Made by a program: the position numbers and the translations under genes. Positions 1-64,000 of a stretch of DNA of 64,000 nt are shown piece by piece. Location of the stretch: the NCBI GenBank assembly GCA_017479985.1, contig JAFVBL010000030.1, positions 2,509 through 66,508 on the forward strand, read 5' to 3'. Positions within the stretch are counted from its first letter, which is position 1; every line of letters starts with the position of its first letter. Source of the DNA: Alphaproteobacteria bacterium. GTDB lineage: Bacteria; Pseudomonadota; Alphaproteobacteria; RF32; CAG-239. Below the pieces are notes generated by a model. The model made no database searches. It was given only the letters and a program-made list of their open reading frames with translations, and had not been told where the DNA came from.

Positions 1-186
1 TTTGCGCAAAGAAGAAATGCCGTCAATCAAATGTATCAACAAGAATTGGCCTCGGTTGACCAAAGCATCACCAAAATCATTATGGACGAAGCCAAAAAGC
101 TTGGCTACAATATGGTCTTGACCAAAAATGTTGTTGTTTGCGGCGGTGATGACATTACCGAAGAGGTTCGTAAATTGATTAAATAA
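1..186 (+). CDS. 3' end of an OmpH/Skp-like periplasmic chaperone gene (5' part lies outside the window)
   Basis: Frame 1 is open from the window edge to TAA at 184-186. The tail ...KKLGYNMVLTKNVVVCGGDDITEEVRKLIK resembles Skp/OmpH C-termini. It is absent from the ORF track because no start codon lies in the window. Confidence 0.4.
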   Translation, partial: FAQRRNAVNQMYQQELASVDQSITKIIMDEAKKLGYNMVLTKNVVVCGGDDITEEVRKLIK

Positions 187-255
187 TCGCCGGCATTCTT
201 ACAATGTTTGTTCCAAACCGCTCGTAAAGGGCGGTTCTTTTATAAGGATATATTG

Positions 256-783
256 ATGAAAATATTGATTATCGGACCTTTGGGAGCCGGAAAATCGACG
301 CTCGCGTATCATTTGAACCGCACGTTTAAACTGCCGAGATTAAATTTAGACGAAGTATCACGTATAAAAGGCGGCGGATACCGCAAACAATCGAGACAAT
401 CAGATATTTTGAATAACTTCATACAACAACATCCCGCTTGGGTGATGGAAGGAAGTCAAAAGAGTTTATACACACGCGTATTTCCGGATTTAATCATCGA
501 TATGCGTCTGAATTGGATAATTGCCGCGTGGCGTTTTACTTTACGTTTTTTCAAAGCCAAAAAACTGCTTAATAAAGAAATCGCTCCGGATTTACCTGTT
601 CAAGCCTATCATTATCGAAAAATAACCTTAAACAAAATTCTTGAGGAACAGTGCCAATCGTGAAATCAACACTGAAATAACCGATTTTTTGCGCAACAAC
701 AGCACCCCAACGATCAAATGTCGGCATTATCGCGATTATAAAAAAGTAGAAGAATTTATCCGTCAACAGTTTATTGCTTTGTG
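256..783 (+). pseudogene. P-loop NTPase/kinase of the FlaR (topology-modulation) / adenylate-kinase-like type, with an apparent +1 frameshift near 632-662
   Basis: MKILIIGPLGAGKSTLA Walker A starts at 256 and this frame stops at 663. The +1 frame is open 632-783 and encodes ...TPTIKCRHYRDYKKVEEFIRQQFIAL, which looks like the missing C-terminus of this family. Confidence 0.45.
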
Positions 784-1286
784 ACAATATGTTCCGGATA
801 CAGGGGTATATTCTTCAATTTTTCCCTAAAGAAAAACGGATATGCCTCATATTCCGCCAATTTATCCACCGGCAACCACACCATTTGCTCGTCTACGGTA
901 TTGTTCAAGGCTTTACTGTGACTGTTAAGCTGTTGTGTTCCACGCGGTTTCATCAAAAAATAAAACGTTATCTCGTGGCACTCTAAATCTTTAAGCATTC
1001 CGTCATCACGTTTAAAGAAATTTTCCTGCACAAAAGCCAATCTGTCAATTTTGTAATCCACACCGGTTTCTTCCTTAACTTCTCGTACAACCGTTTGTTC
1101 AACGGTTTCACCGAGCCGAACGCCGCCGCCGACGGTGTAATAATAACTTTCCGCCGCATTCGTGGCAAACAAAACATATCCGTTTTCAATAATAATCGCC
1201 GCAGCCCGTAATCTGAAGCGCCTGTTATCTTTGGTTTGAAAACATATATCTTCATTTATCATTTCGGTTAAATTAGATATTTTCAT
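771..1286 (-). CDS. Nudix hydrolase
   Basis: Nudix box GGGVRLGETVEQTVVREVKEETGV; 171 aa. Confidence 0.85.
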   Translation of the reverse strand: MKISNLTEMINEDICFQTKDNRRFRLRAAAIIIENGYVLFATNAAESYYYTVGGGVRLGETVEQTVVREVKEETGVDYKIDRLAFVQENFFKRDDGMLKDLECHEITFYFLMKPRGTQQLNSHSKALNNTVDEQMVWLPVDKLAEYEAYPFFFREKLKNIPLYPEHIVTKQ

Positions 1287-1394
1287 CTGCCGTCCTTTCT
1301 TTTATAAAATCCGCAATTTGCTTTACCGTTTCTTCCGGCGAAAGATTTCCGAAAAATATTCGGTCATTATCCGCTCCTTCGCATAAAATTAACC

Positions 1395-2195
1395 CTATCT
1401 GAGCAAAATATGCTCAAACCACTTTTCCTGAAAAGCAACATCTTTTTCAATCTCCGCATTGTCCAAATCGTATGCTTCCGGCACCACAATCAACTTATCG
1501 TCATCATCGTTTGTCCGATGCACAACCCCGATACAGCGCCCGACATATTCTTGCAACGGCTTATCTTCCATCAACACATAAGCATCTAATTCTTCGCCGT
1601 CGCCTGATTTTGTAAACGGAACAAATCCGTAATTTATCGGATACTCAAAGCCGTATTTGGGATGTTTACTGCCAAGCGGACGATCAATCCGCACAAAAAC
1701 CTGCTTGCCGATATATTGTGTTGCCGCTGCATTATGCAATACCACCGGATAATCATCTTCATAATTCCACGGTTCATATTGCTTGGCAAGCGTGTTAAAC
1801 GCATTTTCATCTATCAAAAGCGAGGAATCATCATTTTCGGTTCGTGTCAAAGTGCGACGTTTTGCTTCACCTAAACCACATTCGGTTATATGGAAAACAA
1901 CTTTTTCCGTCAGTGTTTTTGCCCACATAAAATATTCTTCACGCTTTGCGTGTGTCCAAAATCCGTAATCCAATATAACATCGCGTCCCCGTGCAATATA
2001 TTCAGCCGTTTCCGCCCGAATAAAAGCATCGACCAGTGCATATTTTTCCTGAAAATTATCCGGATTCCGTCCGTAACGTGCAAACATTATCTCATCGTGC
2101 GTCAACCGCACCGCCGGAATTTCTTTTTCCAGCCGTTTGGCAGCCGTTGTTTTGCCAAACCCCATAAACCCGACCATTAAATGTATTACTGCCAT
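1395..2195 (-). CDS. Fusion protein: N-terminal P-loop kinase-like domain plus C-terminal family-I inorganic-pyrophosphatase-like domain
   Basis: Walker A MVGFMGFGKTTAAKRL sits at the N-terminus. The C-terminus YPINYGFVPFTKSGDGEELDAYVLMEDKPLQEYVGRCIGVVHRTNDDDDKLIVV matches the PPase core (YPxNYGFIPxT..DGDPLD..IGVL.M.D...D.K). Start chosen at the Met just before the P-loop. Confidence 0.6.
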   Translation of the reverse strand: MAVIHLMVGFMGFGKTTAAKRLEKEIPAVRLTHDEIMFARYGRNPDNFQEKYALVDAFIRAETAEYIARGRDVILDYGFWTHAKREEYFMWAKTLTEKVVFHITECGLGEAKRRTLTRTENDDSSLLIDENAFNTLAKQYEPWNYEDDYPVVLHNAAATQYIGKQVFVRIDRPLGSKHPKYGFEYPINYGFVPFTKSGDGEELDAYVLMEDKPLQEYVGRCIGVVHRTNDDDDKLIVVPEAYDLDNAEIEKDVAFQEKWFEHILLR

Positions 2196-2259
2196 TTCTT
2201 TTATCTCCCTGTTAAGCGGATTGAGCCGCACATTTCTGTCGCGAACACTGTTTTTAAAA

Positions 2260-3654
2260 TTATCGCGCCCCTATCAATGAAACAGAAGAAATCGTATCTC
2301 CCATTCCGACCAATGTTTTCGGCTGATTGACAATAATTGTCGGAACGGCAATCAAATCCGCACCGGTATATTCGGCAATACCGTTCTCGGAAAATTTCGG
2401 ATTATTCAAAACATTGGACAAAGCACGCATATTTTCCGCCGCAACATCACCAATGTCCTTACCGTGTGCCCATAACAGATTTTCCGACCGTTCAATATTG
2501 CCCAAACCGGCTTTTGATGCCGCAACCGTCGCTGCCAACATCATACCACGCCTGTTTGCTTCCGGAGAAACGGCAAACCCTTTATTTTGCAATGTCAGGT
2601 ACGTACCGTAAAAATGCAGTTGGATTCGCGGCGTTTGTAATTCTTCCTTAAGTTTATATAAAATATCAAGCAAAACCGGTGCAGTCAACGTAGAATTTTG
2701 CAACTTTGCAAACATTTCCGGTGCCGTAACCTCCAACGCATCAAGAGCTTCTCGCTCATTTAAACCGACGGAATCAACAAGCGGCGCAATACTATGCAAA
2801 ACAGCTTTGCGTATCGCTTTATCCTGTGTTGACGCCAATTCCAAATGAATAATGCCTTGCGGATTGTTATGTTTCCATTGTTGCACCAACGGCACAATTT
2901 TTTCGATTCGCGCCATTCCGCCGCGCGCCTGCGTCAAATTATGGAAACCGGATAAAATCATATAATCAAAACCGGCTTTTTCGATATATTTTAGAAAACC
3001 GTTATTGATTTTCAGCTCAATATTTGCCGTATCGTATGTGGCAATAAAGCGATTCGCCTTCGGGCAAACATATTTTTTTGTTTCAAACTCAAACACATCA
3101 TTACAATCAAACTCAATAATCTGATGAATAAGCGGCGCATCTTCGGCACAATCCATACTATATGCTTTTCCGATTGCACCGTTTTTATCAACCGCATATA
3201 AATTCGGCAAATCCAAAAACTGCTCAGCCTGCAATTTCGGCAGTGAATTTGTGTGTGCGCACACTTCGTTTACGCCAAGCACAGCCAGAACATTGGCAAC
3301 AATCCCCGCCTGACCGCCCATTTGCAATCGGTCATAGCCCAAATTGTCACGCATCCATTCATAAACCCGACCGTCTTCACACAGCCATTCTTCGGCAATC
3401 CCGTTTATGAAGCACTTCACAATACCGCGCACCACATCTTTCGGCGTAAATAAAAATGTTTCCGTTTGCAATAAATCCTCCGGTCGCAAATCAACCGTTC
3501 GTGCCAATTCGGAAAGCTGTTTACCGCTGATTTTAACCACCGCATCAATATTGGTATTAAACGCCGTTACCGCACGCCGCACTTCTTGCACACGCACCAA
3601 CTGCGCCGGCACATTTTCGTACGCACACCGCCATATTTCGCGCAAATCGGCCAT
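2260..3654 (-). CDS. ADP-dependent sugar kinase (ADP-PFK/ADP-GK family, ribokinase-like fold)
   Basis: Family motifs are present in order: AFNTNIDAV, LQMGGQAGIVAN, HLELAS, SVGLNEREAL, LHFYGTY, TLVGMGDTISS. The start overlaps the upstream stop by 1 nt (TAATG). Confidence 0.8.
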   Translation of the reverse strand: MADLREIWRCAYENVPAQLVRVQEVRRAVTAFNTNIDAVVKISGKQLSELARTVDLRPEDLLQTETFLFTPKDVVRGIVKCFINGIAEEWLCEDGRVYEWMRDNLGYDRLQMGGQAGIVANVLAVLGVNEVCAHTNSLPKLQAEQFLDLPNLYAVDKNGAIGKAYSMDCAEDAPLIHQIIEFDCNDVFEFETKKYVCPKANRFIATYDTANIELKINNGFLKYIEKAGFDYMILSGFHNLTQARGGMARIEKIVPLVQQWKHNNPQGIIHLELASTQDKAIRKAVLHSIAPLVDSVGLNEREALDALEVTAPEMFAKLQNSTLTAPVLLDILYKLKEELQTPRIQLHFYGTYLTLQNKGFAVSPEANRRGMMLAATVAASKAGLGNIERSENLLWAHGKDIGDVAAENMRALSNVLNNPKFSENGIAEYTGADLIAVPTIIVNQPKTLVGMGDTISSVSLIGAR

Positions 3655-4874
3655 TATTGCACCGCGTGTTCCAATTCTTTAAGGTGAATATTGGCAAGCG
3701 CGTTCATTATCAAACCGCTGACGGCATTGTTGAATTGAATATAACGAGAAACTTGCAAATACCATTCATTTAAAGGTTTTGAATCGACTTTGGCATATTT
3801 TTCGCTTGTTTTCATTGCATTCAACGCATCTTGGAACCGTCCTTCGTGCACCAACTCATAAACTTCATCATTTTGTGCCGTAAACACCGGACGCTCTTGT
3901 CCTTTTTTGACGACAATCGACTGTTTGAGCCAAACAAGAGCCTTTTCATACCATTTTTTCGCCGCATCGGCTTCAGATTTTTCTGCCATATCAATTTTTG
4001 TTTGCGAATTGTTTAACTCGGCAAAAACTTTATCAAAATTACGAATCAGCTGATTTTTACCCAAAACCCCGACATTGGCAAACATACGAACTGTCCGAAC
4101 ATAATTTTCCGCCAATTCGTTACCGCGGGCCAAAATTTGCAGCACTTCGGCTTCGTATGCAAAGCTGCCCCCCTGCTCGGCCAAATCGCGCACAATAATT
4201 GCACCGCTGGCCAACAAAACTTCTTGCGTTTTCTTTTCTGTTGCCGCCAAAGAAGCAATTTGCGGTTCAAGCAAAATACGACGCTGCTCCGGCAATGTTT
4301 CCGACTTCGGCTCATTTTCACCCTTAACGGCGGCAGATTCCGATTCGTTTGCTTCTGCCACATTCGGATTCTTTTCTGCAAATTGAGCCAAACGATATTC
4401 AAATTCATCACGCACGGCGGCAATTTTCTGATTAAGCTGATTTTCGCTCACACCGGCAACTTGTTCCACAATCGGTCTGTCTTTGAGTGCCGCCACTTCG
4501 CGCTCCAATATGTTTATTTTAACGGCAACGGCATTAACTTTTTCATCATACGCCGCTTGCAATTTTTGCAAAGCCGCGGCATTTTGTTCTTTGGTCTGTT
4601 GCAAACTGATTGCCAAAAATGCGACACACCCGAGCAAACATAAAAAGATAAAAAACACAAACTTCCGCCAACCGTGATGCTTATGATGCGGCGGTTCCGG
4701 CTTTTCCGGCTTCGGTCCTTTATGCGGTTCCGGCTTCGGCAATTTTTCCTCTTGTTTCCGATGCAGTGCCGTTTCAAAAATCGCCGCCGTCGATTCGGTA
4801 ATTTTTTCCGGCGCAGCCGTTACTTCCGATTCTTTAACAGGTTTATTTTCCGTTTTGTTCTCATTTTTAGCCAT
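3654..4874 (-). CDS. Mic60/mitofilin-like (HemX-like) membrane-anchored coiled-coil protein
   Basis: Architecture is a Pro/Lys/His-rich N-terminus, one TM (FVFFIFLCLLGCVAFLAISL), a coiled coil, then a C-terminal domain (...GGSFAYEAEVLQILA...VGVLGKNQLIRNFDKV...WYEKALVWLK...HEGRFQDALNAMK...PLNEWYLQVSRYIQ). This pattern fits the alphaproteobacterial mitofilin domain. It is divergent from tsaD. Confidence 0.5.
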   Translation of the reverse strand: MAKNENKTENKPVKESEVTAAPEKITESTAAIFETALHRKQEEKLPKPEPHKGPKPEKPEPPHHKHHGWRKFVFFIFLCLLGCVAFLAISLQQTKEQNAAALQKLQAAYDEKVNAVAVKINILEREVAALKDRPIVEQVAGVSENQLNQKIAAVRDEFEYRLAQFAEKNPNVAEANESESAAVKGENEPKSETLPEQRRILLEPQIASLAATEKKTQEVLLASGAIIVRDLAEQGGSFAYEAEVLQILARGNELAENYVRTVRMFANVGVLGKNQLIRNFDKVFAELNNSQTKIDMAEKSEADAAKKWYEKALVWLKQSIVVKKGQERPVFTAQNDEVYELVHEGRFQDALNAMKTSEKYAKVDSKPLNEWYLQVSRYIQFNNAVSGLIMNALANIHLKELEHAVQ

Positions 4875-4975
4875 TTTCGTATCCTTTTTCTTGACATTTT
4901 GCCCGAATATATTTCATATATTTATAACAAAAATAGTTTAAAGTGAATAAATAAAATCATTTTTTAAGGAAAACA

Positions 4976-6049
4976 ATGATTGTTTTGGGAATAGAAAGCA
5001 GTTGTGATGATACCGGCGCCGCGGTTGTAACCGATCAAAAAGAAATCCTCGGCGAAGCGTTGCAATCACAGGAAGAACATAAGCAATACGGCGGTGTCGT
5101 ACCGGAAATTGCCGCACGCGCACACTTGGAACATATTGATGAAATTGTATCACTGTGTTTGCAACGTGCGCATATTGAACTTAATCAGGTTGATGCCGTT
5201 GCCGCTTCGTGCGGTCCGGGGTTAATAGGCGGTGTCGTGGTCGGTGCAATGACGGCAAAAGCCTTGGCTTTGGCACTTGATAAACCTTTTATCGCCGTCA
5301 ATCACTTGGAAGGACACGCCCTTTGTGCCCGTATAGCCAATGATATCCGTTTCCCGTATTTACTCTTGCTTGTTTCGGGCGGACATTGTCAAATTCTGGT
5401 GGTTAAAAATGTCGGAGAATATGAGCGTCTCGGTACAACAATCGATGATGCTGCCGGTGAAGCTTTTGATAAAGTTGCAAAAATGCTCGGTTTAGGGTAT
5501 CCGGGCGGTCCGATGATTGAAAAAATGGCGGCAATCGGTGACGATTCGCGCTTTACGTTGCCGCGTCCGCTCTTAAATTCCGGCGACTGCAATCTCTCTT
5601 TTTCGGGCTTAAAAACCGCCGTGCGCAAAATCATCGAATCATACACCCAGGACGGCATTGTCGAACACGCCATTTTACCGAAACAGGATGTTGCCGATAT
5701 TTGTGCCTGTTTTCAAATGACGGCAACCGATTGTTTGGTACGCAAACTCGAACGCGCGATTAAATATTTCAAACAAAAATATCCCGACGGCGAACATTTG
5801 GTTGTTTCTGGCGGTGTTGCCTCAAACACATATTTACGAAACGCCCTCAAAAAATTGGCCGCCGACAATGATTTGGAATTTGCCGCACCGCCGATTCGTT
5901 TTTGCACCGACAACGGCGTTATGGTTGCGTGGGCAGGACTGGAACGCTACCGCTTGGGTTACACCAACAGTCTGGACTTTAAACCGCGTCCGCGTTGGCC
6001 GCTTGATGAAACCGCGCCCAAAGCTCCCGGCGCCGGGGTCAAAGCATAA
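4976..6049 (+). CDS. tsaD: tRNA N6-adenosine threonylcarbamoyltransferase TsaD
   Basis: Full-length Kae1/TsaD-like sequence (GIESSCDDTG..., HLEGH, GGVASN). Confidence 0.95.
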   Translation: MIVLGIESSCDDTGAAVVTDQKEILGEALQSQEEHKQYGGVVPEIAARAHLEHIDEIVSLCLQRAHIELNQVDAVAASCGPGLIGGVVVGAMTAKALALALDKPFIAVNHLEGHALCARIANDIRFPYLLLLVSGGHCQILVVKNVGEYERLGTTIDDAAGEAFDKVAKMLGLGYPGGPMIEKMAAIGDDSRFTLPRPLLNSGDCNLSFSGLKTAVRKIIESYTQDGIVEHAILPKQDVADICACFQMTATDCLVRKLERAIKYFKQKYPDGEHLVVSGGVASNTYLRNALKKLAADNDLEFAAPPIRFCTDNGVMVAWAGLERYRLGYTNSLDFKPRPRWPLDETAPKAPGAGVKA

Positions 6050-6064
6050 CAAAGGAGACCGAAA

Positions 6065-6715
6065 ATGCGTTCAAAAAAAGACATTCTTGCAATTATGAAA
6101 ATTTTTGCTTCAGAAAATCCCAATCCGCAATGTGAGCTGCATTTTCATAACCCGTACACATTGCTTGTTGCCGTTATGCTTTCGGCACAAAGCACGGATA
6201 AAGGCGTAAACAAGGCGACCGAAGCTTTGTTCAAAATCGCCGATTCACCGCAAAAAATATTGGCCCTCGGCGAAGAAAAACTCAAAGATTACATCAAAAC
6301 TATCGGCTTGTTTAACAATAAAGCCAAAAACATTATGCTTATGAGCAAACAGCTTATTGAGGATTTCGGTGGCGAGGTTCCTGCCGACCGCGACACCTTA
6401 ACCACACTTGCCGGTGTTGGTCGCAAAACCGCAAACGTTGTGATGAACGTATGGTATCATCAGCCGACGTTGGCCGTTGATACGCACGTTATGCGCATCG
6501 CGCATCGGCTTGAATTCAGCCGCGGCAAAACACCGCTTGAGGTGGAAACCGATTTAATGAAAGTTTTACCGCCGGAATTTATTATCAATACAAATCATTG
6601 GCTGGTGCTGTTCGGTCGCTATATATGCAAAGCACAAAAACCGCTTTGCGCACAGTGTCCGATTTATGATTATTGCAATTGCAAAGATAAACAACCGCGC
6701 CCGATAAAGGAGTAA
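6065..6715 (+). CDS. nth: Endonuclease III
   Basis: HhH-GPD region (LAGVGRKTANVV) and C-terminal 4Fe-4S cluster loop CKAQKPLCAQCPIYDYC. Confidence 0.95.
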   Translation: MRSKKDILAIMKIFASENPNPQCELHFHNPYTLLVAVMLSAQSTDKGVNKATEALFKIADSPQKILALGEEKLKDYIKTIGLFNNKAKNIMLMSKQLIEDFGGEVPADRDTLTTLAGVGRKTANVVMNVWYHQPTLAVDTHVMRIAHRLEFSRGKTPLEVETDLMKVLPPEFIINTNHWLVLFGRYICKAQKPLCAQCPIYDYCNCKDKQPRPIKE

Positions 6716-6720
6716 AAAAG

Positions 6721-8556
6721 ATGAAAAAAACACTGTTCGGCTTTATTTTTTTCGTATGTTTGTTGATTTCTTCCCCAATGCACGCTGCCGAAGATTTAAT
6801 CAACGCCGAAATCTTAAAAAATCACTTTACCGATATGGCATATTTTACAAAATGGTATCAATCGCTTAATCAGACAGATAAAAATCAAGTGCTCGGCGGA
6901 ACTGTCGCGTTATGCGAGCCGGATTTAACCGAAATCGCCCTGCAAAACGGCGGCGACGTAAATACTCCCGTATATGTTTTGCACCAATTTTTACATCATC
7001 TCGGCAATAATTTTTACGATACGCTGATATATACTTATAACACAAAAGAAGCAATGCTTGCCGATGCCGAAACCCGATTGGCCGGAGAAAAAACAAACGA
7101 AAAAATGAACAGCAAAAAGCATCAAACAGTCTGGACCCCGAATTTTGCAGAATTTGAAGAATCTTCTTTGTTGAAACAAACACTCAAAAACAGCAACGCA
7201 CAATGCTCCTGTGCAAAAAAGATTCGCTTGGTTCGGATTCTTTCGGAACACGGCACTCCGACGGATATACAGGATATTTTTACGCAGCTCTTATATACAT
7301 TGGAAGATGATGAATATACCGAAAACCATAATTCCGAACAAACAACGGATAATTCCTGTATGGACTTGCTGCACTTTGTGCTCAAAACCTTACCGAAAGA
7401 ACTTATCGATGAAAATACGATGACTTCCGCTTTAATTCAGGCATATTTCAATAATTCACCGGAAGTTGTCGATGTATTAAAAAATGCCGGATTCAAAATC
7501 TATCCGCAAACCCAAGCGGCTTATGACGGATTCCTGACTGCCGCCGCTCAAGATGATTTACCGCTTTTGCAGCAATTGCTTGACGCGGGCGTAAATATCG
7601 ATTACCAAAACGAAAACGGAGATACGGCACTTGCACTGTCCGTTCGCCACAACAATGCTCATATTGCCGCATTTTTACTTGAAAACGGTGCCGACCCGCT
7701 TTTGAAAAATCACAAAAACCAATCACCTTTTTATGAATGCGGATACGATATATGTCGTTTGCATCAAGAGGGGTTAAAAGAATTTCAGGCAACCGGTGTA
7801 AATGCCGCTTGGTCACTAAAAGACGCCGTAGAAAAAAACAATTGCGAAGTCATCAATGCTTATCTGGAAAAAAATTACAACCCATATACCGACGTTTTCG
7901 GTACACCGTTACTGTTTCTTACGCTTCAAAATCCGGAAAAATCGCTTTGTCTGCCGAATATTTTGAAAGGCGGTCTGCCACTCGATATTGTTAAAAAAGA
8001 TGGACTTGTTCCGCTTTTGTATGCCGCCCAAAAACACAATTTTGAAGCCGTTCGCCAACTGATTGAACACGGTGCTCAAATTGACGCGCAGGACCAAAAT
8101 GACAATACGGCACTGACCTATGCCGTGATTGACGGTGATATTGCAACAATTCGCTTTTTATTGGAAAATAAAGCAAAAACAAATATCCGCAACAAAAAAG
8201 GGGTTACCGCATTGCTATATGCCGCCAAACACAACAATCTTGCCGCTGTCAAATTATTGGTTGAACACGGCACAAACATCAATGAACACGATAAAAACGG
8301 CAACACTCCTTTGCATTATTCCATACCGAATAACAATGCCGAAATGGCAGAATTTTTGCTTGCACACGAGGCAAAGACGGATATTAAAAATGTTGACGGA
8401 TTAAGTGTTCTGAATATCTGCGCACAAAAAACATACAAAAAAACCAAAAGTTGCAAAGTTATTCGGCAGACATTAGAAGATAAAAACACACAACAAACAG
8501 AACCGCAAACCGCACCGGATTCGGTAAAACCAAACTCTACGGATAAAAAAGAATAA
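6721..8556 (+). CDS. Secreted ankyrin-repeat protein
   Basis: Signal peptide MKKTLFGFIFFVCLLISSPMHA. The C-terminal half carries multiple ANK units (GDTALALSVRHNNAHIAAFLLENGADP, DNTALTYAVIDGDIATIRFLLENKA, GVTALLYAAKHNNLAAVKLLVEHGTN, GNTPLHYSI...). Confidence 0.85.
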   Translation: MKKTLFGFIFFVCLLISSPMHAAEDLINAEILKNHFTDMAYFTKWYQSLNQTDKNQVLGGTVALCEPDLTEIALQNGGDVNTPVYVLHQFLHHLGNNFYDTLIYTYNTKEAMLADAETRLAGEKTNEKMNSKKHQTVWTPNFAEFEESSLLKQTLKNSNAQCSCAKKIRLVRILSEHGTPTDIQDIFTQLLYTLEDDEYTENHNSEQTTDNSCMDLLHFVLKTLPKELIDENTMTSALIQAYFNNSPEVVDVLKNAGFKIYPQTQAAYDGFLTAAAQDDLPLLQQLLDAGVNIDYQNENGDTALALSVRHNNAHIAAFLLENGADPLLKNHKNQSPFYECGYDICRLHQEGLKEFQATGVNAAWSLKDAVEKNNCEVINAYLEKNYNPYTDVFGTPLLFLTLQNPEKSLCLPNILKGGLPLDIVKKDGLVPLLYAAQKHNFEAVRQLIEHGAQIDAQDQNDNTALTYAVIDGDIATIRFLLENKAKTNIRNKKGVTALLYAAKHNNLAAVKLLVEHGTNINEHDKNGNTPLHYSIPNNNAEMAEFLLAHEAKTDIKNVDGLSVLNICAQKTYKKTKSCKVIRQTLEDKNTQQTEPQTAPDSVKPNSTDKKE

Positions 8557-8564
8557 ATACCGTC

Positions 8565-9134
8565 CTACGGCAATATTGCCAATGCTTCGGCAATTTCACG
8601 CGCCATTTGATGCACCGCATCGGCCTCTGCGCTCACCAAATCGGCAATATCCTCACCGCCGGCTTTTGCCGTATACACACCTTGCGTCCGCTTAACAATG
8701 CGACCGTTTTTATTTTTTATATTCCACCACGCCGATAAGACAACCTTATCTCCTTTATATGCTTCAATACGGTTAATCTCCACATTCACACTGTATTGCG
8801 CCGAGTTGCTGTCAAAATAAGTACGTTCAATATATGCTTTCGGTAAATATGCCATTAAATCATTGGTCAGCGTTGCCTGCAACACATCTGGCAAGACTTC
8901 TGCCCAGCGATGAAATTCCAGAATCTGTACTTGAGATGAATTTTTATCATATACAACCATTTGCGCTTTGTCGAGCATATCCGGTACTTTTACGCGCGCT
9001 ACCGAAACACTGAACGCCTTATTCGAAACCATAGTCAAACCGGTGCTGTTCATCACATAAAATTGCGACTGCGGTGAGCGAAAACTGCACGCACTCAAAA
9101 TCAGCAGCACACAAATCAATGCATATTTTTTCAT
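8565..9134 (-). CDS. ABC-transport auxiliary lipoprotein (PqiC/YmbA, DUF330-like)
   Basis: Lipobox LILSAC follows MKKYALICVL. It is the last gene of the MCE/Mla-type operon. Start set at the Met directly after the upstream stop. Confidence 0.6.
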   Translation of the reverse strand: MKKYALICVLLILSACSFRSPQSQFYVMNSTGLTMVSNKAFSVSVARVKVPDMLDKAQMVVYDKNSSQVQILEFHRWAEVLPDVLQATLTNDLMAYLPKAYIERTYFDSNSAQYSVNVEINRIEAYKGDKVVLSAWWNIKNKNGRIVKRTQGVYTAKAGGEDIADLVSAEADAVHQMAREIAEALAILP

Positions 9135-9135
9135 T

Positions 9136-10008
9136 TTATTTCTCCTTTCCCTGAATAACCGCTTCCGGATGACGTTCAAGATAATCCGTCAGATTCTTCA
9201 TTGACCGACCGGCTTTGGAAATTTCTTCCAACGTTCGGTTAATATTTTCCATTGTTTTAGATGCCTCACCGTTTTTCTTATCCATCACACTGTCAATTTT
9301 TGCGGAAATACCTGTCATATTTTGCAGCAACGGCGGCATATCTTTATTCAGATTGTCAACCAATTCATTCAATTTTTTCATCGTATCCGGCGTTGCTTCG
9401 CTGAGACTTCCGGTCAGATTCGAAATATTTTCCAATATCTGCGGCAGATTATCATCGATATTATCCAATAAATTACCCAGACGAACCAATGTATCCTGTA
9501 ACGGCACTTCCTCCAAGTCTTTTGAGATTTGCGCAAAAGAGGAATACATCGTCGGAATCTCGGCGTATTTTCCCGTACCGCGGTAAACAGCTTCAACATC
9601 AGGGTTCATAATAAGTTCAATCATCAACTGTCCCGTCAAATAATTAGCCGTAATCAAACGCGCGCGCAACCCCTTGTCAATCAACCTTTTCAACATACTT
9701 TCTCCGGCACTGTGTCGAACTTTCAACGCTCTTTCCGAATTAAAAGTCACATATACCGGTGTTTTAAACGTACCTTTCTGCAAATTTGCCATCAGGCGTA
9801 TTTTTGCAACCTTACCGACTTCCACGCCCTGCAGCACAACCGGCGAGCCGACACTCAATCCTCGTACCGATTCGTCAAAATACATAATCACCATATTTTT
9901 ATTGTTTTCATCCACATATTTTTGTCTGATAAAATAACTGACAATGCCGCAAAGACATATCAAACCGATAAGAACAAACAGTCCGGTTAATTTATATGTT
10001 TTATTCAT
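9136..10008 (-). CDS. MCE-domain protein (MlaD/PqiB-like substrate-binding component)
   Basis: N-terminal TM then an MCE domain (VIMYFDESVRGLSVGSPVVLQGVEVGKV). The start overlaps the ATPase stop (TAATG). Confidence 0.8.
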   Translation of the reverse strand: MNKTYKLTGLFVLIGLICLCGIVSYFIRQKYVDENNKNMVIMYFDESVRGLSVGSPVVLQGVEVGKVAKIRLMANLQKGTFKTPVYVTFNSERALKVRHSAGESMLKRLIDKGLRARLITANYLTGQLMIELIMNPDVEAVYRGTGKYAEIPTMYSSFAQISKDLEEVPLQDTLVRLGNLLDNIDDNLPQILENISNLTGSLSEATPDTMKKLNELVDNLNKDMPPLLQNMTGISAKIDSVMDKKNGEASKTMENINRTLEEISKAGRSMKNLTDYLERHPEAVIQGKEK

Positions 10009-10763
10009 TATTTTTTCTCCCCGCGGGTTAAAAATTCATACACTTCTTTATTCGGCGGATTCTTAAGCAATTCTTTCGGATTACCGTGCGCCAAAACAGT
10101 CTTGGTGTTTGCGTCCAAAAAAATTGAATTATTGCCGATGGCAAAAATTGATGCCAGTTCGTGAGTCACCACCACAATCGTTGTCCCTAAACTGCGGTTA
10201 AGCTCAATAATCAAATCGTCCAGATTATGCGAGCTTATCGGATCCAGACCCGCCGACGGCTCATCAAAATATACAATATCCGGATCCAATGCCAACGCAC
10301 GTGCCAAACCGGCACGTTTTTTCATTCCGCCGCTGATTTCGGACGGATAAAAATCACCGAATCCTTTCAAGCCGACCAGTGCCAACTTCAATTCTGCCAA
10401 TTCACGCATTGTTGCCGGTGAATAATCGGAATACTGCTGCAACGGCAACATAATATTTTCTGCCAATGTCATTGAACTGAATAAAGCACCGCTTTGATAC
10501 AAAATTCCTGATTTTCTGCGGATTCGCTGTATATCCTCCTCCGGTGCGGCACTTATATCGACACCGTTAATCACAACCGTGCCTTTAAGCGGTTCAATCA
10601 ACCCCGTCAGCACACGTAACATACTGCTTTTGCCGCAACCGCTGCCGCCCATAATTATAAAAATATCGCCTTTTTTAACCTGATAATCGGCATCGTGCAA
10701 CAACACATAGTCGCCGTAACCGACACTCAAACCTTTTGCTTCGATAATTGCCTGCTTACTCAT
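10008..10763 (-). CDS. ABC transporter ATP-binding protein (MlaF-like)
   Basis: Walker A GGSGCGKSS, signature SGGMKKR, Walker B IVYFDEP. ATGA overlap with the permease gene. Confidence 0.9.
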   Translation of the reverse strand: MSKQAIIEAKGLSVGYGDYVLLHDADYQVKKGDIFIIMGGSGCGKSSMLRVLTGLIEPLKGTVVINGVDISAAPEEDIQRIRRKSGILYQSGALFSSMTLAENIMLPLQQYSDYSPATMRELAELKLALVGLKGFGDFYPSEISGGMKKRAGLARALALDPDIVYFDEPSAGLDPISSHNLDDLIIELNRSLGTTIVVVTHELASIFAIGNNSIFLDANTKTVLAHGNPKELLKNPPNKEVYEFLTRGEKK

Positions 10764-11875
10764 ATTCCGAGCTCCATACAAATCACCGTAATAATACCGG
10801 TTGCCACAATCATCCATACGATTGCCCTAACAACGGATTGTGTGGTTGCCACACCCACACTGTCGGCGTTACGCCCACATTTTAAGCCGCTGTAACACCC
10901 GCATACGGCAATAATAATTCCAAAGCAAAAACCGTGAAAAATACCAACCAAAAAATTCTTCAGATTAAATGCATTAAAAGCATATTTCCAATATTCCTGA
11001 TACGGCAAATCCATCATAAAAACACCGACAAACGCACCGCCGAGCATACCCGCAAAATCGGCCAGCATTGTTAAAATCGGCATTGCAATCAACAAAGAAA
11101 ACAAGCGCGGTATCACCAAAAAATCAATTTTGGAAAGCCCCATCGTTTGCAACGCATCAAGCTCCTCATTTACCTGCATCGTCCCGATTGTGGCGGCATA
11201 AGATGAACCTGTACGGCCGGCCATAATAATCCCGACCATAATCGCGCCCATAATCCGACACATTCCGATTGTCACCAAACTTGCCACATAAATCTGCGCC
11301 CCGAATGTTTCTAACTGTATTGCCCCGACAAACGCCAAAATAAGCCCGACCAAAAAGCTGATAAGCGACACGATTCCGAGTGCTTTCGGCCCGCAATCTT
11401 CCATCGCCGCCCAAAAATCCACCCGCCGCATAATCGAACGGAATGTAAAAAACCGCCATACCGCACCGCAGATTGCACCCAAAAAAGAAACAACGTCCGA
11501 AGTTTTTTGCAAACTGTCAAGCGTATCTTTCCCCAACTTTTCCAAAAACGGTAATTTTGATGCACCGCCGTGCGTCGGTTTTCGATCCACCGCGTATGCC
11601 AAATCGATTAAATCTCGCACATTTTGCGGCAAACCCGACAAATCACAGGCAATACTTTTTTCTTTTGCCTGCCCGACAACACCGTATAAAACCGCCAAAA
11701 AAGAAGAATCCCATTGTTGCAAATTTTGTGCCGCAATGCGTATTTTTTGAGTACCTGCAGACAATTCCGACTGAAATTGCCGCAAAAACGCATTACTGTC
11801 ATAATTTAAAATCGAGCCGGCGGCAATGATATTCATATCATCGCCGGTCCTCTCCAAAATCAGCTCATTTTCCAT
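10760..11875 (-). CDS. MlaE-family ABC permease with an N-terminal STAS-like extension
   Basis: The C-terminal ~260 aa are MlaE-like (multi-TM, ...EELDALQTMG...). The N-terminal ~110 aa resemble a STAS/MlaB-type domain. Start is uncertain (11875 or 11887). Confidence 0.8.
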   Translation of the reverse strand: MENELILERTGDDMNIIAAGSILNYDSNAFLRQFQSELSAGTQKIRIAAQNLQQWDSSFLAVLYGVVGQAKEKSIACDLSGLPQNVRDLIDLAYAVDRKPTHGGASKLPFLEKLGKDTLDSLQKTSDVVSFLGAICGAVWRFFTFRSIMRRVDFWAAMEDCGPKALGIVSLISFLVGLILAFVGAIQLETFGAQIYVASLVTIGMCRIMGAIMVGIIMAGRTGSSYAATIGTMQVNEELDALQTMGLSKIDFLVIPRLFSLLIAMPILTMLADFAGMLGGAFVGVFMMDLPYQEYWKYAFNAFNLKNFLVGIFHGFCFGIIIAVCGCYSGLKCGRNADSVGVATTQSVVRAIVWMIVATGIITVICMELGI

Positions 11876-12077
11876 CTCTTTCCGCATTTTCCAAAGCCTC
11901 GGCAAGTTCTTGATTTTCCAACTCGTCCAAGTCCTCTGATGCCACTGCATAACTGCCGTTAAACCATCTGTTCAAATCCACATCGGCACAACGCTTTGAA
12001 CAGAACGGCATATATTCCGTCTCGGCTGTCAATTTGCCGCAAATCGGACATTTATGCGTTTTTATAACCTCACTCAC
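11865..12077 (-). CDS. yacG: DNA gyrase inhibitor YacG (zinc finger)
   Basis: CPICGK...PFCSKRCADVDLNRW is the YacG signature; 70 aa. Confidence 0.85.
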   Translation of the reverse strand: MSEVIKTHKCPICGKLTAETEYMPFCSKRCADVDLNRWFNGSYAVASEDLDELENQELAEALENAERDGK

Positions 12078-13237
12078 GGTTCAACACGTCCCGTTCCGCT
12101 GCAAGTCGGACATTCCACCGTATACAAATCACGTAAACTCGGGCGGCGGCGTTGACGCAATATCTCAATATTGCCGGCACGGCTCAAACCCAACACACGA
12201 CTGTGACAAGCATCGTCTGCCAATTCCTCTTCCAAACAATCAATAATGGCTTTCATAAAACGATATTCCGACGAACCGGCAAAATCGATAATGATTTTGC
12301 CTGAAAGGTTCCGCAGACGAATTTGTCGTGCAATTTCTTTTGCCGCTTCCAAATTCAGGCTGTCTATATCTCCGACGTTGCGCGCACCGCCGCTGTCTAC
12401 ATCAATCGCCACACAAGCGCGCGTTTCTTCAATTTGCAGACTGCCGCCGTTTTTGAGCTTAACCGTACGTTCCAACGCTTCAATAATTGCATCGTCCACG
12501 CCGTATTCTTCAAAACCTTCTTTTTGCAGGGTCACCGTACCGTCAAATTTTGCTTTTGCTTCTTCCGCCAGATTCGGTGTATCGACAACCACTTCTTTTA
12601 AGCTGTCGTGATAACGGCGAATATATTCAAACAGAGGATTTTCTTTAGCATACAGCAAAGCCGGTGCCGCAACCGTACGCGCTTTTTTGCGTACATCTTC
12701 ATAAATTGCCCGCAGCTGAATCATTTCTTCCAAAAGCTGTTGCTCCGTAGCTTCAACCGACATTGTCCGCAAAATCCAGCCTTCTTGTCCGATGCATTTT
12801 TCACGCACCGCACGCGCATAACGCTCGGCAGTTGCCACATCTTCGATTTTACGCGAAAATTCTACATCATACTTAAACGGGCAATACACCAAATTTGTAC
12901 CGACCAAATGAATATTGCGCACAACCTTTGCCCCTTTTTCGGCACGTTTTTCCTGCAAAACCTGAACCACAACACTCTGCCCTTCGCTCATATTCGCTTC
13001 TTTAAGCGCCGGCTCATAGGCATTCAAAAAAGCCTCGTGTCCGTCCCCGATATCGACCATAAAACCGAATTTATCGTGTGCCAAATTTATTTTCTTGATA
13101 ATTTTTCCCAAATATACATTGCCCTCAAGCGCGCGGCTTTCATTATATATATCTATTTCTGCCAAACCGGCCCCGTCAAACACGGCAATTCCGAATGCTT
13201 CATCATTTCTGTCATAAACTATTTTTTCCGCTTTCAT
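12074..13237 (-). CDS. rng: Ribonuclease E/G family protein (short RNase G-like)
   Basis: S1-like N-terminus (GNVYLGKIIK...GFMVDIG), catalytic region CVAIDVDSG, and Zn-link CPTCSGTGRV. It sits in the maf-rng-yacG arrangement. Confidence 0.8.
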   Translation of the reverse strand: MKAEKIVYDRNDEAFGIAVFDGAGLAEIDIYNESRALEGNVYLGKIIKKINLAHDKFGFMVDIGDGHEAFLNAYEPALKEANMSEGQSVVVQVLQEKRAEKGAKVVRNIHLVGTNLVYCPFKYDVEFSRKIEDVATAERYARAVREKCIGQEGWILRTMSVEATEQQLLEEMIQLRAIYEDVRKKARTVAAPALLYAKENPLFEYIRRYHDSLKEVVVDTPNLAEEAKAKFDGTVTLQKEGFEEYGVDDAIIEALERTVKLKNGGSLQIEETRACVAIDVDSGGARNVGDIDSLNLEAAKEIARQIRLRNLSGKIIIDFAGSSEYRFMKAIIDCLEEELADDACHSRVLGLSRAGNIEILRQRRRPSLRDLYTVECPTCSGTGRVEP

Positions 13238-13818
13238 TTTATTCCTGCTCCTTTTAACAAGTTCATCGTTTCATACAGAGGCAATCCGACCACACCGGAA
13301 TACGACCCGACCATACGCGTCACATAACCGGCAAGCCGTCCCTCTATTTTATAGCCGCAAACACCTTTCCATTCGCCGCACGCAAGATATTCTTCCAAAT
13401 CTTCGTCCGACAACACTTTCATTGCAATTTTTGTAGTTACCGTGCGTTGTGCGATTTTGCCGTTTTTATCAAGCAGACATACCGAACTAATCACGCGATG
13501 TGCCCGTCCGGACAGCAATTTCAAATACTTCCGCTGTTCATCGGCATCTTTTGCTTTATGTAAAATCCGTTGTCCCACCGCCACAATCGTATCGCAGGCA
13601 AGCACATTTTCATTCGGACACAATACCGCAACGTGCTTTGCTTTTTCAAGTGCCATACGCCGCACATACGGCAATGGCATTTCGTGCGGCAAACAGTTCT
13701 CATCAATATCCGCCGGCTGAATTTTCTTCGGTTCATACGCAATTTGCCGCAACAAAGCAATCCGCTGAGGCGAACCTGATGCCAAAATAAAATCTTTTAC
13801 TTCTGTTTGATTTTGCAT
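13234..13818 (-). CDS. maf: Maf-like nucleoside triphosphate pyrophosphatase
   Basis: ILASGSPQRIALL at the N-terminus and YKIEGRLAGYVTRMVGSYSGVVGLPL at the C-terminus. Confidence 0.9.
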   Translation of the reverse strand: MQNQTEVKDFILASGSPQRIALLRQIAYEPKKIQPADIDENCLPHEMPLPYVRRMALEKAKHVAVLCPNENVLACDTIVAVGQRILHKAKDADEQRKYLKLLSGRAHRVISSVCLLDKNGKIAQRTVTTKIAMKVLSDEDLEEYLACGEWKGVCGYKIEGRLAGYVTRMVGSYSGVVGLPLYETMNLLKGAGIK

Positions 13819-13821
13819 AAA

Positions 13822-14250
13822 TTATGCGCCGTTATCATCATCAAAAGTCTTTTCCATACGTTCGTGACGCTCTTGCGCTTCAATCGACAGCGTCGCTACC
13901 GGACGTGCTTCCAAACGCTCAATCCCGATTGGCTCACCTGTTTCTTCGCAATAACCGTATGTACCGTCTTCAATCCGGTCTAATGCCTCATCAATTTTTG
14001 TAATCAATTTCCGAATACGGTCTTTTGTACGCAAATCAAGAGATTTATCCGTTTCAAGCGATGCACGGTCTATCTCGTCCGGCTGATTCAATCCGCCCTG
14101 ACGCAAATCATCAAGCGTGTCGGCAGATTGTGAAACAAGGGATTTTTTCCAATTCTCTAACTTCTGACGAAAATACTCAAGCTGCATTTCGTTCATATAT
14201 TCTTCGTCAGCTGACGGCTTATAATCCGGTGGTAATACAATAGCTGTCAT
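13822..14250 (-). CDS. dksA: RNA polymerase-binding factor DksA (degenerate zinc finger)
   Basis: Coiled-coil with the DxxDxA tip (PDEIDRASLETD). The C-terminus YGYCEETGEPIGIERLEARPVATLSIEAQ keeps only 1 of the 4 canonical Cys. Confidence 0.9.
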   Translation of the reverse strand: MTAIVLPPDYKPSADEEYMNEMQLEYFRQKLENWKKSLVSQSADTLDDLRQGGLNQPDEIDRASLETDKSLDLRTKDRIRKLITKIDEALDRIEDGTYGYCEETGEPIGIERLEARPVATLSIEAQERHERMEKTFDDDNGA

Positions 14251-14338
14251 TTTCTTTCTCCTTAAAAGTATTATTTTAAAATAATTAACAATAAAAAAAT
14301 TGCAACTTCAACATTTATATATCATTTAGTCACATATA

Positions 14339-15040
14339 TCAGTTAAACACCCAAGTAATATTGTTTCCGCTTTCGGCGCATTGCCCGACGCTGTCACCGC
14401 CTGTACCGGTCAGTATCGAGCGTTTCATCGGAAAGGCACAGATTGTTTTTCCGTCAGCATCTTTACCACACTCTCCCGAATCCAGTTGCGTTAATTCATC
14501 ACCCTTTCCTTTACTATCACCGTATGCTAACCAAAACCAACCGATATCATTTATGTATACCGCATATAAATCGACATATTGATTCTTCGTCCAATTCTTC
14601 ATTGCCAATTCAATACATTGTTTTTTATTCAAACCGGCATAAGTGATGCTGAATTGATCTTTTCTTTTACACTTTTCATCACAATACCCCATTTCCTCGC
14701 AGCAATCAGGGTCATAATTTGGCGATTCTTCAATTTTTACTTCCCCGCCGAAAACGTGAAACAGCTTTTTCCCGACCTTACGAAAATTCGGCGGAATAAT
14801 TTTCATTTTATTATCTCCGTTTACATCTTCAATAACAAACGTATAATCCACATCAAGAGCGGCAGCCTTAACCATAGATGTTGCCAAATCCGTCACTTGC
14901 ATCGTTGCTGTACTGTAGCGGTGATTATTAAACGCCGAGCTGACGATTTTGCCGATGGCGACAATCACCGACATCATCACCATTAAGTAGCCCATCATTT
15001 CGACCATCGAACGGCCTTTTTCGGAATTTTTATAATTCAT
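14339..15040 (-). CDS. Type IV pilin-like / pseudopilin-like protein
   Basis: Class-III signal peptide-like N-terminus MNYKNSEKG/RSMVEMMGYLMVMMSVIVAIG (Glu at +5) and a Cys-rich C-terminal domain. Confidence 0.55.
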   Translation of the reverse strand: MNYKNSEKGRSMVEMMGYLMVMMSVIVAIGKIVSSAFNNHRYSTATMQVTDLATSMVKAAALDVDYTFVIEDVNGDNKMKIIPPNFRKVGKKLFHVFGGEVKIEESPNYDPDCCEEMGYCDEKCKRKDQFSITYAGLNKKQCIELAMKNWTKNQYVDLYAVYINDIGWFWLAYGDSKGKGDELTQLDSGECGKDADGKTICAFPMKRSILTGTGGDSVGQCAESGNNITWVFN

Positions 15041-15169
15041 AATATTCGTCCTTTGTTTGTTTCGATAATATTATCATAAAAAAATATCTTTAACAATAAC
15101 TTTCATAAAACACTTTATTTTTTTTGTAAGGTGATTATAATGCAGTTATAATTTTATAAGGAAGAATAA

Positions 15170-15721
15170 ATGAAAAAGATTACGATTCTTTTAACAACGG
15201 CATTGTTTGTTGCCGCAGGTTTTGAAGCAAATGCCGACAGTTATAATTATCGACCGTATGTCGGAATTGATTATTTATTTAATCAGACTGCCGCAAGAAA
15301 GTATAATCCGCATTATAATGTCGCCGGCGTGCGTGTCGGTTCGGATTACAGCAAATATTTTGCCACCGAATTGTTTGCTAATCAAAGCAATCGCGACAAA
15401 CGCACCCGTGAAGGACAAGACTTCAAAACTTCTTTTTACGGTTACGGTCTTGATATTTTGGCATTTTTACCGATATGTTCCGAAGATAAATTGTTTCTGA
15501 CAGCAACAGCGGGTATCGGCGAATACGGCTACAAGACAAAACTCAGCCCGACCGCCCGGCGTACCGAGCACGGTTACGGCTACCGCTTCGGCGGCGGCAT
15601 TAAATACGCCATAAACGAACATTGGCAGACACGTTTAATCGGACGCTATATCCACTTTGATCAAGTCAGCGGATATAAATATGCGGCGGAATATTCGCTC
15701 GGTGTTGAATATCATTTTTAA
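15170..15721 (+). CDS. Small outer-membrane beta-barrel protein (OmpA-beta-barrel/OmpW-like)
   Basis: Signal peptide, alternating aromatic/Gly beta-strand pattern, and a C-terminal ...GVEYHF with terminal Phe. Confidence 0.7.
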   Translation: MKKITILLTTALFVAAGFEANADSYNYRPYVGIDYLFNQTAARKYNPHYNVAGVRVGSDYSKYFATELFANQSNRDKRTREGQDFKTSFYGYGLDILAFLPICSEDKLFLTATAGIGEYGYKTKLSPTARRTEHGYGYRFGGGIKYAINEHWQTRLIGRYIHFDQVSGYKYAAEYSLGVEYHF

Positions 15722-15734
15722 AAAGGAAAAGATT

Positions 15735-16241
15735 ATGATTAAAAAAATTGTTGTTATTGCTTTAATGCTTGCGTTATTCGGCTGGAGTTTGACTCTCATC
15801 AAAAAAACCGAACCGGAAAAAGTCGTTGTTCAGGCAGATAATCCGGAAGAACAGACTATTCAAGCAGAAGAAACATTGCCGGAAACAGCGTTCTCTTTTA
15901 ACACCCAAAACGTTACAACAGAATGCTCCGAAGAACTTTCGGAAATGTTTTGTGCCGTTGAAAATGCCGTGAAATGTACTCTTAAACCGGATTTGGAAAA
16001 TTGCGCAAAACTTAATTTACCGCAATTTATATTTATGACGGACCCGACTGCCGAACGTCCGACCGAGATGAATTATAAATTTATCAACAAAAAAGTTCAA
16101 CCGAACGGCACGACACACATTTATACCGAAAGCTCATGCAACGGCAGTTGGTTCGGCTTATGCCAAGGAACTGTAATTTATGTTGTCGGACAAAGCAAAA
16201 ACGATAAGTGGTTCGTAAAAGATATTTACGCAATAGAATAG
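15735..16241 (+). CDS. Hypothetical exported/membrane-anchored Cys-containing protein
   Basis: Start at MIKKIVVIALMLALFGWSL after the stop of the upstream OMP gene. No recognisable domain. Confidence 0.5.
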   Translation: MIKKIVVIALMLALFGWSLTLIKKTEPEKVVVQADNPEEQTIQAEETLPETAFSFNTQNVTTECSEELSEMFCAVENAVKCTLKPDLENCAKLNLPQFIFMTDPTAERPTEMNYKFINKKVQPNGTTHIYTESSCNGSWFGLCQGTVIYVVGQSKNDKWFVKDIYAIE

Positions 16242-16275
16242 CTTGATAATTCTTCAGAGAATTTTGAAAAAACTA

Positions 16276-16303
16276 TTGACAAAATGCTTTTTTATGTTAT
16301 CAT
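16276..16303 (+). promoter_or_regulatory. Sigma70-like promoter candidate
   Basis: TTGACA (16276-16281), 16-nt spacer, TATCAT (16298-16303), about 40 nt upstream of the 16341 start. Confidence 0.4.
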
Positions 16304-16340
16304 AGAAATGTAAATTAAGTTATTCTGAAAGGTTTTTGTT

Positions 16341-16763
16341 ATGAGCATTCAAGAAAAAATTGCCAAAATAAAGAATAAAGCGGCACAGATTGCGGTTAAG
16401 GCAGCAGCAGTGGCAACATTAATGAGCGGCACAGGTGCAATCAGCAGTTGTGCAGGCAATAATGAAAACACCGATGAAACCAAAGATAAAATTGAGCAAA
16501 CCGACAAAACAAAAACTTCTGTTGTTTTCAGAAAAGGTCCTTCTTGGAAAGATCTTACTAATGAAATCTTACTTGAAAATGGTGACAGAATAGAAGAAGA
16601 TAAGCTTCGGCAAGATAGAGGCGCATTTCTTGAGCCAGGCGATACAGTGACGTATGAAGGTCGTAAAGATAACGTAACAATTGTAGCTGTCAGATATAAA
16701 GACGGCAACAAAAAGGTTAACTTTGGTAAAATAGGCAAAATAGAAAAAGATAAAACGTATTGA
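16341..16763 (+). CDS. Hypothetical lipoprotein
   Basis: Signal sequence ending in the lipobox-like GAISSC; Lys/Asp/Glu-rich mature part. Confidence 0.5.
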   Translation: MSIQEKIAKIKNKAAQIAVKAAAVATLMSGTGAISSCAGNNENTDETKDKIEQTDKTKTSVVFRKGPSWKDLTNEILLENGDRIEEDKLRQDRGAFLEPGDTVTYEGRKDNVTIVAVRYKDGNKKVNFGKIGKIEKDKTY

Positions 16764-16789
16764 TACGTAACTTTCTTATAAAAAACTGC

Positions 16790-16902
16790 TAAAAATCCGG
16801 AGAATGAGTCAGATACGCAGTTACCCTTTTCGCGCGGTGTACAACAAACAAGGTACATAAGCGAAAAGGGTAACAAGTAGATGACCATTATACGGATTTT
16901 TA
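16790..16902 (-). repeat. Extended imperfect hairpin element, copy A (likely also a bidirectional terminator)
   Basis: Outer arms TAAAAATCCG / CGGATTTTTA. Inner 14-bp stem GTTACCCTTTTCGC (16820-16833) / GCGAAAAGGGTAAC (16861-16874). The 27-nt loop contains GTGTACAACAAACAAGGTACATAA. It sits between convergent genes, 3 nt from the stop of the minus-strand gene. Confidence 0.7.
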
Positions 16903-16905
16903 AAC

Positions 16906-17073
16906 TTAATATTTAGGAATATTGTTAATACACTTATCCGGATTTTCTTGGCAATATGCACGGTCGTTATGATAATTGTACAGTTCTTTGCGGTCTTCGC
17001 GGAGTTTGCCGGCAACAAGTGCCGAACAGGAAGAAATCAGCAACAATGCAATTACAAAAAGAATTTTTTTCAT
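16906..17073 (-). CDS. Small lipoprotein (55 aa)
   Basis: MKKILFVIALLLISSC lipobox. Start chosen at the Met preceding the signal peptide. Confidence 0.5.
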   Translation of the reverse strand: MKKILFVIALLLISSCSALVAGKLREDRKELYNYHNDRAYCQENPDKCINNIPKY

Positions 17074-17084
17074 ATTTTTTCTCC

Positions 17085-17474
17085 TTAAATAATAGATTTC
17101 AAACTGACCAATATCAGTAAAATCAAAACAAACTTCGCACAAACCGACCAAAATGCGCGCCCGTCATAAGAAGCGCTGCTTTTCCACAGACCGCGTAACA
17201 GAATATAGGCATACACAACAAATATCGTACTTATCAAAAAGTGAATACCGACACCGGTTAACAGATAACCACCGTTTAAGAACACCGATATAATATTGGA
17301 AAGGGTATATAGAATAACACTTTTTCCGCAAATAATACCGCGCGGACAAATCATACGCAATACGCTGTTATGCGTCATATTCGTAATCAAACAGAAAAAG
17401 AAAAGACCCAATACTCCGAAAATCCAGAAAGTAATTTTCAGTGAATATTCTCCGTTTGCCAATTTTTTCAACAT
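17085..17474 (-). CDS. Hypothetical integral membrane protein
   Basis: 129 aa with about four hydrophobic segments; no motif recognised. Confidence 0.45.
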   Translation of the reverse strand: MLKKLANGEYSLKITFWIFGVLGLFFFCLITNMTHNSVLRMICPRGIICGKSVILYTLSNIISVFLNGGYLLTGVGIHFLISTIFVVYAYILLRGLWKSSASYDGRAFWSVCAKFVLILLILVSLKSII

Positions 17475-17486
17475 AAAATGTCCTGT

Positions 17487-19202
17487 CTAAAAGTATGATA
17501 CAATGTCAATATAAGGTCTAATTCCTAAACTTTGTTTAATATCGGCGATATATTGCAACATTTCGCCCCACTCGGTCCACCTGTCGACAAATTGTTTCGC
17601 AAAATCAGGTGATTTTGAGAGTTGGACTTCAATAATTTTTTCAAGCAGGCTGCGTGAGCCGGATTTCATTTTTTCAAAGTCAATATGCAATTTTTTATCC
17701 GAATCAAACCAAAATGCACCATATTCGCGTAAATAGTTGTATTCAATCAGGTCTGCCATACGATGTGCTTCTTTATCTTGCGGATAAGCCTTCATAAAGT
17801 GACGCTTAACAACCCAAGTCACATAAATTGCCTTAAGCTCTTCTTCGCTTATAATACCGGCTTTGACATATTCCGGCATCATTGCCGCCGAAACCATATC
17901 GGCCTTGTGCTCTTCGATAATATGGTGATAAATGCCGAGCGCTGTTTGATATGTGCTGTCAGGTCCGAGAGAATGTCCGTTTTCGTGTCCGATGGTAAAC
18001 AGATGGTCATATTCATTGTTATAATATTTATGCAATTCCGGTACGACGAGCTTTTTAAGAATTTCCTTTGTCTTTTCCGATTCGCCGCCGTGACGGACCT
18101 GTCGATGATACACATTGCGCCGCCCGCCGCCGTGCGCCAAACTCGGCTTATCATTATTCGGCAGATTCTGTGCCAATGTAATCCCGCCGCGGCAAAGCGC
18201 ATAGTCACCGGTCAGTGCCGCAATATCGACATCAACCATTGTTTGTTTCAATCCCTTTTTGCCGCCCACATTTTGCTCATATTTATCACTGTACGGCATC
18301 AGCAAAGCCAGATTATTCATTTCTTCCTTAAACTTCAACAATAATTCCGTACCTTTGCGATTGACAATACCGACCCGAATACCGAGCATATCTTTTGGCA
18401 CCGGACGGATATTCAATTCTTGGAGTCGCGCACATAATTTTTTATCTGAAAACAACTGTGAAGTCAGTTTATCATCATAATTTTCACGGCTCAGCGTAAA
18501 TTCAAGCGGCGTATCCTGCATTTGTGCCCAATGCTTATCTGCCAAAATATCCATTTCTTCATTATTTTGCAAAAGTGCTTGCGCTTGCCAACCGAGATAA
18601 TCTTTAAACAATTCATCGGTCGTAAAATGTGCCGCACATTCCAATTCATTTGCAATTTCAGAAAATTCGTCGGCAAAATATTCTGTATAATCAATCGCTT
18701 TCAAATATTCACCGGCACGCCGCACCATTGTCCGCGCACTTAAAATTTTACGCACTTCATCGATTCGCTTTTCATCAAGCATTTTATTGAGAATTTGTGA
18801 TAACTCTTGCACATTTAAATCGGTCGGATAAAAGTTACGCCCTTCAAACTGATGAATTCCTTCAAAAATTTCTATGGGTTCTTTATCAACCCCGTTTGAG
18901 CCGGCAACACCGTTCAGCGAGTTAAACAATTTTAACGCATTTGCGGCATACGGACTTTTTTCGGCCGCAACTTCAAGCGCCTGTTTTTGAACCAAATTCA
19001 TCGGGTGATCCATTTCCAACGCCACATCGTTAATGATTCGCGCGGCATTAACCAAATACCGCAATGCCTTCTTATCACCGTCCGACAGATTTTTATACGA
19101 TTCGTGTTCTTTGTCAATCAGCACAATTTGCCGCATTTCTTTGCTGACTTTTTTCTTGAGTTCCGGTGCCGAATATTTCAACTTAAATCCGTTAATTTTC
19201 AT
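17487..19202 (-). CDS. Zinc metallopeptidase, DPP III (M49)-like
   Basis: HENGH (HExxH) followed about 35 aa later by EEHKAD. This resembles the two M49 zinc-binding motifs in their short pentapeptide variant. 571 aa. Confidence 0.45.
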   Translation of the reverse strand: MKINGFKLKYSAPELKKKVSKEMRQIVLIDKEHESYKNLSDGDKKALRYLVNAARIINDVALEMDHPMNLVQKQALEVAAEKSPYAANALKLFNSLNGVAGSNGVDKEPIEIFEGIHQFEGRNFYPTDLNVQELSQILNKMLDEKRIDEVRKILSARTMVRRAGEYLKAIDYTEYFADEFSEIANELECAAHFTTDELFKDYLGWQAQALLQNNEEMDILADKHWAQMQDTPLEFTLSRENYDDKLTSQLFSDKKLCARLQELNIRPVPKDMLGIRVGIVNRKGTELLLKFKEEMNNLALLMPYSDKYEQNVGGKKGLKQTMVDVDIAALTGDYALCRGGITLAQNLPNNDKPSLAHGGGRRNVYHRQVRHGGESEKTKEILKKLVVPELHKYYNNEYDHLFTIGHENGHSLGPDSTYQTALGIYHHIIEEHKADMVSAAMMPEYVKAGIISEEELKAIYVTWVVKRHFMKAYPQDKEAHRMADLIEYNYLREYGAFWFDSDKKLHIDFEKMKSGSRSLLEKIIEVQLSKSPDFAKQFVDRWTEWGEMLQYIADIKQSLGIRPYIDIVSYF

Positions 19203-20469
19203 AATTTATCTCCACTGTTTTAAATCTGTAAAACCCAATATCCTTATCCGCAGCATCTGACGGAATTTGTGCACGTTGCCATAGCATTATCCTTAAATCA
19301 TTTTCATTTTCCGGACGCTCATCTGCCGCCAATAATGCGATTCTTTTTTGATATTGAACATATATACCGTCATCTCTTTCAAAATAATTAACCAACGGTG
19401 CATTTTCATCTTTTTCTATTTTTTCCAAATCTGTCAGTAAATATATTTTCACCGATTCGACGGGTTGCCTGATTTTTTTTGCCGCCTTTCGGGCAATTTC
19501 GATAATTCCGACAACTACACCTTTGTTTTTTCCGACCTTTGCACGCGAAAAAATCTCGTGGTGACCTTCGGTAAAAAAGCGCACATAAATATATCCGCGA
19601 TCAAACAAACGATAATTATCCGCCGTTTTTTCCGGCCATAAAGCTTCCGATTCGCGCGGCAAATTGAAATTCACCACAAAATATGTACGCAACTCGTCAC
19701 CATAATGGTCGATATATGTTTCCAAATTATTTTTTTGCTGTACCAAACGGGATTCTTCTTTGCGTTCATCATCAAACCAAGCAGCATAATCTTCTTCCCA
19801 AGCTTTGGCAAGTTGTGTATCAACCTCATCAAAAATATGGATTTTATAATGATTTTTCTGCGCAAAGTATATTGCCTCGTTAATCAACACATTTTGGGTC
19901 GGCGTTTTAATATCTTTTTGCAAATCCGCCGCAAAAACAACAAAACTTTCAGGGTCTTGCAAAAACGCCTCTATATTTTTTTCCGTCTGCGCCGCATTTT
20001 CCGACATATCCGAAAGTTCAACTTCGTCCGTTTGAAAATTTTGCCGCAACAAATTTTCGTGCGCGGCTATATCTCCGCTTCTGTGATGCACCAAAACAAT
20101 ATAATTGATTTTGTTATGCTTTTTGATTTCGCGATACAGTTTTTCCAAAACTTTTTGCGATTCGGGCGTTATAAATTCAGGCACAACCGCCATTTTAACA
20201 TTTCGTGTATTGTAATTATCCAAATGGTTCATATAACTTGCCACGCTTGTTTTAACTTCTTGTTTGCCGGCATAAAATACCGCGGCAATCACCGGATTTA
20301 TAACTTCTTTTTCTTCGCGCACACGCCCGTAATCCACCGCTTTTTCATAATTTGCGTAAGTGTTGTGATTAAACCGATGAACATTCAGCCAAACACAAAA
20401 AAACAAAATAAGCAGCCAAAACAAACGCTCTGACCACTTTATCAAAAATCTTTTCGTTTTCGGCATCAT
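19192..20469 (-). CDS. Hypothetical membrane-anchored protein
   Basis: N-terminal TM (LFWLLILFFCVWL) and 425 aa. It overlaps the start of the downstream peptidase gene by 11 nt. No confident domain call. Confidence 0.5.
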   Translation of the reverse strand: MMPKTKRFLIKWSERLFWLLILFFCVWLNVHRFNHNTYANYEKAVDYGRVREEKEVINPVIAAVFYAGKQEVKTSVASYMNHLDNYNTRNVKMAVVPEFITPESQKVLEKLYREIKKHNKINYIVLVHHRSGDIAAHENLLRQNFQTDEVELSDMSENAAQTEKNIEAFLQDPESFVVFAADLQKDIKTPTQNVLINEAIYFAQKNHYKIHIFDEVDTQLAKAWEEDYAAWFDDERKEESRLVQQKNNLETYIDHYGDELRTYFVVNFNLPRESEALWPEKTADNYRLFDRGYIYVRFFTEGHHEIFSRAKVGKNKGVVVGIIEIARKAAKKIRQPVESVKIYLLTDLEKIEKDENAPLVNYFERDDGIYVQYQKRIALLAADERPENENDLRIMLWQRAQIPSDAADKDIGFYRFKTVEINYEN

Positions 20470-20484
20470 AAGCTTGCCCCAATG

Positions 20485-21111
20485 CTAAACTTTAATTCCG
20501 CATTTTCGCAGATTAGCCAAAGAAAGTGCAATCACGGCATTTTCAAGAGCCTCAATAATCGGTTCGTCCAAAACCGCAACCACTTGTTTTTTTTCGGTGT
20601 TAATCGTCAAATACTGTGCACCGTCTTCACATTCGAGCCAATAACGCACATCTCCGTTTTTATGCTGATTGGCTTGCAGATTTGCATCAATTTTATCAAG
20701 TGCCGTTACCAAACGAGATTCGGGTGTTTGTTTATCTTCGTACTCACGCCAAATTTCAAAAACCCGCGCTCCAAGCTCTGCCGGCAATAGGTCGCGATAT
20801 TTTTCCATTGCTGCTGCTTCCTGTTCGTTTTTGAGCTTTTTCATTTCGGGATGCGCCCGTTGCACCGCTTTTGTGCAATCACCCGTTTCGGCCTCAGCTA
20901 TATCGTGTATCAGCGCCAATTCCAACAATCGCGTATAATTGTATTTATGTTTCAAATACGGATAAACCATCATCAGTAACCAAGCCAATTTAAAACTGTG
21001 CGATGAATCCGTTTCGCTTGTGCCGTCTGAAAGCAAGGTCGCCCGTTTAACAAGGCAAACCTTATCCAGAACTTTCATAAAATCCAATATTCTTTCAATA
21101 TTATTTTGCAT
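20485..21111 (-). CDS. HD-domain phosphohydrolase (YfbR-like 5'-nucleotidase type)
   Basis: H...HD motif (SHSFKLAWLL ... LIHDIAEAETGD). Confidence 0.8.
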   Translation of the reverse strand: MQNNIERILDFMKVLDKVCLVKRATLLSDGTSETDSSHSFKLAWLLMMVYPYLKHKYNYTRLLELALIHDIAEAETGDCTKAVQRAHPEMKKLKNEQEAAAMEKYRDLLPAELGARVFEIWREYEDKQTPESRLVTALDKIDANLQANQHKNGDVRYWLECEDGAQYLTINTEKKQVVAVLDEPIIEALENAVIALSLANLRKCGIKV

Positions 21112-22381
21112 TTTTACCTATAAACTTTTTACCGCCCAAATACGGCTGTAATTTTGCCGGAATCCGCACCGTACCGTCAGCTTGCTGATGATTTTCCATA
21201 AAAGGCACCAAAGCGCGCGGTGTGGCAATACCTGTATTATTCAACGTATGGCAGAAATGCACCTTGCCGTCGTTGCCGCGATAACGTAAATTTGTACGCC
21301 GTGCCTGCCATTCCGTAATATTTGAGCAAGAATGTGTTTCACGATAGCAATTTTGCGACGGCACCCAAGCTTCCAAATCATATTGACGATATTTCGGCGC
21401 TCCCATATCACCGGTGCAAACCTCCAGCACCTGATACGGCAATTCCAAATCCTGAAGGACTTCTTCGGAAATTTGCAACAATGTTTTGTGCCATTTTTCA
21501 CTCTCTGCCAAATCATTTTTGCAAATTACAAACTGTTCGGTTTTAAAGAACTGATGCACCCGCACCAACCCGCGTGTATCTTTTCCGGCAGCACCTGCTT
21601 CTCGGCGAAAACACGGTGAAAATCCGGCATACAATATCGGCAAATCGGCTTCGGTAAGCATCTCATCGGCTCTGAGTGAATTCAAAATCAATTCTGCCGT
21701 ACCGGAAAGATAAATGTCATCAGCCGGCATATAATAAATTTCATCACGCGCAAACGGCAAATAACCCTGATTATACAGCGGTTTTTCTTTAGAAAGCGCC
21801 GGCACCGTAATCAGCGTAAATCCGTGTGTTCTGAGTTTATCCATCACCAACATATGAATTGCCAATTCCAGTTGAGCCAAATCGTTTTTAATGGCATAAG
21901 TGCGCGAACCTGAAACTTTCGCGATTCGCTCAATTTCACTCCAATCATTTATTTCCATCAGCTCAATATGGTCACGCGGTGTAAAATCAAAATGCGGTAA
22001 TTCCCCGACTTTGCGACGCACCACATTAGCCGTATCGTCCGGACCGTCCGGACTTTCTTCACTCGGGTAATTCGGCATTCTGAGCATCATATCATTAAAT
22101 TTTTCTTCCAAAACAGCCAGTTGTTCCTGCTCTTTTTTAAATTCTTCACCGACCGCCTTACTTTTGGCGATAATTGCCGGACGCTCCTCGTTTGATGCGG
22201 ATTTAATCGAATTGCTGAGCTTATTTTTTTCTTCTGCCAACGCCTGAGACGACGTTTTCAGCTTATTCATTTCATAAAACACGGCGAGAAGTTCATCAAC
22301 TTTTTCCGCCTCAAAACCTTTGCGCCCCAAGCTTTTTTTTACCCAATCGGTATTTTCTGCAATAAATTTAATATCCAACAT
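21101..22381 (-). CDS. serS: Serine--tRNA ligase
   Basis: N-terminal coiled-coil arm and class II core (FRREAGAAGKDTRGLVRVHQF, ...GTGIATPRAL). Start at MLDIKFI. Confidence 0.95.
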   Translation of the reverse strand: MLDIKFIAENTDWVKKSLGRKGFEAEKVDELLAVFYEMNKLKTSSQALAEEKNKLSNSIKSASNEERPAIIAKSKAVGEEFKKEQEQLAVLEEKFNDMMLRMPNYPSEESPDGPDDTANVVRRKVGELPHFDFTPRDHIELMEINDWSEIERIAKVSGSRTYAIKNDLAQLELAIHMLVMDKLRTHGFTLITVPALSKEKPLYNQGYLPFARDEIYYMPADDIYLSGTAELILNSLRADEMLTEADLPILYAGFSPCFRREAGAAGKDTRGLVRVHQFFKTEQFVICKNDLAESEKWHKTLLQISEEVLQDLELPYQVLEVCTGDMGAPKYRQYDLEAWVPSQNCYRETHSCSNITEWQARRTNLRYRGNDGKVHFCHTLNNTGIATPRALVPFMENHQQADGTVRIPAKLQPYLGGKKFIGKNAK

Positions 22382-22526
22382 CTTTTTTTGCCTTAAAAAT
22401 AAAATTAAACTTTGGCAAATTATACGTTGTTTCTTAAAGATTACAACACAAATTTTCATATTTTGATTGATTTTTGCACAGTGTTGATATAGCTTTAATC
22501 AGTTCATTCAACAAAAAGAGGAAATA

Positions 22527-23534
22527 ATGTTTGAAAATAAATGTATTTTAACCGGTGTCAAACCGACCGGAAAACCGCATATCGGTAACTATTTCGGCGC
22601 AATTTTGCCAGCAGTGAAAATGGCAAACGAAGCCGCGCGCTTTAATCTGTTTATTGCCGATTATCACGCCATAAATTTTATGAAAAACGCCGAAATGTTA
22701 CAGCAGGAAATCAAAGAGATTGCCTGTATTTATTTGGCTGCCGGTCTGGACCCGAAAAAACATTATTTCTATCGTCAGTCCGATATTCCGGAAATCAATG
22801 AAATTACAACAATTCTCTATGCTTTTACGCCTAAAGGATTTATGAATAAATCTCACGCCTACAAAGCTGCGGTTGATAAAAATCTTGAAGCCGGCAAACC
22901 GACCGACGATGGTATCAATATGGGACTTTACACTTATCCGACCTTGATGGCAGCCGATATTTTGGCAATGGATACCGATACCGTACCGGTCGGCAAAGAT
23001 CAAATTCAGCACGTTGAAATTGCTCGTGACATTGCCGGTGCAATCAATGCATACTATGACAAAGAGCTGCTCAAGCTTCCGGATTATGTTACGGCAAATA
23101 ATGTTGCGGTTTTACCGGGGATTGACGGACGTAAAATGAGCAAATCCTATAACAATGTCATTCCGATATTTGAAGACGATAAAATCATCAAAAAAGCCGT
23201 ATACTCAACCGTAACGGATTCGCGCCCGCCGGAGGAACCGAAAAATCCTGAAGAAATTATCGTATATCAAATCTATAAATGCTTGGCTCCGCAAGAAAAA
23301 GTTGAAGAAATGGCTGCCGGTTTACGTGAAGGCAAGCTCGGCTACGGACATATAAAAGCAATGCTCTTGGATACAATTTTGCAACAAACCAAAGACGCCA
23401 AAGAGGTTTACAACTACTATATGGCGCACTATGACGAAGCACGCGGCGCACTTGAAGAAGGTGCGGCCAAAGCCCGACCGTTTGCACAAGCTACATTGGC
23501 GCGTCTTAAAGAAACTTTGTTCGGAAACTTATAA
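22527..23534 (+). CDS. trpS: Tryptophan--tRNA ligase
   Basis: HIGH-type motif GKPHIGNY and KMSKS present; 335 aa. Confidence 0.93.
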   Translation: MFENKCILTGVKPTGKPHIGNYFGAILPAVKMANEAARFNLFIADYHAINFMKNAEMLQQEIKEIACIYLAAGLDPKKHYFYRQSDIPEINEITTILYAFTPKGFMNKSHAYKAAVDKNLEAGKPTDDGINMGLYTYPTLMAADILAMDTDTVPVGKDQIQHVEIARDIAGAINAYYDKELLKLPDYVTANNVAVLPGIDGRKMSKSYNNVIPIFEDDKIIKKAVYSTVTDSRPPEEPKNPEEIIVYQIYKCLAPQEKVEEMAAGLREGKLGYGHIKAMLLDTILQQTKDAKEVYNYYMAHYDEARGALEEGAAKARPFAQATLARLKETLFGNL

Positions 23535-23635
23535 AATTCCGCTAATCGGAAATATTTATTTTCGGTATTGCAGGCGATAGACTTTTTTAAGAACGACCGA
23601 CGTTCCTTTTTCTGCAAGAGGTGTCTTTTTTCAAG

Positions 23636-23665
23636 GCTCTGTTAAACAAAATTGTTTAACAGAGC
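23636..23665. terminator. Bidirectional intrinsic terminator between trpS and alaS
   Basis: Perfect 13-bp stem GCTCTGTTAAACA / TGTTTAACAGAGC with a 4-nt loop and T-rich sequence on the plus-strand side. Confidence 0.7.
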
Positions 23666-23674
23666 TCTCTTTTA

Positions 23675-26305
23675 TTAAGCTACCATTTTCTTAATAGTGG
23701 CGATTGCGTCATCAATTTTGGTAACATCGGCACCGCCGGCCTGCGCCATATCCGGCCGGCCGCCGCCACCCTGACCGCCGAGCACACCGGCTGCCGCACG
23801 CACCATATCAACCGCATTATATTTACCGGTTAAATCCTTGCTGACACCAACCACAACCGAGGCTTTGCCGTCTTTATCGGAACATAAAACAACAACGCCT
23901 GAACCGATTTTTTGTGTAATATCATCAACAAACGCTTTCAATTCTTTCGGATGCGCATCAGGAACTCGTTTGCCGACAAATTTAACACCGTTTACGGTTT
24001 CAACTTCATCATTGGCAGAAGATTGACCGCTTGCCAAATTCTTTTTCAAATTAAATATTTCCGCCTCAAGTTTTTTACGTTCTTCAAGTAAACCACCGAT
24101 TCGCGCCTCTAAATCATTGATGTTTGTTTTCAGACTTGCCGCTACGTTATGCAGTTTATCTTCCAGATGACGCACATACGAGTCCGCACTGCAACCGGTT
24201 ACACACTCCAAACGACGCACACCGGCCGCCACCGCTGATTCGGATAAAATATGGAAATAGCCGATATTACCGGTCGAACAAACGTGTGTACCGCCGCAAA
24301 GTTCACGCGAGAACGGCTCTTGTTCATCACCCATCGTTACCACACGTACATCATCGCCGTATTTCTCGTCAAATAAAGCCATCGCACCGAGAGCCACTGC
24401 CTCATCTTTATTCATAATCACGGTGTTTACCTTCAAATCGCAACGAATTTGCTCATTGACGATATCTTCCACTTTGCGAATTTGCTCTGCCGTAATCTGC
24501 TTCGGATGCGAAATATCAAAACGCATTCTGCCGGCTTCAACTGCTGACCCTTTCTGCGCCACGTGGTCGCCCAAAACAATTTTCAGCGCCTTATGCGCCA
24601 AATGCGTGACCGAGTGATTGGCGCAAATTTTTGCACGATTCTGCGCATCTACCGCAAAATTGGCAAAATCACCGACTTTTACCGTACCGCTTTGTAATTC
24701 GCAAATATGAACATAAACATCGCCGAGTTTCGGTTTGCAATCCGTTACTTTGGCTGTAAAGTTCTTTGAAGAAATCATACCGATATCACCGACCTGACCG
24801 CCGCGTTCGGCATAAAACGGTGTTTGATTGGCAACCAATTCAAACTTGCCTGAAGTTACTTCCGAAACTTCCGCATCATTTTGCACCAACGCTTTGATTT
24901 CGCCATCGGCTTTTAAAGTGTTATAACCCAAAAACTCGGTTGCGCCGCATTTGTCTTTCACGCCATACCAAACTTTTGCCGTACCTTCATCACCGGAACC
25001 GGCCCAATTTTTACGTGCTTCTGCTTTTTGTTTTTCCATACACGCATTAAAACCTTCAACATCAACTTCTATATTTTTATTTTTAAGCGCATCTTGTGTT
25101 AAATCCAGCGGAAATCCGTATGTATCATAAAGGCGGAAAGCCGTCTCGCCATCAAGCTTGGCGCCCGTAGCCAACTTTGCAACTTCTTCATCAAGCAATT
25201 TCAATCCTTTATCAAGTGTACGTCCGAAACGTTCTTCTTCAATCTCTATTGTTTCCTTAATCAACGTTTCACGGGCATAAAGTTCCGGATAAGCCTCACC
25301 CATTTCTTTTTGCAATGTCGGCAACAATTTATAAATCATCGGCTCCTTAACACCGAGCATATAAGCGTGACGCATTGCCCGACGCATAATCCGGCGCAAC
25401 ACATAACCGCGCCCTTCGTTAGACGGCAACACCCCGTCGGCAATCAAAAAGCTGATGGCACGCAAGTGGTCGGCAATCACGTTATGCGACGCTTTAAGCG
25501 GACCGTTCGGATCGGTATTGGCAATATCGGCAATCGCTTTAATCAATTGTTGGAACATATCTGTTTCAAAATTGGAGTGAACGTTTTGCAAAATCGCGGC
25601 CATACGTTCCAATCCCATACCGGTATCGATTGACGGACGTTTTAAGTTAATACGTGAACCGTCAGGCAAATCTTCAAACTGATCAAACACCAAATTCCAA
25701 ATTTCGATATATCTGTCACCGTCTTCCTCCGGTGTCCCCGGCAAACCGCCCCAAACTTCCGGACCGTGGTCATAAAAAATCTCAGAACACGGACCGCACG
25801 GACCGGTGTCACCCATCTGCCAAAAATTATCCTTGGTGGCAATGCGGATAATACGGTCTTCCGGCAAACCGGATACCTTTTTCCATATATCGTGTGCTTC
25901 GTCATCATTATGATAAATCGTTACAACCAACTTTTCTTTCGGCAGGCAAAATTCTTTAGTCAGCAATTCCCACGCATACGGAATGGCATAATCTTTAAAA
26001 TAATCACCAAACGAAAAATTGCCGAGCATTTCAAAAAACGTATGATGCCGCACATCATAGCCGACACTGTCCAAATCATTATGCTTACCGCCGGCACGCA
26101 CGCTTTTCTGCGCGGTTGCCGCTCGTGTATAATCACGCGTTTCATTACCGGCAAGTATGTTTTTAAACTGCACCATACCGGAGTTGGTAAACATCAAAGT
26201 CGGGTCATTATCCGGCACCAAAGAAGATGACGGAATAATCTTATGACCGTTCTTTTTGAAATAATCCAAGAATGTTTTACGAATTTCATTTACACCGACT
26301 GTCAT
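23675..26305 (-). CDS. alaS: Alanine--tRNA ligase
   Basis: 876 aa with a class II catalytic core, editing-domain HxxxH/CxxxH (HSVTHLAH ... CGGTHV) and a C-terminal DHHA1-like tail. Confidence 0.97.
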
Positions 26306-26472
26306 TTTGTATCCTTAATATAAAGCTTAAAAATTTCACTAAGGCGCAGAATATACCAAACTTTTATGCTTGTCTATATTTATTTTGCAAAAAATCTTGA
26401 CTTAAGGACGTCATAAGGATAAAAGCAAATCCAATACATATATAATTATAAATCTCTAAAAATTTTTAAGTA

Positions 26473-26958
26473 ATGAAACAAAAAATTATTATTTGTTTGG
26501 CAGTTTGTTTTTTGTTTTCCGCCATAGATGTTTTGGCGCAAAAAACGGAAACAAATGCAAAAAGCATTGCAATCGAACTGATTATCGACAAAACGGATTC
26601 CGTTAACTGCCGTATCTTTTACGGACTGAGCAAAAACGGCAAAGAGATTCTTCCGGCAAAGTATGACTTTCTGTTTAATGAAGATGTTATGCTTTTTGTT
26701 TTTTACGATAAGCATAATCTTTACATCTATGACATTTATGCCAACCGAGTTATGCATAAAACGTTTGAACTGCCGCTGGATAAAGATTCGTATGTCGGAT
26801 TTGAGCAAGTACGTGACAGGATTGATGTTCAATGCTACGAATTACGCGTCTACTTCTTTAACAGTAGCTGGGGAAGCGAAGGTGTCGGAACCTTCTTCTT
26901 CAAAGACGGACATACCTACCGTCTGGAAAACACCCCCCGCATTATACAAATCAACTGA
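26473..26958 (+). CDS. Hypothetical secreted protein
   Basis: Signal peptide MKQKIIICLAVCFLFSAIDVLA; no domain recognised. Confidence 0.5.
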   Translation: MKQKIIICLAVCFLFSAIDVLAQKTETNAKSIAIELIIDKTDSVNCRIFYGLSKNGKEILPAKYDFLFNEDVMLFVFYDKHNLYIYDIYANRVMHKTFELPLDKDSYVGFEQVRDRIDVQCYELRVYFFNSSWGSEGVGTFFFKDGHTYRLENTPRIIQIN

Positions 26959-26966
26959 CTTATTTT

Positions 26967-26995
26967 AAGGAGATATGAACTCGGCATATCTCCTT
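26967..26995. terminator. Bidirectional hairpin terminator
   Basis: AAGGAGATATG / CATATCTCCTT 11-bp stem with a 7-nt loop, followed by TATTTTTT. It lies between convergent genes. Confidence 0.6.
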
Positions 26996-27281
26996 ATTTT
27001 TTGCACCTTGTCGCATAAACATATTGCAAATCAAGAGATAATTTTCCCTCAAAAAAAGTGGCATCACGACTCATCCAAATATCTTTTTTGGCACTTTTAA
27101 GTGCAGAACAGGCACATTTATATTCTTTCTTTTCATAAATAAAACAAGTCGCATTTGCTTTATTAAAATCAGAAACCGCCGATACTCCGTGTCCGAAATT
27201 TATATTGGCAGTGTTGGTCGCAGCATCAGATTCGTTAACAAACAAAAACATTGCGCAAACAAAAATTAAAACTCTTTTCAT
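26994..27281 (-). CDS. Hypothetical small secreted Cys-containing protein
   Basis: Signal peptide MKRVLIFVCAMFLFVNESDA; 95 aa. Confidence 0.45.
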   Translation of the reverse strand: MKRVLIFVCAMFLFVNESDAATNTANINFGHGVSAVSDFNKANATCFIYEKKEYKCACSALKSAKKDIWMSRDATFFEGKLSLDLQYVYATRCKK

Positions 27282-27359
27282 TTTATTCTCCTTGTGTTAA
27301 TTTGCAAAATATATCTTAAATAAAAATGTGTAACAAAAAATAAACAAGGCTAAAAAATT

Positions 27360-28310
27360 ATGAAAACAACATTTCATACCGACACGGTAAAAAATCCGAA
27401 TATAACAAAAACACATTTCGGCGTATACGGAATTATTCGGCAAAAAAATAAAATTCTGCTGATTAAAAAAACACGCGGTCCGTACACGGGTATGTATGAT
27501 TTGCCGGGCGGCGGACAAGAAAAAGGCGAAACATTTATGCAAACACTTGCACGCGAAATTAAAGAAGAAACCGATTGCAATGTTGTTTCCGCCGAAAACG
27601 AACGCCGTAAATCCGTTATTTTCGGAGATTTTACGGCAGCAAGCGGTGAAAAAGGTGTTTTATTGCACAGCGCTGTTTTATATGATGTCAAAATCAGCGG
27701 AAATCCGACAACTGACGGTGACGGACGCGATTCCGACGGTTGTGTTTGGATTGACACTGCCGAACTGACGGCACAAAACGCTACGCCTTATGCCCTGATT
27801 GGCGCTGATAAACCGTTAATTGCTCTGTCTGATGAAAACGACAACGTTATTACAACTCATATTCGCAAAACACCCTTACCGCAAGGTCGTTTCATTATGG
27901 TTTCGGCGATATTGATGTTCAATTCACGCGGCAACCTGATTATGCAAAAAATAGCCACACACAAAGATTGGGGCGGTTTATGGACATATTCTGCCGCCGG
28001 ACACGTCGATGCCGGCGAAAATTATGAACAGGCTGCCGTACGTGAACTCAAAGAAGAAATGAATGTTGAAGCACTGCCGGAAAAAGAATTGACGGTCGTT
28101 CCGATTATACGCAACGGCAAATTATTTGCCCGTCATCACATTTTTATTGTACATTCAGATGCACCGATTACACCCGACCCGTATGAGGTAGCGGAAATTA
28201 AAGAAATTGCACCGAAAGAGTTAAAAATGCAGATTAAAAAAAATCCGCAAGACTTTTTTGAACCGTTCGTGCGCGCTTTTTATACCTACTGTCAAGCGCA
28301 AGAAATTTAA
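27360..28310 (+). CDS. Tandem (double) Nudix hydrolase
   Basis: Two Nudix boxes: GGGQEKGETFMQTLAREIKEETD and AGHVDAGENYEQAAVRELKEEMNV. Confidence 0.8.
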   Translation: MKTTFHTDTVKNPNITKTHFGVYGIIRQKNKILLIKKTRGPYTGMYDLPGGGQEKGETFMQTLAREIKEETDCNVVSAENERRKSVIFGDFTAASGEKGVLLHSAVLYDVKISGNPTTDGDGRDSDGCVWIDTAELTAQNATPYALIGADKPLIALSDENDNVITTHIRKTPLPQGRFIMVSAILMFNSRGNLIMQKIATHKDWGGLWTYSAAGHVDAGENYEQAAVRELKEEMNVEALPEKELTVVPIIRNGKLFARHHIFIVHSDAPITPDPYEVAEIKEIAPKELKMQIKKNPQDFFEPFVRAFYTYCQAQEI

Positions 28311-28389
28311 AAAAACGGGTTGTCATTTTTAATAAGTTGATATATTTTTGTAAAAAACAAACAACCGACTTAAATAAAAGGAAAATTTT

Positions 28390-30447
28390 ATGCACGGATT
28401 ACACCCTTTGATTGTTGATTTAACCTTAATCACAATTTATGCCGCGATTACAACTTTATTGTTTAAAAAACTTAAACAACCGATGGTTTTAGGTTATTTG
28501 CTCGCCGGTATTTTTGCCGGCCCGTATTTCAATTTTGTACCGACGGTCACGGACAGAGCCAATTTAAGCTTGTGGGCTGATATCGGTGTTATTTTTTTAT
28601 TGTTCAGTCTGGGACTGGAGTTCAGTTTCAAAAAAATGATGGCAGTCGGGAAATCTGCCATTATTACGGCAACACTCAACATTTTTCTGATGCTTTTTGT
28701 CGGCTATTATGTCGGAATGCTCATCGGTTGGACCACAACCGACAGTTTCTTTTTAGGTTCAATGATTTCGATGTCGTCCACCACGATTATTATCAAGGCA
28801 TTCGATGATTTAAACATCAAAAAACAAAAGTTTACCGATTTGGTTTTCGGTGTTTTGGTTATTGAAGATATCGCGGGCATTTTAATGCTGGTTCTGTTGC
28901 CGGCTGTGGCCGCCGGACACGGTATTAACGGCAGCGAAATAGGGTTAAGCATTTTAAAATTGTCGGCTTTTTTGATTTTATGCTTCGTAACCGGCATTTA
29001 TCTTATTCCGACGGCACTGCGCAAACTCAAAGACTTTGTCAATGACGAAATGTTGCTGTTGGTTGCGGTCGCATTATGCCTTTCAATGGTATTTCTTGCG
29101 GTTTACTTCGGATTTTCATCGGCACTCGGTGCATTTATTATGGGCTCGATTTTATCGGAAACAGGTGTTATTGAGCGTGTGGAACACATTATTAAACCGC
29201 TCAAAGACTTTTTCGGTGCGGTTTTCTTCGTAACCGTCGGAATGATGGTCAATCCGCAAATGTTTGTCACTTATGCCTACCCGATTTTTGTAATCACAAT
29301 GCTTGTTTTATGCGGAAAAGTTATATTTTCCACTTCCGGTTTCGTTATTTCCGGTCAAAATTTAAAATCTGCCATATCAGGTGCATTTTCTTTGGCTCAA
29401 GTCGGTGAATTTGCTTTTATTATTGCCACACTCGGTATGAGTTTGGGCGTGATAGACAGCTTTGTATATCCGATTATTGTTGCGGTTTCGGTGATTACGA
29501 CCTTTTTAACACCTATTATGATTAAGTCTGCATCAAAAGCACGAAAACGGCTTGAACATATATTGCCGGAAAAATGGTTGACATTTATCAATCAGAACGC
29601 AAAATCTCATCAAACAGCCTCGGAAGAAGAAAGTTTGTGGATGGATTTATTCAAAATCTCATTTATCCGTGCATTTGTATTTTCTTTTATTTTGGCAGCA
29701 ATTATCGTTGTCGTTAATCTGTGGATTCGTCCGTACATATCTGCTTGGTTGCCTAATTTGGCGGCACGTGCCGTAACAACTCTTATTGCATTGCTTTTAA
29801 TGTCTCCGTTCCTGACCGGATTGGTCGGCCGTAATGTTTTGCCGTCACTGACTGCGGAAAACCTTAAAACTGCATTAGCAAAAGCATCTACCTCACCAAA
29901 ATTAAAAATCGGGCAAAAAGTTTGGTCTTCCGCCGCTTTTGCAAAGATAAAAGAACTATGTGCAAAAATATCCGTACCGGAAAAACTGAAAAGCAGAGAT
30001 ATTTTCGGCTTTATCAAAAAACACCTTCCTACTTCAAAATCTGCCGAAACAGCACCGAAAACGGTCAAAAAACACGTATTTATGATGCCGCAGCATTTAA
30101 AAACGGTGATTCAGGAAAATACGGATACGGTTAAAGACTCGGTGAAAAATATTATATCCAAAGACCGCATTTCCCAAATTTATACGACCCTCTGGTTCGC
30201 AAATAAATCTAACCGTCCGTCATTATTGATTCTGACAAGTTTTCGCCTGCTTATTGTTTCTTTCTTTATTGTAACCGCGGTTCACCAATTTCTGACCGAA
30301 AATCCGAAATTTATCTTTTTAATGCTGCTTGCTTCAATCTGGCTTTTGATGCACTCCAAGTGGTTGTTAAAACAATACATCAAAATAGAAAGCCGATTTT
30401 TGGATAACTTAAACGGTGACAGTATAGACGAAGAAAACAAAGAATAA
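28390..30447 (+). CDS. Cation:proton antiporter (CPA2/Kef-type) with an extra C-terminal membrane region
   Basis: The N-terminal ~390 aa form a Na+/H+ exchanger-like multi-TM domain (LLAGIFAGPY..., GLEFS). The C-terminal ~290 aa hold further TM segments rather than a recognisable KTN/RCK domain. Confidence 0.8.
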   Translation: MHGLHPLIVDLTLITIYAAITTLLFKKLKQPMVLGYLLAGIFAGPYFNFVPTVTDRANLSLWADIGVIFLLFSLGLEFSFKKMMAVGKSAIITATLNIFLMLFVGYYVGMLIGWTTTDSFFLGSMISMSSTTIIIKAFDDLNIKKQKFTDLVFGVLVIEDIAGILMLVLLPAVAAGHGINGSEIGLSILKLSAFLILCFVTGIYLIPTALRKLKDFVNDEMLLLVAVALCLSMVFLAVYFGFSSALGAFIMGSILSETGVIERVEHIIKPLKDFFGAVFFVTVGMMVNPQMFVTYAYPIFVITMLVLCGKVIFSTSGFVISGQNLKSAISGAFSLAQVGEFAFIIATLGMSLGVIDSFVYPIIVAVSVITTFLTPIMIKSASKARKRLEHILPEKWLTFINQNAKSHQTASEEESLWMDLFKISFIRAFVFSFILAAIIVVVNLWIRPYISAWLPNLAARAVTTLIALLLMSPFLTGLVGRNVLPSLTAENLKTALAKASTSPKLKIGQKVWSSAAFAKIKELCAKISVPEKLKSRDIFGFIKKHLPTSKSAETAPKTVKKHVFMMPQHLKTVIQENTDTVKDSVKNIISKDRISQIYTTLWFANKSNRPSLLILTSFRLLIVSFFIVTAVHQFLTENPKFIFLMLLASIWLLMHSKWLLKQYIKIESRFLDNLNGDSIDEENKE

Positions 30448-30452
30448 ATCAT

Positions 30453-30710
30453 CTATCTTTGCCGAACAATCATAAAGAGGATTATTGCCGCAAAAATCAA
30501 CGAAACTGCATTAAAAAATATCATTTGTATTGAATGCAGATAAGCGCCGTAAGCAATCCACAAAATCATACCTATGCAGTATATAACATAACTGCCGAAA
30601 GACAATCCGCTGACATCTTTGGTTTTTATGGTTTGGACTGATTGCGGCAAAAAAAAGACAGCCGTACAAATGCCGGCCAAATACCCGAGAAACTCTCCCC
30701 AAAAATCCAT
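30453..30710 (-). CDS. SemiSWEET / PQ-loop sugar transporter (85 aa, 3 TM)
   Basis: FFLPQSVQTIKTKDVSGLSF PQ-loop motif, with size and 3-TM layout typical of SemiSWEET. Confidence 0.75.
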   Translation of the reverse strand: MDFWGEFLGYLAGICTAVFFLPQSVQTIKTKDVSGLSFGSYVIYCIGMILWIAYGAYLHSIQMIFFNAVSLIFAAIILFMIVRQR

Positions 30711-30722
30711 TGAAACACCTTA

Positions 30723-31421
30723 TTATTTAAATTTAAGAGCTACCTGACAACTGTCTCCTCTGCAAGCACAAGCCTGCAAAGCATCATACAAAACAAGCGG
30801 CGTACGTGAAATAACACCTTCATCGCGGCTCGCCTCAGCTGTTTCATTTTCATTATCTTCAAGAATTTGGAAATTCAAATTTTCAACACCGTTAAACGGA
30901 TGTTTTTTAGAAACATACGATGCCTCCAATCCCATAAAATTAGGAACAATCTTTTTCCAATCCGTTGTTGCCAAACCAACACATTCCTGCGTCTTCAGCT
31001 CGGTAAACATTATTGTATATGCGCCAAGTCCGTTATAATGCGCCGCAAACATTTTACGCTCTCTCGATAAGTATTTAAATTCTTTCCGTTCTTCAACTGT
31101 TTTCGGAGATTCCTTAAAAACCATCTTTCCGCCGAAACGATTTATAATTTCATTACCGTGATCTGTGCTTTTTATCTTCAAATCCATCGGTAAATATCCG
31201 CTGTAGCTGACAAAATCGGTATCGAAATTTTTGTAAATTGTTGTATTATAACGTGTATTAACATTGCGGACAAAAGCAGCTATATCTTTTTGCGTATCAT
31301 AAATATGATTTCTTGTTATTTTCAGATAAACAATATATCCGAACACAAAAACCGCAACAACCGGCAAGATATAAACAAAAATTCGAATAATATCTTTAAC
31401 GATTTCTTTGAACTTTTCCAT
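30723..31421 (-). CDS. Hypothetical membrane-anchored protein, paralog of the pilin-like protein at 14339-15040
   Basis: It shares blocks with 14339-15040: NRFGGKMVFKESP vs HVFGGEVKIEESP, and YTIMFTELKTQECVGLATTDWKKI vs FSITYAGLNKKQCIELAMKNWTKN. It has an N-terminal TM helix but no G/xxxxE cleavage motif. Confidence 0.45.
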   Translation of the reverse strand: MEKFKEIVKDIIRIFVYILPVVAVFVFGYIVYLKITRNHIYDTQKDIAAFVRNVNTRYNTTIYKNFDTDFVSYSGYLPMDLKIKSTDHGNEIINRFGGKMVFKESPKTVEERKEFKYLSRERKMFAAHYNGLGAYTIMFTELKTQECVGLATTDWKKIVPNFMGLEASYVSKKHPFNGVENLNFQILEDNENETAEASRDEGVISRTPLVLYDALQACACRGDSCQVALKFK

Positions 31422-31507
31422 AACAGACCTCACACAAAACATTATCTTTGCTTTATGGTACAATATTTTTTGCTTTTATGCAAGATTTTTATGATTTTTC
31501 AATAAGA

Positions 31508-32215
31508 TTATTTTCGCACATCAAAAATTTCGAATTTGGTATGCAAATACTCAAGTAAGGCGGTATCATTGAAAAACTTATCACAATCACTTTCTTTTGT
31601 TGTTGTATCACTCTGAATCGGACGATATTTCTGAATATAATATTCTTTAACTCCGAGTGCAGAAAGTTCATCGGCTATTTTATAAATATCGGCAATATCC
31701 AGCAATCGCGGATCACAAGTTGTCCGACACTCAAAATGCTTACCGCTTTTAATCAGCATATTGAGGCTTTGTTTTATTTTTTCCACATCACCGATACCGC
31801 CGGTTGCGCGTTTATAGTGTTCGGCATCAAACGGTGCTTTTATATCAAAACCGACCCAAACGACTTTATCCAAAACCTTAGCAAAAGCCTCCGGATTATA
31901 TCCGCCGGTGTGCATTGCCGCCTCAAACCCCATTTCAATAACTTTTTCCATTGCCTGCGGCAAATTACTCTGCATCAACGGCTCACCGCCGGAAAATACC
32001 ACCGCATCTATAATCCCTTTGCGATGTTCCAACAAATGCACCAAATGCGCCCAAGAAGCACCGGATTCACCGTTCGGATTCTGCAAGGATTGATTATAGC
32101 AAAACGGACACCGCCACGGACAGCCCTGCATAAAAACAACAACAGCCATCTTAGAAGGAAAATCGACGATACTGAATTTCTCAATATCGCCGATTCTGAT
32201 TAAATCAGTAACCAT
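31508..32215 (-). CDS. nrdG: Anaerobic ribonucleoside-triphosphate reductase activating protein (radical SAM)
   Basis: CPWRCPFCYN radical-SAM cluster motif, directly downstream of the nrdD pieces. Confidence 0.9.
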   Translation of the reverse strand: MVTDLIRIGDIEKFSIVDFPSKMAVVVFMQGCPWRCPFCYNQSLQNPNGESGASWAHLVHLLEHRKGIIDAVVFSGGEPLMQSNLPQAMEKVIEMGFEAAMHTGGYNPEAFAKVLDKVVWVGFDIKAPFDAEHYKRATGGIGDVEKIKQSLNMLIKSGKHFECRTTCDPRLLDIADIYKIADELSALGVKEYYIQKYRPIQSDTTTKESDCDKFFNDTALLEYLHTKFEIFDVRK

Positions 32216-32225
32216 AAGCCGAAAC

Positions 32226-32444
32226 TTATTCCGCAGCCATTTGGCAACCGCACGGTTCTTCCAAACTCAGATGCATAACCGCTTTTTCTTCTTCAAAACA
32301 TTTACGGGAATAATATTCCGATTTTTTACCTTTGTTAAATTCTGAAACCGGACGATGATATCCCATTACGCGGGTCCACACTTCGCACGGTTGGCGTTCT
32401 GCATCTGTTAAAGCAATGTCTTCAAAATTGATTGTATTTGTCAT
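32226..32444 (-). CDS. Stand-alone glycyl-radical segment of class III RNR (NrdD C-terminal piece, 72 aa)
   Basis: CEVWTRVMGYHRPVSEFNKGKKSEYYSRK matches the NrdD C-terminal glycyl-radical consensus (RVxGY ... N.GK..E...R). It has its own RBS GGGAGA 6 nt before the ATG. Confidence 0.7.
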   Translation of the reverse strand: MTNTINFEDIALTDAERQPCEVWTRVMGYHRPVSEFNKGKKSEYYSRKCFEEEKAVMHLSLEEPCGCQMAAE

Positions 32445-32498
32445 TTATATTCTCCCAAGTGTTTTGTTAAAGTGTTTTTGTATTCTGTTTTAAGCTTT

Positions 32499-34598
32499 TT
32501 AAGCAACGTTACTTGCTTTATAAGCTTTCATTTTTGCCGCCTTCTTTTCTTCGTCGCATTTCGGGCAGAATTTGTGCTCGCCGGCTAAATAACCGTGTTT
32601 CGGACAAATTGAGAAGGTTGGCGTTATAGTAATATATGGCAGACGATAATTGGTCAGAACTTTTTTAATCAGTTCACCGCATACCTTTGCCGAAGAAATT
32701 CTTTGGCTCATATAGAGGTGCAGCACGGTGCCGCCCGTATATTTTGATTGCAATGTTGCCTGCAAATCCAAGGCCTCAAACGGATCGTCGGTATATCCCA
32801 CCGGCAATTGCGATGAATTGGTATAATACGGATTCTCTTCCGTGCCGGCTTGAATAATGCCCGGAAAACGCTTTTTATCTTCACGTGCAAAACGGTATGT
32901 TGCACTCTCGGCCGGCGTAGCTTCCAAATTGTACATATGACCGGTTTCTTCTTGAATCTTAATCAGTTTGGCACGAATGTAATCCAAAAATTTCTCGGCA
33001 AATGCTTTACCCCATTCGTCAGCAATATCGTGTTCGCCGTTTGTATAATTGCAAATCATTTCGTTAATGCCGTTCACCCCTATGGTCGAGAAGTGATTGC
33101 GCAAAGTTCCGAGATAGCGTTTTGTATACGGATATAAGCCGTTATCAATCAAACGCTGAATGGTTTTACGTTTGATTTCCAAAGATGTACGTGCAATATT
33201 CAAAAGCTCATCAATACGTCCGAACAATCCGGCCTCATTGCCTTTATAAACATAACCCAAACGCGCGCAGTTAAATGTTACAACGCCGATGGAACCTGTT
33301 TGCTCGGCCGAACCGAACAAGCCGTTACCTTTTGCCAACAATTCACGCAAATCGAGTTGCAAACGGCAGCACATTGAACGAATCTGCCCCGGTTTCAAAA
33401 CCGAATTGATAAAGTTTTGGAAATAAGGCATACCGTATTTTGCGGTCATCTCAAACAAAAGCTGCGATTTAGGATCGTCCCACGGAAAATCCGGTGTCAT
33501 ATTATAAGTCGGAATCGGGAATGTAAACGGACGATCCATTACGTCGCCTTCCATCATCACTTCGATATAGGCTCGGTTAATCATATCCATTTCTGCTTGC
33601 AAATCACCGTACGTAAACGGCATTTCTTCCTGACCTTCGATAATCGGCATAAAGTTTTCATCGTGACCGGCAATATGACCGCCGATATACGGATGCTGAT
33701 CACGCAAATCTTCCGGACAGACCCAATCAAACGTAAAGTTTGTAAACGGTGTTTGCGAACCCCAACGAGAAGGTACGTTCAAATTATATACCAACTCTTG
33801 CATACATTGTTTAACTTCTTCATACGAAAGATTATCTTTACGAATGTACGGCGCCAAATATGTATCCACTGACGAAAATGCTTGCGCACCGGCCCATTCG
33901 TTTTGCAATGTTCCCATAAAGTTAACCATTTGTCCCGTTGCAGCCGATAAGTGCTTCGGCGGATTCGCTTCCGCTTTGCCGCGAACGCCGTTGAATCCTT
34001 CTTTAAGCAATGTTTTTAAAGACCAACCGGCACAATAAGCGGCAAGCATATCCAAATCGTGAATATGAATATCGCCGTTGCGATGCGCTTCACCGACTTC
34101 TGCCGGATATACGTGACTCAACCAATAGTTTGCCGTCACTTTTCCGGATACGTTCAAAATCAAACCGCCGTTAGAATATCCCTGATTTGCATTTGCATTG
34201 ACACGCCAATCAAGTTTTTCCAAATATTCATTGATAGAGCTTTCTACATCTACCATAACTTTATGGTCGGTACGTGCACGTGTACGTTGATCACGATACA
34301 AAATATATGCCTTTGCCGTTGCCGTATAGTTTGAAGAAATCAAAGCCTGTTCGACAATATCCTGAATTTGCTCGATGCTCGGCACGGATTCGGCAAACTT
34401 ATAATTAGCCACCTTCATTACCTGCGCCGTCAAAAGCCAAGCATCAGCCTCCCCAAACTCACCTGTTGTGGTGCCTGCTTTCAAAATTGCGTTATAAATT
34501 TTACTGCCGTCAAAATCGGCAAGCATTCCGTCACGTTTTGTAACGTGTTTTATATTTGTATGTATATTACTCGTATTCATTTGGTGCACTTCGGCCAT
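32499..34598 (-). CDS. nrdD: Anaerobic ribonucleoside-triphosphate reductase, large piece (ATP-cone + barrel + Zn region, no glycyl-radical motif)
   Basis: N-terminal ATP-cone (VTKRDGMLADFDGSKIYNAI). Typical NrdD core (…CCRLQLDLREL…, …YYTNSSQLPV…). It ends ...TFSICPKHGYLAGEHKFCPKCDEEKK...* without RVxGY. Confidence 0.9.
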   Translation of the reverse strand: MAEVHQMNTSNIHTNIKHVTKRDGMLADFDGSKIYNAILKAGTTTGEFGEADAWLLTAQVMKVANYKFAESVPSIEQIQDIVEQALISSNYTATAKAYILYRDQRTRARTDHKVMVDVESSINEYLEKLDWRVNANANQGYSNGGLILNVSGKVTANYWLSHVYPAEVGEAHRNGDIHIHDLDMLAAYCAGWSLKTLLKEGFNGVRGKAEANPPKHLSAATGQMVNFMGTLQNEWAGAQAFSSVDTYLAPYIRKDNLSYEEVKQCMQELVYNLNVPSRWGSQTPFTNFTFDWVCPEDLRDQHPYIGGHIAGHDENFMPIIEGQEEMPFTYGDLQAEMDMINRAYIEVMMEGDVMDRPFTFPIPTYNMTPDFPWDDPKSQLLFEMTAKYGMPYFQNFINSVLKPGQIRSMCCRLQLDLRELLAKGNGLFGSAEQTGSIGVVTFNCARLGYVYKGNEAGLFGRIDELLNIARTSLEIKRKTIQRLIDNGLYPYTKRYLGTLRNHFSTIGVNGINEMICNYTNGEHDIADEWGKAFAEKFLDYIRAKLIKIQEETGHMYNLEATPAESATYRFAREDKKRFPGIIQAGTEENPYYTNSSQLPVGYTDDPFEALDLQATLQSKYTGGTVLHLYMSQRISSAKVCGELIKKVLTNYRLPYITITPTFSICPKHGYLAGEHKFCPKCDEEKKAAKMKAYKASNVA

Positions 34599-34639
34599 TT
34601 TTTATTCCTTCCCCGTCGTATAATTTAACTTTTGCAAGA

Positions 34640-34685
34640 CTACTATATATAGTTTAATTAAAAGTTAAATAACAATATATTGTAT
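34640..34685 (-). promoter_or_regulatory. Two tandem NrdR-box-like palindromes upstream of nrdD
   Basis: ACTATATATAGT (34642-34653) and ACAATATATTGT (34672-34683), centres 30 bp apart. Both fit the NrdR-box core CwAtATaTwG. They lie 45-85 nt upstream of the nrdD ATG. Confidence 0.6.
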
Positions 34686-35055
34686 GTATTTGGATTTTTT
34701 CGTGCAATATTGCACCGCGTTTTTTTCTTGAATGTGATTTTGCAAAAAATTATTTTACGGCTCAAGAATTTTTTTTTCACAAAATACACGTCAATCACGA
34801 AAACAGTACTTAAGCGATTATATTTTCATTATAATTTTTTTTCATAAAACTTATGCACAGGTGGATAAATTTGTTAACATATAAACATTCGAATAAACTA
34901 TATTTCTTATATGTAATAACATAAGGTTGTGTATAACAAATTGAATATACATTTTTTATATACAAACAAATTATATAAAAAGATGATTCTGTTCTTATTT
35001 TTTACTCAGTAAATTATTTTTTTCTTAAAAATCGATTCTGATAAAAAGAATCCAT

Positions 35056-35091
35056 AAAAAAGAATCCGCGTTTTTTCACGGATTCTTTTTT
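35056..35091 (-). terminator. Intrinsic terminator after the TolC-like gene
   Basis: AGAATCCG / CGGATTCT stem flanked by an A-run and a T-run (AAAAAAGAATCCGCGTTTTTTCACGGATTCTTTTTT), 14 nt past the stop. Confidence 0.7.
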
Positions 35092-35104
35092 ATAGGAGGT
35101 ATTT

Positions 35105-37048
35105 TTAATAATTCGGAACGGACGGCATCAGAACCTGAACATCATCCAATACTTGGTCCGTACATTGATTGCCGTGGCATTTTTTCATCACCGTTGCTCT
35201 GCGCCCTCTATCCAAACCGCGGACATTCATTGACGGAACATACGATTCGGTAATTGTCAGATTGAAAGTTATATAAGCAATGTTATTTTCTTCATCCATT
35301 GCATATACCTTAATCGGATAAATCCCGCCGTCTCCCGGCATTGCCAAACCCGTAAACGTTTGTGCGGCATTATCGTACTTCAACCATTTCGGTAAGGCCA
35401 TATTATCTTGCAATGTTGCCTTGGTCTGTATTTTTGTATCTGCACTCCACCCCATTTTTTGGAAAACGGAAGAAGGAACGTTTATATTGATACGTTCGCC
35501 GACACTGTATTTGACATTCGGCAAAACAGCGTTATCAAGCATAACCTCCACCGGCGGACGATGTGTCGGAATATCCACATCGGCAATATTCTTATCTTTC
35601 ACAAAATCACCTTCACGCCACTTTTCCATAGCATCACGCAATGCAACGGCAATTGTTGACGGCATTTCATTCACAATATTCGCCGGCACCGGATCCATAC
35701 CGATTGTTGCATATAAAGCACCGAGAGAATCCTGTAAATCAACATAAGCTAATGATGCCTTTATCTCGTCGGACAAAGCACGCGAAGCCTCAAGCAAACT
35801 TTTTTCGGCGTGACTTCCGTTGGCAGATGTAATATCTTCGGCAATATTTTCTGATGTACCGGCGATTTCCATCGCAATCTGAAAATCTTCCATTGAAGAC
35901 ATATAACGCGCCCAACCGATGTAAACCTGATTCAAAATAAGCGATGTCATACGCTGACGACTCAGTTCTTCCAAAGTGCCGCCGCTTAAAGGTTGATTGT
36001 TTTCATAAACGGAAATTGTTACTTCTTTGGCTTCATTGCACCATTGTTTATTATACGCATTCGGATCGCTTGCATAATTGATTCCCTGATTGTCACGGAA
36101 GTTATCGATAATAAAACTCAAATTATCTCCCGAAAGCAGATAATCGTGAACTTTCATTTCCGGACGATTGGTTAAAGCAAGCCATTCCAACTTTGCCAAA
36201 TCCGATTTAATTTCCGGCAGTGCAAAATTGCCGTATTCCTTGCCGGCAAGCACAAATTGTGTTTGCGGATGCAACCCCATCAAAGAAGCCAAACGCTCGT
36301 GTGCAGTTTCTAAATCACGCTTTAAGGCAGAAAGTTTTTTAACCGCTTCCATATATTTACGTTTACGCACAAGCTCTTCCGTCTCCGGATTTTTGCCTTC
36401 CACAGCCAATTCTTTAGCTTTGGCATTCATTTCATCGACATCAAGTGTAATATGTTCGATAGTATCGTCAATAGCAGGCAACAATCTTTGCGCGGTCAAA
36501 GCCTTCCAATACAAAACACGCGCTTCCTGCAAAATATTTTGCGCAACTTTACGGCTTTCTTCAGACGAAATACCTTGCTGCAAGGACGGATCGGTATTCA
36601 TCATATATACCGTTGACATATCCAAAATATTCCAAGCAACTTTCAAGTCCGGACTGGTATCCGAATAATTTGTGTTGATATATCCGGCATTTGAAACAAT
36701 TTCCGGTAATGCCGAATAACCGCCCTGTCCGGCTTTAATCAAATTTTCCTGATAACGTACAAGACGTGCGGTATAGTTATATTTAAGCGCAAGAGCCATC
36801 ACCATATACATATCAAGCGGCTTATCGAATTTTGTCGGCGTTTTCGCATACATATTCTGCATATCGGAATCATATCGAATGGTACTGTTCCAATCGGCAG
36901 CATACGCCGGATTTGGATTTGCGGCACCGTTCGCATCTTGGTATTGCTGAATATATTGAGCTTGCTGTTCCTGATAATATTTATGCGTATTCCGAGCGCA
37001 TGAAACAACGCTCAAAATGCAAATCATCAAACATAGCAACTTTTTCAT
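35105..37048 (-). CDS. TolC-family outer-membrane lipoprotein with a C-terminal Ig-like (dystroglycan/cadherin-type) domain
   Basis: Lipobox MKKLLCLMICILSVVSC followed by ~450 aa of OEP/TolC-like repeat helices. The C-terminal ~150 aa carry LPKWLKYDNAAQTFTGLAMPGDGGIYPIKVYAMDEENNIAYITFNLTI, a putative-Ig/He_PIG-type signature. Confidence 0.65.
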   Translation of the reverse strand: MKKLLCLMICILSVVSCARNTHKYYQEQQAQYIQQYQDANGAANPNPAYAADWNSTIRYDSDMQNMYAKTPTKFDKPLDMYMVMALALKYNYTARLVRYQENLIKAGQGGYSALPEIVSNAGYINTNYSDTSPDLKVAWNILDMSTVYMMNTDPSLQQGISSEESRKVAQNILQEARVLYWKALTAQRLLPAIDDTIEHITLDVDEMNAKAKELAVEGKNPETEELVRKRKYMEAVKKLSALKRDLETAHERLASLMGLHPQTQFVLAGKEYGNFALPEIKSDLAKLEWLALTNRPEMKVHDYLLSGDNLSFIIDNFRDNQGINYASDPNAYNKQWCNEAKEVTISVYENNQPLSGGTLEELSRQRMTSLILNQVYIGWARYMSSMEDFQIAMEIAGTSENIAEDITSANGSHAEKSLLEASRALSDEIKASLAYVDLQDSLGALYATIGMDPVPANIVNEMPSTIAVALRDAMEKWREGDFVKDKNIADVDIPTHRPPVEVMLDNAVLPNVKYSVGERININVPSSVFQKMGWSADTKIQTKATLQDNMALPKWLKYDNAAQTFTGLAMPGDGGIYPIKVYAMDEENNIAYITFNLTITESYVPSMNVRGLDRGRRATVMKKCHGNQCTDQVLDDVQVLMPSVPNY

Positions 37049-37165
37049 TTTCAATCCTTTACTTATAAAATATCTGTGGCTATAATAATCGTTAAAAATT
37101 AACATTTTATTACACTTTTTCTTTTAATATACATTATAAGTGTAAAATTGAGGTTAAAATTTAAA

Positions 37166-37942
37166 ATGGTTTCGATACTTGGTACATTATTTAAATATAA
37201 AGAAAAAGAATCACCGGATTCTTTGGGATATTTTCCGGAACGTATACACGTTGAAGCTTTTCCGGAACGCCGATACTTATGGACATCACGATTTTTGGTT
37301 ATCGTGACCTGCCTGAGTATCTGCTTCAATATGATGCTTTCAAGTATTATTTATCTGATTTTACCGAGTTATCACGTTGAGCCGCAACTGTTTGTCATCA
37401 ATCACGAAACAAACCAGCTGGAACTGTTTGAAAAAGACGAAATCCGTTATTATGCCAGTGACTTGATTGCCGAACAATATATCCGTGATTATATTATGCT
37501 TCGCTACACCATTACGGAAGATTACGCCGAACTCAAAGAAAGATGGGGCAAAAACTCTATTCTTTATTGGTATTCGACCGAGCAAATATATCGCGAATTT
37601 CAAGACAAAGACGTTAAAACCGCCGATGAACAATTCAAACTTTTGGGGTTACAGCGATACGTTGAAATTATGTGGACAAAGCACGTCTCCGTTTCTATGT
37701 GGATGGTTGAATTTAAAACATACGATATAACCAGAGATAACCCTACACCGAAAGTGGATTTATGGCGCGCCACCGTACGTGTCGGATACGATAAAGATAT
37801 GCACTTCAAACGACCGGAAGATCGGATTTTAAATCCGTACGGATTTTTGGTATTCAGCTACACATTGTCTTATCTGGGTGATGTTCACGGCGGTGACAGT
37901 GAGGTTAAAAATACACTCAAATACAATATGATGATGTTTTAA
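37166..37942 (+). CDS. VirB8-family protein (orphan)
   Basis: N-terminal TM (FLVIVTCLSICFNMMLSSIIYLIL) and periplasmic part with VirB8-like blocks (VEPQLFVINHETNQL, AEQYIRDYIMLRYT, WRATVRVGYD, NPYGFLVFSYTLS). ATG at 37166; a TTG at 37148 is an alternative. Confidence 0.6.
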   Translation: MVSILGTLFKYKEKESPDSLGYFPERIHVEAFPERRYLWTSRFLVIVTCLSICFNMMLSSIIYLILPSYHVEPQLFVINHETNQLELFEKDEIRYYASDLIAEQYIRDYIMLRYTITEDYAELKERWGKNSILYWYSTEQIYREFQDKDVKTADEQFKLLGLQRYVEIMWTKHVSVSMWMVEFKTYDITRDNPTPKVDLWRATVRVGYDKDMHFKRPEDRILNPYGFLVFSYTLSYLGDVHGGDSEVKNTLKYNMMMF

Positions 37943-38066
37943 ACCTTTTACCGACGAATTTTACATAAAAATCCGTTAATAACTTGAAATTTTAGTTTTT
38001 TCTCTTGCAAAAAAGGTATAAACATACCTACATAACTATATCATAAATATAGCTGGGAGATAAAAT

Positions 38067-38408
38067 ATGTTTATAAACAATGCCTATGCGGCAACACAAG
38101 CAACTGCTGAAATGGGTCCGCTGAGCGGTACTCTTATTCAGTTGGCTCTGATTTTGCTTATTTTTTATTTTTTCCTGATTCGTCCGCAACAGAAAAAAAT
38201 AAAAGAACACACACTTATGGTCGATGCTTTGAAAACAGGTGACAATGTTTTGATGAGCAACGGCATTTACGGTAAAATAAAAAAAATCAAAGACGATAAA
38301 ATAACACTTGAAATTGCACCCGATGTTGATATAAGTGTCGATAAAATGACTGTCGGCGCTGTTGTCGATGAAGATGTTATAAAAAACAATAAAACACTCA
38401 AAAAATAA
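38067..38408 (+). CDS. yajC: Preprotein translocase subunit YajC
   Basis: LILLIFYFFLIRPQQKK...GDNVLMSNGIYGKI is a typical YajC, upstream of secDF. Confidence 0.9.
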   Translation: MFINNAYAATQATAEMGPLSGTLIQLALILLIFYFFLIRPQQKKIKEHTLMVDALKTGDNVLMSNGIYGKIKKIKDDKITLEIAPDVDISVDKMTVGAVVDEDVIKNNKTLKK

Positions 38409-38419
38409 AGGAAAATAAA

Positions 38420-39970
38420 ATGTATAAATTATCACTTAATCGAATTTTGATAATTATAGCTGTTTGTTTGGTCGGTATTTTTTTCGCCGTTCCTAATTTT
38501 GTATCAAAGGATACGAAATTGCCGAAATGGTGGCAGCCGGTCAATCTCGGTTTGGATTTGCAAGGCGGTTCAAGTTTGCTCTTACAAGTCAAAATGGACG
38601 ACGTTTTACGCGATAAGATGTCGACATTGGAAGATTCCGTACGTCAATCTTTGCGCGAACGCCATATGCGTTATCAAGACCTGAAATCTTCAAAAGACGG
38701 TGTAACCGTTAAAATTGCCGATTTTACCGCCCGCGACAAAGCAAAAAAGGCTTTTCGCAAACTTGACGAAGGTCTGATTGTAACCGAAGATGAAGAAGGT
38801 GAAGGTATTTTAACACTTAATTATAACGAACAGGCTATGGCTGTTTTGAAAAATCGCGTGATTGATCAATCAATCAGCATTGTTCGTCGCCGTATTGATG
38901 AACTCGGCACAAAAGAGCCTATTATTCAAGGTCAGGGTTCTGACAGAATCTTGGTGCAGTTACCGGGTGTTCAAAATCCGGAAAGCGTTAAAATTTTGCT
39001 TGGTAAAACCGCAAAAATGGATTTCCATTTGGTAGATGAAACAACCAATGTTATGCAGGCAAAACGCGGTAAAATAGCAAAAACATCACGTTTAATCAAC
39101 GGTTCCGAAGGCGAACAATATGTTATTATCCGCAAACCGGTTGTCGGCGGTGAAAACTTAACTGATGCACGCGTAACCTTTGACGGTGCAAATCCGGTTG
39201 TCAGCTTCCGTTTTAACACCATCGGCGGCCGTAAATTTGCCGAAGTGACAAGCAATCACGTCAATGAACGCTTGGCTATTGTTTTGGATAACGAAGTTAT
39301 TTCAGCTCCGAATATTAACTCTCCGATTACCGGTGGAAGCGGTATTATTACCGGCAATTTCACCACCAAGAGTGCCAATGATTTAGCCTTGCTTTTGCGC
39401 TCAGGCGCTTTACCGGCACCGCTGGAAGTATTGGAAGAAAGAACGGTCGGCGCCGGACTTGGCGCGGATTCGATTAAAGCCGGCGTAACCGCATCTATTG
39501 TCGGATTTGCCGCTGTTATAATCTTTATGATTTTAGCCTACAATCTGTTCGGTTTAATGGTTGACATTACACTGTTTATCAACGTGGCAATGATGCTCGG
39601 CATTATGAGTTTTATCGGCACAACTTTAACCCTTCCGGGTATTGCCGGTATTATTTTAACAATCGGTATGGCGGTTGATGCTAATATTTTAATTTTTGAA
39701 CGTATCCGCGAAGAAGTTAATCACGGGCGTTCGATTCGCGACGCAATAACCGTCGGTTTTACGGAAGCTTATCGCACTATTGTGGACTCTAACCTTACCA
39801 CACTGGCGGCTGCAGCCGTATTATTCTATTTCGGCAGCGGTCCGGTACGCGGTTTTGCCGTAACATTAACCATCGGTATTATTACTTCTATGTTTACTTC
39901 CGTTACGGTCAGCCGTTTAATGGTGGAAGCATGGCTTGCCAAATATAAACCGACAAAATTACCGTTATAA
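38420..39970 (+). CDS. secD: Protein translocase subunit SecD
   Basis: LGLDLQGG motif, large periplasmic domain, and a C-terminal 6-TM SecD/F domain. Confidence 0.95.
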   Translation: MYKLSLNRILIIIAVCLVGIFFAVPNFVSKDTKLPKWWQPVNLGLDLQGGSSLLLQVKMDDVLRDKMSTLEDSVRQSLRERHMRYQDLKSSKDGVTVKIADFTARDKAKKAFRKLDEGLIVTEDEEGEGILTLNYNEQAMAVLKNRVIDQSISIVRRRIDELGTKEPIIQGQGSDRILVQLPGVQNPESVKILLGKTAKMDFHLVDETTNVMQAKRGKIAKTSRLINGSEGEQYVIIRKPVVGGENLTDARVTFDGANPVVSFRFNTIGGRKFAEVTSNHVNERLAIVLDNEVISAPNINSPITGGSGIITGNFTTKSANDLALLLRSGALPAPLEVLEERTVGAGLGADSIKAGVTASIVGFAAVIIFMILAYNLFGLMVDITLFINVAMMLGIMSFIGTTLTLPGIAGIILTIGMAVDANILIFERIREEVNHGRSIRDAITVGFTEAYRTIVDSNLTTLAAAAVLFYFGSGPVRGFAVTLTIGIITSMFTSVTVSRLMVEAWLAKYKPTKLPL

Positions 39971-39987
39971 TATAAGGAATAAAGAAA

Positions 39988-40926
39988 ATGAAAATATTCA
40001 GTTGGATTATTAAAGACACAACCATTGATTTTTTGAAATGGCGTAAAATCGGCTATGCTGTTTCACTGTTGCTGATTATTGCATCAATTGCCAGTATTAC
40101 GCTGAAAGGTTTTAACTACGGTATTGACTTTTCCGGCGGTGTGGCAATGGATGTCAGAATAAAAGAAGGTACGGTTGATGTTGAAAAAGTGCGTTCTCAG
40201 CTTTCTGAACTAAAACTTGATGAATTAAATATTCAATCCGTCGGGCAAAACAATGACCAATTATTGATTCGCGCACAGGCAAACAATGCCGATGAAGAAA
40301 GTCAGCGTATTGCCGTTCGCCAAATTCAAGAAATTTTAGGCAACGAATACACTTTTGAGCGGATTGAATCGGTCGGGCCGCAAGTCGGTGATGAATTAAA
40401 ACTCTCCGGTGTTTTGGCGTCTGTTTTTGCGTGTATCGCCATCAGTATGTACGTTTGGTTCCGTTTTGAATGGCGTTTTGCCATCGGCGCATTGGTCGGA
40501 TTGTTCCACGATATATTTATAACGGTCGGTTTATTGTCAATCTTCCATTTGGATTTCAGTCTGACAACAATCGCCGCCATTTTAACGCTTGCCGGTTATT
40601 CGGTAAATGATACCGTGGTGACATACGACCGTATACGCGAAAACCTGCAGAAATTCAAAAAAATGCCGCAATACGACTTGCTTAATAAGAGTATTAACGA
40701 CATTTTCTCACGCACGATTTTAACGAGTTTAACCACATTATTGGCATCAATAGCTTTGCTCGTATTCGGTGGTGCGGCACTATACAGTTTTGCGTTTGTA
40801 ATCACAGCCGGTGTTATTATCGGTACATATTCTTCAATTTTTGTATCCGTACCGATTTTGAACTGGTTTGATTTGCGTAAAGCTGCTCAGGAAGAAGAAA
40901 ACATAAATCCTTTCGGAAATGTTTAA
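39988..40926 (+). CDS. secF: Protein translocase subunit SecF
   Basis: GIDFSGG motif and C-terminal TM bundle, directly after secD. Confidence 0.95.
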   Translation: MKIFSWIIKDTTIDFLKWRKIGYAVSLLLIIASIASITLKGFNYGIDFSGGVAMDVRIKEGTVDVEKVRSQLSELKLDELNIQSVGQNNDQLLIRAQANNADEESQRIAVRQIQEILGNEYTFERIESVGPQVGDELKLSGVLASVFACIAISMYVWFRFEWRFAIGALVGLFHDIFITVGLLSIFHLDFSLTTIAAILTLAGYSVNDTVVTYDRIRENLQKFKKMPQYDLLNKSINDIFSRTILTSLTTLLASIALLVFGGAALYSFAFVITAGVIIGTYSSIFVSVPILNWFDLRKAAQEEENINPFGNV

Positions 40927-40951
40927 TAATCTTCTCCGACTTTTCTGACAG

Positions 40952-40983
40952 AAATCCCGCAGGTTTGTTAACCTACGGGATTT
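40952..40983. terminator. Bidirectional hairpin terminator after secF
   Basis: AAATCCCGCAGGTT / AACCTACGGGATTT (one mismatch) with a short loop, between convergent genes. Confidence 0.55.
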
Positions 40984-40989
40984 CAATTC

Positions 40990-41511
40990 TTAATACAGTG
41001 TTTTTGTTTTGGAATAATGTTTCATCCTTATACGCGCAATTACATAAAAAATAGGATATCCCCAAATAAAACACAGCGAACACAGCATTGTGGTTTGAAA
41101 AACCATCGCCATCAACGGAAACCAAATATTACTGCTCCATCTATTTACCCTGAAATACAGCTTATTCCACGGGTCGCCGCAAATCCGATAACGATACATA
41201 ATCACTGCATTCCAAAAGGTGTGATAGCTTAAATTAGCGTAATTTACCGACTTTTTGATATTTTCTGCCGGCAATTCATAAGTTCCGTCGTACCAACTGT
41301 GCGGATTTTGCAATTTATCTTGCAAAATGTCTTCACGGCCGGCAATATCAAATACCATAGAGCGAGTGAAAATACGAATAACCGAAAAACACATACTTAT
41401 AACAAACAGATAGGTGGCTACCGTCAGCACCGAATACACCAACGCATCAGGTAAATTCTGCCATACAATCTGCAAGTCTTCCAACCATTTAGAAAAACCA
41501 TAATTATACAT
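40990..41511 (-). CDS. Hypothetical integral membrane protein
   Basis: 173 aa, Trp/Tyr-rich with 3-4 hydrophobic segments; no motif recognised. Confidence 0.45.
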   Translation of the reverse strand: MYNYGFSKWLEDLQIVWQNLPDALVYSVLTVATYLFVISMCFSVIRIFTRSMVFDIAGREDILQDKLQNPHSWYDGTYELPAENIKKSVNYANLSYHTFWNAVIMYRYRICGDPWNKLYFRVNRWSSNIWFPLMAMVFQTTMLCSLCFIWGYPIFYVIARIRMKHYSKTKTLY

Positions 41512-41682
41512 AACGTTTATTTTTTAAGGGTTTATAATATTTTAATCGTTAAACATTAAAGAATATTGCTGCTGATATTACAAACGCAAAAAAATCGTTA
41601 TAAAAAGCAACAATAATAGTGTAAATTATTCAAAATATGTTTTTTTTATATTGTTATTTTTATAAAAAGTCAAACATATAAT

Positions 41683-41708
41683 AAAAAATCCGCCGGTTAA
41701 GGCGGATT
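41683..41708 (-). terminator. Intrinsic terminator of greA
   Basis: On the minus strand: AATCCGCC TTAACC GGCGGATT followed by TTTTTATT, about 25 nt after the greA stop. Confidence 0.75.
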
Positions 41709-41730
41709 GATGTAAGATATTTTCTATATT

Positions 41731-42204
41731 TTAAAGCCATTTAACTTCCAAAATTTCATACGATTTTTTACCATTCGGCGCCAGATATTCGGCAATATCA
41801 CCGATTTCTTTACCTATCAGAGCACGGGCAAGCGGTGAAGAAAGTGAAATTTTGTGTTTTTCAATATCTGCTTCATAATCACCGACGATTTGATATTCGC
41901 TTTCTTCATCGGTATCCGTATTTGCCACCAAAACCGTTGCACCGAAACGCACAATATCACCGCTCATCGTGGTCGGATCAATCACTTGTGCACGGCTTAT
42001 AACAGCCTCCAGTTCCTGAATACGTCCTTCATTAAAACTTTGTTTTTCTTTTGCAGCGGAATATTCGGCATTTTCCGATAAATCACCTTTGGCACGTGCT
42101 TCGGCAATTTCGGCAATAATATTTGGACGTTCAACACCTTTACGTGTTTTCAATTCTTGTTCCAAAATAGCATACCCCACTTTCGTCAGCGGAAACTTTT
42201 CCAT
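41731..42204 (-). CDS. greA: Transcription elongation factor GreA
   Basis: PLTKVGYAILEQEL..., DLSENAEYSAAKE, and a C-terminal FKBP-like domain. Start at the second Met, which has GGAGGA 6 nt upstream. Confidence 0.93.
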   Translation of the reverse strand: MEKFPLTKVGYAILEQELKTRKGVERPNIIAEIAEARAKGDLSENAEYSAAKEKQSFNEGRIQELEAVISRAQVIDPTTMSGDIVRFGATVLVANTDTDEESEYQIVGDYEADIEKHKISLSSPLARALIGKEIGDIAEYLAPNGKKSYEILEVKWL

Positions 42205-42420
42205 ATTTTCCTCCATTTTTTATTAAATAAAAAGCACCTATACATTCATATAGGTTACATTAAAGATTAAAAAAGCCGACTGCCGAATTTATACCCGCAG
42301 CCGTTATTTATGCTATTATATTATTCCAAATAAAAATAAAATCAAGTATTTTTTATTTATATCTTTACTTTCAGTGTATTTTTTATTATACTCACAGTAA
42401 TAAAATAAGGAGTTATAAAA

Positions 42421-42576
42421 ATGGATACACAATTGATTGCGCTCGGTATAGGTGGATTTTTTGTTGCATTGATTTTATTTAAATTCATTATAAAAATACC
42501 TTTTTTACTCATAAAATACGGTATTTTGGCTCTTATAATCTATGTAATATATATGGTAATCAGCGGACAAATATAA
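42421..42576 (+). CDS. Small hydrophobic protein (51 aa), below the ORF-track length cut-off
   Basis: AAGGAG lies 8 nt upstream of the ATG. The product MDTQLIALGIGGFFVALILFKFIIKIPFLLIKYGILALIIYVIYMVISGQI has two predicted TM helices. A terminator follows immediately. Confidence 0.4.
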   Translation: MDTQLIALGIGGFFVALILFKFIIKIPFLLIKYGILALIIYVIYMVISGQI

Positions 42577-42578
42577 AA

Positions 42579-42600
42579 AAACCGGATTTTTTTCCGGTTT
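42579..42600. terminator. Bidirectional intrinsic terminator
   Basis: AAACCGGA TTTTTT TCCGGTTT flanked by A-run and T-run, between convergent genes. Confidence 0.7.
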
Positions 42601-42606
42601 TTTATA

Positions 42607-43020
42607 TTAAGATTCTTTTTTCGGCTTCATACGCTTACTGTGCGGCTTTTCCGGACGTTTTTGTAACATTGACTCATATTTTTTAATCTGTTCGGCAGTC
42701 AATATCTTTTTTATTTCAGCTTCATATTTTTCATTTACTTCACGCTCTTGTTCGTGCAATTTATTTATTTTTTCACGTAAATTTGCCGTTTCGGCTCTTT
42801 TTTTCTCATTCAATTTTTTCCATTGAGTTTTCTGTTCATCATTAAGATTTAAATCTTTCATCATAGCCATACTCATACCCCTGTGATGGCGCGGTGCTTT
42901 ATGTATATGTTTTTGCTGTTCCTGTTGCTCGACGGAAACTTCTGCCGATGCACTCACAGCCGGCAATATATAACCGAAAGATAAACTGAAAACAATCAAA
43001 AAAAACTTCAAACTTTTCAT
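42607..43020 (-). CDS. Periplasmic Spy/CpxP-family chaperone-like protein
   Basis: Signal peptide and two LTxxQ-type motifs (LNDEQKTQW, LTAEQIKKY) in a helical Lys/Glu-rich protein. Confidence 0.65.
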   Translation of the reverse strand: MKSLKFFLIVFSLSFGYILPAVSASAEVSVEQQEQQKHIHKAPRHHRGMSMAMMKDLNLNDEQKTQWKKLNEKKRAETANLREKINKLHEQEREVNEKYEAEIKKILTAEQIKKYESMLQKRPEKPHSKRMKPKKES

Positions 43021-43035
43021 ATTTTATTTCCTTTC

Positions 43036-43356
43036 TTATATTCTGGTTGTAAAATAATATTCCACACTTTTATCCAAAAATTCAATCATTTTATTATAAT
43101 TTTCCGGTAAATTTGTGATTTTATACTTATCATTTTTATCAAAGTGATAAAGAAAGCATTTTAATATCTGACCGTATATAAATGCAATTTTTTGCGCATT
43201 ACGACTTATATTAACATCTTTGTCGGCAACAGCACGAACAGCATCATAAAACTGATGAAAAGCATCTTTGTTAAATAAAGATTTTTCGTGCAATAAATAC
43301 AAAAAACTATTGTTTTTTTCTTCAAAATTATCCTGTAAAATTTGCTCTGCGTCCAT
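43036..43356 (-). CDS. Hypothetical cytoplasmic protein (106 aa)
   Basis: Clean ORF with no recognisable motif. Its helical, immunity-protein-like look is only an impression. Confidence 0.4.
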   Translation of the reverse strand: MDAEQILQDNFEEKNNSFLYLLHEKSLFNKDAFHQFYDAVRAVADKDVNISRNAQKIAFIYGQILKCFLYHFDKNDKYKITNLPENYNKMIEFLDKSVEYYFTTRI

Positions 43357-43457
43357 TTTTTTACCTTTTTATGTATCATTTTATAATTTAATTCCTTACG
43401 CTTAAATAAATAGTTAATTTTTATATTATATGATAAATTTATAAAAAGAGAGGAAAT

Positions 43458-43841
43458 ATGATTGCACGTATCGTTATAGGTGTTTTATTGGCTTATTTGT
43501 TGATTGCTTATTATCCTTTGGTTTTACGGGGACTGCCTTATTTTGTTATGCTGGCACTCGGTATAGCGGCTTTTTGGTGTCTTCGCGCCGCACCGGAACT
43601 TGCCGAACCGCTCGGTTACGGTATATTGATTGTACTTTTATGCTATATTGTTTTTTTGTTTTTACGCCAAAGAAATAAACTTAAAGAAATTATAAATAAT
43701 ACCAAACAGAAAAAAATAACATTACCTGTCGCAAATATAAAAAACCATCCGCAAATAAGCCTTTTGTTGACACTTATTCTTTATACACTTGGTTTAACAT
43801 TTGTTTTTTATTTAATTATTCTGCTTATTTATGTAAAATAA
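43458..43841 (+). CDS. Hypothetical membrane protein
   Basis: 127 aa, 3-4 TM segments, RBS GAGAGGA upstream. Confidence 0.45.
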   Translation: MIARIVIGVLLAYLLIAYYPLVLRGLPYFVMLALGIAAFWCLRAAPELAEPLGYGILIVLLCYIVFLFLRQRNKLKEIINNTKQKKITLPVANIKNHPQISLLLTLILYTLGLTFVFYLIILLIYVK

Positions 43842-43869
43842 ATTAGGAAAACTAAGATTAAAAACATAC

Positions 43870-44176
43870 AAAAATCAGGATAATGTGCGTAAATACAAAG
43901 AAGGATTTTTTCACAGTGTACAACAAAAGGTACATAAGAAAAAATCACTCTCTCCGGCACAGCCTTAATAAAAACTCGTAGAATTAGGTTAATACAAAGA
44001 AGGATTTTTTCACAGTGTACAATAAAAGGTACATAAGAAAAAATCACCCTCTCCGGCACAGCCTTAATAAAAACTCGTAGAATTAGGTTAATACGAAGAA
44101 GGATTTTTTCACAGTGTACAACAAAAGGTACATAAGAAAAAATCCTTCAAGTAGTAACCAATTATACGAGTTTTTA
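43870..44176 (-). repeat. Three tandem 99-bp units; the rho-proximal unit (44068-44176) is a complete extended hairpin element (copy B)
   Basis: Period is 99 bp (TAC at 43894, 43993, 44092). Copy B has outer arms TAAAAACTCGTA (44068-44079) / TACGAGTTTTTA (44165-44176). Its inner 12-bp stem is GAAGGATTTTTT (44098-44109) / AAAAAATCCTTC (44137-44148). The 27-nt loop is CACAGTGTACAACAAAAGGTACATAAG. The right arm overlaps the rho stop codon. Confidence 0.8.
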
Positions 44177-45427
44177 AGAGTTCATATTTTGGAAAAAGTC
44201 ATTATTATCTTTTGAATTTCTGAGTTTATCAAGCAAGAACTCCATACCATCGGTCATACCCATTTGCATTAACACACGACGAAGTACCCACATTTTGGTA
44301 AGTGTTGCTTTATCTACCAAAAGTTCTTCTTTACGCGTACCGGAACGGGTAATATCTATTGTAGGGAATAAACGTTTATCTGTTAATTTACGGTCGAGAA
44401 TAATTTCTGAATTACCAGTACCTTTAAATTCTTCAAAAATAACTTCATCCATACGAGAACCTGTATCAATCAAAGCTGTGGCAATAATAGTCAAAGAACC
44501 ACCTTCTTCAACGTTACGCGCCGCACCTAAAAGACGTTTCGGACGCTGCAAAGCATTTGCATCAACACCACCCGTCAATACCTTACCGGAAGACGGTACA
44601 ACAGCATTATAAGCACGACCCAAACGCGTAATTGAATCTAATAAAATAACCACATCCTTTTTAGTTTCAACCAAACGTTTGGCTTTTTCAATACATATTT
44701 CAGCAACCTGAACATGACGTGTTGCCGGTTCGTCAAAAGTAGATGAAATAACTTCACCTTTAACAGAACGTGTCATATCCGTAACCTCTTCCGGCCGCTC
44801 ATCAATTAAAAGTACCATTAAATATACTTCAGGGTGATTGGTTGCTATTGCGTGAGCTATATTCTGAAGCATAACGGTTTTACCCGTACGCGGCGGTGCC
44901 ACAATAAGACCACGCTGACCTTTACCTTGCGGAGATATTAAATCAATAACGCGTGTTGTATAATCTTTGTCACCGCAAATAATATCAAAATTTAATTTTT
45001 CAGTCGGATAAAGCGGTGTTAAATTATCAAAATTAACACGCATTTTTGATTTTTCCGGATCATCAAAATTTATTGTATTTATTTTTGTTAAAGCAAAATA
45101 ACGTTCATTTTCCTTCGGTGCTCTTATTTCACCTTCAACAGAATCACCTGTACGTAAAGCAAATTTTTTAACTTGTTGCGGTGAAACATAAATATCGTCG
45201 GCACTCGCTAAATAATTGGATTTTGATGAGCGTAAAAATCCGAAACCGTCCTGCATTACTTCTATTACACCGCCACCGCAGATAACCGTATCATCTTCGG
45301 CAAGTTTTTTCATAATAGCAAAAACCAAATCCTGAACACGCATAGAAGATGCATCTTCAATTCCCATATCTTCAGCCTGAGTCAATAACTCAGTCGGAGA
45401 CTTATCTTTTAATTCTCTTAAATGCAT
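44174..45427 (-). CDS. rho: Transcription termination factor Rho
   Basis: 417 aa with an N-terminal RNA-binding domain, Walker A PPRTGKT, and full-length similarity to Rho. Confidence 0.97.
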
Positions 45428-45863
45428 AAAAAACCTTTATTGATTGTTAAAAAAGAAAACGAACCATTGAAATATTCGCTAAACCTTATATATTTAATTT
45501 ATAAATAAATGTCAATCTTTTTTACACAGAAAAAAAAACATATAATATATTTAAAAAAAAGATTATTGTTATTTGTATATCCTTGTGCTTTATGTGTATA
45601 AAAATATATTATTTAATTTATAAACCGTTTTTATTTTTTGTATTTTAATAAATTTTTAACAATTCAATATGTTAATAAAAAGTTAATTTTTTTATCAACA
45701 TAATTCACAGTATGTGTAAAATTTTATCAAGATGTTAATAACTGATTTGAATGTTTTTACAATATGTATATATTTTGATAAAACTTTCATAAAAACGGAA
45801 TTTATACACAATTCAAGGTGTATTTGTGTATAAATTATATAACCTTTTGTTTTAGGATATAAA
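45428..45863. other. Candidate chromosomal replication origin (oriC); also holds the rho leader and coaE promoter
   Basis: 436-bp AT-rich gap between divergent rho and coaE-dnaQ. It has 3 perfect TTATNCACA DnaA boxes, 2 TTTTACACA variants, 2 8/9 matches, and two TTAA-N7-TTAA motifs. Confidence 0.45.
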
Positions 45864-46442
45864 ATGAAAATTATAGGAATAACAGGTTCTATCGGTTGCG
45901 GAAAAACATATTTAGCAAATATTATAAAAAAGATGGGATACAGTGTTTATAATCCGGATAAATGGGTGCGCGGACTTTATAAAAATAAGCAATTTTTAGA
46001 TGTTATAAAACAAAATTTTCCGACAACATTCGAAAACGGTGTATTTAATAAAAGAAGTTTGAGAAATTTGGTATTCGGCGATAATAATGAATTACATAAA
46101 TTAGAAAATATAATTCATCCTTTTTTGAAAAGAAAAATAAAATATTATATTCATAAATTCAGCCGTAAATCAGAATTTATATTTTTTGATGCGGCACTAT
46201 TGTTTGAAAAAAATTGGGATATTTATTGCGATTATATAATTGTTGCGGATATAGATGAAGAAACACAAAAACAAAGAGTTATAAAAAGAGATAATATAAC
46301 AGAAACCGATTTTTATAAAATAATGAAAGTTCAAATACCGCAATCGGAAAAAAGAAAATATGCTGATTATATCATAAATACAGGTCAATCGGAAAATATA
46401 AATAAAATACAAATAATTAGAATAATGGACGAGATAATATAA
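45864..46442 (+). CDS. coaE: Dephospho-CoA kinase
   Basis: IGITGSIGCGKT P-loop, ~190 aa, typical CoaE layout. Confidence 0.9.
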   Translation: MKIIGITGSIGCGKTYLANIIKKMGYSVYNPDKWVRGLYKNKQFLDVIKQNFPTTFENGVFNKRSLRNLVFGDNNELHKLENIIHPFLKRKIKYYIHKFSRKSEFIFFDAALLFEKNWDIYCDYIIVADIDEETQKQRVIKRDNITETDFYKIMKVQIPQSEKRKYADYIINTGQSENINKIQIIRIMDEII

Positions 46443-47143
46443 TGAGAGAAATTTGTTTTGATACCGAAACAACGGGAAAATTTGCAGAATACGGTGACAG
46501 AGTTATTGAAATAGGTGCAATTGAACTTATAGACCATATTCCAACCGGTAACACTTTTCACGAATATATAAATCCGGAGCGTGAAGTCCCTGAAGAAGCA
46601 ATAGCAATTCACGGAATAACAAACGAACAATTAGCTGATAAACCTAAATTTTATGAAATTGCGCAAAAATGGATTGATTTTGTGGGTGATGACAGTGTTT
46701 TTGTGGCGCATAATGCAAAATTCGATATGGATTTTACAAATATGGAGCTTAAAAAATGCGGATTTAAAACATACGATAATGACAGAGTTATAGATACATT
46801 AGCAATCGCGCGTAAAAAATTTCCGGGACAACACAACAGTTTGGAAGCACTTTGTAAAAGATTCGGGGTTGATGATTCGGCGCGAACTTTTCACGGCGCG
46901 TTACTTGATGCGCAGTTATTGGCAGAAGTTTATTATAAATTGATATACGGTGACGGAAACGCGGGTTTATTTGCTTCCGAAAATACGGTAAAAATACATA
47001 AAATTAAAAATAAAACCGCCATAAATATAATAGAAAGGAATTTTAATATTTCTGAAGCGGAAGTTGCCGAGCATCGTGCATTTTTGGAAAATAATATAAA
47101 AAATCCTCTTTGGTTGGCAGATGAAGTAAAAAAAGATGCTTGA
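46442..47143 (+). CDS. dnaQ: DNA polymerase III epsilon subunit (3'-5' exonuclease)
   Basis: Exo motifs FDTETTG, HNAKFDMDF and HGALLDAQLLAEVY. 1-nt overlap with coaE. Confidence 0.9.
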   Translation: MREICFDTETTGKFAEYGDRVIEIGAIELIDHIPTGNTFHEYINPEREVPEEAIAIHGITNEQLADKPKFYEIAQKWIDFVGDDSVFVAHNAKFDMDFTNMELKKCGFKTYDNDRVIDTLAIARKKFPGQHNSLEALCKRFGVDDSARTFHGALLDAQLLAEVYYKLIYGDGNAGLFASENTVKIHKIKNKTAINIIERNFNISEAEVAEHRAFLENNIKNPLWLADEVKKDA

Positions 47144-48407
47144 ATATTTAAAAAATATAAAAAAAATATATATAAACAAACAGATGTTGGTTTTATTGGC
47201 ACTCGGTTTTTCAAGCGGATTTCCTTTTTTACTTGTTTTCGGAACACTTACTTTATGGTTAAAACAATCCGGTCTGGCTTTAGCTGTGATAGGCAGTTTT
47301 TCTTTGGTTAAAATACCTTATTCCGTAAAATGGTTATGGTCACCGCTGGTTGATAATATAAAATTACCTTATATAAACAAACTCGGAAGGCGTCGGTCTT
47401 GGGCTGTTTTAATTCAAGTATTTTTATTTTTATCAATTATGATAATGTCGTGTTTAAATCCGGCTGAAAATTCTGTTTTAATGGCTGTTTTAGCGTGTAT
47501 AACGGCATTTTTATCAGCGTCGCAGGATATAGTGCTTGATGCATATCGTGTGGAGTGTTTTGAAAAAAATCCCTCTATGCAGGCAAATGGTGTGGCTATA
47601 TTTGTTTTAGGTTATCGTTTGGGATTGATTTATTCCGGTGCCGGCGCGCTTTATTTGGCAGCCTTATATGATTGGAACACGGCTTATAAAATTATGGCGA
47701 TTGGTGTTTTGGTTGGTTTAGGTGCTGTTTTATATACAACCGAGGCTGTGCAATATAATTATAAAAAAACAAAAAAAAATATAGGAGAATTTTTACAATC
47801 ATCGGTTATTCAACCTTTTAAAGATTTTATAAAAAATAAAAATTGGGGTTGGATTTTATTGCTTATTTTTACGTATCATTTAAGTAATGCTTATTTTAAT
47901 CCGGTTATAAATCCGTTTTATGATGATATGGGATTTACAAAAATAGAAATTGCCAACGTAATGAAACTTTATGGTATGATTGCGGCAATCAGCGGCGGAA
48001 TAGCCGGTGGATTGATTATAACAAAAATAGGTTTAAAAAAAGGTTTGTTATATTTCGGTATATTACAATGCTTATCCACACTGTTATTTTCATTGCAAGC
48101 GATATACGGGCATAATATGCTTTTATTTATTATTGTTGTAATTGTGGAAAATTTTATTTCCGGTTTGGCAACAACGGCGCTTGTGGCATATATTTCTTCG
48201 CTTTGCAATAAAGCATACACGGCAACGCAATATGCACTTTTATCTTCGGTTATGGGAGCGTCACGCGATATATTTTCATCAACAAGCGGTATTGTGGCAC
48301 AGTTTTTGGGATGGAAATTATTTTTTATGGTATCGGCATTTATGAGTTTGCCGAGCCTTATAATTATATTTTTATGCTTAAAAGATGAAAAAAAGACATT
48401 AAAATAA
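47136..48407 (+). CDS. ampG: AmpG-family MFS permease (muropeptide transporter-like)
   Basis: LALGFSSGFPFLLVFGTLTLWL...PYSVKWLWSPLVD is the AmpG N-terminal signature; 12-TM MFS. Confidence 0.7.
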   Translation: MLEYLKNIKKIYINKQMLVLLALGFSSGFPFLLVFGTLTLWLKQSGLALAVIGSFSLVKIPYSVKWLWSPLVDNIKLPYINKLGRRRSWAVLIQVFLFLSIMIMSCLNPAENSVLMAVLACITAFLSASQDIVLDAYRVECFEKNPSMQANGVAIFVLGYRLGLIYSGAGALYLAALYDWNTAYKIMAIGVLVGLGAVLYTTEAVQYNYKKTKKNIGEFLQSSVIQPFKDFIKNKNWGWILLLIFTYHLSNAYFNPVINPFYDDMGFTKIEIANVMKLYGMIAAISGGIAGGLIITKIGLKKGLLYFGILQCLSTLLFSLQAIYGHNMLLFIIVVIVENFISGLATTALVAYISSLCNKAYTATQYALLSSVMGASRDIFSSTSGIVAQFLGWKLFFMVSAFMSLPSLIIIFLCLKDEKKTLK

Positions 48408-48457
48408 AAATAGTGCTTGCAAAACAAAATAAAGTGTTTTATGTATAATTCTGTTAT

Positions 48458-48533
<76 letters not shown>

Positions 48534-48542
48534 ATAAAAAAA

Positions 48543-48563
48543 ATACCGCCAAAAAGGCGGTAT
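48543..48563. terminator. Bidirectional intrinsic terminator
   Basis: ATACCGCC AAAAA GGCGGTAT flanked by A8 and T6. It serves the tRNA (+) and the glycosyltransferase gene (-). Confidence 0.75.
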
Positions 48564-48588
48564 TTTTTAAAGGTGTTAAAAAATAAAA

Positions 48589-50115
48589 TCAGCGCTGTTT
48601 ATTTGTTTTTCCGTTTAAGGATTTACCGCTCATTCTTTGCGGATTATCTTCCAAAACTTTTTGCACCAGATTATCTTTTTGTTCCGAAATTTGCTCCCAA
48701 GTCAGGTTGGCACGTACATATTCATAACCGTTTTGTGCAATTTGACCGCGTAATTCATCATTATTAAGCAATAATTTCAATGCTTTAACCTGACGTGCAC
48801 GGTCCTTTTCCTGAGAAGGCGCATATATACCGATAACTTTACTATAATCTATTGAATTATCTCTGATATCGGCACAGTGCGCAAAATCATTAAATCCGCT
48901 GCGACCGACAATAACCGCTGCTTTGCATCCCATTGCTTCAATAGGAACCATACCGAATGCTTCGTTTAAGCTCGACATTACAAAAATATCGGAAGCATTA
49001 TAAACGTGCGCCATTTCGGTTTGATTTAAAGAAGGTAAGAAAATTACATTATTTTCAAATCCACGTAAAATATCTTTACATTCTTCTGTAACCGGATTAC
49101 CTTTTTCGCCGCTGACCATATAAATAACGTCAGTATTTTCAAACATAATTTCAGCCATTGAACGTGAAAGTTCGCTGAAACCTTTGTCGCGTACCACACG
49201 TCCCAAAGAAGATACAACTTTTTTACCTGATAAATCAACAACTTGAGTATCTCCATTCAAATCAACATATTCAAATTGATGTTTTAATTTATTTTTCTGC
49301 GGAGCCGAAAGAGGTTTGAATACTTTATCATTATACCCCGGCGGAATAACCGTAACCTTATTTAAATCGGATAAATACGGCTCAACCGCCAAACGATCCG
49401 ATTCGTCAGGTGATGTGGCAATAATAATATCCGCACGGTCAAACTCATATTTTTCTTGAGCAATTCGTTGTTCAAAACCGTGCCAAGCCCATTCTTCTTC
49501 GCTTATTTGACCTGCTTGATATTGCGGCAAATTACGTTCGTATTTTTTATGTCCCAAAGAATGGCTTGTAACCAACATAATCGGCCGGCGACCCGTAAAC
49601 TTTTCTATTTTTGTGCAAAGCATATCTGCCGCTATCATACCGTCACGATAATGCCCTTCAACAACTTCGATATTATCAAGCTCTTTGTTTTTCTTGTAAT
49701 ATTCAAACAAATTATCGACAAGTTCCGGAATAACCGGCACAATTTCTTCTTTTGGTAAAAACATAAAATTACCGCCGGCAGGTACACGCAATACGCGACT
49801 GCGGATTTTTTCACTTTCGTGCCACTGTATTTCAACAGCGTAATTTAAATCGGATTTATTATATTCTTTGAATTGACCGCCGAATTGCGGACAAATACGT
49901 GGATCAACGCGGCGCGTAACCAAATCAACATTATATTTGCCGGAACTTGTCGCCAAAGCTTTAACATAATAAACCTGACCGCCGGTATCCTGACCGGTAA
50001 TAACTTTTTTTGAAAGAACTTTTGTAACCGGAAAACCGAATTCGTCGTTTTCAAAACCGAAATCACCTTCGACCAGTCCGTGAGTCGAAAACATTACTTT
50101 TAATTTTTTTGACAT
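48589..50115 (-). CDS. Sucrose-phosphate-synthase-family GT4 glycosyltransferase (SPS / mannosylfructose-phosphate synthase-like), no phosphatase domain
   Basis: The N-terminal motif GQDTGGQVYYV is characteristic of SPS/sucrose-synthase-type enzymes. It has a GT-B C-terminal half (…SLNEAFGMVPIEAMG…). 508 aa. Confidence 0.7.
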   Translation of the reverse strand: MSKKLKVMFSTHGLVEGDFGFENDEFGFPVTKVLSKKVITGQDTGGQVYYVKALATSSGKYNVDLVTRRVDPRICPQFGGQFKEYNKSDLNYAVEIQWHESEKIRSRVLRVPAGGNFMFLPKEEIVPVIPELVDNLFEYYKKNKELDNIEVVEGHYRDGMIAADMLCTKIEKFTGRRPIMLVTSHSLGHKKYERNLPQYQAGQISEEEWAWHGFEQRIAQEKYEFDRADIIIATSPDESDRLAVEPYLSDLNKVTVIPPGYNDKVFKPLSAPQKNKLKHQFEYVDLNGDTQVVDLSGKKVVSSLGRVVRDKGFSELSRSMAEIMFENTDVIYMVSGEKGNPVTEECKDILRGFENNVIFLPSLNQTEMAHVYNASDIFVMSSLNEAFGMVPIEAMGCKAAVIVGRSGFNDFAHCADIRDNSIDYSKVIGIYAPSQEKDRARQVKALKLLLNNDELRGQIAQNGYEYVRANLTWEQISEQKDNLVQKVLEDNPQRMSGKSLNGKTNKQR

Positions 50116-50203
50116 TATTTTTCTCCTGAAATTTTATAACAGGTATAGTATCAAAAATAAAACAAAAATCAAGGTAAATATAAAATTAAAGTATAAATAA
50201 AAA

Positions 50204-50251
50204 AACAACACCTCAGCCACAAAACAAAATTTGTAAGACCGAGGTGTTGTT
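50204..50251 (-). terminator. Large-loop hairpin terminator candidate
   Basis: 11-bp stem AACAACACCTC / GAGGTGTTGTT with a 26-nt loop. On the minus strand it is followed by TTTTTTATTT, 14 nt after the stop of the 50265-50855 gene. Confidence 0.45.
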
Positions 50252-50264
50252 AAGCGAAACAATT

Positions 50265-50855
50265 TCAAGTTACAAAGCGGCGCTTGTTCATTTCTGATTT
50301 TGCAACAAGATATTCTTCGTATTCATCGCGAGAAATATAAAAATCCTGATATTTTGTCAGTAGTACGGCAAAAGATTCTTTAAGTTCATCATCTTTCAGT
50401 TTGGCATATTTTTTCTGATAGCGCTTAATAAGTTCTTCACGTGCAAGCGCAAAATATATTGCAGCTTCGCGCGGATGCTCACATTCTTTATCCAATAAAG
50501 ACCATTGCCGCATAAAAGCGTTATACACTAAAATATCCAACGTCATTTCTTTAAGTGCAATTACAAAGTCCTGTTCTCTTACCGATTCGATGCATAACAA
50601 ATCTCGCCGGTCGAGTTCCTTAATAATCAATTTATGTCGTAAAATAATTGATTTTTCAGGTTTTTTGTAAGGCTCAAGTTTGTTTCCGCGTATCTTTTTT
50701 TCGGTATCGGACCACTCTTTCCAAAGATTTTCTTCCGACAGCTCTCGGATTTCTTTTTCTATTTTCTCAAGACGCTTGAAATTGAAAAATTTGATGATGC
50801 TGATAAGTGCACAGATACAGCAAATCACCACAAGAATAATAAAAATCTGCTCCAT
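50265..50855 (-). CDS. Hypothetical membrane-anchored protein
   Basis: N-terminal TM (IFIILVVICCICALISII) and a helical Lys/Glu-rich body; no motif. Confidence 0.45.
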   Translation of the reverse strand: MEQIFIILVVICCICALISIIKFFNFKRLEKIEKEIRELSEENLWKEWSDTEKKIRGNKLEPYKKPEKSIILRHKLIIKELDRRDLLCIESVREQDFVIALKEMTLDILVYNAFMRQWSLLDKECEHPREAAIYFALAREELIKRYQKKYAKLKDDELKESFAVLLTKYQDFYISRDEYEEYLVAKSEMNKRRFVT

Positions 50856-50924
50856 AATTGTTAAATTTTAATTATACAATTTTGTACCTATAATATATCG
50901 TATAAACAAAAAATTCAAGCAAAA

Positions 50925-51416
50925 TCACATAATAAAAACAATACCGTTCAAATCAACAACGGCCCAATTTAAGAAAGAGGCAAACAAAAGCCATAAAAAA
51001 TAAGGAATAAGCATCAAACCGGCAAGTTTATTGATTTTGTAGAACATAAAAATCATCATAAGCGTAATAACATCAAGAATCACCAAAACCGTAAAGCCGG
51101 CCAAAAATTGTGCGTTGTAAAAAAAGACATAACACCACAGAACCTGCAAAAACATATTAAGAATAAATGTTGTTGCTGCCGGTCGCACAAGCTGTTTTTT
51201 GTCACTGTTTAAAATTAAATCAAACGCCAGAACAAGCAGAATATATAAGATACCCCATACAATCGAAAAATAAATATCGGGCGGCGTAAATTCCGAAACT
51301 TTGATTTGCGGATAAAATCCGCTCATTGCTTCATTATTAAAATAAGAACAAAATGCACCGGTTACAATAACGACAAACAAACTGTATAAAAAATTATAAA
51401 AAGGTTTTTCAAACAT
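50925..51416 (-). CDS. tspO: TspO/MBR tryptophan-rich sensory protein
   Basis: 5-TM, 163 aa, with PPDIYFSIVWGILYILL and a C-terminal FLNWAV typical of TspO. Confidence 0.85.
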   Translation of the reverse strand: MFEKPFYNFLYSLFVVIVTGAFCSYFNNEAMSGFYPQIKVSEFTPPDIYFSIVWGILYILLVLAFDLILNSDKKQLVRPAATTFILNMFLQVLWCYVFFYNAQFLAGFTVLVILDVITLMMIFMFYKINKLAGLMLIPYFLWLLFASFLNWAVVDLNGIVFIM

Positions 51417-51495
51417 ATTTTTATCCTCCTTGCCTTATGAAGTAATTTTTGTTATAATTTTTTCAAGATTTTTTTTGATTCATCGGAATAAAAAG

Positions 51496-51523
51496 TTGAT
51501 TTTTGTCAAAAATAGTGTATGAT
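51496..51523 (+). promoter_or_regulatory. Sigma70-like promoter candidate for rnj
   Basis: TTGATT (51496-51501), 16-nt spacer, TATGAT (51518-51523), about 30 nt upstream of the GGAGG RBS. Confidence 0.4.
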
Positions 51524-51555
51524 GTATAAAAATATAAGATTCGGGAGGCATAAAA

Positions 51556-53682
51556 ATGGCGCGCACAAATACAGGTACAAATGTTGAATTTTTGGGCGGT
51601 AACAACGAATATCGCATCGGTGCCAGTTCTATTTTGGTTGAGCATAACGAGCCGAATAAACCTACGGCACGGATTCTGATTGATGACGGCGCTATGTTTC
51701 CGCCTGATTGGATTGGCTACGATTCGGCAATTCCTGATATGCGTCCGTATTTTGACAGTCCGTACGGAACGGCGGAAAAACCTGTTGATGCAATGTTTGT
51801 TACCCATTGTCACGAAGACCACATTGGGGCGCTGGTCTTTTTGGCAGCGGCAAAATTTAAGTTGCCGAAGATTTATACAAGCGAATTTACCGCCAATTTT
51901 ATTAAAGACCAGATGAAAAACAACAGTGTACCGGAAGAGTTTATGCCGGAAATTGAAATTATTCGTCAGGGTGAAAGTGTTAAAATCGGTGACAATATGA
52001 AAGTTTCCCCTTTTAATTTGCCGCATTCTACGGCCGGACAACTCAGTTTTTTGGTTAATACGGCTGTCGAAAATAAAGACAGTGCCGGCTTGGTGTTTAC
52101 AGGAGACTATCATTTGGATAAAGTTCCGTTCGGTCCGAGTTTCAGTGAAGAAGATTTAAAACAATTTATGGCCGATAAATATGTTTCGCATATTTTTATG
52201 GATTCGACATCGGCAACATCAAGCTTGATTGATGAAAACGGTGAGCGTATAATTCCTGATTTTGATACGGCGGTGCAAAATACATTACGCGAAGTACAGA
52301 AGCACCCGGAAAAACAGATTTTTTCACCGGTGATTGCCCGCAGTGTGCAAAATTTGGCGATTGATATAAAAGTTGCCGCAATGACAGGCCGCACACTCTT
52401 AATCGGCAGCAGGGGATTACGTCAGGCGGTTAAAGATTTGGAACGTATTATCCATAACAAAGACAGATGGGTTAAAGAACGTATTTTACAAGAGCAAAAG
52501 GCTGCTTACCAATCAGAAAAAAATGCGGAAAAAGCCGGAATTGTGTATAATAAAAAAGAAGAAAAAGCCGCACTCGAACAAAGAATTGCTGCCATAAAAC
52601 AAGAAGCGGAGTTTGTTACGGATTTGATGCAAATTTCGCCGACGGAAAAAGTAGACCTTGAAAAAGTTATTTATAATTTCAGCGATTTGGAAAATACGGA
52701 TATTCAAAAATATTTAAATAAATATAAGCCGGAACAACGCTATATGATTATCAGCGGTGCATTTGCCGAAGATAAAGCAGACCGCAAATCAACTTTGGTG
52801 GTTATGAGCGAACAAAACAAAGCGGTTGTCGATAAAGACGGACGCGTTAAAGGTAAAGGTATGACCGGACATCCGTTGTTTACGGTTGACGATAATACTT
52901 TATTTTTGTTGCGCCAACGCCCTATTGAATCGATTAACGGCGCAAAGCACCGTGCGGTGGTGGCAAAATTGCAAAGTCTCGGCGCAACGGTTATTTTGAA
53001 CGGTGATACGGCCGATACAAAATATCAGCGTACCGGTCACGCCACAAAAGAAGAAACTTTGCGTTTTCATAAAATGGTTATGGAGTATTGTAAAAATGCG
53101 CAAGCATTTACAGACGGTTCGCAACGCATTATTGATATTGCCGTACACGGTGACCAAGAGCAGCTGCCGGCATTGCTTGATGTGGTTAAACCGCATAAGG
53201 GGATTCCGCTTTTATGTCATAACAGTGATAAAATTATAATTGCATCAGGCAGCACGCACAAAGAACAAGGTGTTGATTTTGATAAACAAAAATGGATTTG
53301 TGTGCAAGCAAAAAGCATTATCGGTTCAGGAAGCAATAATTTGTTTGTGTTTGATATGTGTGACCATAATCTGATGTTTGAAGAACATTTGTTTACGGTG
53401 ATGAATGTTAAAGGCAAAAAGCGTGAAAGTGCGGTTGACAGCGAATATATGATGCGTAAGGCAATCGAAAAAGCCGAAGAAATGGTTGAAAAAGACGGTA
53501 TGTCGGCAACAAATATTGAAATAAGAGTGCAGAAACAATCTAAAAATCATAAGGATCGCAGGGGTGAAAATATGCGTCTGACGTATCAGGAATGGTTGGA
53601 ACAACAGGCTTCAAAACCGAAAGGTAAGTTCAGTCGCAAGCAAAAGAAAATGAATTTTCGGCGCGGCGGCAATGAAAGATAA
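51556..53682 (+). CDS. rnj: Ribonuclease J (metallo-beta-lactamase/beta-CASP), long form
   Basis: HCHEDHIGAL motif, beta-CASP region, 708 aa. It has a charged insertion (about residues 300-390) and a basic C-terminal tail. Confidence 0.8.
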   Translation: MARTNTGTNVEFLGGNNEYRIGASSILVEHNEPNKPTARILIDDGAMFPPDWIGYDSAIPDMRPYFDSPYGTAEKPVDAMFVTHCHEDHIGALVFLAAAKFKLPKIYTSEFTANFIKDQMKNNSVPEEFMPEIEIIRQGESVKIGDNMKVSPFNLPHSTAGQLSFLVNTAVENKDSAGLVFTGDYHLDKVPFGPSFSEEDLKQFMADKYVSHIFMDSTSATSSLIDENGERIIPDFDTAVQNTLREVQKHPEKQIFSPVIARSVQNLAIDIKVAAMTGRTLLIGSRGLRQAVKDLERIIHNKDRWVKERILQEQKAAYQSEKNAEKAGIVYNKKEEKAALEQRIAAIKQEAEFVTDLMQISPTEKVDLEKVIYNFSDLENTDIQKYLNKYKPEQRYMIISGAFAEDKADRKSTLVVMSEQNKAVVDKDGRVKGKGMTGHPLFTVDDNTLFLLRQRPIESINGAKHRAVVAKLQSLGATVILNGDTADTKYQRTGHATKEETLRFHKMVMEYCKNAQAFTDGSQRIIDIAVHGDQEQLPALLDVVKPHKGIPLLCHNSDKIIIASGSTHKEQGVDFDKQKWICVQAKSIIGSGSNNLFVFDMCDHNLMFEEHLFTVMNVKGKKRESAVDSEYMMRKAIEKAEEMVEKDGMSATNIEIRVQKQSKNHKDRRGENMRLTYQEWLEQQASKPKGKFSRKQKKMNFRRGGNER

Positions 53683-53762
53683 AAAACGGCTCATTACGTA
53701 TATTTAACGCTTGTTTTTTTTATATAAATGTTTTATTTCCTTAAAATATAAGGAGAGAATTG

Positions 53763-54563
53763 ATGTATACAAATAAGCACGGTATTAAAATTTATGACAG
53801 TTCCGAAGATTTTGAAGGTATGCGCAAGGCAGGTAAAGTTGCTGCCGAGTGTTTGGATTATATAGCCGATTTTGTTGATGTCGGTATTACAACCGGTGAA
53901 TTGGACGATTTATGCCTTAAGTTTATGGAATCAAAAGGTGCTGTCTCGGCTTGTTTGGGATATCACGGATATCCGAAGGCAACATGTATTTCCATCAATC
54001 AAGTAATTTGTCACGGTATACCTGATTATGAACGTAAGTTAGCGGACGGAGATATTGTTAATATTGATGTAACGGCAATCGTAGACGGTTATTATGGTGA
54101 TACCAGCCGAATGTATTATGCCGGTAAACCGAAAATTAAAGGAAAGCGCCTGTGTGAAGTGACTTATGAATGCCTTATGCGCGGAATAGATGTGGTTAAG
54201 CCGGGGGCGCATTTTGGCGATATCGGCGCCGTAATTGAAGAATATGCACATAAATACGGCTATTCGGTGGTTGATATGTTTTGCGGCCACGGATTGGGTA
54301 AAGTTTTTCACGATGAACCGAATGTTATGCACTGCGGCAGAAAAGGTACCGGTCCGATTATGGAAGAAGGTATGTTTTTTACGATTGAACCGATGATAAA
54401 TATGGGTAAAAAAGACGGTGTTATTCTTGCAAACGGTTGGACTGCCGTGACGTGTGACCATCAATGGTCGGCACAATTTGAACACTCTATGGGTGTAACA
54501 AAAGATGGGGTTGAAGTATTTACATATTCCCCGAAAGGGTTGGATAAACCGCCTTATAAATAA
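53763..54563 (+). CDS. map: Methionine aminopeptidase, type I
   Basis: Metal ligands in context (NIDVTAIVDGYYGDTSRM, CGHGLG, FTIEP, QFEHS). ATG lies 6 nt after AGGAGAG. Confidence 0.95.
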   Translation: MYTNKHGIKIYDSSEDFEGMRKAGKVAAECLDYIADFVDVGITTGELDDLCLKFMESKGAVSACLGYHGYPKATCISINQVICHGIPDYERKLADGDIVNIDVTAIVDGYYGDTSRMYYAGKPKIKGKRLCEVTYECLMRGIDVVKPGAHFGDIGAVIEEYAHKYGYSVVDMFCGHGLGKVFHDEPNVMHCGRKGTGPIMEEGMFFTIEPMINMGKKDGVILANGWTAVTCDHQWSAQFEHSMGVTKDGVEVFTYSPKGLDKPPYK

Positions 54564-54583
54564 CCTTTAAGCGAGGTACATAA

Positions 54584-55372
54584 ATGACTACGACGGAAGA
54601 ACAAGAAGAAAAACCGGATTACTATGGACACAGAGCGCGGTTGCGTGAGCGTTTTATGGTTGATGAAGGTGTCAGTATGGCTGATTACGAGCTGTTGGAA
54701 CTTCTTTTGATGATGGCGATTCCGCGTCGAGATGTTAAACCATACGCCAAAAGACTGATAAAAAATTTTGGTGATTTGAGAACGGTACTGCATACACCGG
54801 CGCATAAATTGCTCAGTGTGTGTAATTTGCCGCCGGTAGGTATTGTTATGCTCAGACTGCTTCACGCCTGTATACTGCGCGCCTCTTACGATGCATCAAC
54901 TGTTTCGGACCAACCGGCATTGAGAAGTTGGGAATATTTCAAAGAATTCTGTTGGAATAATTTGGCATTTAAAGAAGTTGAAGAAGTCTGGGTTTATTTC
55001 TTTGATGATGTTTTTCATCATAAAGGCGAAAAACATCTGTCAACCGGAACAATAAATAAAGCTGTATTTCATCAAAGAGAGATATTACGTGTTGCAATCG
55101 ATAACGGCGCATCAATAATTGTGTTGGTGCATAATCACCCTTCCGGCAGTTTTAAACCGTCAGACTTTGACAAAGCGGTTACAAAAGAATTGGAAGAACT
55201 TTGTGAAATGTTTGATTTGGAACTGTTTGACCATTTGATTGTGGCGCAGGAAGGTATTTACAGTTTTCGCGAATACGGACTGATTGAAGCAAAACAGAGA
55301 AGTGAAGATTCGACAGGGAGATATGATAAAAAATTGGCGGCAGAAAAACAAAAAAAGAAAAGTAAAAAATAA
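54584..55372 (+). CDS. radC: RadC-family JAB-domain protein
   Basis: HhH-like N-terminus (ELLELLL) and JAMM motif VHNHPSGSFKPSDFD. Confidence 0.85.
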   Translation: MTTTEEQEEKPDYYGHRARLRERFMVDEGVSMADYELLELLLMMAIPRRDVKPYAKRLIKNFGDLRTVLHTPAHKLLSVCNLPPVGIVMLRLLHACILRASYDASTVSDQPALRSWEYFKEFCWNNLAFKEVEEVWVYFFDDVFHHKGEKHLSTGTINKAVFHQREILRVAIDNGASIIVLVHNHPSGSFKPSDFDKAVTKELEELCEMFDLELFDHLIVAQEGIYSFREYGLIEAKQRSEDSTGRYDKKLAAEKQKKKSKK

Positions 55373-55434
55373 ATAATTGTAAAATAAAAAAATATAAGTT
55401 ACAATAAGTTCATTGCCACGGAGATTTTGAATAA

Positions 55435-56493
55435 ATGACGGAATACGGTAATAAACATAGCAAAATTCGAGGTGCCAAAGATTTTTCGGAAGAAATTTTG
55501 GAAAAAAGCGCGTCGTGGAAAGCTGTTGCCAAATATTCCGAAGAAAATAAAATAAACAAAGATATTATATTTGCAGGAAAAGTATTACAAGGCGGTAATT
55601 TCAGCGGTGAAAATTTACAAAATGCGGATTTTTCAGGCAGTAATATGCAAGAAATAAACTTGAGCGGTGCCGATTTGCGCGGAGTTGATTTTACCGGTGC
55701 TGATTTAAGCGGTGCCGATTTGAGCGGTGCAAACTTGGAAGGTGCGATTTTTACGGGTGCAAAACTTATCGGCGCGAATTTAAGCGGTGCTAAAATGCAC
55801 GGGGTTACGCTTAAAGAAGCTGATTTGCAAGATGCGATTTTGACAGATGCGGATTTAGATGAATTTTCTGTTCAGGAATTACAGGAGCTTGTTGAATTTT
55901 TGGCGATGTATTATCCGTATAAATTGAACCTCAGTCGCTTGAATTTGGCTTTATTGGATTTGAAGCGTATAGATTTAAGAAGAGTTAATCTGCGCGGTGT
56001 TGATTTTACGGGATGCAATTTTTTCGGCGTTAATATATTTGAACTTGATTTGAGCGAATGTATTATATCACCGGCGCAAATCGAGCAAGCAATCGGTCAT
56101 CAGCCGACACCGGATGAATTGCGTAAACTTTTGGCACCGAAACGCGGAAAGTCAAAAAATCGCGGCGGCGGATTTGACATAGAAGAAATCATCAGAGGCG
56201 GAAAGAGCCGTTTGGATATAGATGTCAGCGGATTGAGCGTTGATACAAAAGATGTTATCAAAGCCGGTAAAGATATGTTTAAAAAAGCAAAATCCAAAGA
56301 AGATAAATCCGAAGTTAAAGAAAATAATAACGAAGAATTGCGTAAATCCATCGAACAATATAAACAGGAAGTTTTGGAGCAACGTAAAGAACAGCAGCTT
56401 CAGCAGGAAAAAAGTGTGGAACAAATGCGTGAGCAAATAGAGGAAACCAGAGCTTTGATAAACGCGCATAAGCAAAAAGGAAATGAGAGATAA
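55435..56493 (+). CDS. Pentapeptide-repeat protein with a charged C-terminal tail
   Basis: Long run of A(D/N)LSG-type pentapeptides (NLSGADLRGVDFTGADLSGADLSGANLEGAIFTGAKLIGANLSGAKM...). Confidence 0.85.
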   Translation: MTEYGNKHSKIRGAKDFSEEILEKSASWKAVAKYSEENKINKDIIFAGKVLQGGNFSGENLQNADFSGSNMQEINLSGADLRGVDFTGADLSGADLSGANLEGAIFTGAKLIGANLSGAKMHGVTLKEADLQDAILTDADLDEFSVQELQELVEFLAMYYPYKLNLSRLNLALLDLKRIDLRRVNLRGVDFTGCNFFGVNIFELDLSECIISPAQIEQAIGHQPTPDELRKLLAPKRGKSKNRGGGFDIEEIIRGGKSRLDIDVSGLSVDTKDVIKAGKDMFKKAKSKEDKSEVKENNNEELRKSIEQYKQEVLEQRKEQQLQQEKSVEQMREQIEETRALINAHKQKGNER

Positions 56494-56494
56494 A

Positions 56495-57817
56495 ATGGAA
56501 GATACACTGTTTTCCGGTGATGTAAAACGTCCGCTTGCCGATAGATTGCGCCCGCAAAAATTGGAAGAAGTTGTCGGTCAGGAACATTTAACGGGTGATG
56601 ACGCACCTATCGGCAGAATGCTTAAATCAGGTAAAATAACATCATTTATTTTATGGGGGCCTCCCGGTTGCGGTAAAACGACAATTGCCCGTTTGATTGC
56701 CGAATATACCAATCTTTATTTTGAGCAAATATCGGCTGTATTTTCAGGTGTTGCGGATTTGAAAAAAGTGTTTCAGTATGCGAAGGAACGCCGACGTTCT
56801 CAAGGTAAAGGCACATTATTGTTTGTAGATGAAATTCATCGTTTTAATAAATCGCAACAGGACGGATTTTTACCGTATGTTGAGGACGGAACGGTGATTC
56901 TTGTCGGTGCGACAACGGAAAATCCTTCATTTGAGCTTAATTCCGCTTTGCTTTCACGTTGTCAGGTATTTGTGCTTAATCGTTTAACGCCGGATAATTT
57001 TGAGGAACTTTTGCAGCGTGCCGAAAAAGAAGAAGGCGAAGCTCTGCCGATTGATGATGAGGCGCGCGGGTTTATTAAAAATATTGCCGACGGTGACGGA
57101 CGTTATATTTTGAATATTGCCGAAAATATATGGGCTTATGCGCAAAAAGGAGAAATTTTTACCAAAGATCAGATTATCAATATTATCCGTTCGCGAGCAC
57201 CGATTTATGACAAAGGTAATGACGGACATTATAATTTAATATCCGCCGTGCACAAATCTTTGCGCGGTTCCGATGTTGATGCGGCTTTGTACTGGGTGGC
57301 GCGTATGTTGACGGCGGGCGAAGATCCGCGCTATTTACTCAGACGTTTGCTGCGTTTTTCGATTGAAGACGTATCGCTTGCCGACCCGAATGCCGTAACA
57401 CAGGCAATAGCGTGTTGTGATACATACGAGAGGCTCGGTTCGCCGGAAGGGGATTTGGCAATTATGCAATTGGCGGCATATTTGGCAACCGCGCCAAAAT
57501 CCGCCGGTGTGTATAAGGCAATGCATAAGGCAATGGAAACCGCCAAACAAACGGGTTCGTTAATGCCGCCGAAACATATTTTAAACGCACCGACCAAACT
57601 GATGAAAAATCTCGGGTACAGTGACGGTTATATTTATGACCAAGATTTGGAAGACGGTTTTTCGGGGCAGAATTATTTTCCGGAAGATATGGCGCGGCGC
57701 AAATTTTATTATCCGGTAGACCGCGGATTTGAGCGTGAAATTAAAAAACGTATCGAATATTTTGATAAATTACGTGCCGAAAAACAAAAAAAGATGAAAA
57801 AAGAAACGGATTCATAG
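56495..57817 (+). CDS. rarA: Replication-associated recombination protein A (MgsA/RarA AAA+ ATPase)
   Basis: Walker A GPPGCGKTT, Walker B LFVDEIHRFNK, and C-terminal MgsA domain (ISAVHKSLRGSDVDAALYW). An alternative ATG lies at 56483. Confidence 0.93.
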   Translation: MEDTLFSGDVKRPLADRLRPQKLEEVVGQEHLTGDDAPIGRMLKSGKITSFILWGPPGCGKTTIARLIAEYTNLYFEQISAVFSGVADLKKVFQYAKERRRSQGKGTLLFVDEIHRFNKSQQDGFLPYVEDGTVILVGATTENPSFELNSALLSRCQVFVLNRLTPDNFEELLQRAEKEEGEALPIDDEARGFIKNIADGDGRYILNIAENIWAYAQKGEIFTKDQIINIIRSRAPIYDKGNDGHYNLISAVHKSLRGSDVDAALYWVARMLTAGEDPRYLLRRLLRFSIEDVSLADPNAVTQAIACCDTYERLGSPEGDLAIMQLAAYLATAPKSAGVYKAMHKAMETAKQTGSLMPPKHILNAPTKLMKNLGYSDGYIYDQDLEDGFSGQNYFPEDMARRKFYYPVDRGFEREIKKRIEYFDKLRAEKQKKMKKETDS

Positions 57818-57818
57818 A

Positions 57819-58196
57819 ATGCAGGAAAATAAAATAATAGCGGCGATTTTGGAATACGATGATTTTAAAAAATTATCGCCGGAACAGCGTCAAAAACTGC
57901 TTGCCGAAGAACGTGTGGAATGGCGGGTGTATATTCCGAAAGAAAACGCGGAAAAATTGACTGACGCAGAAAAAAAAGAGCTTGAAGGTTTTGTAATAAC
58001 CGATAAACAACCGGTAAAAGTTAAAGTCTATACATCAGAAGACTTGTTTCCGAAAAAAATAGAATTGCCGGTGCTTATTGACAGAGAAAAGCTTGAAAAA
58101 TCATTTAAAGAAAAACATCGTCAAATGTCACGGCCGCCGACTCCGCGCAAAATATTTAATCGTAATTTCAACTCGCATAAAAAAGGAGGACGCTGA
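57819..58196 (+). CDS. Hypothetical protein (125 aa, basic C-terminus)
   Basis: Tightly packed between rarA and the pseudouridine synthase gene; no motif recognised. Confidence 0.45.
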   Translation: MQENKIIAAILEYDDFKKLSPEQRQKLLAEERVEWRVYIPKENAEKLTDAEKKELEGFVITDKQPVKVKVYTSEDLFPKKIELPVLIDREKLEKSFKEKHRQMSRPPTPRKIFNRNFNSHKKGGR

Positions 58197-58197
58197 A

Positions 58198-59127
58198 ATG
58201 GCAGGCGTTACAATCATAAAAATAAAACCGGAAGATGGCGGAATCCGTCTTAACCGTTGGTTTTTGCGCGAATATCCGGCTTTGAGTTTGAGCCGATTGC
58301 AAAAATTGTTGCGCACCAAACAAATCAAAGTTGACGGTAAAAAGGCCGAAACCTCTACCCGTTTGGTTGCCGGTCAGGAGTTGCGTATACCGCCGCTTGA
58401 TAATGAAAAAGCCGTGCCGGATAATAAAATTTTAAGCGCGAAAGATATTGAATACATTACGTCAATGGTTATTTTTAAGGATAAGAATATTATCGTGTTA
58501 AATAAGCCGTCCGGTTTGGCTGTTCAGGGTGGTACAAACACCGCACGCCATATCGACGGCTTGCTTGATGCATTAAAGTTTGAAAATGTCGAACGTCCGA
58601 AATTGGTGCATCGAATTGATAAAGATACAAGCGGTTTGCTTTTGCTTGCGCGCAATCGTCAATATGCCGATATTTTAACAAAAGCTTTTCGAGAACATAC
58701 GTTACAAAAAACGTATTTGGCGCTTGTACGCGGTTGCCCGATTCATAAAGAAGGAACAATCGATTTTCCGCTTGAAAAAGTCGGTGAACGAATGGAGGTT
58801 GTTGATGATGGGCAAAAGGCGTTGACTGAAATAAGAGTTCTCGATAATATCGGTAAAAAATATGCGTTGGTTGAGGCAAAACCGTTGACCGGACGCACAC
58901 ATCAAATCAGGGTGCATCTTGAAAGCATAGGTACGCCGATTTTGGGTGATAATAAATATTACGGCGCCGAAAGATTACGCTTGAAAGATATTGCAGATAA
59001 GTTGTATTTGCACGCTTATAAAATAGATTTAAGCGCGGTATACGGCAAAAAAACAATAATTGAAGCGGCACTGCCGAAACATTTTGTTGATGCGTGTCAA
59101 TTTTTTGGATTGGAGATGGAAAAATGA
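58198..59127 (+). CDS. RluA-family (RluC/RluD-like) rRNA pseudouridine synthase
   Basis: S4-like N-terminus (RLNRWF...), catalytic HRIDKDTSGLLLLA, and GRTHQIRVH. Confidence 0.85.
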   Translation: MAGVTIIKIKPEDGGIRLNRWFLREYPALSLSRLQKLLRTKQIKVDGKKAETSTRLVAGQELRIPPLDNEKAVPDNKILSAKDIEYITSMVIFKDKNIIVLNKPSGLAVQGGTNTARHIDGLLDALKFENVERPKLVHRIDKDTSGLLLLARNRQYADILTKAFREHTLQKTYLALVRGCPIHKEGTIDFPLEKVGERMEVVDDGQKALTEIRVLDNIGKKYALVEAKPLTGRTHQIRVHLESIGTPILGDNKYYGAERLRLKDIADKLYLHAYKIDLSAVYGKKTIIEAALPKHFVDACQFFGLEMEK

Positions 59128-61304
59128 AAAAATTTTTGAAGATTTTGCTTGTTATTGTATTGATTCCGGTTTTCATAATCGGCGGTGCATTGGGATTTTT
59201 AAAGTTTGCGGATTTGAATAAATATAAGCCGCAGATTGAAGAAATGGCACAGAAATACGCCGGTTTGGATGTTAAAATAAACGGCGATATTGATGTCGGT
59301 GTGTCGTTAAAACCGAGTTTGCAATTGAGTGATGTAACAATCAATCAGGGTGAAAAGAAAATTGCGCATATCGGAAATGCGTTGGTGCAAATTTCCGTAA
59401 TGCCGCTGTTTCATAAAGAAATAGTGATTGATCGTGTAAAAACAGATAATACTGAAGTATTTTACGGTGATAAAAACAGTGTTTTGATAAACGAATTAAA
59501 TGCCGGAATGGAAGATGCCGACACGCCGATAGAGTTTGATTTTGACACATCTGCGGCAAATATAGATATTACGGGAAAAGGTACAGTTTCTGCGCTTAAC
59601 AAAATAAAGGCATCAGGCTATAATCAGATTGATGTTGATGCGGCGATTAACGCTTTGGGTTATGTGCTTAATTTTGACGGTACGGTGGACGGCTTAAAAG
59701 AAAAAGTGAAAGCGGCCGGAAAATACGAACTGACATACAAAAGTGCAAAAATCAGCGGACAGGTAAGTGCCGATACGGCAACGGAAATTCCGTATATTAA
59801 AATGAATGCAAGCAGTGATGCATTGAGTGTTGTTGAATTTACCGGCAAAAAACAAGCGGTACTCGGCAACGGTTGGTTGATTAAATCAGCCGCGGCAGCG
59901 GATTATATTCCGAATACGCAAATTCCGTATGATTATCTTAAAATGGTCAATGCCGATATTACGCTTGATGTTAAAAAAATCGTGGTTGATAAAGATATTG
60001 TTTTGACTAATGTCAAGGGTGATGCCACCGTTAAAAACGGTGTATTTAAAGCGAATATTCAAAATGTTGCTTTTAAAGGCAACACAATATCCGGCAGTGC
60101 GGAAATTACATCGCCGAAAGCTTTGCCGTATATTAAACTGAATATAAAAGGTGATGGTTTTAATTTGATGGATTTTCAAAAAAACACCGCACCGAAAGCG
60201 GCAGATAAAAAGGCTGAGTTGATGGATTTTTTTATAAGTTCGGCACAAGCTTCCGAACTTATGGCGAATACCCCTATTCCGTACCAATATTTGAAAATGG
60301 CACACGCCGATGTTAATCTTAATTTGAAAAAAATCCAACTAAATAAAGATATATCTTTGACTGATGTCAGGCTTTCCGCAACACTTAAAAACAGTGTTTT
60401 AAATACAAATATTCAAAATATCACCGCCGGCTCGGGTACTGTCAGCGGTACGTTGACTTTAAATGGTGCAAAAAAGAGTATGGCGGCGGATATAACAGGT
60501 AAAAATATTATTTTGCAACAATTTTATACACCGCTTTCAACCGCAAATAACGAAGTTTATTTTAAGAACGGCGGTAAGTCGAATTTGTTGCTTAAAATAA
60601 ACACTTCCGGCGATAATACGGACCAATATTTGGCAAATATGAACGGGCAAATCATCGGATTGGTAGATCAATCCGTTTTACAAATCAAGAGTTTGGAAAA
60701 ATTGAAAGGAAATATTCTTGTGCAAGCGCTCAGTTTGGTTAAACTAAATGTGACAAACAAGGACTTAAATCTTAAATGTGCGGTGGTACGCGGTGATATT
60801 TCCGGCGGAACAGTTAATTTTCCGAAAGGGATTGCAATTGATGCAAAAGATTTTTATTTGGTTGCCGACGGTAAATTGAATATGAAAAATGATAAAATAA
60901 ATATGGATTTAAAACCGTTTTCGGGAAGTATTACCGATGTAAATATATCCAATGTTTTAGGCGGACTGGTTAAGGTGACGGGTACGGTTAAAAATCCGAA
61001 ACTCGGCTTAAATCAGACCGAAACCGCAAAAAATGTGGTCGGAATTTTGGCATCGGGCGGCGCATACAATGTCGGCGATATGATATTTTCGGCGGACGGA
61101 GCACCTTGTCATACAGCGCTTGAAGGAACAGCTTATGCCACCTATTTTCCGGCGGATAAATCGGTAAAAGGAGCGGTTTCCGGCGGTTATACCAATACAA
61201 AAGATGCCATAAAAGGTTTGGGTACCGAATTGAAAAATCAGGCAAAAGGTGCCGGCAAACAGGTTAAAGAACTCGGTAAACAATTAAAGGGACTTTTTAA
61301 ATAA
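59124..61304 (+). CDS. AsmA-family outer-membrane biogenesis/lipid-transport protein
   Basis: N-terminal anchor MKKFLKILLVIVLIPVFIIGG... and a long beta-rich periplasmic body typical of AsmA. ATGA overlap with the upstream gene. Confidence 0.75.
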   Translation: MKKFLKILLVIVLIPVFIIGGALGFLKFADLNKYKPQIEEMAQKYAGLDVKINGDIDVGVSLKPSLQLSDVTINQGEKKIAHIGNALVQISVMPLFHKEIVIDRVKTDNTEVFYGDKNSVLINELNAGMEDADTPIEFDFDTSAANIDITGKGTVSALNKIKASGYNQIDVDAAINALGYVLNFDGTVDGLKEKVKAAGKYELTYKSAKISGQVSADTATEIPYIKMNASSDALSVVEFTGKKQAVLGNGWLIKSAAAADYIPNTQIPYDYLKMVNADITLDVKKIVVDKDIVLTNVKGDATVKNGVFKANIQNVAFKGNTISGSAEITSPKALPYIKLNIKGDGFNLMDFQKNTAPKAADKKAELMDFFISSAQASELMANTPIPYQYLKMAHADVNLNLKKIQLNKDISLTDVRLSATLKNSVLNTNIQNITAGSGTVSGTLTLNGAKKSMAADITGKNIILQQFYTPLSTANNEVYFKNGGKSNLLLKINTSGDNTDQYLANMNGQIIGLVDQSVLQIKSLEKLKGNILVQALSLVKLNVTNKDLNLKCAVVRGDISGGTVNFPKGIAIDAKDFYLVADGKLNMKNDKINMDLKPFSGSITDVNISNVLGGLVKVTGTVKNPKLGLNQTETAKNVVGILASGGAYNVGDMIFSADGAPCHTALEGTAYATYFPADKSVKGAVSGGYTNTKDAIKGLGTELKNQAKGAGKQVKELGKQLKGLFK

Positions 61305-61789
61305 TGGATTTTGAAAAATCAGAAAAATATATTGCTGCACATCGCGAAGAAACAATAGAACATTTGGGTCGTTTTTTGTTGGCAGATACATTGTTGTTTT
61401 GGAGCGATAAAGCCGGTTTGAATGCCTATCAGAAAAAACATTGGCGACCTATCTTAAATGATTTGAACACTGTATTTAAACTGGATTTTAAAGAAACAAT
61501 AAGTTTGATTCCGGCAAAAAATACAAATTCAGAAAAAAAGTTTGTACAGCTTTTGAACACTCTTTCGGATAAAGAACTTACGGCGTGTTTTTTTGCGGCC
61601 TCGGAAATGAAATCCGTGCTACTCGGTTTTCTCTTTGCAAAACATAAAATAGCCGAAAAAGATGCGCTTGAGGCAGCTTATTTGGAAGAATTGTATCAAA
61701 ATCGGTTTTGGGGAGAAGATATTGCGGCCGTAAATGCGCGTAAACAATCAAAACAAATGCTTGATAAAATAGCGGAGTATTTGGCGTAA
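61304..61789 (+). CDS. ATP12-family F1-ATPase assembly chaperone, short (C-terminal helical part only)
   Basis: DTLLFWSDKAGLNAYQKKHWRPILNDL and EELYQNRFWGEDIAAVNARK match ATP12 C-domain blocks. 161 aa. Confidence 0.65.
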   Translation: MDFEKSEKYIAAHREETIEHLGRFLLADTLLFWSDKAGLNAYQKKHWRPILNDLNTVFKLDFKETISLIPAKNTNSEKKFVQLLNTLSDKELTACFFAASEMKSVLLGFLFAKHKIAEKDALEAAYLEELYQNRFWGEDIAAVNARKQSKQMLDKIAEYLA

Positions 61790-62073
61790 TGGCGGAAAAA
61801 TGCTTAAAAGTAAGCGGTCGGGTTCAGGGTGTCGGATTTCGTTTTTGGGCGGCACGATTGGCGCGTTCAATCGGTGATATATCCGGTTATGCGTGTAATT
61901 TGCCGGACGGCGATGTTTTGGTCTTGCTTTCCGGCGCGGCAGATAAAATTGATGAAATGCATATAAAACTTTATGCCGGCCCTTTGTTTGCACGGGTGGA
62001 TAAAATTGTTGAAACACCGGAACTGAAACTCCTTCTCCCACCGGTTGAAAACGGTGTATTTAAAAGAATTTGA
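61789..62073 (+). CDS. acyP: Acylphosphatase
   Basis: VSGRVQGVGFRFWA signature; 94 aa. Confidence 0.85.
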   Translation: MAEKCLKVSGRVQGVGFRFWAARLARSIGDISGYACNLPDGDVLVLLSGAADKIDEMHIKLYAGPLFARVDKIVETPELKLLLPPVENGVFKRI

Positions 62074-62080
62074 ATTTGGT

Positions 62081-62308
62081 TTAATCTTCAAAAATAATAC
62101 GTATTTTTTTGCCGGAAAATTCGGTGAGGCGGCGCAATGCCGAATACTGAATAAACTTGCCGTTTTCCATACCTTCAATGATACGCTCGGGTATTTTGGT
62201 TTGATATGCAACCGTATGCAGATACATAAATTTTTCTTGCCGAAGACGCCATAATTCAGCGCCGATTTTGCGCAACATATCTTTTTCCACATAAAAACAT
62301 CTGGACAT
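62081..62308 (-). CDS. Small XRE-family helix-turn-helix regulator
   Basis: IGAELWRLRQEKFMYLHTVAYQTKIPERIIEGMENGK fits an HTH_3/XRE pattern. AAGGAG lies 9 nt upstream of the ATG. Confidence 0.55.
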   Translation of the reverse strand: MSRCFYVEKDMLRKIGAELWRLRQEKFMYLHTVAYQTKIPERIIEGMENGKFIQYSALRRLTEFSGKKIRIIFED

Positions 62309-62340
62309 TGCCCTGAACTCCTTAATTTGTTAAATCAAAA

Positions 62341-62488
62341 CAAAAACGACCACTCAAAAAGCGGTCGGGAGTTCACAACTGCAAGAAGACAGTCCGGTTT
62401 ATTCAATATATTCAACCGGCTCCCCACCTGCGAGGAGTTATTTTCTTCTTGGGAGCTGTGATACTCCGCCGACAATCTCTTGCCGACG
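62341..62488 (-). ncRNA. Structured leader / candidate riboswitch-like element (class not recognised) ending in an intrinsic terminator
   Basis: The minus-strand transcript would fold as P1, P2 and two hairpins. It ends in the terminator CGACCGC-TTTTTGA-GTGGTCG-TTTTTGTTTTG (62341-62367). A G:U pair in the stems is only consistent with the minus strand. Confidence 0.4.
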
Positions 62489-62494
62489 AAAATC

Positions 62495-62522
62495 ATATTA
62501 ACAAAAATAATAAAAAATGCAA
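62495..62522 (-). promoter_or_regulatory. Sigma70-like promoter for the structured leader
   Basis: Minus strand: TTGCAT (62522-62517), 16-nt spacer, TAATAT (62500-62495). Confidence 0.45.
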
Positions 62523-62611
62523 GCTAAAAATAGTAAAAACACTGTATTTAAATCTTAGGCCATATTGAAAACAAAAGGAAAATTTATATGTTTTGATTGA
62601 GGAGAAAAAAT

Positions 62612-62890
62612 ATGAAAGTTGAAAAAAATCTTGAAAATTTGAGCAAGTGTTTGTGTATGAAATGTCCGTCGTATACCAATCATTGCAAGCTGAAAAATGC
62701 ACCGCAAAATTTTATAAAACTGATGAAAAATTTTGATGATACGCGTCATTATGAGAAAATGTTTTGTGCTTACGAAAAAAGCGATTGTATTTTTGAAGGT
62801 AACGGTTGTTTATGCACAACCTGCGAAGTGTTTCGAAATTATAATTTAAAACACAGAAGTTATTGTCTGCACACCGGTGGTGTAATGTAA
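62612..62890 (+). CDS. Small Cys-rich protein (DUF2769-like)
   Basis: GAGGAG RBS. The product is MKVEKNLENLSKCLCMKCPSYTNHC...FCAYEKSDC...CLCTTCEV... with a repeated CxC/CxxC pattern. Confidence 0.5.
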   Translation: MKVEKNLENLSKCLCMKCPSYTNHCKLKNAPQNFIKLMKNFDDTRHYEKMFCAYEKSDCIFEGNGCLCTTCEVFRNYNLKHRSYCLHTGGVM

Positions 62891-62930
62891 AAAGCAATCC
62901 CCGAAAATAAAATCGGGGATTGTTTCATTT

Positions 62931-63749
62931 TTATTCCGCTTTTTCGGCGGCTCTTTTTTCTTTTAAGAAGCGCCAAACCGTAAACGGAATTGTTAAAACA
63001 TAGGTCAATGTCATTAAACCGAGAGTCAACCACGGTTTGGTAATAAGACAGCTGACGGCAAGCGCAAATAAAATCATCAGCGGAACATACCAATCACCAC
63101 TGATTTTTGTTTTTTTAACCGAAAGCGTAGGTATTCGGCTGACCATCAAAAACGCAACCACAAGCATTAAAACACCGCAAAAATACGGATTGCGCAATAT
63201 AAATTCCAGCTCTTTAAAATCAAACCAAATCAACAGCGGCATAACCCCGATTGCCGCAGCCATCGGTGCCGGAACACCGACAAAATAATGCGACCAATAT
63301 TCCGGAACGCTTGAATCTTCCAACATTGTGTTAAATCGTGCTAAACGCATAGACATTGCCGCCGAAAACATCAGCGTAAAAATCCAACCCCAATGCGGCA
63401 GAGTGCTGAGCGACCATAGATACATCAATATCGCCGGTGCAACGCCGAAACTGACAAAGTCTGAAAGTGAATCCAGTTCAGCCCCGAATTTTGACGAGGC
63501 TTTCAATTTACGTGCCACCCGTCCGTCAAGTCCGTCAAAAATACTTGCAAAAAAGATACATAAAATGGCGTATGTCCATTTGCCCATAATGGCAAAACGA
63601 ATTGTTGTAATACCCGAACACAGCGCCATCAAAGTCACGATATTCGGCGCCATTTTGCGAAACGGAACCTCTTTTAATTTGCCGATGGCCTTCTTTTTTA
63701 TTTCGGCACGTTTCGGAAGTTGCACCGAATTTTTTACTTTTTTAATCAT
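62931..63749 (-). CDS. pssA: CDP-diacylglycerol--serine O-phosphatidyltransferase
   Basis: CDP-alcohol phosphatidyltransferase motif DGLDGRVARKLKASSKFGAELDSLSD; multi-TM. Confidence 0.9.
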   Translation of the reverse strand: MIKKVKNSVQLPKRAEIKKKAIGKLKEVPFRKMAPNIVTLMALCSGITTIRFAIMGKWTYAILCIFFASIFDGLDGRVARKLKASSKFGAELDSLSDFVSFGVAPAILMYLWSLSTLPHWGWIFTLMFSAAMSMRLARFNTMLEDSSVPEYWSHYFVGVPAPMAAAIGVMPLLIWFDFKELEFILRNPYFCGVLMLVVAFLMVSRIPTLSVKKTKISGDWYVPLMILFALAVSCLITKPWLTLGLMTLTYVLTIPFTVWRFLKEKRAAEKAE

Positions 63750-64000
63750 TCTCTGATTTCTCCTTCAATGCGGGGAGCATCTGATTTAATATCTGCAATT
63801 ATTGTTTCACCGCCAACCATTTTCTGTCCGACACAAACTTGCGGTTCAACTTTTTCCGGCAAGAATAATTCGATATAGCCGCCAAAACGGATAAAGCCGA
63901 ATTTTTGACCGGCATTGAATTCATCTCCGACCTTAATTTTGTTGACAATGCGTTTTGAGCAAAAGGTTGCCGTTTGTTTGACTGCAAAATCAAATCCTTC
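63746..64000 (-). CDS. psd: Phosphatidylserine decarboxylase, C-terminal 84 codons (5' part outside window)
   Basis: The minus frame is open from the window edge: ...KVGDEFNAGQKFGFIRFGGYIELFLPEKVEPQVCVGQKMVGGETIIADI...*. ATGA overlap with pssA. It is absent from the ORF track because no Met lies in the window. Confidence 0.8.
   Translation of the reverse strand, partial: EGFDFAVKQTATFCSKRIVNKIKVGDEFNAGQKFGFIRFGGYIELFLPEKVEPQVCVGQKMVGGETIIADIKSDAPRIEGEIRE

Follow-up and report, generated by a model that had tools for sequence, protein, structure and literature searches.

A lineage-specific family of gene-end hairpin repeats with conserved loops and exchangeable stems in uncultured gut and rumen Alphaproteobacteria

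In the 64-kb stretch of alphaproteobacterial DNA analysed here (the window), two genes on the minus strand end in long hairpin-forming units of the same architecture. Unit A (16790..16902, minus strand), recognised by its fold, by a covariance model score of 120.6 bits and by nhmmer (model positions 3-111), is attached to a small lipoprotein-like gene (16906..17076, minus strand) that encodes 55 aa from its ATG. This gene is present in the ORF list and as a 55-residue call on an independent contig, has its stop codon at an offset of -5 and yielded no Pfam match. Unit B (44068..44176, minus strand), recognised by its fold, nhmmer and a score of 106.8 bits, is attached to rho (44174..45427, minus strand; Pfam Rho_N, Rho_RNA_bind and ATP-synt_ab). 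The sequences and coordinates reported for both copies in an earlier note on this DNA were recovered exactly from the window; the note had written the element in the orientation opposite to that of the attached gene. Its statement that each copy lies immediately after a stop codon needs refining: unit B in fact contains the rho stop codon (TAA, 44174-44176) as its first triplet, while the stop codon of the small gene (TAA, 16906-16908) is followed by GTT and then by an in-frame TAA belonging to element A.

On the minus strand, which is the sense of the attached gene, unit A begins with TAAAAATCCG and ends with CGGATTTTTA. Its inner stem (16820-16833 / 16861-16874, plus-strand coordinates) encloses an apical region (16834-16860), in which TGTAC and GTACA flank a 10-nt loop to form a mini-hairpin (16838..16857, minus strand) that is the most conserved block of the family. 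The TGTAC/GTACA pairs are identical in 32-33 of 33 distinct copies, and the loop of copy A has two extra bases. The corresponding parts of unit B are an inner stem at 44098-44109 / 44137-44148 and an apical region at 44110-44136. The "27-nt loop" of the earlier note holds a mini-hairpin of 5-6 bp. Alignment of the two copies revealed that they have the apical block, the internal loops and the arms in common, but not the inner stem, which is GTTACCCTTTTCGC/GCGAAAAGGGTAAC in A and GAAGGATTTTTT/AAAAAATCCTTC in B; as had been noticed before, these stems are entirely unlike yet perfectly self-complementary. The co-variation described for the outer stem (TCCG/CGGA in A, CTCG/CGAG in B) was confirmed as well, and a middle stem that had escaped attention behaves in the same way (AATGaGTCA/TGACCATT in A, AATTaGGTTA/TAACCAATT in B). 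All three stem segments (outer, middle and inner) therefore differ between A and B yet stay complementary.

Folding predictions yielded -53.3 kcal/mol for the plus strand (z = -12.2) and -44.9 kcal/mol for the minus strand of copy A, and -45.0 and -42.7 kcal/mol (z = -13.9 and -12.0) for the plus and minus strand of copy B. The z-scores of these folds ranged from -8.5 to -13.9, and 0 of 200 shuffled sequences folded as well. As single-stranded DNA the units folded at -27.7 and -27.9 kcal/mol, with z-scores of -9 to -12 against shuffles.

The core pattern TGTACAAYAAA(N0-4)AGGTACA occurs four times in the window, each time on the plus strand, with an expected number of 0. The earlier account of two copies proved incomplete, as two truncated units (43872-44037), overlooked at the time, form a tandem array with copy B at its head. 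On the plus strand, B is the last unit of a 99-nt tandem repeat (43892-44144; 2.6 copies, 97% matches), the other two units of which have the left arm and the apical hairpin, with the right arm replaced by a 32-nt linker. Truncated unit 1 (43971..44037, minus strand; nhmmer model positions 43-110, covariance model score 38.5 bits, alignment) retains the apical hairpin, the 3′ strand of the inner stem, the 3′ arm and the T-run, and lacks the 5′ arm; on its own it folds weakly (-9.5 kcal/mol as DNA). Truncated unit 2 (43872..43938, minus strand; nhmmer model positions 43-109, 38.4 bits) has a 3′ arm that is starting to diverge. The linker between unit B and truncated unit 1 (44038..44069, minus strand; TATTAAGGCTGTGCCGGAGAGGGTGATTTTTT on that strand) is kin to linkers found in other genomes, and a second 32-nt copy of it (43939..43970, minus strand) lies between the two truncated units. 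This array is homogeneous in type, and its tandem part is a local duplication.

When species-representative genomes were scanned for the core pattern, 36 loci emerged. Of these, 31 belong to 15 metagenome-assembled genomes of uncultured Alphaproteobacteria or organisms labelled "proteobacterium", with at most 5 loci per genome. These 15 genomes came from rumen, goat, sheep, roe deer and human gut. The remaining five loci (Clostridia, Nonlabens and Bacillaceae) had no flanking arms and were discarded as chance matches to a 20-mer. Twenty full hairpins were aligned over 117 columns, in which RNAalifold predicted 38 pairs, 29 of them with compensatory changes. The covariance model built from this alignment found 62 matches in the window and the 31 loci, 34 of them full length. 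In these 34 full copies, 96.4% of the stem positions were paired, as opposed to 74.4% in shuffles and only 33-42% when the pairing partner was slid by 1-3 columns, and 31 of the 38 pairs showed double-sided changes. The same model had no match in 420 kb of control sequence, consisting of 80 rho loci of other Alphaproteobacteria; this set came from a metagenome scan with Rho, a protein so well conserved that 79 of the 80 loci are from distant Alphaproteobacteria, with locus L038 as the one informative empty site. Rfam contained no family for the element: the sole match in the window above the gathering threshold was a tRNA, and the best match overlapping an element had E = 1.2 and fell far short of the threshold. 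Searches of viral contigs, plasmids and phages gave no match to the element either, so that nothing points to a phage or plasmid origin.

These data establish a real, lineage-specific and previously uncatalogued element family in uncultured gut and rumen Alphaproteobacteria, with a density of roughly one element per 30-40 kb. Among the identities suggested at the outset, that of a dispersed element resembling REPs or MITEs is borne out by the 34 full copies in 15 related genomes, with their conserved loops and co-varying stems. These copies removed the earlier note's own reservation, namely that the two loci might turn out to have no further copies with conserved loops.

The full unit measures about 112 bp. 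Following the direction of the attached gene, the unit opens with an A-run in which the stop codon lies or which directly adjoins it. Next come the co-varying outer stem, the middle stem, an internal loop that is conserved and asymmetric (CTACTTG opposite CTGCGTAT), the exchangeable inner stem and a nearly invariant apical block (CTTATGTACCTTTTGTTGTACACCGC), and a T-run closes the unit. The inner stems are 12-14 bp long and fall into about a dozen unrelated self-complementary types (such as GTTACCCTTTGCGC, GTWAGCGGGTTGGC, AAAGGGTTTCTCGC and GGGGGATTTTGACGACG). Because these types are common to several genomes, with smaller compensated differences within types, the covariation stems from a limited number of lineages plus smaller-scale events.

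The element has a fixed orientation and position relative to the gene that it follows. In all 32 cases with an ORF at the right end of the element (window plus sense), this gene lies on the opposite strand, with a stop codon overlapping or adjoining the element, and read in its sense the element begins with TAA-AAATCCG. Model position 1 is no more than 2 nt away from the stop codon in about 21 of the 34 full copies and no more than 8 nt away in about 28 of them; this codon is usually TAA, with TAG in L023 and L026. The clear exception to this anchoring is a gene of ~450 aa for a putative histidine kinase, where 43-46 nt separate the stop codon from the element. All copies lie between genes, and the attached genes (rho, the putative histidine kinase, small lipoproteins and others) are functionally unrelated. 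The far neighbour is found on either strand, 23-590 nt away. The convergent arrangement claimed earlier is consequently true of the window, but family-wide of only about a third to 40% of the copies.

The strand that is sense for the attached gene had a positive GC skew in 30 of 30 loci. Splitting the skew by ORF strand (+0.147 for same-strand and -0.025 for opposite-strand ORFs) left a replication component of about +0.06, which implies that the gene-sense strand of the element is the leading-strand sequence and thus the lagging-strand template. The fixed orientation relative to genes and that relative to replication are confounded in these data.

A role in termination had been proposed in the earlier note, for both directions. 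By sequence this architecture fits, with a hairpin and T-run exactly where relatives have plain terminators: the units fold at -43 to -53 kcal/mol and are followed by T5-7 downstream of a gene. A terminator scan found no other terminator-like site after rho or the small gene, and did not flag the element hairpins themselves because their loops exceed the limit of this simple scan. The element is therefore most likely the intrinsic terminator of its gene, judging from its sequence. It would also be able to stop transcription from both sides, with no T-run present at the gene-distal end in locus L009, and may protect the 3′ end of the transcript. Candidate promoters within the element did not hold up: the GGCAC...TGC spacing of a possible sigma-54 promoter is one base short and not conserved, no sigma-70 promoter could be upheld in the linkers or arms, and the TATAAT of the 5′ arm is explained by its complementarity to the opposite arm.

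The pairing itself was informative on the strand under constraint. Among ~1220 stem positions (columns 49-70 excluded), 1149 were Watson-Crick pairs, 11 were G-T/T-G and 15 were A-C/C-A. G-T pairs and A-C mismatches being similarly rare, neither strand is singled out as RNA, unlike in typical structured RNAs; this rarity is compatible with DNA being constrained, with both transcripts being constrained, or with repair inside the palindrome. Wobbles are conserved at two positions only, columns 49-70 in 28 of 33 copies and columns 28-89 in one subfamily. Both are G-T on the strand that is antisense to the attached gene, which does not fit a purely mRNA-level role, although these are two events and too few to decide. 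The suggestion of a free-standing structured RNA was not supported, considering that the element had no Rfam match, showed no wobble excess on either strand and is always part of a gene 3′ end.

The truncated units seen behind copy B turned out to be a general property. Parsing with nhmmer in gene sense resolved 38 arrays, 34 of which begin with a full unit, and 26 of these 34 carry 1-4 trailing units that lack the 5′ arm and end in the T-run. Where a full unit was present it came first in the array in 34 of 35 cases. Of 60 truncated units, 54 have their end at model positions 108-111, and the starts of these units peak at model positions 38-47, just 5′ of the apical mini-hairpin. Junctions between units lie at T-runs or consist of recurrent linkers of 8-32 nt that are related among genomes. 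Inner-stem types are often mixed within an array (L027, L036, L018, L001), which indicates that arrays are not simple local duplications, the homogeneous array B of the window notwithstanding. The truncated units did not decay with distance from the gene (0.56, 0.61, 0.53 and 0.49 bits per nt by rank), and simple nested insertion was ruled out, as no stacked right arms were found behind the arrays. Along with the replacement of units at shared sites, the truncated units, both overlooked earlier, are most telling on how the family behaves.

Such replacement was evident from the comparison of genomes at orthologous sites. The last 92 residues of Rho are identical between the window and UBA3307, yet the full units behind them differ (type GAAGGATTTTTTC in the window, type GTTACCCTTTGCGC in UBA3307), as do the truncated units at this site. 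Three different full units occupy the orthologous putative histidine-kinase site in L009, in L027/L030 and in L036. Behind a 212-aa gene, L035 and L015 have the same linker and first truncated unit but different full units, pointing to the replacement of whole units, and L014 is a chimera that joins the 5′ arm of one type to the 3′ arm of another. Copy A has 91-93% identity to copies located at unrelated positions in other genomes, but resembles copy B only in the loops and arms. Not all comparisons of orthologous arrays can be explained by gene-proximal insertion alone, or by distal addition alone.

Empty sites were found as well. In L038, whose Rho has 89% protein identity, the gene lacks the element and has a plain terminator ~20 nt after its TAA. 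Likewise, the L004 orthologue of a 180-aa gene has a plain terminator, again ~20 nt behind the stop codon, and no element, whereas the orthologues in L029 and L032 carry one. Contigs encoding identical proteins were of the same strain only and ended inside array B, and no presence/absence polymorphism was found among them.

Taken together, we consider it reasonably probable that the family is a REPIN- or MITE-like dispersed palindromic repeat that serves as the terminator of its gene, is read by a protein, and is copied and replaced between loci. The unit would be transcribed as the last 110 nt of the mRNA, giving a long interrupted hairpin of ~38 pairs followed by U's, and would stand in for the plain terminator of relatives, terminating the transcript and shielding its 3′ end. 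The invariant loops are probably the recognition site of a protein: their asymmetry and the fixed orientation suggest a strand-specific reader, most likely a protein that copies or recombines the element. The family appears to be maintained by copying between loci. Whole units are swapped at a given gene end, as the comparison of genomes shows, and older units would lose their 5′ arm and pile up behind the full unit.

Three copying mechanisms each fit part of the data. Cleavage and transposition of a single-stranded DNA hairpin by an HUH enzyme would fit the replication bias, the lack of target duplication, stems made up of Watson-Crick pairs only and the clustering of break points. Alternatively, an ectopic copy could serve to repair a break at the tip of the hairpin, in which case the former 3′ half would come to lie behind a new full unit; this might account for the break points, the chimeras and the replacement of whole units. 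Copying anchored at the 3′ end and often stopping early would fit the intact 3′ ends. Fold-back copying as the source of the complementarity was ruled out by the conserved non-complementary loops and the bulge in the arms. No transposase, reverse transcriptase or integrase was seen among the ~40 ORFs of the window, which are housekeeping genes, and a low-power tblastn search with approximate IS200 and IS608 TnpA sequences as queries returned nothing below E = 1. Sites with a single unit (copy A of the window, L031, L007 and L023) had no target-site duplication at their borders.

In a distinct reading, an HUH/Y1 transposase (a RAYT or an IS200/IS605-type TnpA) mobilises a REPIN-like element in the form of single-stranded DNA. 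The enzyme would read the hairpin and loops on the lagging-strand template and cut at fixed distances, so that the orientation would reflect replication and not the gene. The long hairpin with two inverted arms and compensatory changes, as in REPINs, speaks for it, together with the stable fold of the single-stranded DNA, the absence of a wobble excess on either RNA strand, the uniformly positive gene-sense skew with its replication component, a conserved GTAG in one arm and, as in IS200/IS605 transposition, borders free of target-site duplications. The starts of truncated units, clustered just 5′ of the apical hairpin, are moreover where a hairpin-guided cut would be expected. However, this GTAG is located, on its own strand, on the 3′ side of the inner hairpin, while REPs need it 5′ of a short palindrome; the most conserved part is here the loop and in REPINs the arms; exact anchoring to a stop codon is not a known property of REPs or IS200; and the low-power search saw no Y1 transposase in about 310 kb of window and loci. 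We therefore regard this reading as rather unlikely. Copying primed from the 3′ end, be it SINE-like retroposition of a terminated mRNA tail or other end-primed replication, would lay new copies after an existing T-run, often short of the 5′ end. It would account for the exact 3′ ends of nearly all truncated units next to their variable 5′ ends, for the microhomology offered by T-run junctions and for the foreign inner-stem types within arrays, and the T-run closing each unit would be the 3′ end of a terminated transcript. Yet the starts cluster instead of being widely spread, the linkers between units are conserved and recurrent, no reverse transcriptase was seen in the window, and the gene-adjacent unit, which would be the oldest, differs between L035 and L015 despite their common downstream units, all of which makes this explanation improbable.

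A mainly cis-acting 3′-UTR RNA element, whose loops are read by an RNA-binding protein or RNase and whose spread is secondary, could set mRNA stability or couple the termination of translation to the fate of the transcript. The strictly fixed orientation towards the attached gene, the start at the stop codon and the invariant, asymmetric loops amid variable stems agree with this, and given the footprint of the ribosome on mRNA, a terminating ribosome would have to open a hairpin that starts at the stop codon. We nevertheless give this possibility little weight, since the gene-sense strand has no excess of G-U pairs (on the plus sense strand, A-C/C-A mismatches even number 15 against 11 G-T/T-G), both conserved wobbles turn into mismatches in RNA of the gene sense, the attached genes are unrelated in function, truncated units that do not fold accumulate, and no Rfam family matches. 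That ordinary terminators are alike by chance, or that one recent local duplication took place in this genome, might be imagined from the mere two full copies in the 64-kb window and from the locally duplicated part of array B. This is extremely unlikely and in effect refuted by the 34 full copies with the same loops in 15 genomes and by the control loci, where the model had no match in 420 kb; in addition, the chance expectation of the core in the window is 0, and A and B have loops and arms in common but not the inner stem. A bolder proposal, which we hold to be doubtful, is that of a new non-autonomous mobile element that homes just 3′ of the stop codons of leading-strand genes, carries its own terminator and is copied by an end-anchored process templated by a single strand. 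If true, such copying from a DNA or RNA single strand would explain the trailing units with intact 3′ ends and no 5′ arm, a dedicated enzyme would take hold of the invariant loops, and the complementarity of the inner stem would be kept by copying or repair and not by selection at the RNA level.

The element was compared with several known kinds of repeat and with plain terminators. REPINs consist of two inverted arms in which compensatory changes keep the hairpin, with conserved arms and a variable spacer, and REPs have a conserved GTAG immediately 5′ of each short palindrome as a guide and recognition motif. The present family is likewise extragenic and high in copy number, forms a two-armed hairpin of ~100 nt with compensatory changes (a 38-pair consensus with 31 pairs changed on both sides, in intergenic copies), occurs in occasional tandem clusters with decayed single arms beside intact doublets, probably acts as single strands and has a GTAG in one arm. 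Its conservation is reversed with respect to REPINs, however, the apical and internal loops being nearly invariant and the inner stem exchangeable. The GTAG is confined to one arm (CAAGTAG, window plus sense), 3′ of the inner hairpin; its counterpart in the opposite arm reads GTAT, and in one subfamily the two are TTAG and CTAT. Nor do REPINs show the anchoring at stop codons, the uniform orientation or the ordered arrays in which 5′-truncated units trail a complete one. REP/REPIN-RAYT systems have a cognate RAYT (Y1/HUH) gene, flanked by the repeats, in the same genome; no RAYT gene was found in the 8-kb loci and the 64-kb window to which the low-power search was confined.

Correia elements of Neisseria and other MITEs are dispersed elements of 100-150 bp with inverted ends that are co-transcribed with their neighbours, and their hairpins in mRNA can serve as terminators or processing sites; the present element resembles them as a dispersed repeat of ~100 bp with inverted ends, a hairpin in mRNA and a possible function as terminator. 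MITEs of the Correia or IS630 type carry fixed terminal inverted repeats matched to a transposase, flanked by a duplication of the target site (TA in Correia). The present family has no such duplication, its terminal stems co-vary instead of being conserved, and its position and orientation are fixed relative to a gene end. Mycobacterial MIRUs, tandem intergenic units of 40-100 bp in the orientation of the adjacent genes, with ends that overlap the upstream stop codon, resemble the family in their orientation, their tandem order and the overlap with a stop codon. They form no palindromes, however, and carry short ORFs that overlap the flanking genes of an operon with their start and stop and couple translation within it; the units described here are palindromic hairpins of which only the first in an array is complete, with a far neighbour on either strand. 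Rickettsia palindromic elements (RPEs), ERIC/IRU, Bru-RS and RIME are lineage-specific palindromic repeats of ~100-150 bp without an enzyme of their own, of which RPEs insert in frame inside genes. To our knowledge, none of them has been described as anchored to stop codons with trailing truncated units, and the present family has no sequence similarity to them (the Rfam, plasmid and phage searches being empty). Bidirectional intrinsic terminators have the same succession of A-run, hairpin and T-run directly after a gene, in the same place as the plain terminators of relatives, but such plain terminators have 5-14 pairs and no sequence conservation, while the element has ~38 pairs and conserved loops, starts its hairpin at the stop codon and is homologous across loci and genomes. 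A CRISPR array, with regular repeat-spacer units and cas genes, was rejected because units abut or are joined by recurrent linkers of 8-32 nt and not by unique spacers. An integron attC site, as it follows each cassette ORF of an array beside intI, was rejected because the elements follow scattered housekeeping genes such as rho. In its mode of action the element probably resembles those REP/REPIN, Correia or ERIC-type repeats that also serve as terminators.

REPs, REPINs, Correia and ERIC elements are common yet poorly understood, and the rules of the present family are unusually legible: one orientation, a start at the stop codon, full and truncated units, invariant loops and swappable stems together limit the models of copying and recognition that can be entertained. 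The wobble-poor stems offer a test case for the maintenance of hairpins at the DNA as opposed to the RNA level, and the covariance model is ready for annotating the genomes of this clade and for explaining contig breaks in their assemblies. For the organisms themselves, these findings suggest that one clade of uncultured gut bacteria would draw a share of its terminators from a common, replaceable module, and not from local evolution at each gene end.

The contig ends of three independent assemblies of the window's strain (L037, L119 and L120) all fall inside array B, the cluster downstream of the minus-strand rho gene that consists of one full unit of the hairpin repeat (44068-44176) and two truncated units that lack the 5′ arm (43872-44037). 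Short-read assemblies of these genomes are fragmented by the repeat.

On the other side of rho, the AT-rich spacer of 436 nt that separates rho from the divergently oriented coaE gene (45428-45863) carries four DnaA-box-like 9-mers, each with one mismatch, at 45593-45833. Both the GC skew and the prevailing gene orientation switch between ~45 and 51.5 kb of the window. The chromosomal replication origin is probably sited in this spacer or within the 45-51.5 kb region, which would place array B ~1.3 kb away from the probable origin.

Among the loci of other genomes that were compared with the window, L028 (positions 1486-8000), from the sheep-rumen genome RGIG7040, is syntenic with window positions 23535-17024, with 80% nucleotide identity across 6.5 kb. 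At the edge of this block, the neighbouring gene differs from that in the window and bears its own array of elements. Small local duplications were seen at two further loci: at positions 2170-2200 of L025, the initial 12-13 nt of the element are duplicated in tandem (AAAACCCGTATAA TAAAAACCCGTATAA), and at positions 7800-7980 of L022, AGTTGCTG stands in front of every one of three truncated units, which are 63 nt long and identical to one another.

The convergent genes at 22527-23534 (plus strand) and 23675-26305 (minus strand) are separated by a plain short hairpin terminator (23632-23668), and this ordinary terminator shows that the majority of genes in this genome do without the repeat.

Searches of the window with Rfam and ARAGORN returned no match besides a tRNA-Thr (CGT) at 48458-48533. 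A minus-strand ORF of 233 aa (14339-15040), the N-terminus of which resembles a prepilin-type signal (KGRSMVEMMGYLMV), yielded no match in a Pfam search, and within a plus-strand pentapeptide-repeat protein gene (55435-56493) a 15-nt sequence is repeated in tandem 4.5 times (55663-55730). The plus strand also encodes an ankyrin-repeat protein of 611 aa (6721-8556) and a VirB8-like protein (37148-37942), both of which are common in host-associated bacteria. Finally, the minus strand carries an ADP-dependent phosphofructokinase/glucokinase-family gene (2260-3654) and, at 31508-34598, encodes an anaerobic ribonucleotide reductase together with the radical-SAM activase of this enzyme, a gene content that is consistent with an anaerobic gut organism.

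Follow-up and report, generated by a model that had tools for sequence, protein, structure and literature searches.

Layout of the locus

The window, a stretch of 64,000 nucleotides, comes from an uncultured rumen/gut alphaproteobacterium, whose clade is represented only by fragmented MAGs. The assembly is a binned MAG of 1.18 Mb in 43 contigs, 83% complete and with about 42% GC; at least about 17% of the genome lies outside it, and all genome-wide rankings of boxes and skew reported here cover the assembled part alone. The locus under study is a gap between two divergent transcription units:

44174..45427, minus strand: rho, transcription termination factor (TIGR00767, 679.7 bits, cut-off 509); left boundary, reading away from the gap
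45428..45863: candidate oriC gap, 436 bp, gene-free, 17% GC
45864..46442, plus strand: coaE, dephospho-CoA kinase (TIGR00152, 141.6 bits); right boundary, reading away from the gap
46442..47143, plus strand: dnaQ, Pol III epsilon (TIGR01406, 254.3 bits); same operon as coaE (45864..47143)
47136..48407: ampG, next after coaE-dnaQ

The initial annotation had proposed this gap as a candidate origin, and its coordinates and sequences all proved to be as given. The gap is, as it held, gene-free and very AT-rich: nothing above 38-amino-acid open reading frames, with low-complexity translations, is present, and GC content is 17%, compared to about 42% genome-wide. AT content above the genome average and an intergenic length of 200–1000 bp are both listed among the in-silico origin criteria of Ioannidis et al. 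2007 (PMC1914354); the length is 436 bp here and 412–470 bp in relatives. Only two 436-bp stretches of the assembly have a GC content of 0.22 or less, the gap itself and one on another contig (C19:101). An Rfam search gave zero matches from 43 to 47 kb, gap included. A promoter scan of the gap counted 11 matches to the consensus, where shuffled sequences have 7.1 +/- 3.2, a result which is uninformative in AT-rich DNA.

The order rho, gap of 412–470 bp, coaE-dnaQ-ampG is kept in 33 relatives, where rho is found at the same position, with 88–99% identity. Mis-joins are possible in a binned MAG; the rho/coaE junction recurs in 33 independent assemblies.

DnaA boxes

Boxes were defined by the E. 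coli-type consensus TTATNCACA and by the relaxed pattern TTWTNCACA. Those found in the gap are listed below, along with the conservation of their specified positions in 34 genomes:

45520..45528, plus strand: box B1, TTTTACACA, 8/9; 92% conserved, N position 53%
45593..45601, minus strand: box B2, TGTGTATAA, perfect; 89% conserved, N position 47%
45670..45678, minus strand: weak box TGTTAATAA, 8/9; 78% conserved; CtrA-type site b (see below) overlaps it with its left half
45692..45700, plus strand: weak box TTATCAACA, 8/9; 85% conserved
45701..45709, plus strand: match TAATTCACA, 8/9; 56% conserved, in a region deleted in the human-gut lineage
45713..45721, minus strand: box TGTGTAAAA, 8/9, complement of TTTTACACA; 74% conserved
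45733..45741, minus strand: weak box TGTTAATAA, 8/9; 99% conserved, the best-conserved non-consensus block of the gap
45802..45810, plus strand: box B6, TTATACACA, perfect, left arm of an inverted pair; 100% conserved, N position 53%
45825..45833, minus strand: box B7, TGTGTATAA, perfect, right arm of the inverted pair; 98% conserved, 31 bp upstream of the coaE ATG

The three perfect boxes, the inverted pair with its 14-bp spacer, the two TTTTACACA-type variants and the 8/9 matches at 45692 and 45701 had all been described in the initial annotation, and were found again at the same places; the two TGTTAATAA boxes had been overlooked. The first of the latter belongs to a direct repeat, TCAAKATGTTAATAA, present in two copies 63 bp apart. 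DnaA sites, a further criterion of PMC1914354, thus amount to three perfect boxes and six at 8/9.

Some positions differ in quality among relatives. B1 reads TTATNCACA in the human-gut lineage, B2 has decayed to TGTTNAT in some rumen-lineage genomes, and the 45713–45721 position is a perfect TGTGNATAA in several relatives. At 45733–45741, ATGTTAATAA is nearly invariant, and becomes a perfect TGTGAATAA in two relatives. The poorly conserved match at 45701–45709 is probably non-functional. The spacer between B6 and B7 is 14 nt long, and its sequence varies freely across relatives.

Position and orientation of the boxes are kept in the 33 relatives, with DnaQ identity going down to 56%. Conservation is 0.90 for the specified box bases, 0.48 for the N positions and 0.71 for the remaining gap (permutation P = 1e-4); sites are therefore more conserved than their surroundings (0.90 vs 0.71), another of the PMC1914354 criteria.

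The number of boxes was compared to that of 20,000 dinucleotide-preserving shuffles of the gap: three perfect boxes are observed, where 0.062 are expected, and five TTWTNCACA matches, where 0.157 are expected; for either pattern, none of the 20,000 shuffles reaches the observed count. The gap is the top 450-bp segment of the assembly for both perfect and relaxed boxes. Boxes matching at 8/9 or better are 9–10 in this segment and 6 in the runner-up, when the whole assembly is scanned by 450-bp segments, and perfect boxes are never more than two in any other stretch. In the assembled part of the genome (about 17% or more being unassembled) the gap is accordingly the densest site cluster, density of sites being also a criterion of PMC1914354. 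The other low-GC stretch, C19:101, contains no boxes at 8/9 or better. A further pair of DnaA boxes lies in the window, in the promoter region upstream of nrdD, at about 34.85 kb.

It had been suggested that an equally dense cluster elsewhere, or next to dnaA, would speak against an origin at this place. Neither was found: besides the assembly scan, boxes on four long contigs from relatives (G031, G032, G033, G036) are densest at the homologous gap. A box cluster is missing from the dnaA loci of 12 relatives, and in relatives of the same clade there are 0 perfect boxes within 1.5 kb of dnaA. In G036, where a single contig bears both dnaA and the gap, the sole box cluster is the gap.

Strand asymmetry, terminus and replication genes

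A switch of strand asymmetry near 45.6 kb, which had been named as a check of the origin proposal, is indeed present. Along the contig, the raw cumulative G-C curve is lowest at 45527, a position within the gap, and the contig (C24) shows the deepest V among all 43. A second local minimum, at 51434, is nearly as deep (-2289 vs -2318); the dip between 48.6 and 51.4 kb is due to three minus-strand genes. With gene orientation removed by regression, a GC3 arm effect of +0.137 +/- 0.022 remains; the gap ranks first among 63 possible GC3-skew breakpoints, and this contig is the only one, among 22, with a strong origin-like sign switch (F = 38.7). The raw minimum and the corrected breakpoint at the gap together constitute the GC-skew shift listed in PMC1914354.

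In three of the four long contigs from relatives the corrected breakpoint falls exactly at the homologous gap (G031, out of 291 possible; G033, out of 346; G032, out of 341), the right arm of G031 being noisy. For the raw curve, the minimum of G032 falls within the gap, and that of G033 lies 4 kb away from it. In G036 the gap ranks third among corrected breakpoints, with the best break 6 kb off and the raw minimum 60 kb off.

At the other end, a dif site, TCGCATAAT[A/G]TATATTATG, is present in a single copy, 80 bp from the skew maximum of contig C41. It was found by the core pattern CATAA-N6-TTATG, which identifies sites in 11 of 19 genomes of the genus, with 0 control hits; a scan with the E. 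coli dif 28-mer had given no clear match at 21/28 or below. The location of dif at the skew maximum indicates that skew reflects replication. The raw skew peak of contig C40 (28.3 kb), also considered as terminus, was rejected: it is mostly an effect of gene orientation, its corrected break lies near 52 kb, and dif is on C41.

Searches of the 83%-complete bin gave no dnaA, hda or parB. Each of the 30 relatives carries dnaA, all 18 congeners among them, and the dnaA flanks of congeners, mapped to the contig ends of this assembly, gave zero matches: absence of dnaA is therefore likely to reflect a missing region.

AT-rich tract, CtrA-type sites and other motifs

Besides DnaA boxes, the following elements are recognised in the gap:

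45530..45590: candidate DNA-unwinding element between B1 and B2, which face each other; the AT-rich tract that melts most easily
45645..45659: CtrA-type site a, TTAA-N7-TTAA(C); about two thirds of the 34 gaps have it at this alignment position, usually in the form GTTAA-N6-GTTAA
45672..45686: CtrA-type site b, TTAA-N7-TTAA (GTTAA-N6-GTTAAT); both half-sites 80–90% conserved
45725..45737, plus strand: lone match to the IHF consensus, WATCAANNNNTTR (TATCAAGATGTTA)

The least stable 40-mer of the gap, at 45540–45579 (dG -36.5 kcal/mol), falls within the candidate unwinding tract, and 17 of the 34 genomes have their least stable 40-mer at the corresponding place; sequence of the tract is poorly conserved, while its composition is retained.

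The two TTAA-N7-TTAA motifs had been noticed as a CtrA-box pattern. Their positions hold, and so does the pattern when relatives are considered; in the single sequence, two such sites are not above chance (0.45 expected, P = 0.08). In the 34 gaps the N7 spacing dominates, with 54 sites in 29 gaps, against 3–16 for most other spacings, while in intergenic sequences genome-wide it shows no specific enrichment (31 occurrences, against 32 for N3 and 29 for N10). The genome encodes ctrA (228 amino acids, contig C4, about 4.9–5.6 kb, minus strand; NF045991, 400.5 bits, cut-off 350). The CtrA-box reading is based on positional conservation and on the presence of ctrA, not on single-sequence statistics. 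Site b overlaps the weak DnaA box at 45670–45678, and control of the gap by CtrA appears plausible.

An IHF site is also among the criteria of PMC1914354; the match found here is considered weak, since conservation of its WATCAA half reaches only about 60%. No GANTC (CcrM) sites, no GATC (SeqA-type) sites and no recognisable 13-mer repeats are present in the gap. A conserved DnaA-trio array is also absent from it: just 6 of the 34 genomes have a run of at least four triplets at a fixed place.

Gene neighbourhood

Alphaproteobacterial origins have a known neighbourhood: Cori adjoins hemE (PMC1914354, PMC6393856). It had been proposed that the rho/coaE junction is a collapsed version of the hemE neighbourhood, and this idea gained support from the comparison with two loci of distant alphaproteobacteria. 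L048 has the order rho-hemJ-hemE, a 298-bp gap with 7 perfect boxes, then maf-aroE-coaE-dnaQ; L070 has mnmE-rho-hemJ, a gap, and again maf-aroE-coaE-dnaQ. Both retain genes intermediate between rho, or coaE-dnaQ, and a box-rich gap; in this sense the boundary genes considered in PMC1914354 are found on both sides. hemE and COG1806 (duf299) are not the immediate boundary genes here, rho and coaE being found instead; changes of boundary are already known in the family, such as COG1253 in Wolbachia (PMC1914354). None of the 19 genomes of the genus has hemE, and a tblastn search of the assembly under study revealed no hemE, hemJ or aroE.

These comparisons support reading the locus as the hemE-side origin classical in alphaproteobacteria, with hemJ/hemE and maf/aroE since lost or moved elsewhere, so that rho directly faces coaE.

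Interpretation

By computation, the genome has a single conserved DnaA-box cluster, the gap, and the sign of strand asymmetry switches exactly there, in this genome as in relatives. Box density, skew switch, conservation and the lack of a rival cluster all point the same way as the initial annotation: with high confidence, the rho/coaE gap may be taken as the chromosomal replication origin (oriC), of the ordinary DnaA-box type.

At such an origin, DnaA-ATP would first occupy the consensus boxes at 45593, 45802 and 45825 and the near-consensus one at 45520. DnaA would then load the conserved weak boxes at 45670, 45692, 45713 and 45733, forming an oligomer able to melt the AT-rich tract at about 45530–45590, or the one at about 45600–45660. 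Forks would depart both ways, making rho and coaE-dnaQ co-directional with replication. By analogy with Caulobacter, the two TTAA-N7-TTAA sites, one of which overlaps a weak DnaA box, could let phosphorylated CtrA block initiation, a reading towards which we lean slightly.

Boxes B6 and B7, the strongest pair, located 31–62 bp upstream of the coaE start, could also, or instead, be a promoter operator. Carried to its end, this reading reduces all the boxes to an operator through which DnaA acts on the divergent promoters of rho and coaE-dnaQ, coupling the expression of Rho, or of the proofreading subunit, to DnaA status, with the origin elsewhere, for example in the unassembled part, by dnaA. 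The perfect inverted pair so close to the coaE ATG would fit, as would the location of the other DnaA-box pair in the nrdD promoter region, and the absence of dnaA from the assembly means that part of the genome is unseen. Yet nine boxes over 320 bp of 17%-GC DNA far exceed the needs of an operator, the corrected asymmetry switches exactly at the gap in this contig and in three of four relatives, and none of the 12 relatives has a box cluster at its dnaA locus; in G036, the contig bearing both dnaA and the gap has its only cluster at the gap. An operator alone is very improbable. Operator and origin roles of the gap are not mutually exclusive.

Loci which titrate or reactivate DnaA, of the datA and DARS types, are described in E. 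coli; to our knowledge, none has been established in alphaproteobacteria. Were the gap such a locus near the origin, the true unwinding site might lie a few kb off, for example at about 51.4 kb, where the second raw skew minimum is almost as deep, and in G036 the best corrected break is indeed 6 kb from the gap. The dip at 48.6–51.4 kb, however, stems from three minus-strand genes, and the gap becomes the best breakpoint once this is corrected; other stretches have at most two perfect boxes, and the gap is the most AT-rich stretch near the switch. We regard this possibility as very improbable.

That the matches are functionless, chance products of a spacer with 83% A+T, where short A/T-rich motifs are frequent and TTAA-N7-TTAA alone is not significant, may be dismissed as far as sequence evidence goes, given the shuffling results, the boxless C19:101 and the conservation of positions, with free N, in 33 relatives.

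For the origin of this clade of host-associated anaerobes, a more specific and rather doubtful proposal may be made: a hybrid, in which E. coli-grade boxes replace the deliberately weak ones of Caulobacter, CtrA gates initiation from a conserved tandem pair of sites, of which one competes with a weak DnaA box, and the invariant B6/B7 pair doubles as operator of coaE-dnaQ, making its expression depend on DnaA occupancy. If true, this would be a minimal CtrA/DnaA origin, about 320 bp long and tractable by experiment.

Significance

For an uncultured clade of rumen and human gut, an anchored origin, along with the dif terminus on C41, would help to order contigs and to estimate growth rates from peak-to-trough ratios in metagenomes. 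The 436-bp fragment would be the natural start for a replicating vector, if a member of the clade were cultured. The alphaproteobacterial origin address (rho ... coaE-dnaQ) appears to persist after hemE has been lost with heme biosynthesis; hemE being lost while the address is kept, origin finders based on hemE miss the gap. The understanding of how origins work is unchanged.

Comparison with known origins

Like oriC of E. coli, the gap features 9-mer boxes of high and low affinity, in both orientations, beside an easily melted AT-rich tract; it is similarly unique in its genome, and located at the skew minimum, opposite to a dif site at the skew maximum. It differs from the E. coli type in not being beside dnaA/dnaN, and in having 0 GATC sites, no recognisable 13-mers and no conserved DnaA-trio.

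The hemE/maf gap of L048, from a closed-chromosome MAG (OZ246977.1), shares with it the order of the flanks, the AT-richness (22% GC) and, on both strands, perfect TTATNCACA boxes, of which its 298 bp contain 7. In contrast to the present gap, hemJ-hemE and maf-aroE are retained there, TTAA-N7-TTAA is absent, and the two gaps are not alignable at the nucleotide level.

The closest counterparts are Cori of Caulobacter crescentus and the origins predicted for Rickettsia, Wolbachia and Ehrlichia (PMC6393856, PMC1914354). Differences from Cori concern the boxes, which are perfect TTATNCACA in the gap, while those of Cori are weak (W) or moderate (G) throughout, the number of CtrA-type sites (two, compared to five), and the accessory motifs, since the gap has neither GANTC (CcrM) sites nor a convincing conserved IHF site; GANTC sites, accessory rather than defining, are dispensable in Caulobacter (PMC6393856). 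hemE and COG1806/duf299 are moreover not at the gap locus, where rho faces coaE. As for likenesses, all these origins are intergenic, of about 400 bp (383–620 bp for the listed hemE-adjacent ones; PMC6393856, PMC1914354), and much richer in AT than the genome. With the Cori type the gap further shares the combination of DnaA boxes with TTAA-N7-TTAA sites, one of them overlapping a DnaA box, the GC-skew shift, the presence of ctrA in the genome, and the same neighbourhood, with a rho-(hemJ-hemE) side and a (maf-aroE)-coaE-dnaQ side.

The rho-coaE gap

The gap between the divergent rho and coaE-dnaQ genes is, on sequence evidence, very probably a replication origin. The window corresponds to positions 2509-66508 of contig C24, in a bin of 1.18 Mb (43 contigs, 83% complete); comparisons were made with related MAGs of uncultured alphaproteobacteria, recovered from the rumen and further gut sites of ruminants, from horse faeces and from the human gut. 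The relevant features are:

44174-45427, minus strand: rho (TIGR00767, 680 bits)
45428-45863: gap, 436 bp, 17% GC
45864-48407, plus strand: coaE-dnaQ-ampG, the other flank of the gap

ORFs found by scanning 45428-45863 are all of 38 aa or less, with low-complexity junk translations, and an Rfam search of the gap gave no match. GC content is 29-34% across about 10 kb around the predicted origin (window ~41000-51000), versus 40-46% on the left side of the window. In contigs C24, C40, C41, C28, C26 and C32, GC is 2-4% below that of the other contigs in the bin.

DnaA boxes

Every motif listed in the initial annotation was located at its position, and two additional 8/9 DnaA boxes, both TGTTAATAA, are found at 45670-45678 and 45733-45741. 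The boxes of the gap exceed chance, as evaluated by 20,000 dinucleotide-preserving shuffles: three perfect TTATNCACA are observed versus 0.062 expected, and five TTWTNCACA versus 0.157, values reached by none of the shuffles. The whole assembly contains 74 perfect boxes, and the gap is its sole 450-bp window with three of them; it is also the top 450-bp window for the relaxed box pattern, and ranks first for matches of at least 8/9 (9-10 vs 6 in the next best). The only other 436-bp stretch of the assembly with a GC content of 22% or less contains no box of at least 8/9.

Elsewhere in the assembly, the second-densest segment for boxes of at least 8/9, C36:36401 (6 in 436 bp), is not counted among the perfect-box clusters. 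A second locus of the window featuring two perfect TTATNCACA within 450 bp (~34851-35300; C24:37359) is an AT-rich region upstream of nrdD, where the pair probably indicates DnaA control of ribonucleotide reductase. Within the gap, a 15-nt direct repeat, TCAA[T/G]ATGTTAATAA, is present at 45664-45678 and 45727-45741, 63 bp or six helical turns apart; both copies contain the weak box TGTTAATAA.

Conservation in relatives

The arrangement rho (minus), a gap of 412-470 bp, coaE-dnaQ(-ampG) (plus) is kept in 33 relatives, with DnaQ identities from 85% down to 56%. Their DnaA boxes occupy shared positions, identically oriented; offsets within the gap are about 93 (plus), 170 (minus), 280, 375 (plus) and 398 (minus). 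In the human-gut lineage the four main boxes are all perfect, the fifth base being A, G, C or T and the other eight fixed. The pair TTATNCACA-N14-TGTGNATAA is almost invariant, while its spacer is unconstrained, and conservation of the weak TGTTAATAA box at 45733-45741 amounts to 99%. Conservation is 0.90 at specified box positions, 0.48 at N positions and 0.71 in the remainder of the gap; five 9-mers placed at random reach 0.90 with P = 1e-4.

Strand asymmetry and terminus

Among all contigs of at least 20 kb, C24 features the deepest V of cumulative G-C, and its base-level minimum, at window position 45527, falls within the gap, in agreement with the skew switch predicted near 45.6 kb. A slightly shallower local minimum, at 51434, comes after three genes (48.6-51.4 kb) on the minus strand. 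Since skew here also tracks gene orientation, per-gene skew was regressed on orientation and replication arm. With orientation regressed out, the arm effect on C24 at third codon positions is +0.137 +/- 0.022, and the gap is the best-fitting of all 63 inter-ORF breakpoints. C24 alone, among 22 contigs of at least 20 kb, shows a strong change of sign in the origin-like direction (from -0.19 to +0.09; F = 38.7).

Four relatives (G031, G032, G033, G036) were analyzed over 264-400 kb around the homologous gap, which is, on each contig, the densest perfect-box window (3-4 boxes vs two at most elsewhere). In G032 the raw skew reaches its minimum inside the gap, and in G033 at a distance of 4 kb; G031 and G036 have a slope break at the gap, with a noisy far arm. 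The orientation-corrected GC3 arm effect ranges from +0.10 to +0.17 (8-14 standard errors). In three relatives, G031 (of 291 ORFs), G033 (of 346) and G032 (of 341), the best corrected breakpoint coincides exactly with the homologous gap; in G036 the gap ranks third, the best break being 6 kb away.

Contig C41, outside the window, carries a dif-like site, TTGTCGCATAATATATATTATGAATAGT, at 62787-62814, 80 bp away from the point where the contig's cumulative skew peaks. The core of this site is present in exactly one copy in 11 of 19 genomes of the genus, and the reversed control gave no match. The skew is thus a signal of replication, and origin and terminus form a coherent pair, this XerCD site being the probable terminus. 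In contig C40 the raw skew has a large peak (height about 1300) at 28.3 kb; with orientation corrected, the terminus-like switch shifts to ~52.4 kb (+0.22 to -0.17, F = 40). An inversion, an island or a mis-join could account for this second switch, which comes in addition to the dif site on C41.

dnaA loci as alternative origins

An origin next to dnaA finds no support in box distribution. Within 1.5 kb on either side of dnaA, no perfect box is found in any same-clade relative, and no cluster in any relative, a single perfect box being present in a more distant one. In G036, dnaA and the gap share a contig, about 24 kb apart, and the only cluster of that contig is the gap. Neither dnaA, nor an Hda-like paralogue, parB or mnmE were detected in the 83%-complete bin. 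As dnaA is found in 30 of 30 relatives searched (congeners have both dnaA and the Hda-like gene), and the flanks of the congeners' dnaA are likewise absent from this assembly, a missing region is likely, rather than gene loss; congener genomes of about 1.5 Mb, compared to 1.18 Mb here, indicate that a sizeable part of the genome is missing from the bin.

Internal organization of the gap

Most boxes, strong and weak, lie in the right two thirds of the predicted origin (45670-45833). The left-centre is its least stable DNA: the least stable 40-mer, 45540-45579, falls between the facing boxes at 45520-45528 (plus) and 45593-45601 (minus), and 17 of 34 genomes have their least stable 40-mer at the homologous location, the sequence itself not being conserved. 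This tract, or the adjoining 45600-45660, may act as unwinding element.

The TTAA-N7-TTAA motifs, proposed as CtrA boxes, are indeed present at 45645-59 and 45672-86; taken alone, their number is not significant (two observed, 0.45 expected, P = 0.08, shuffles of the gap). Their position is conserved, mostly as GTTAA-N6-GTTAA in relatives. In 34 gaps, N7 spacing accounts for 54 sites in 29 gaps, versus 3-16 for the majority of other spacings; N12, counted 27 times, reflects the distance separating the two sites. In a genome-wide spacing test N7 was not specific. CtrA is encoded in the genome (400.5 bits vs a cut-off of 350). The 45672-86 site overlaps the weak DnaA box at 45670-78, and the first copy of the direct repeat, recalling CtrA/DnaA competition at Caulobacter Cori (PMC6393856). 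On balance, we slightly favour a putative action of CtrA on the origin. The gap contains no GANTC or GATC site and one, poorly conserved, IHF-consensus match; no conserved DnaA-trio run adjoins the boxes in relatives' gaps.

Comparison with known origins

The seven in-silico origin criteria of Ioannidis et al. 2007 all apply to the gap, except for a convincing IHF site and an immediate hemE/COG1806 boundary; such boundary genes have been found to vary within the family (PMC1914354). The gap had been described as a "collapsed" hemE neighbourhood, and this is supported by gene order elsewhere together with the missing hem genes. None of the 19 genus genomes searched, 12 of them of high quality, contains hemE, and hemE, hemJ and aroE gave no tblastn match in this assembly. 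A distant Maf-like gene (window 13255-13791; C24:15763-16299, minus), 27.5% identical to Sulfitobacter Maf, is about 32 kb from the origin, not adjoining it; this suggests that maf was relocated, or that the gene is a paralogue.

Origin prediction anchored on hemE fails in this clade; for these uncultured gut bacteria, the gap origin could be used for contig ordering, growth-rate estimates and vector design.

In a closed alphaproteobacterial MAG chromosome, rho-hemJ-hemE and maf-aroE-coaE-dnaQ flank a 298-bp, 22%-GC gap with 7 perfect boxes; in Sulfitobacter, mnmE-rho-hemJ and maf-aroE-coaE-dnaQ flank a gap with one perfect and three one-mismatch boxes. This gene order is the one described for the hemE-side origin neighbourhood of Caulobacter and Rickettsia (PMC1914354, PMC6393856). 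The rho-coaE gap is very probably, as predicted from its sequence, a DnaA-box oriC of this known type, which in this case has boxes of consensus strength and has lost the heme genes.

Follow-up and report, generated by a model that had tools for sequence, protein, structure and literature searches.

The stretch 62309–62522 of the window (the whole 64,000-nt piece of alphaproteobacterial DNA that was analysed) is confirmed to encode, on its minus strand, a real and strongly folded RNA with its own promoter and terminator, and the evidence supports the view that promoter, RNA and terminator make up a self-contained unit and act as leader to a small gene for an XRE-type HTH regulator. Our best explanation, to which we assign a probability of about 0.6, is that this RNA is one copy of a multicopy leader family, that it is an attenuator which works by fold switching and produces a terminated small RNA as well, and that it belongs to a superfamily with the Brt RNAs of Bartonella and with sRNA-Xcc1. 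The elements of the unit and of the gene behind it are:

62495–62522, minus strand: promoter, read from the sequence; −35 box TTGCAT (62522–62517), 16-nt spacer, −10 box TAATAT (62500–62495)
62335–62492, minus strand: the structured RNA as matched by a covariance model, 158 nt long with terminator and U-run counted; a copy of what we name type I
62468–62487, minus strand: 5′ hairpin P0; GUCGGCAA-GAGA-UUGUCGGC, 62487–62480 with 62475–62468
62368–62467, minus strand: long-range helix P1 of the predicted fold, closing a three-branched body; GGAGU (62467–63) and UCACAGCU (62461–54) with AGUUGUGA (62380–73) and ACUCC (62372–68)
62382–62451, minus strand: helix P2 of the predicted fold; CAAGAAGA (62451–44) with UCUUCUUG (62389–82)
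62420–62437, minus strand: hairpin c:d of the predicted fold; CUCCUC (62437–32) with GGGGAG (62425–20)
62394–62419, minus strand: CCGGUU/AACCGG hairpin with the 14-nt loop GAAUAUAUUGAAUA at 62413–62400
62363–62428, minus strand: alternative closing helix d:d′; GGUGGGGAG (62428–20) with CUCCCGACC (62371–63)
62337–62367, minus strand: intrinsic terminator, from the fold and a consensus scan; CGACCGCUU-UUU-GAGUGGUCG (62367–62347), U-run 62346–62337
62315–62323, minus strand: Shine-Dalgarno (SD) region AAGGAGUUC, AAGGAG, upstream of the ATG
62081–62308, minus strand: 75-aa XRE/Cro-C1-type HTH gene, Trp-like, ATG at 62308, from the ORF and a predicted structure

The promoter, P2, both inner hairpins, the terminator, the SD and the 75-aa ORF all lie on the minus strand at the positions that a first-pass annotation of the sequence had given them. 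That annotation had called the promoter a good one. Its match to the E. coli consensus, however, is limited to 7 of 12 positions, and it does not appear in the list of the consensus scan that did report the terminator. Both boxes and their spacing are retained among the seven paralogous copies of the RNA in this genome. The similarity among the seven copies starts at the −35 box, which supports the promoter call, and transcription probably starts near 62488–62490. The RNA would be ~155 nt long, and its terminated species ~150 nt. A covariance model of the family (R1) matches the window RNA with a score of 168.5 bits. The minimum free energy of the RNA is −65.6 kcal/mol compared to −41.6 ± 3.7 kcal/mol for shuffled sequences (z = −6.5), and none of the 200 shuffles equals it. 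G-U pairs are frequent in the helices, as counted in 106 copies, and both R1 and the core model R2 described below score here on the minus strand only; both observations support the choice of strand, which had originally been argued from the G:U pairs of this one copy.

The fold that was read from a single sequence survives the comparison with its relatives. Among 106 related copies of the type I RNA, 38 of 49 pairs display compensatory changes and 98.0% of cells pair, compared to 33–45% when the partners are slid along each other, although these pairing percentages are somewhat inflated by the fitting of the alignment (A3) to the structure of the model. Compensatory changes are found in all eight pairs of P0 (98.3% of cells pair), in all seven pairs of P2, in all nine pairs of the terminator and in 8 of the 13 pairs of P1, the outer GGAG:CUCC of which is invariant. 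The G strand of hairpin c:d is likewise invariant, while its C/U strand changes only between C and U. The CCGGUU/AACCGG stem covaries around a loop, GAAUAUAUUGAAUA, that is the same in seven of the seven copies of this genome and nearly invariant in an initial set of 30 copies; its invariance in a larger set of 112 loci is by construction, because the loop belonged to the search pattern. One part of the original fold has to be given up. The outer four base pairs of P1 as first drawn (GUCG 62473–62470 with CGAC 62367–62364) are not conserved (56% of cells pair, compared to 54.8% in shuffled controls), and GUCGGC forms the 3′ arm of the covarying hairpin P0 instead. The overlap of P1 with the terminator through CGAC, from which the first-pass annotation had derived a switch, therefore fails in that form, and a different overlap, that of 62428–62420 with 62371–63, is better supported.

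This second overlap is created by helix d:d′, in which GGGGAG pairs with CUCCC and the pairing continues into the 5′ arm of the terminator, occupying 5 nt of it. It is mutually exclusive with the GGGGAG:CUCCUC pairing of hairpin c:d. The helix encloses the CCGG hairpin and a short ACUG/CAGU pairing (62393–90 with 62381–78), which together make an sRNA-Xcc1-like core, and it is visible in the Rfam alignment of the window RNA to the sRNA-Xcc1 family, RF02221. Its covariation within type I is partial: the GGGGAG:CUCCC core cannot covary because it is invariant, a single flanking pair covaries convincingly (pair 82–159 beside the invariant core: UA 49, AU 11, CG 10, UG 5, other 25), and the next two pair in ~40% of copies. 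Across subfamilies, in an alignment made with MAFFT only and not fitted to a structure, compensatory changes are seen in 15 of 19 pairs, among them 6 of the 9 pairs of the closing helix d:d′, and 94% of cells pair. The earlier proposal that mutually exclusive pairings touch the terminator is supported by way of d:d′, with partial covariation. Before the 3′ arm of the terminator has been made, the main fold is computed to be favoured over the d:d′ fold by ~8 kcal/mol. We propose hairpin c:d as a candidate anti-antiterminator and d:d′ as a candidate antiterminator; the two folds could also partly coexist as a pseudoknot instead of alternating.

The ATG of the HTH gene follows the terminator after ~30 nt, and the SD region that lies between them is tied to the leader by complementarity. 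Its GGAGUUC is perfectly complementary to GAACUCC of the leader (62374–62368), and the computed fold of the read-through transcript contains this pairing. Between terminator and SD, nine copies have nearly the same leader sequence (the TTTAACAAATTA-GGAGTTC part) and differ by single base changes. In 98 copies the longest perfect complement between leader and SD has a mean length of 6.5 nt, compared to 4.1 nt for shuffled leaders, and variants such as UAACUCC/GGAGUUA occur among the copies. No promoter is visible for the HTH gene itself, and the space between terminator and ATG leaves no room for one; the gene should therefore be expressed only by read-through. Its AAGGAG and ATG are where they had been claimed to be. 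As to its product, Pfam recognises HTH_25 below threshold, a profile of the protein matches HigA (E = 0.002), and an AlphaFold2 model (pLDDT 79) matches BldD, C.AhdI, HipB and ClgR with a TM score of ~0.72 and an rmsd of 1.2–2.3 Å. The 75-aa protein is thus predicted to fold as an XRE-type HTH, an assignment that rests on the modelled structure.

The unit is one of many. This 1.18-Mb genome contains seven full copies of the RNA with 78–81% identity, two further copies truncated at contig ends, and nine paralogous HTH genes. Of 25 genomes of the genus, 21 carry the RNA family, with up to 12 detected copies per genome; all of them are from uncultured rumen or gut Alphaproteobacteria, and all 112 loci of the pattern scan are in MAGs of uncultured rumen or gut Alphaproteobacteria. 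Where a type I copy is followed by an ORF, the latter encodes a Trp-like protein in 72 of 84 cases, and most of the others are other small HTH proteins. Related subfamilies precede genes for glycosyltransferases, pilin-like, membrane and lipoproteins, and phage antirepressor-type genes of the Rha and KilA-N kinds. Some of these subfamilies are longer than type I. The core is found in ~13% of the sampled alphaproteobacterial genomes. In these small gut genomes, a single type of RNA seems to gate both a whole set of paralogous XRE regulators and cell-surface genes.

We propose that the attenuator would work as follows. By default, the more stable branched fold would form, the terminator would form with it, and transcription would stop, releasing a stable ~150-nt RNA that possibly also acts in trans. 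A putative trigger, whether protein, RNA or physical condition, would move GGGGAG onto CUCCC-GACC. This shift would weaken the terminator and, at the same time, take the anti-SD segment off the SD, with the outcome that the XRE regulator would be both transcribed and translated.

A different and rather unlikely account is that the unit is chiefly the gene of a trans-acting sRNA, in which the terminator is constitutive, the 14-nt loop is a seed that pairs with or binds other partners, the HTH gene receives a constant trickle of read-through, and the alternative pairing is a tertiary or pseudoknot feature and no switch. Such a gene would be expected to have its own promoter and a strong terminator, as seen here, and the almost invariant single-stranded loop on a covarying stem would suit a seed. 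Furthermore, relatives have RNA copies in tandem at intervals of ~230 nt that contain no gene, and for both Brt1 (PMC5387305) and sRNA-Xcc1 (Jiang et al. 2010, PMC2996969) discrete small transcripts accumulate. However, the tight linkage to a promoter-less HTH gene in 72 of 84 copies or more, the conservation of the leader and of the SD/anti-SD complementarity past the terminator, and the covariation of the terminator-overlapping closing helix across subfamilies all speak against this account. The loop, moreover, has no perfect complement elsewhere in the genome (83% complete) and its near matches are background-like, so that trans targets of the loop were dropped as candidates.

The constancy of the loop and junction nucleotides, combined with mutually exclusive terminator and antiterminator pairings, is also what one would expect of a true riboswitch, in which loop and junction would form a small-molecule aptamer that chooses between the two pairings; the same idea was raised by the authors of the Brt study (PMC5387305). 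We nevertheless consider it very unlikely. The conserved bases are located in a hairpin loop and not in a closed pocket, no Rfam riboswitch matches, up to 12 detected copies per genome stand before paralogous regulators, and the related leaders precede the mixed set of genes given above, which does not indicate any single metabolite. Of the riboswitch-like leader that the first-pass annotation had described, the leader and the exclusive pairings at the terminator are supported. Metabolite sensing has no support, as the downstream genes do not belong to one metabolic pathway.

The complementarity to the SD region invites comparison with the C4/IsrK-type immunity RNAs. Here, an excised leader would pair through its anti-SD with the SDs of HTH mRNAs, in cis or in trans among the paralogous copies, and the copies would mutually repress translation, much as c4 of phage P1 represses icd-ant translation. 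GAACUCC and AACUCCU are both complementary to the SD region AAGGAGUUC, which all copies conserve, core relatives precede Rha and KilA-N genes, and one core relative is followed, ~380–500 nt downstream and on its own strand, by isrK and C4 matches, a tandem arrangement that has been reported in Xylella as well (PMC12189769). In the window, on the other hand, neither C4 (CL00128, RF01695) nor isrK (RF01394) of Rfam has a match, whether the cut-off is the gathering threshold or E ≤ 10, and the anti-SD bases are paired inside a stable fold and hence not obviously free. This explanation overlaps the attenuator model and is compatible with it; as an account of its own, we hold it to be highly improbable. 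Analogous to c4 of phages P1 and P7 and to IsrK, the window RNA is a structured RNA upstream of the gene of a DNA-binding regulator, and parts of it are complementary to the ribosome-binding site of that gene, but its fold differs and its leader contains an intrinsic terminator. In phage P1, control is exerted via translation-coupled Rho-dependent termination after processing. Direct membership in the Brt family, finally, was rejected on the distribution in rumen and gut MAGs and on the published Brt oligonucleotides, which do not match.

To return to the fold-switching attenuator, its place among known RNAs is not apparent from a family search. In an Rfam/Infernal scan of the window no family reaches its threshold, in agreement with the first-pass annotation, which had matched the RNA to no riboswitch, SRP, 6S, RNase P or tmRNA consensus, and the weak hits of Trp_leader, Chlorobi-1 and SpF10 (E ≥ 3) were dismissed as chance. 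RF02221, which has a gathering score of 53 bits, gives the window 28.7 bits, and the window RNA is therefore not a member of sRNA-Xcc1 by Rfam's rule. The same family has 12 sub-threshold matches in this genome, six of them type I copies with 21–29 bits and six at other loci with 27–38 bits, and it scores 40.4 bits in a relative from the same order. Detection is reciprocal between RF02221 and R2, a core model of 73 positions built from the type I family and its alphaproteobacterial relatives, which finds accepted sRNA-Xcc1 members in other classes of the phylum (L199, L203, L206, L208) that score 58.9–75.8 bits on RF02221, above the cut-off. The 3′ two-thirds of the window RNA aligns end to end with positions 1–87 of the Rfam model, and the two share (i) a stem that closes around two hairpins and whose 3′ strand is preceded by a joining strand, and (ii) a GGG/CCC-rich sequence of that stem, an AAUA...GAAUA first hairpin, a short second hairpin and a purine-rich joining strand. 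Both RNAs are multicopy and at times tandem (PMC12189769). At genuine Xcc1 loci, both the joining strand and the second-hairpin loop have pairing partners upstream of the Rfam model, and these pairings vary compensatorily among three loci, like P1 and P2 here. The comparison suggests that the 87-nt sRNA-Xcc1 family of Rfam covers no more than the 3′ core of a larger leader. Unlike sRNA-Xcc1, the window RNA is larger than this core, to which it adds long-range helices, a 5′ hairpin and a separate terminator. In the published description, sRNA-Xcc1, of Xanthomonas campestris, is an 88-nt trans-acting sRNA that is found in integrons, transposons and plasmids of beta- and gammaproteobacteria and is under virulence regulators of Xanthomonas, with no leader role assigned to it (Jiang et al. 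2010, PMC2996969; Chen et al. 2011).

The Brt RNAs appear to share the plan of the whole unit. Brt1–9, described by Tu et al. (MicrobiologyOpen 2016, PMC5387305), are Bartonella regulatory transcripts located upstream of Trp genes, which encode XRE HTH proteins. They were described as specific to the genus Bartonella, where they control the main adhesin and biofilm formation, and experiments showed an abundant ~200-nt RNA and little transcription continuing into trp (PMC5387305). Like the type I leaders, they are multicopy, stably folded RNAs of 150–200 nt that are immediately followed by a small XRE-type HTH gene; their host belongs to the Alphaproteobacteria, and a 3′ hairpin has been proposed as a read-through gate. 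The order of elements, which we read directly in two Bartonella plasmid copies only, is the same: a 5′ hairpin; GGGA(G)UAAAAG paired over a long range with CUUUUAACUCCC; CUUCCCGG paired with CCGGGAG; the alternative pairing of UUCCGGGAG with CUCCCGGAA around two hairpins; a 3′ hairpin; an SD; and the HTH gene. In these plasmid Brt RNAs, R2 matches the core just where it should lie and on the correct strand, with scores of 31 bits (E = 9e-8) and 24 bits (E = 8e-6); the E-values apply to 2.9 kb only. The match is transitive evidence, because the training set of R2 had the bridging loci L052 and L053, the first hairpin of which is Brt-like; in a realignment without these two (A5) the 3′ strand was split into two registers, and it was left out.

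The distance between the two RNAs is nonetheless considerable. Similarity at the level of BLAST is absent: the window RNA has no hit in the plasmid collection. R1 and Rfam find nothing significant on the two Bartonella plasmid Brt loci, the published Brt probe and primers have no match to the window RNA in a by-eye comparison, no Brt pattern was found in viral contigs, and G039, a genome suspected to be Bartonella, has no Brt probe site at up to three mismatches. The first inner hairpin of Brt reads UAUGUCCA...CUAAAAG where the window RNA has a GAAUA...GAAUA loop, the 3′ hairpin of Brt is without the U-run of the terminator described here, Brt is 194–203 nt long compared to ~155 nt, and the hosts differ (Bartonella as opposed to uncultured rumen or gut Alphaproteobacteria). 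The HTH protein of Bartonella is a clear HTH_3, whereas the 75-aa form is barely recognised by Pfam, and a profile comparison of the two gives no meaningful match.

Considering these likenesses and differences together, we infer a superfamily that spans the window RNA, Bartonella Brt and sRNA-Xcc1, which have so far been unconnected; no searchable paper mentions both Brt and sRNA-Xcc1. That the class is unrecognised, as the first-pass annotation had put it, is not supported, as the core is reciprocally detectable with sRNA-Xcc1 and the ground plan appears to be shared with Brt. The window RNA is probably a distant, uncatalogued relative of both and not a wholly new class. A wider reading, which we regard as doubtful, would make Brt, sRNA-Xcc1 and the gut and rumen leaders one ancient and widespread class of regulatory RNA in Pseudomonadota, with a GAAUA...GAAUA loop and competing boxes (CUCCUC / GGGGAG / CUCCC-terminator / SD) that would sense a dedicated cellular factor and switch on a set of regulators. 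The factor may be a protein, or the translation apparatus acting via the SD-like and anti-SD-like boxes, and a single signal would then switch paralogous XRE regulators, surface-structure genes and the antirepressors of mobile elements. The superfamily gains here a well-sampled third branch of more than 100 type I copies and longer subfamilies from uncultured rumen and gut Alphaproteobacteria, the depth of which allows covariation to define a common fold and a competing fold that touches both the terminator and the ribosome-binding site. It thereby offers a concrete and testable model for all three RNAs, the type I leaders, Brt and sRNA-Xcc1.

All the features that the first-pass annotation described are present on the minus strand, in front of the gene for a 75-aa protein.

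Elements of the locus in the window
62522-62517 and 62500-62495, minus strand: promoter, −35 box TTGCAT, 16-nt spacer and −10 box TAATAT (direct reading)
62367-62347, minus strand: intrinsic terminator with U-run (direct reading; a consensus scan independently agrees)
downstream of the terminator, minus strand: AAGGAG, then the ATG at 62308 of the 75-aa ORF (ORF reading)
62597-62890, plus strand: gene of a 97-aa cysteine-rich DUF2769 protein (Pfam E = 1.5e-13)

The promoter had been called good; its boxes and spacing are there, but only 7 of its 12 positions agree with the E. coli consensus, and it is unlisted by the scan. In the alignment of paralogous copies, similarity begins at the −35 box and the spacing of both boxes is kept. 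Transcription would probably start near 62488-62490. The DUF2769 gene diverges from this promoter, its start lying only about 75 nt from the −35 box. The 75-aa protein behind the RNA falls below the Pfam threshold (HTH_25, 20.8 bits; cut-off 24.6), its profile matches the HigA antitoxin (E = 0.002), and the XRE/Cro-C1 domains of BldD, C.AhdI, C.Esp1396I, HipB and ClgR superpose on its AlphaFold2 model (pLDDT 79) with a TM of about 0.72 and an rmsd of 1.2–2.3 Å, so that the predicted structure bears out a small XRE regulator behind the RNA.

The window's genome (1.18 Mb in 43 contigs, 83% complete, 42% G+C) holds seven full copies of the RNA with 78–81% identity, two more that are cut by contig ends, and nine paralogues of the protein; the 30 nt between terminator and Shine-Dalgarno (SD) sequence are near-identical throughout the copies, which differ there by single bases. 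R1, a covariance model built from the seven copies, finds 1–12 copies per genome in 21 of 25 congeneric genomes and additionally picks up weaker matches of 190–210 nt. From species-representative genomes, the pattern of a conserved loop retrieved 112 loci, all hosted by uncultured Alphaproteobacteria MAGs from the rumen, other ruminant gut compartments and the human gut (RUG, RGIG, UBA3307, UMGS63, HGM). Among the 84 copies of this family (type I) with an ORF start at most 120 nt downstream, 72 precede a protein of about 70–79 aa resembling Trp, the XRE-type protein of Bartonella; most of the others precede another small HTH protein or a second RNA copy in tandem. Head-to-tail pairs spaced about 230 nt apart, with no intervening protein gene, occur in relatives (L056 1271-1658, L057 1501-1887, L045 1268-1663, L102, L112, L120). 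In the window's genome, a fragment resembling the conserved loop, GCATATATTGAATAAAGCC (C7:33171-33184), lies directly upstream of the promoter of the copy at C7:33223-33384 and may be left over from an older copy.

The RNA is structured, as had been proposed: its 161-nt stretch folds at −65.6 kcal/mol, compared to −41.6 ± 3.7 kcal/mol for dinucleotide shuffles (z = −6.5). Six helices are supported by RNAalifold on seven copies and by pair counts in A3, an alignment of 106 copies to R1. The covariation among homologues on which the proposed fold depended was found, with compensatory changes in 38 of 49 pairs of A3: 8/8 in the 5′ hairpin P0, 8/13 in the long-range helix P1, whose outer GGAG:CUCC pairs are invariant, 7/7 in the second long-range helix P2, 6/8 in the CCGG hairpin and 9/9 in the terminator; the CUCCUC/GGGGAG hairpin has an invariant G strand opposite one that changes only between C and U. 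As A3 was fitted to the model, the 98.0% of its cells that pair (33–45% with partners slid by 1–3 columns) lean upward; such fitting does not account for how many and how varied the double changes are. The long-range P1 of the first-pass annotation is thereby borne out, except for its outer four base pairs, GUCG with the terminator's CGAC, which show no conservation (pairing in 56% of cells vs 54.8% in shuffles); these GUCG bases are part of P0. A 14-nt loop, GAAUAUAUUGAAUA, is identical in all seven copies of the window's genome and almost unchanged across an initial set of 30 copies; its invariance across the 112 loci follows from the construction of the search pattern.

An Rfam scan returned no family at gathering thresholds. 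The sole notable match at relaxed thresholds is sRNA-Xcc1 (RF02221; 28.7 bits, E = 0.005). The alignment covers the model from end to end and contains an alternative helix, GGUGGGGAG (62428-20) paired with CUCCCGACC (62371-63). Inside this helix lie the CCGG hairpin and a second, short one (ACUG/CAGU); it excludes the CUCCUC/GGGGAG hairpin and outer P1, and uses 5 nt from the 5′ arm of the terminator. Its 5–6 bp core is uninformative in type I because it is invariant; the adjacent pair covaries (UA 49, AU 11, CG 10, UG 5, other 25), and two further pairs occur only in type I subgroups (GGU with ACC, UAA with UUG). In A4, where 27 cores from across the subfamilies were aligned with MAFFT alone, 94% of cells pair, and compensatory changes affect six of nine pairs of the alternative closing helix and three of four of the second hairpin. 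Support for the alternative helix is stronger across subfamilies than within type I. Before the terminator's 3′ arm exists, nearest-neighbour energies favor the main fold by 8 kcal/mol (−52.9 vs −44.9), and termination should therefore be the default.

The segment GAACUCC (62374-68) and the GGAGUUC of the SD region (62321-15) are perfectly complementary. When this segment of 98 copies is set against the 45 nt past the terminator, the longest run of perfect complementarity is 6.5 nt on average, compared to 4.1 nt in shuffled leaders, and variant pairs such as UAACUCC with GGAGUUA occur. In the predicted fold of the read-through transcript, the two segments pair around the terminator hairpin; given this complementarity and pairing, the alternative helix would release the SD as well as weaken the terminator, and we infer a joint switching logic. 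We consider it probable (about 0.6) that the element is a fold-switching attenuator that gates a promoter-less XRE regulator at transcription and translation: by default, transcription would terminate and release a stable small RNA, and in the switched state the regulator would be transcribed and translated. A mainly trans-acting small RNA is an unlikely alternative. For the Bartonella regulatory transcripts (Brt), a trans role and a riboswitch-like one were proposed (PMC5387305). The original reading, a riboswitch-like leader of unrecognised class, holds in part: a leader with terminator and competing fold, unclaimed by Rfam, stands, whereas a new class does not. Nothing points to a metabolite ligand, and a true riboswitch is improbable.

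With RF02221, the window's genome gives 12 sub-threshold matches, six to type I copies and six to type II leaders, which are longer, at about 210 nt.

Type II leaders of the window's genome and further loci of this subfamily
C42:5660-5745, C42:8831-8925, C11:24853-24948, C11:27666-27759, C26:4320-4415, C41:65024-65115: type II (L174-L178, L180)
C21:1239-1312, C12:30471-30556: further loci

Type II leaders share the core; their internal loop, GAAUAA/GAAUAA, is symmetric, and their anti-antiterminator pairing is much longer. Instead of HTH genes, four of the six precede two family-2 glycosyltransferase-like genes, one lipoprotein gene and one membrane protein gene; type II is also found before a 343-aa ORF. 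Related leaders of other genomes precede genes for pilin-like, secreted and outer-membrane-type proteins. R2, a 73-position core model trained on alphaproteobacterial sequences only, finds 15 copies in the window's genome and matches 40 of 301 evenly drawn Alphaproteobacteria genomes (36 of 254 genera), mostly small ones, and 16 genomes in other classes of the phylum. In larger alphaproteobacterial genomes (L201, L202, L204, L207), the core lies upstream of small genes with a RovC_DNA-bd-type domain (PF10074), possibly a sign of regulators that belong to integrative elements.

The unrecognised class was not borne out, as R2 detects members of sRNA-Xcc1 and also the Brt core. Four of nine scanned non-alphaproteobacterial R2 loci score 58.9–75.8 bits on RF02221, over its cut-off, and detection is therefore reciprocal; Rha-family and KilA-N/ORF6C protein genes lie downstream of two such loci. 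One further R2 match lies about 380–500 nt upstream of isrK and C4 matches. At L209 (1501-2097), isrK/c4-a1b1 and C4 antisense RNA matches come after the core match in the same orientation; with its three consecutive structured RNAs, the locus resembles a P1-like immunity region, an arrangement comparable to one reported for Xylella (PMC12189769). That the element is a C4-like cross-repressing immunity RNA, a reading that overlaps with the attenuator, is doubtful. At three Xcc1 loci of non-alphaproteobacterial classes (L203, L206, L208), segments that lie some 120 nt before the Rfam match complement the joining strand and the second-hairpin loop and, on direct reading, differ in compensatory fashion.

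Upstream pairings at the three Xcc1 loci
First pair set: CUCGAAAC with GUUUCGAG; AAACAAAG with CUUUGUU
Second pair set: UGAACAC with GUGUUCA; CAUAAAG with CUUUAUG
Third pair set: UGCAAAC with GUUUGCA; CACAAAA with UUUUGUG

These pairings are counterparts of the long-range P1 and P2 of type I, and it therefore seems that the 87-nt RF02221 model covers just the 3′ core and that the RNA is larger. Between the upstream segments and the Rfam core lies a hairpin with a U-run after it.

The searchable papers contain no joint mention of sRNA-Xcc1 and Bartonella. Brt copies, located on five Bartonella plasmids with published oligonucleotides, have as sense strand the one running into the HTH gene. Brt is invisible to R1 and the Rfam models; in 2.9 kb of sequence, R2 detects it at the expected place and strand, with 31.0 bits (E = 9e-8) at one locus and 24.4 bits (E = 8e-6) at another, compared to 12 and 9 bits on the opposite strand. 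The R2 training set included two bridging sequences, and the link to Brt is therefore transitive; one of the two precedes an XRE gene in a complete genome (2.0 Mb) from another family, and the first hairpin of both carries UAUGUCCA...CUAAAAG, as that of Brt does. On direct reading of two plasmid copies, Brt follows the element order of type I: a 5′ hairpin, pairings of GGGA(G)UAAAAG with CUUUUAACUCCC and of CUUCCCGG with CCGGGAG, an alternative pairing of UUCCGGGAG with CUCCCGGAA that encloses two hairpins, and a 3′ hairpin followed by the SD and the HTH gene. Structural homology of the type I RNA with Brt is likely. Brt was described as nine genus-specific, highly expressed RNAs of 194–203 nt, each upstream of a barely transcribed XRE gene (PMC5387305), and it is these Brt/Trp modules that the window's arrangement of an RNA followed by an XRE gene resembles.
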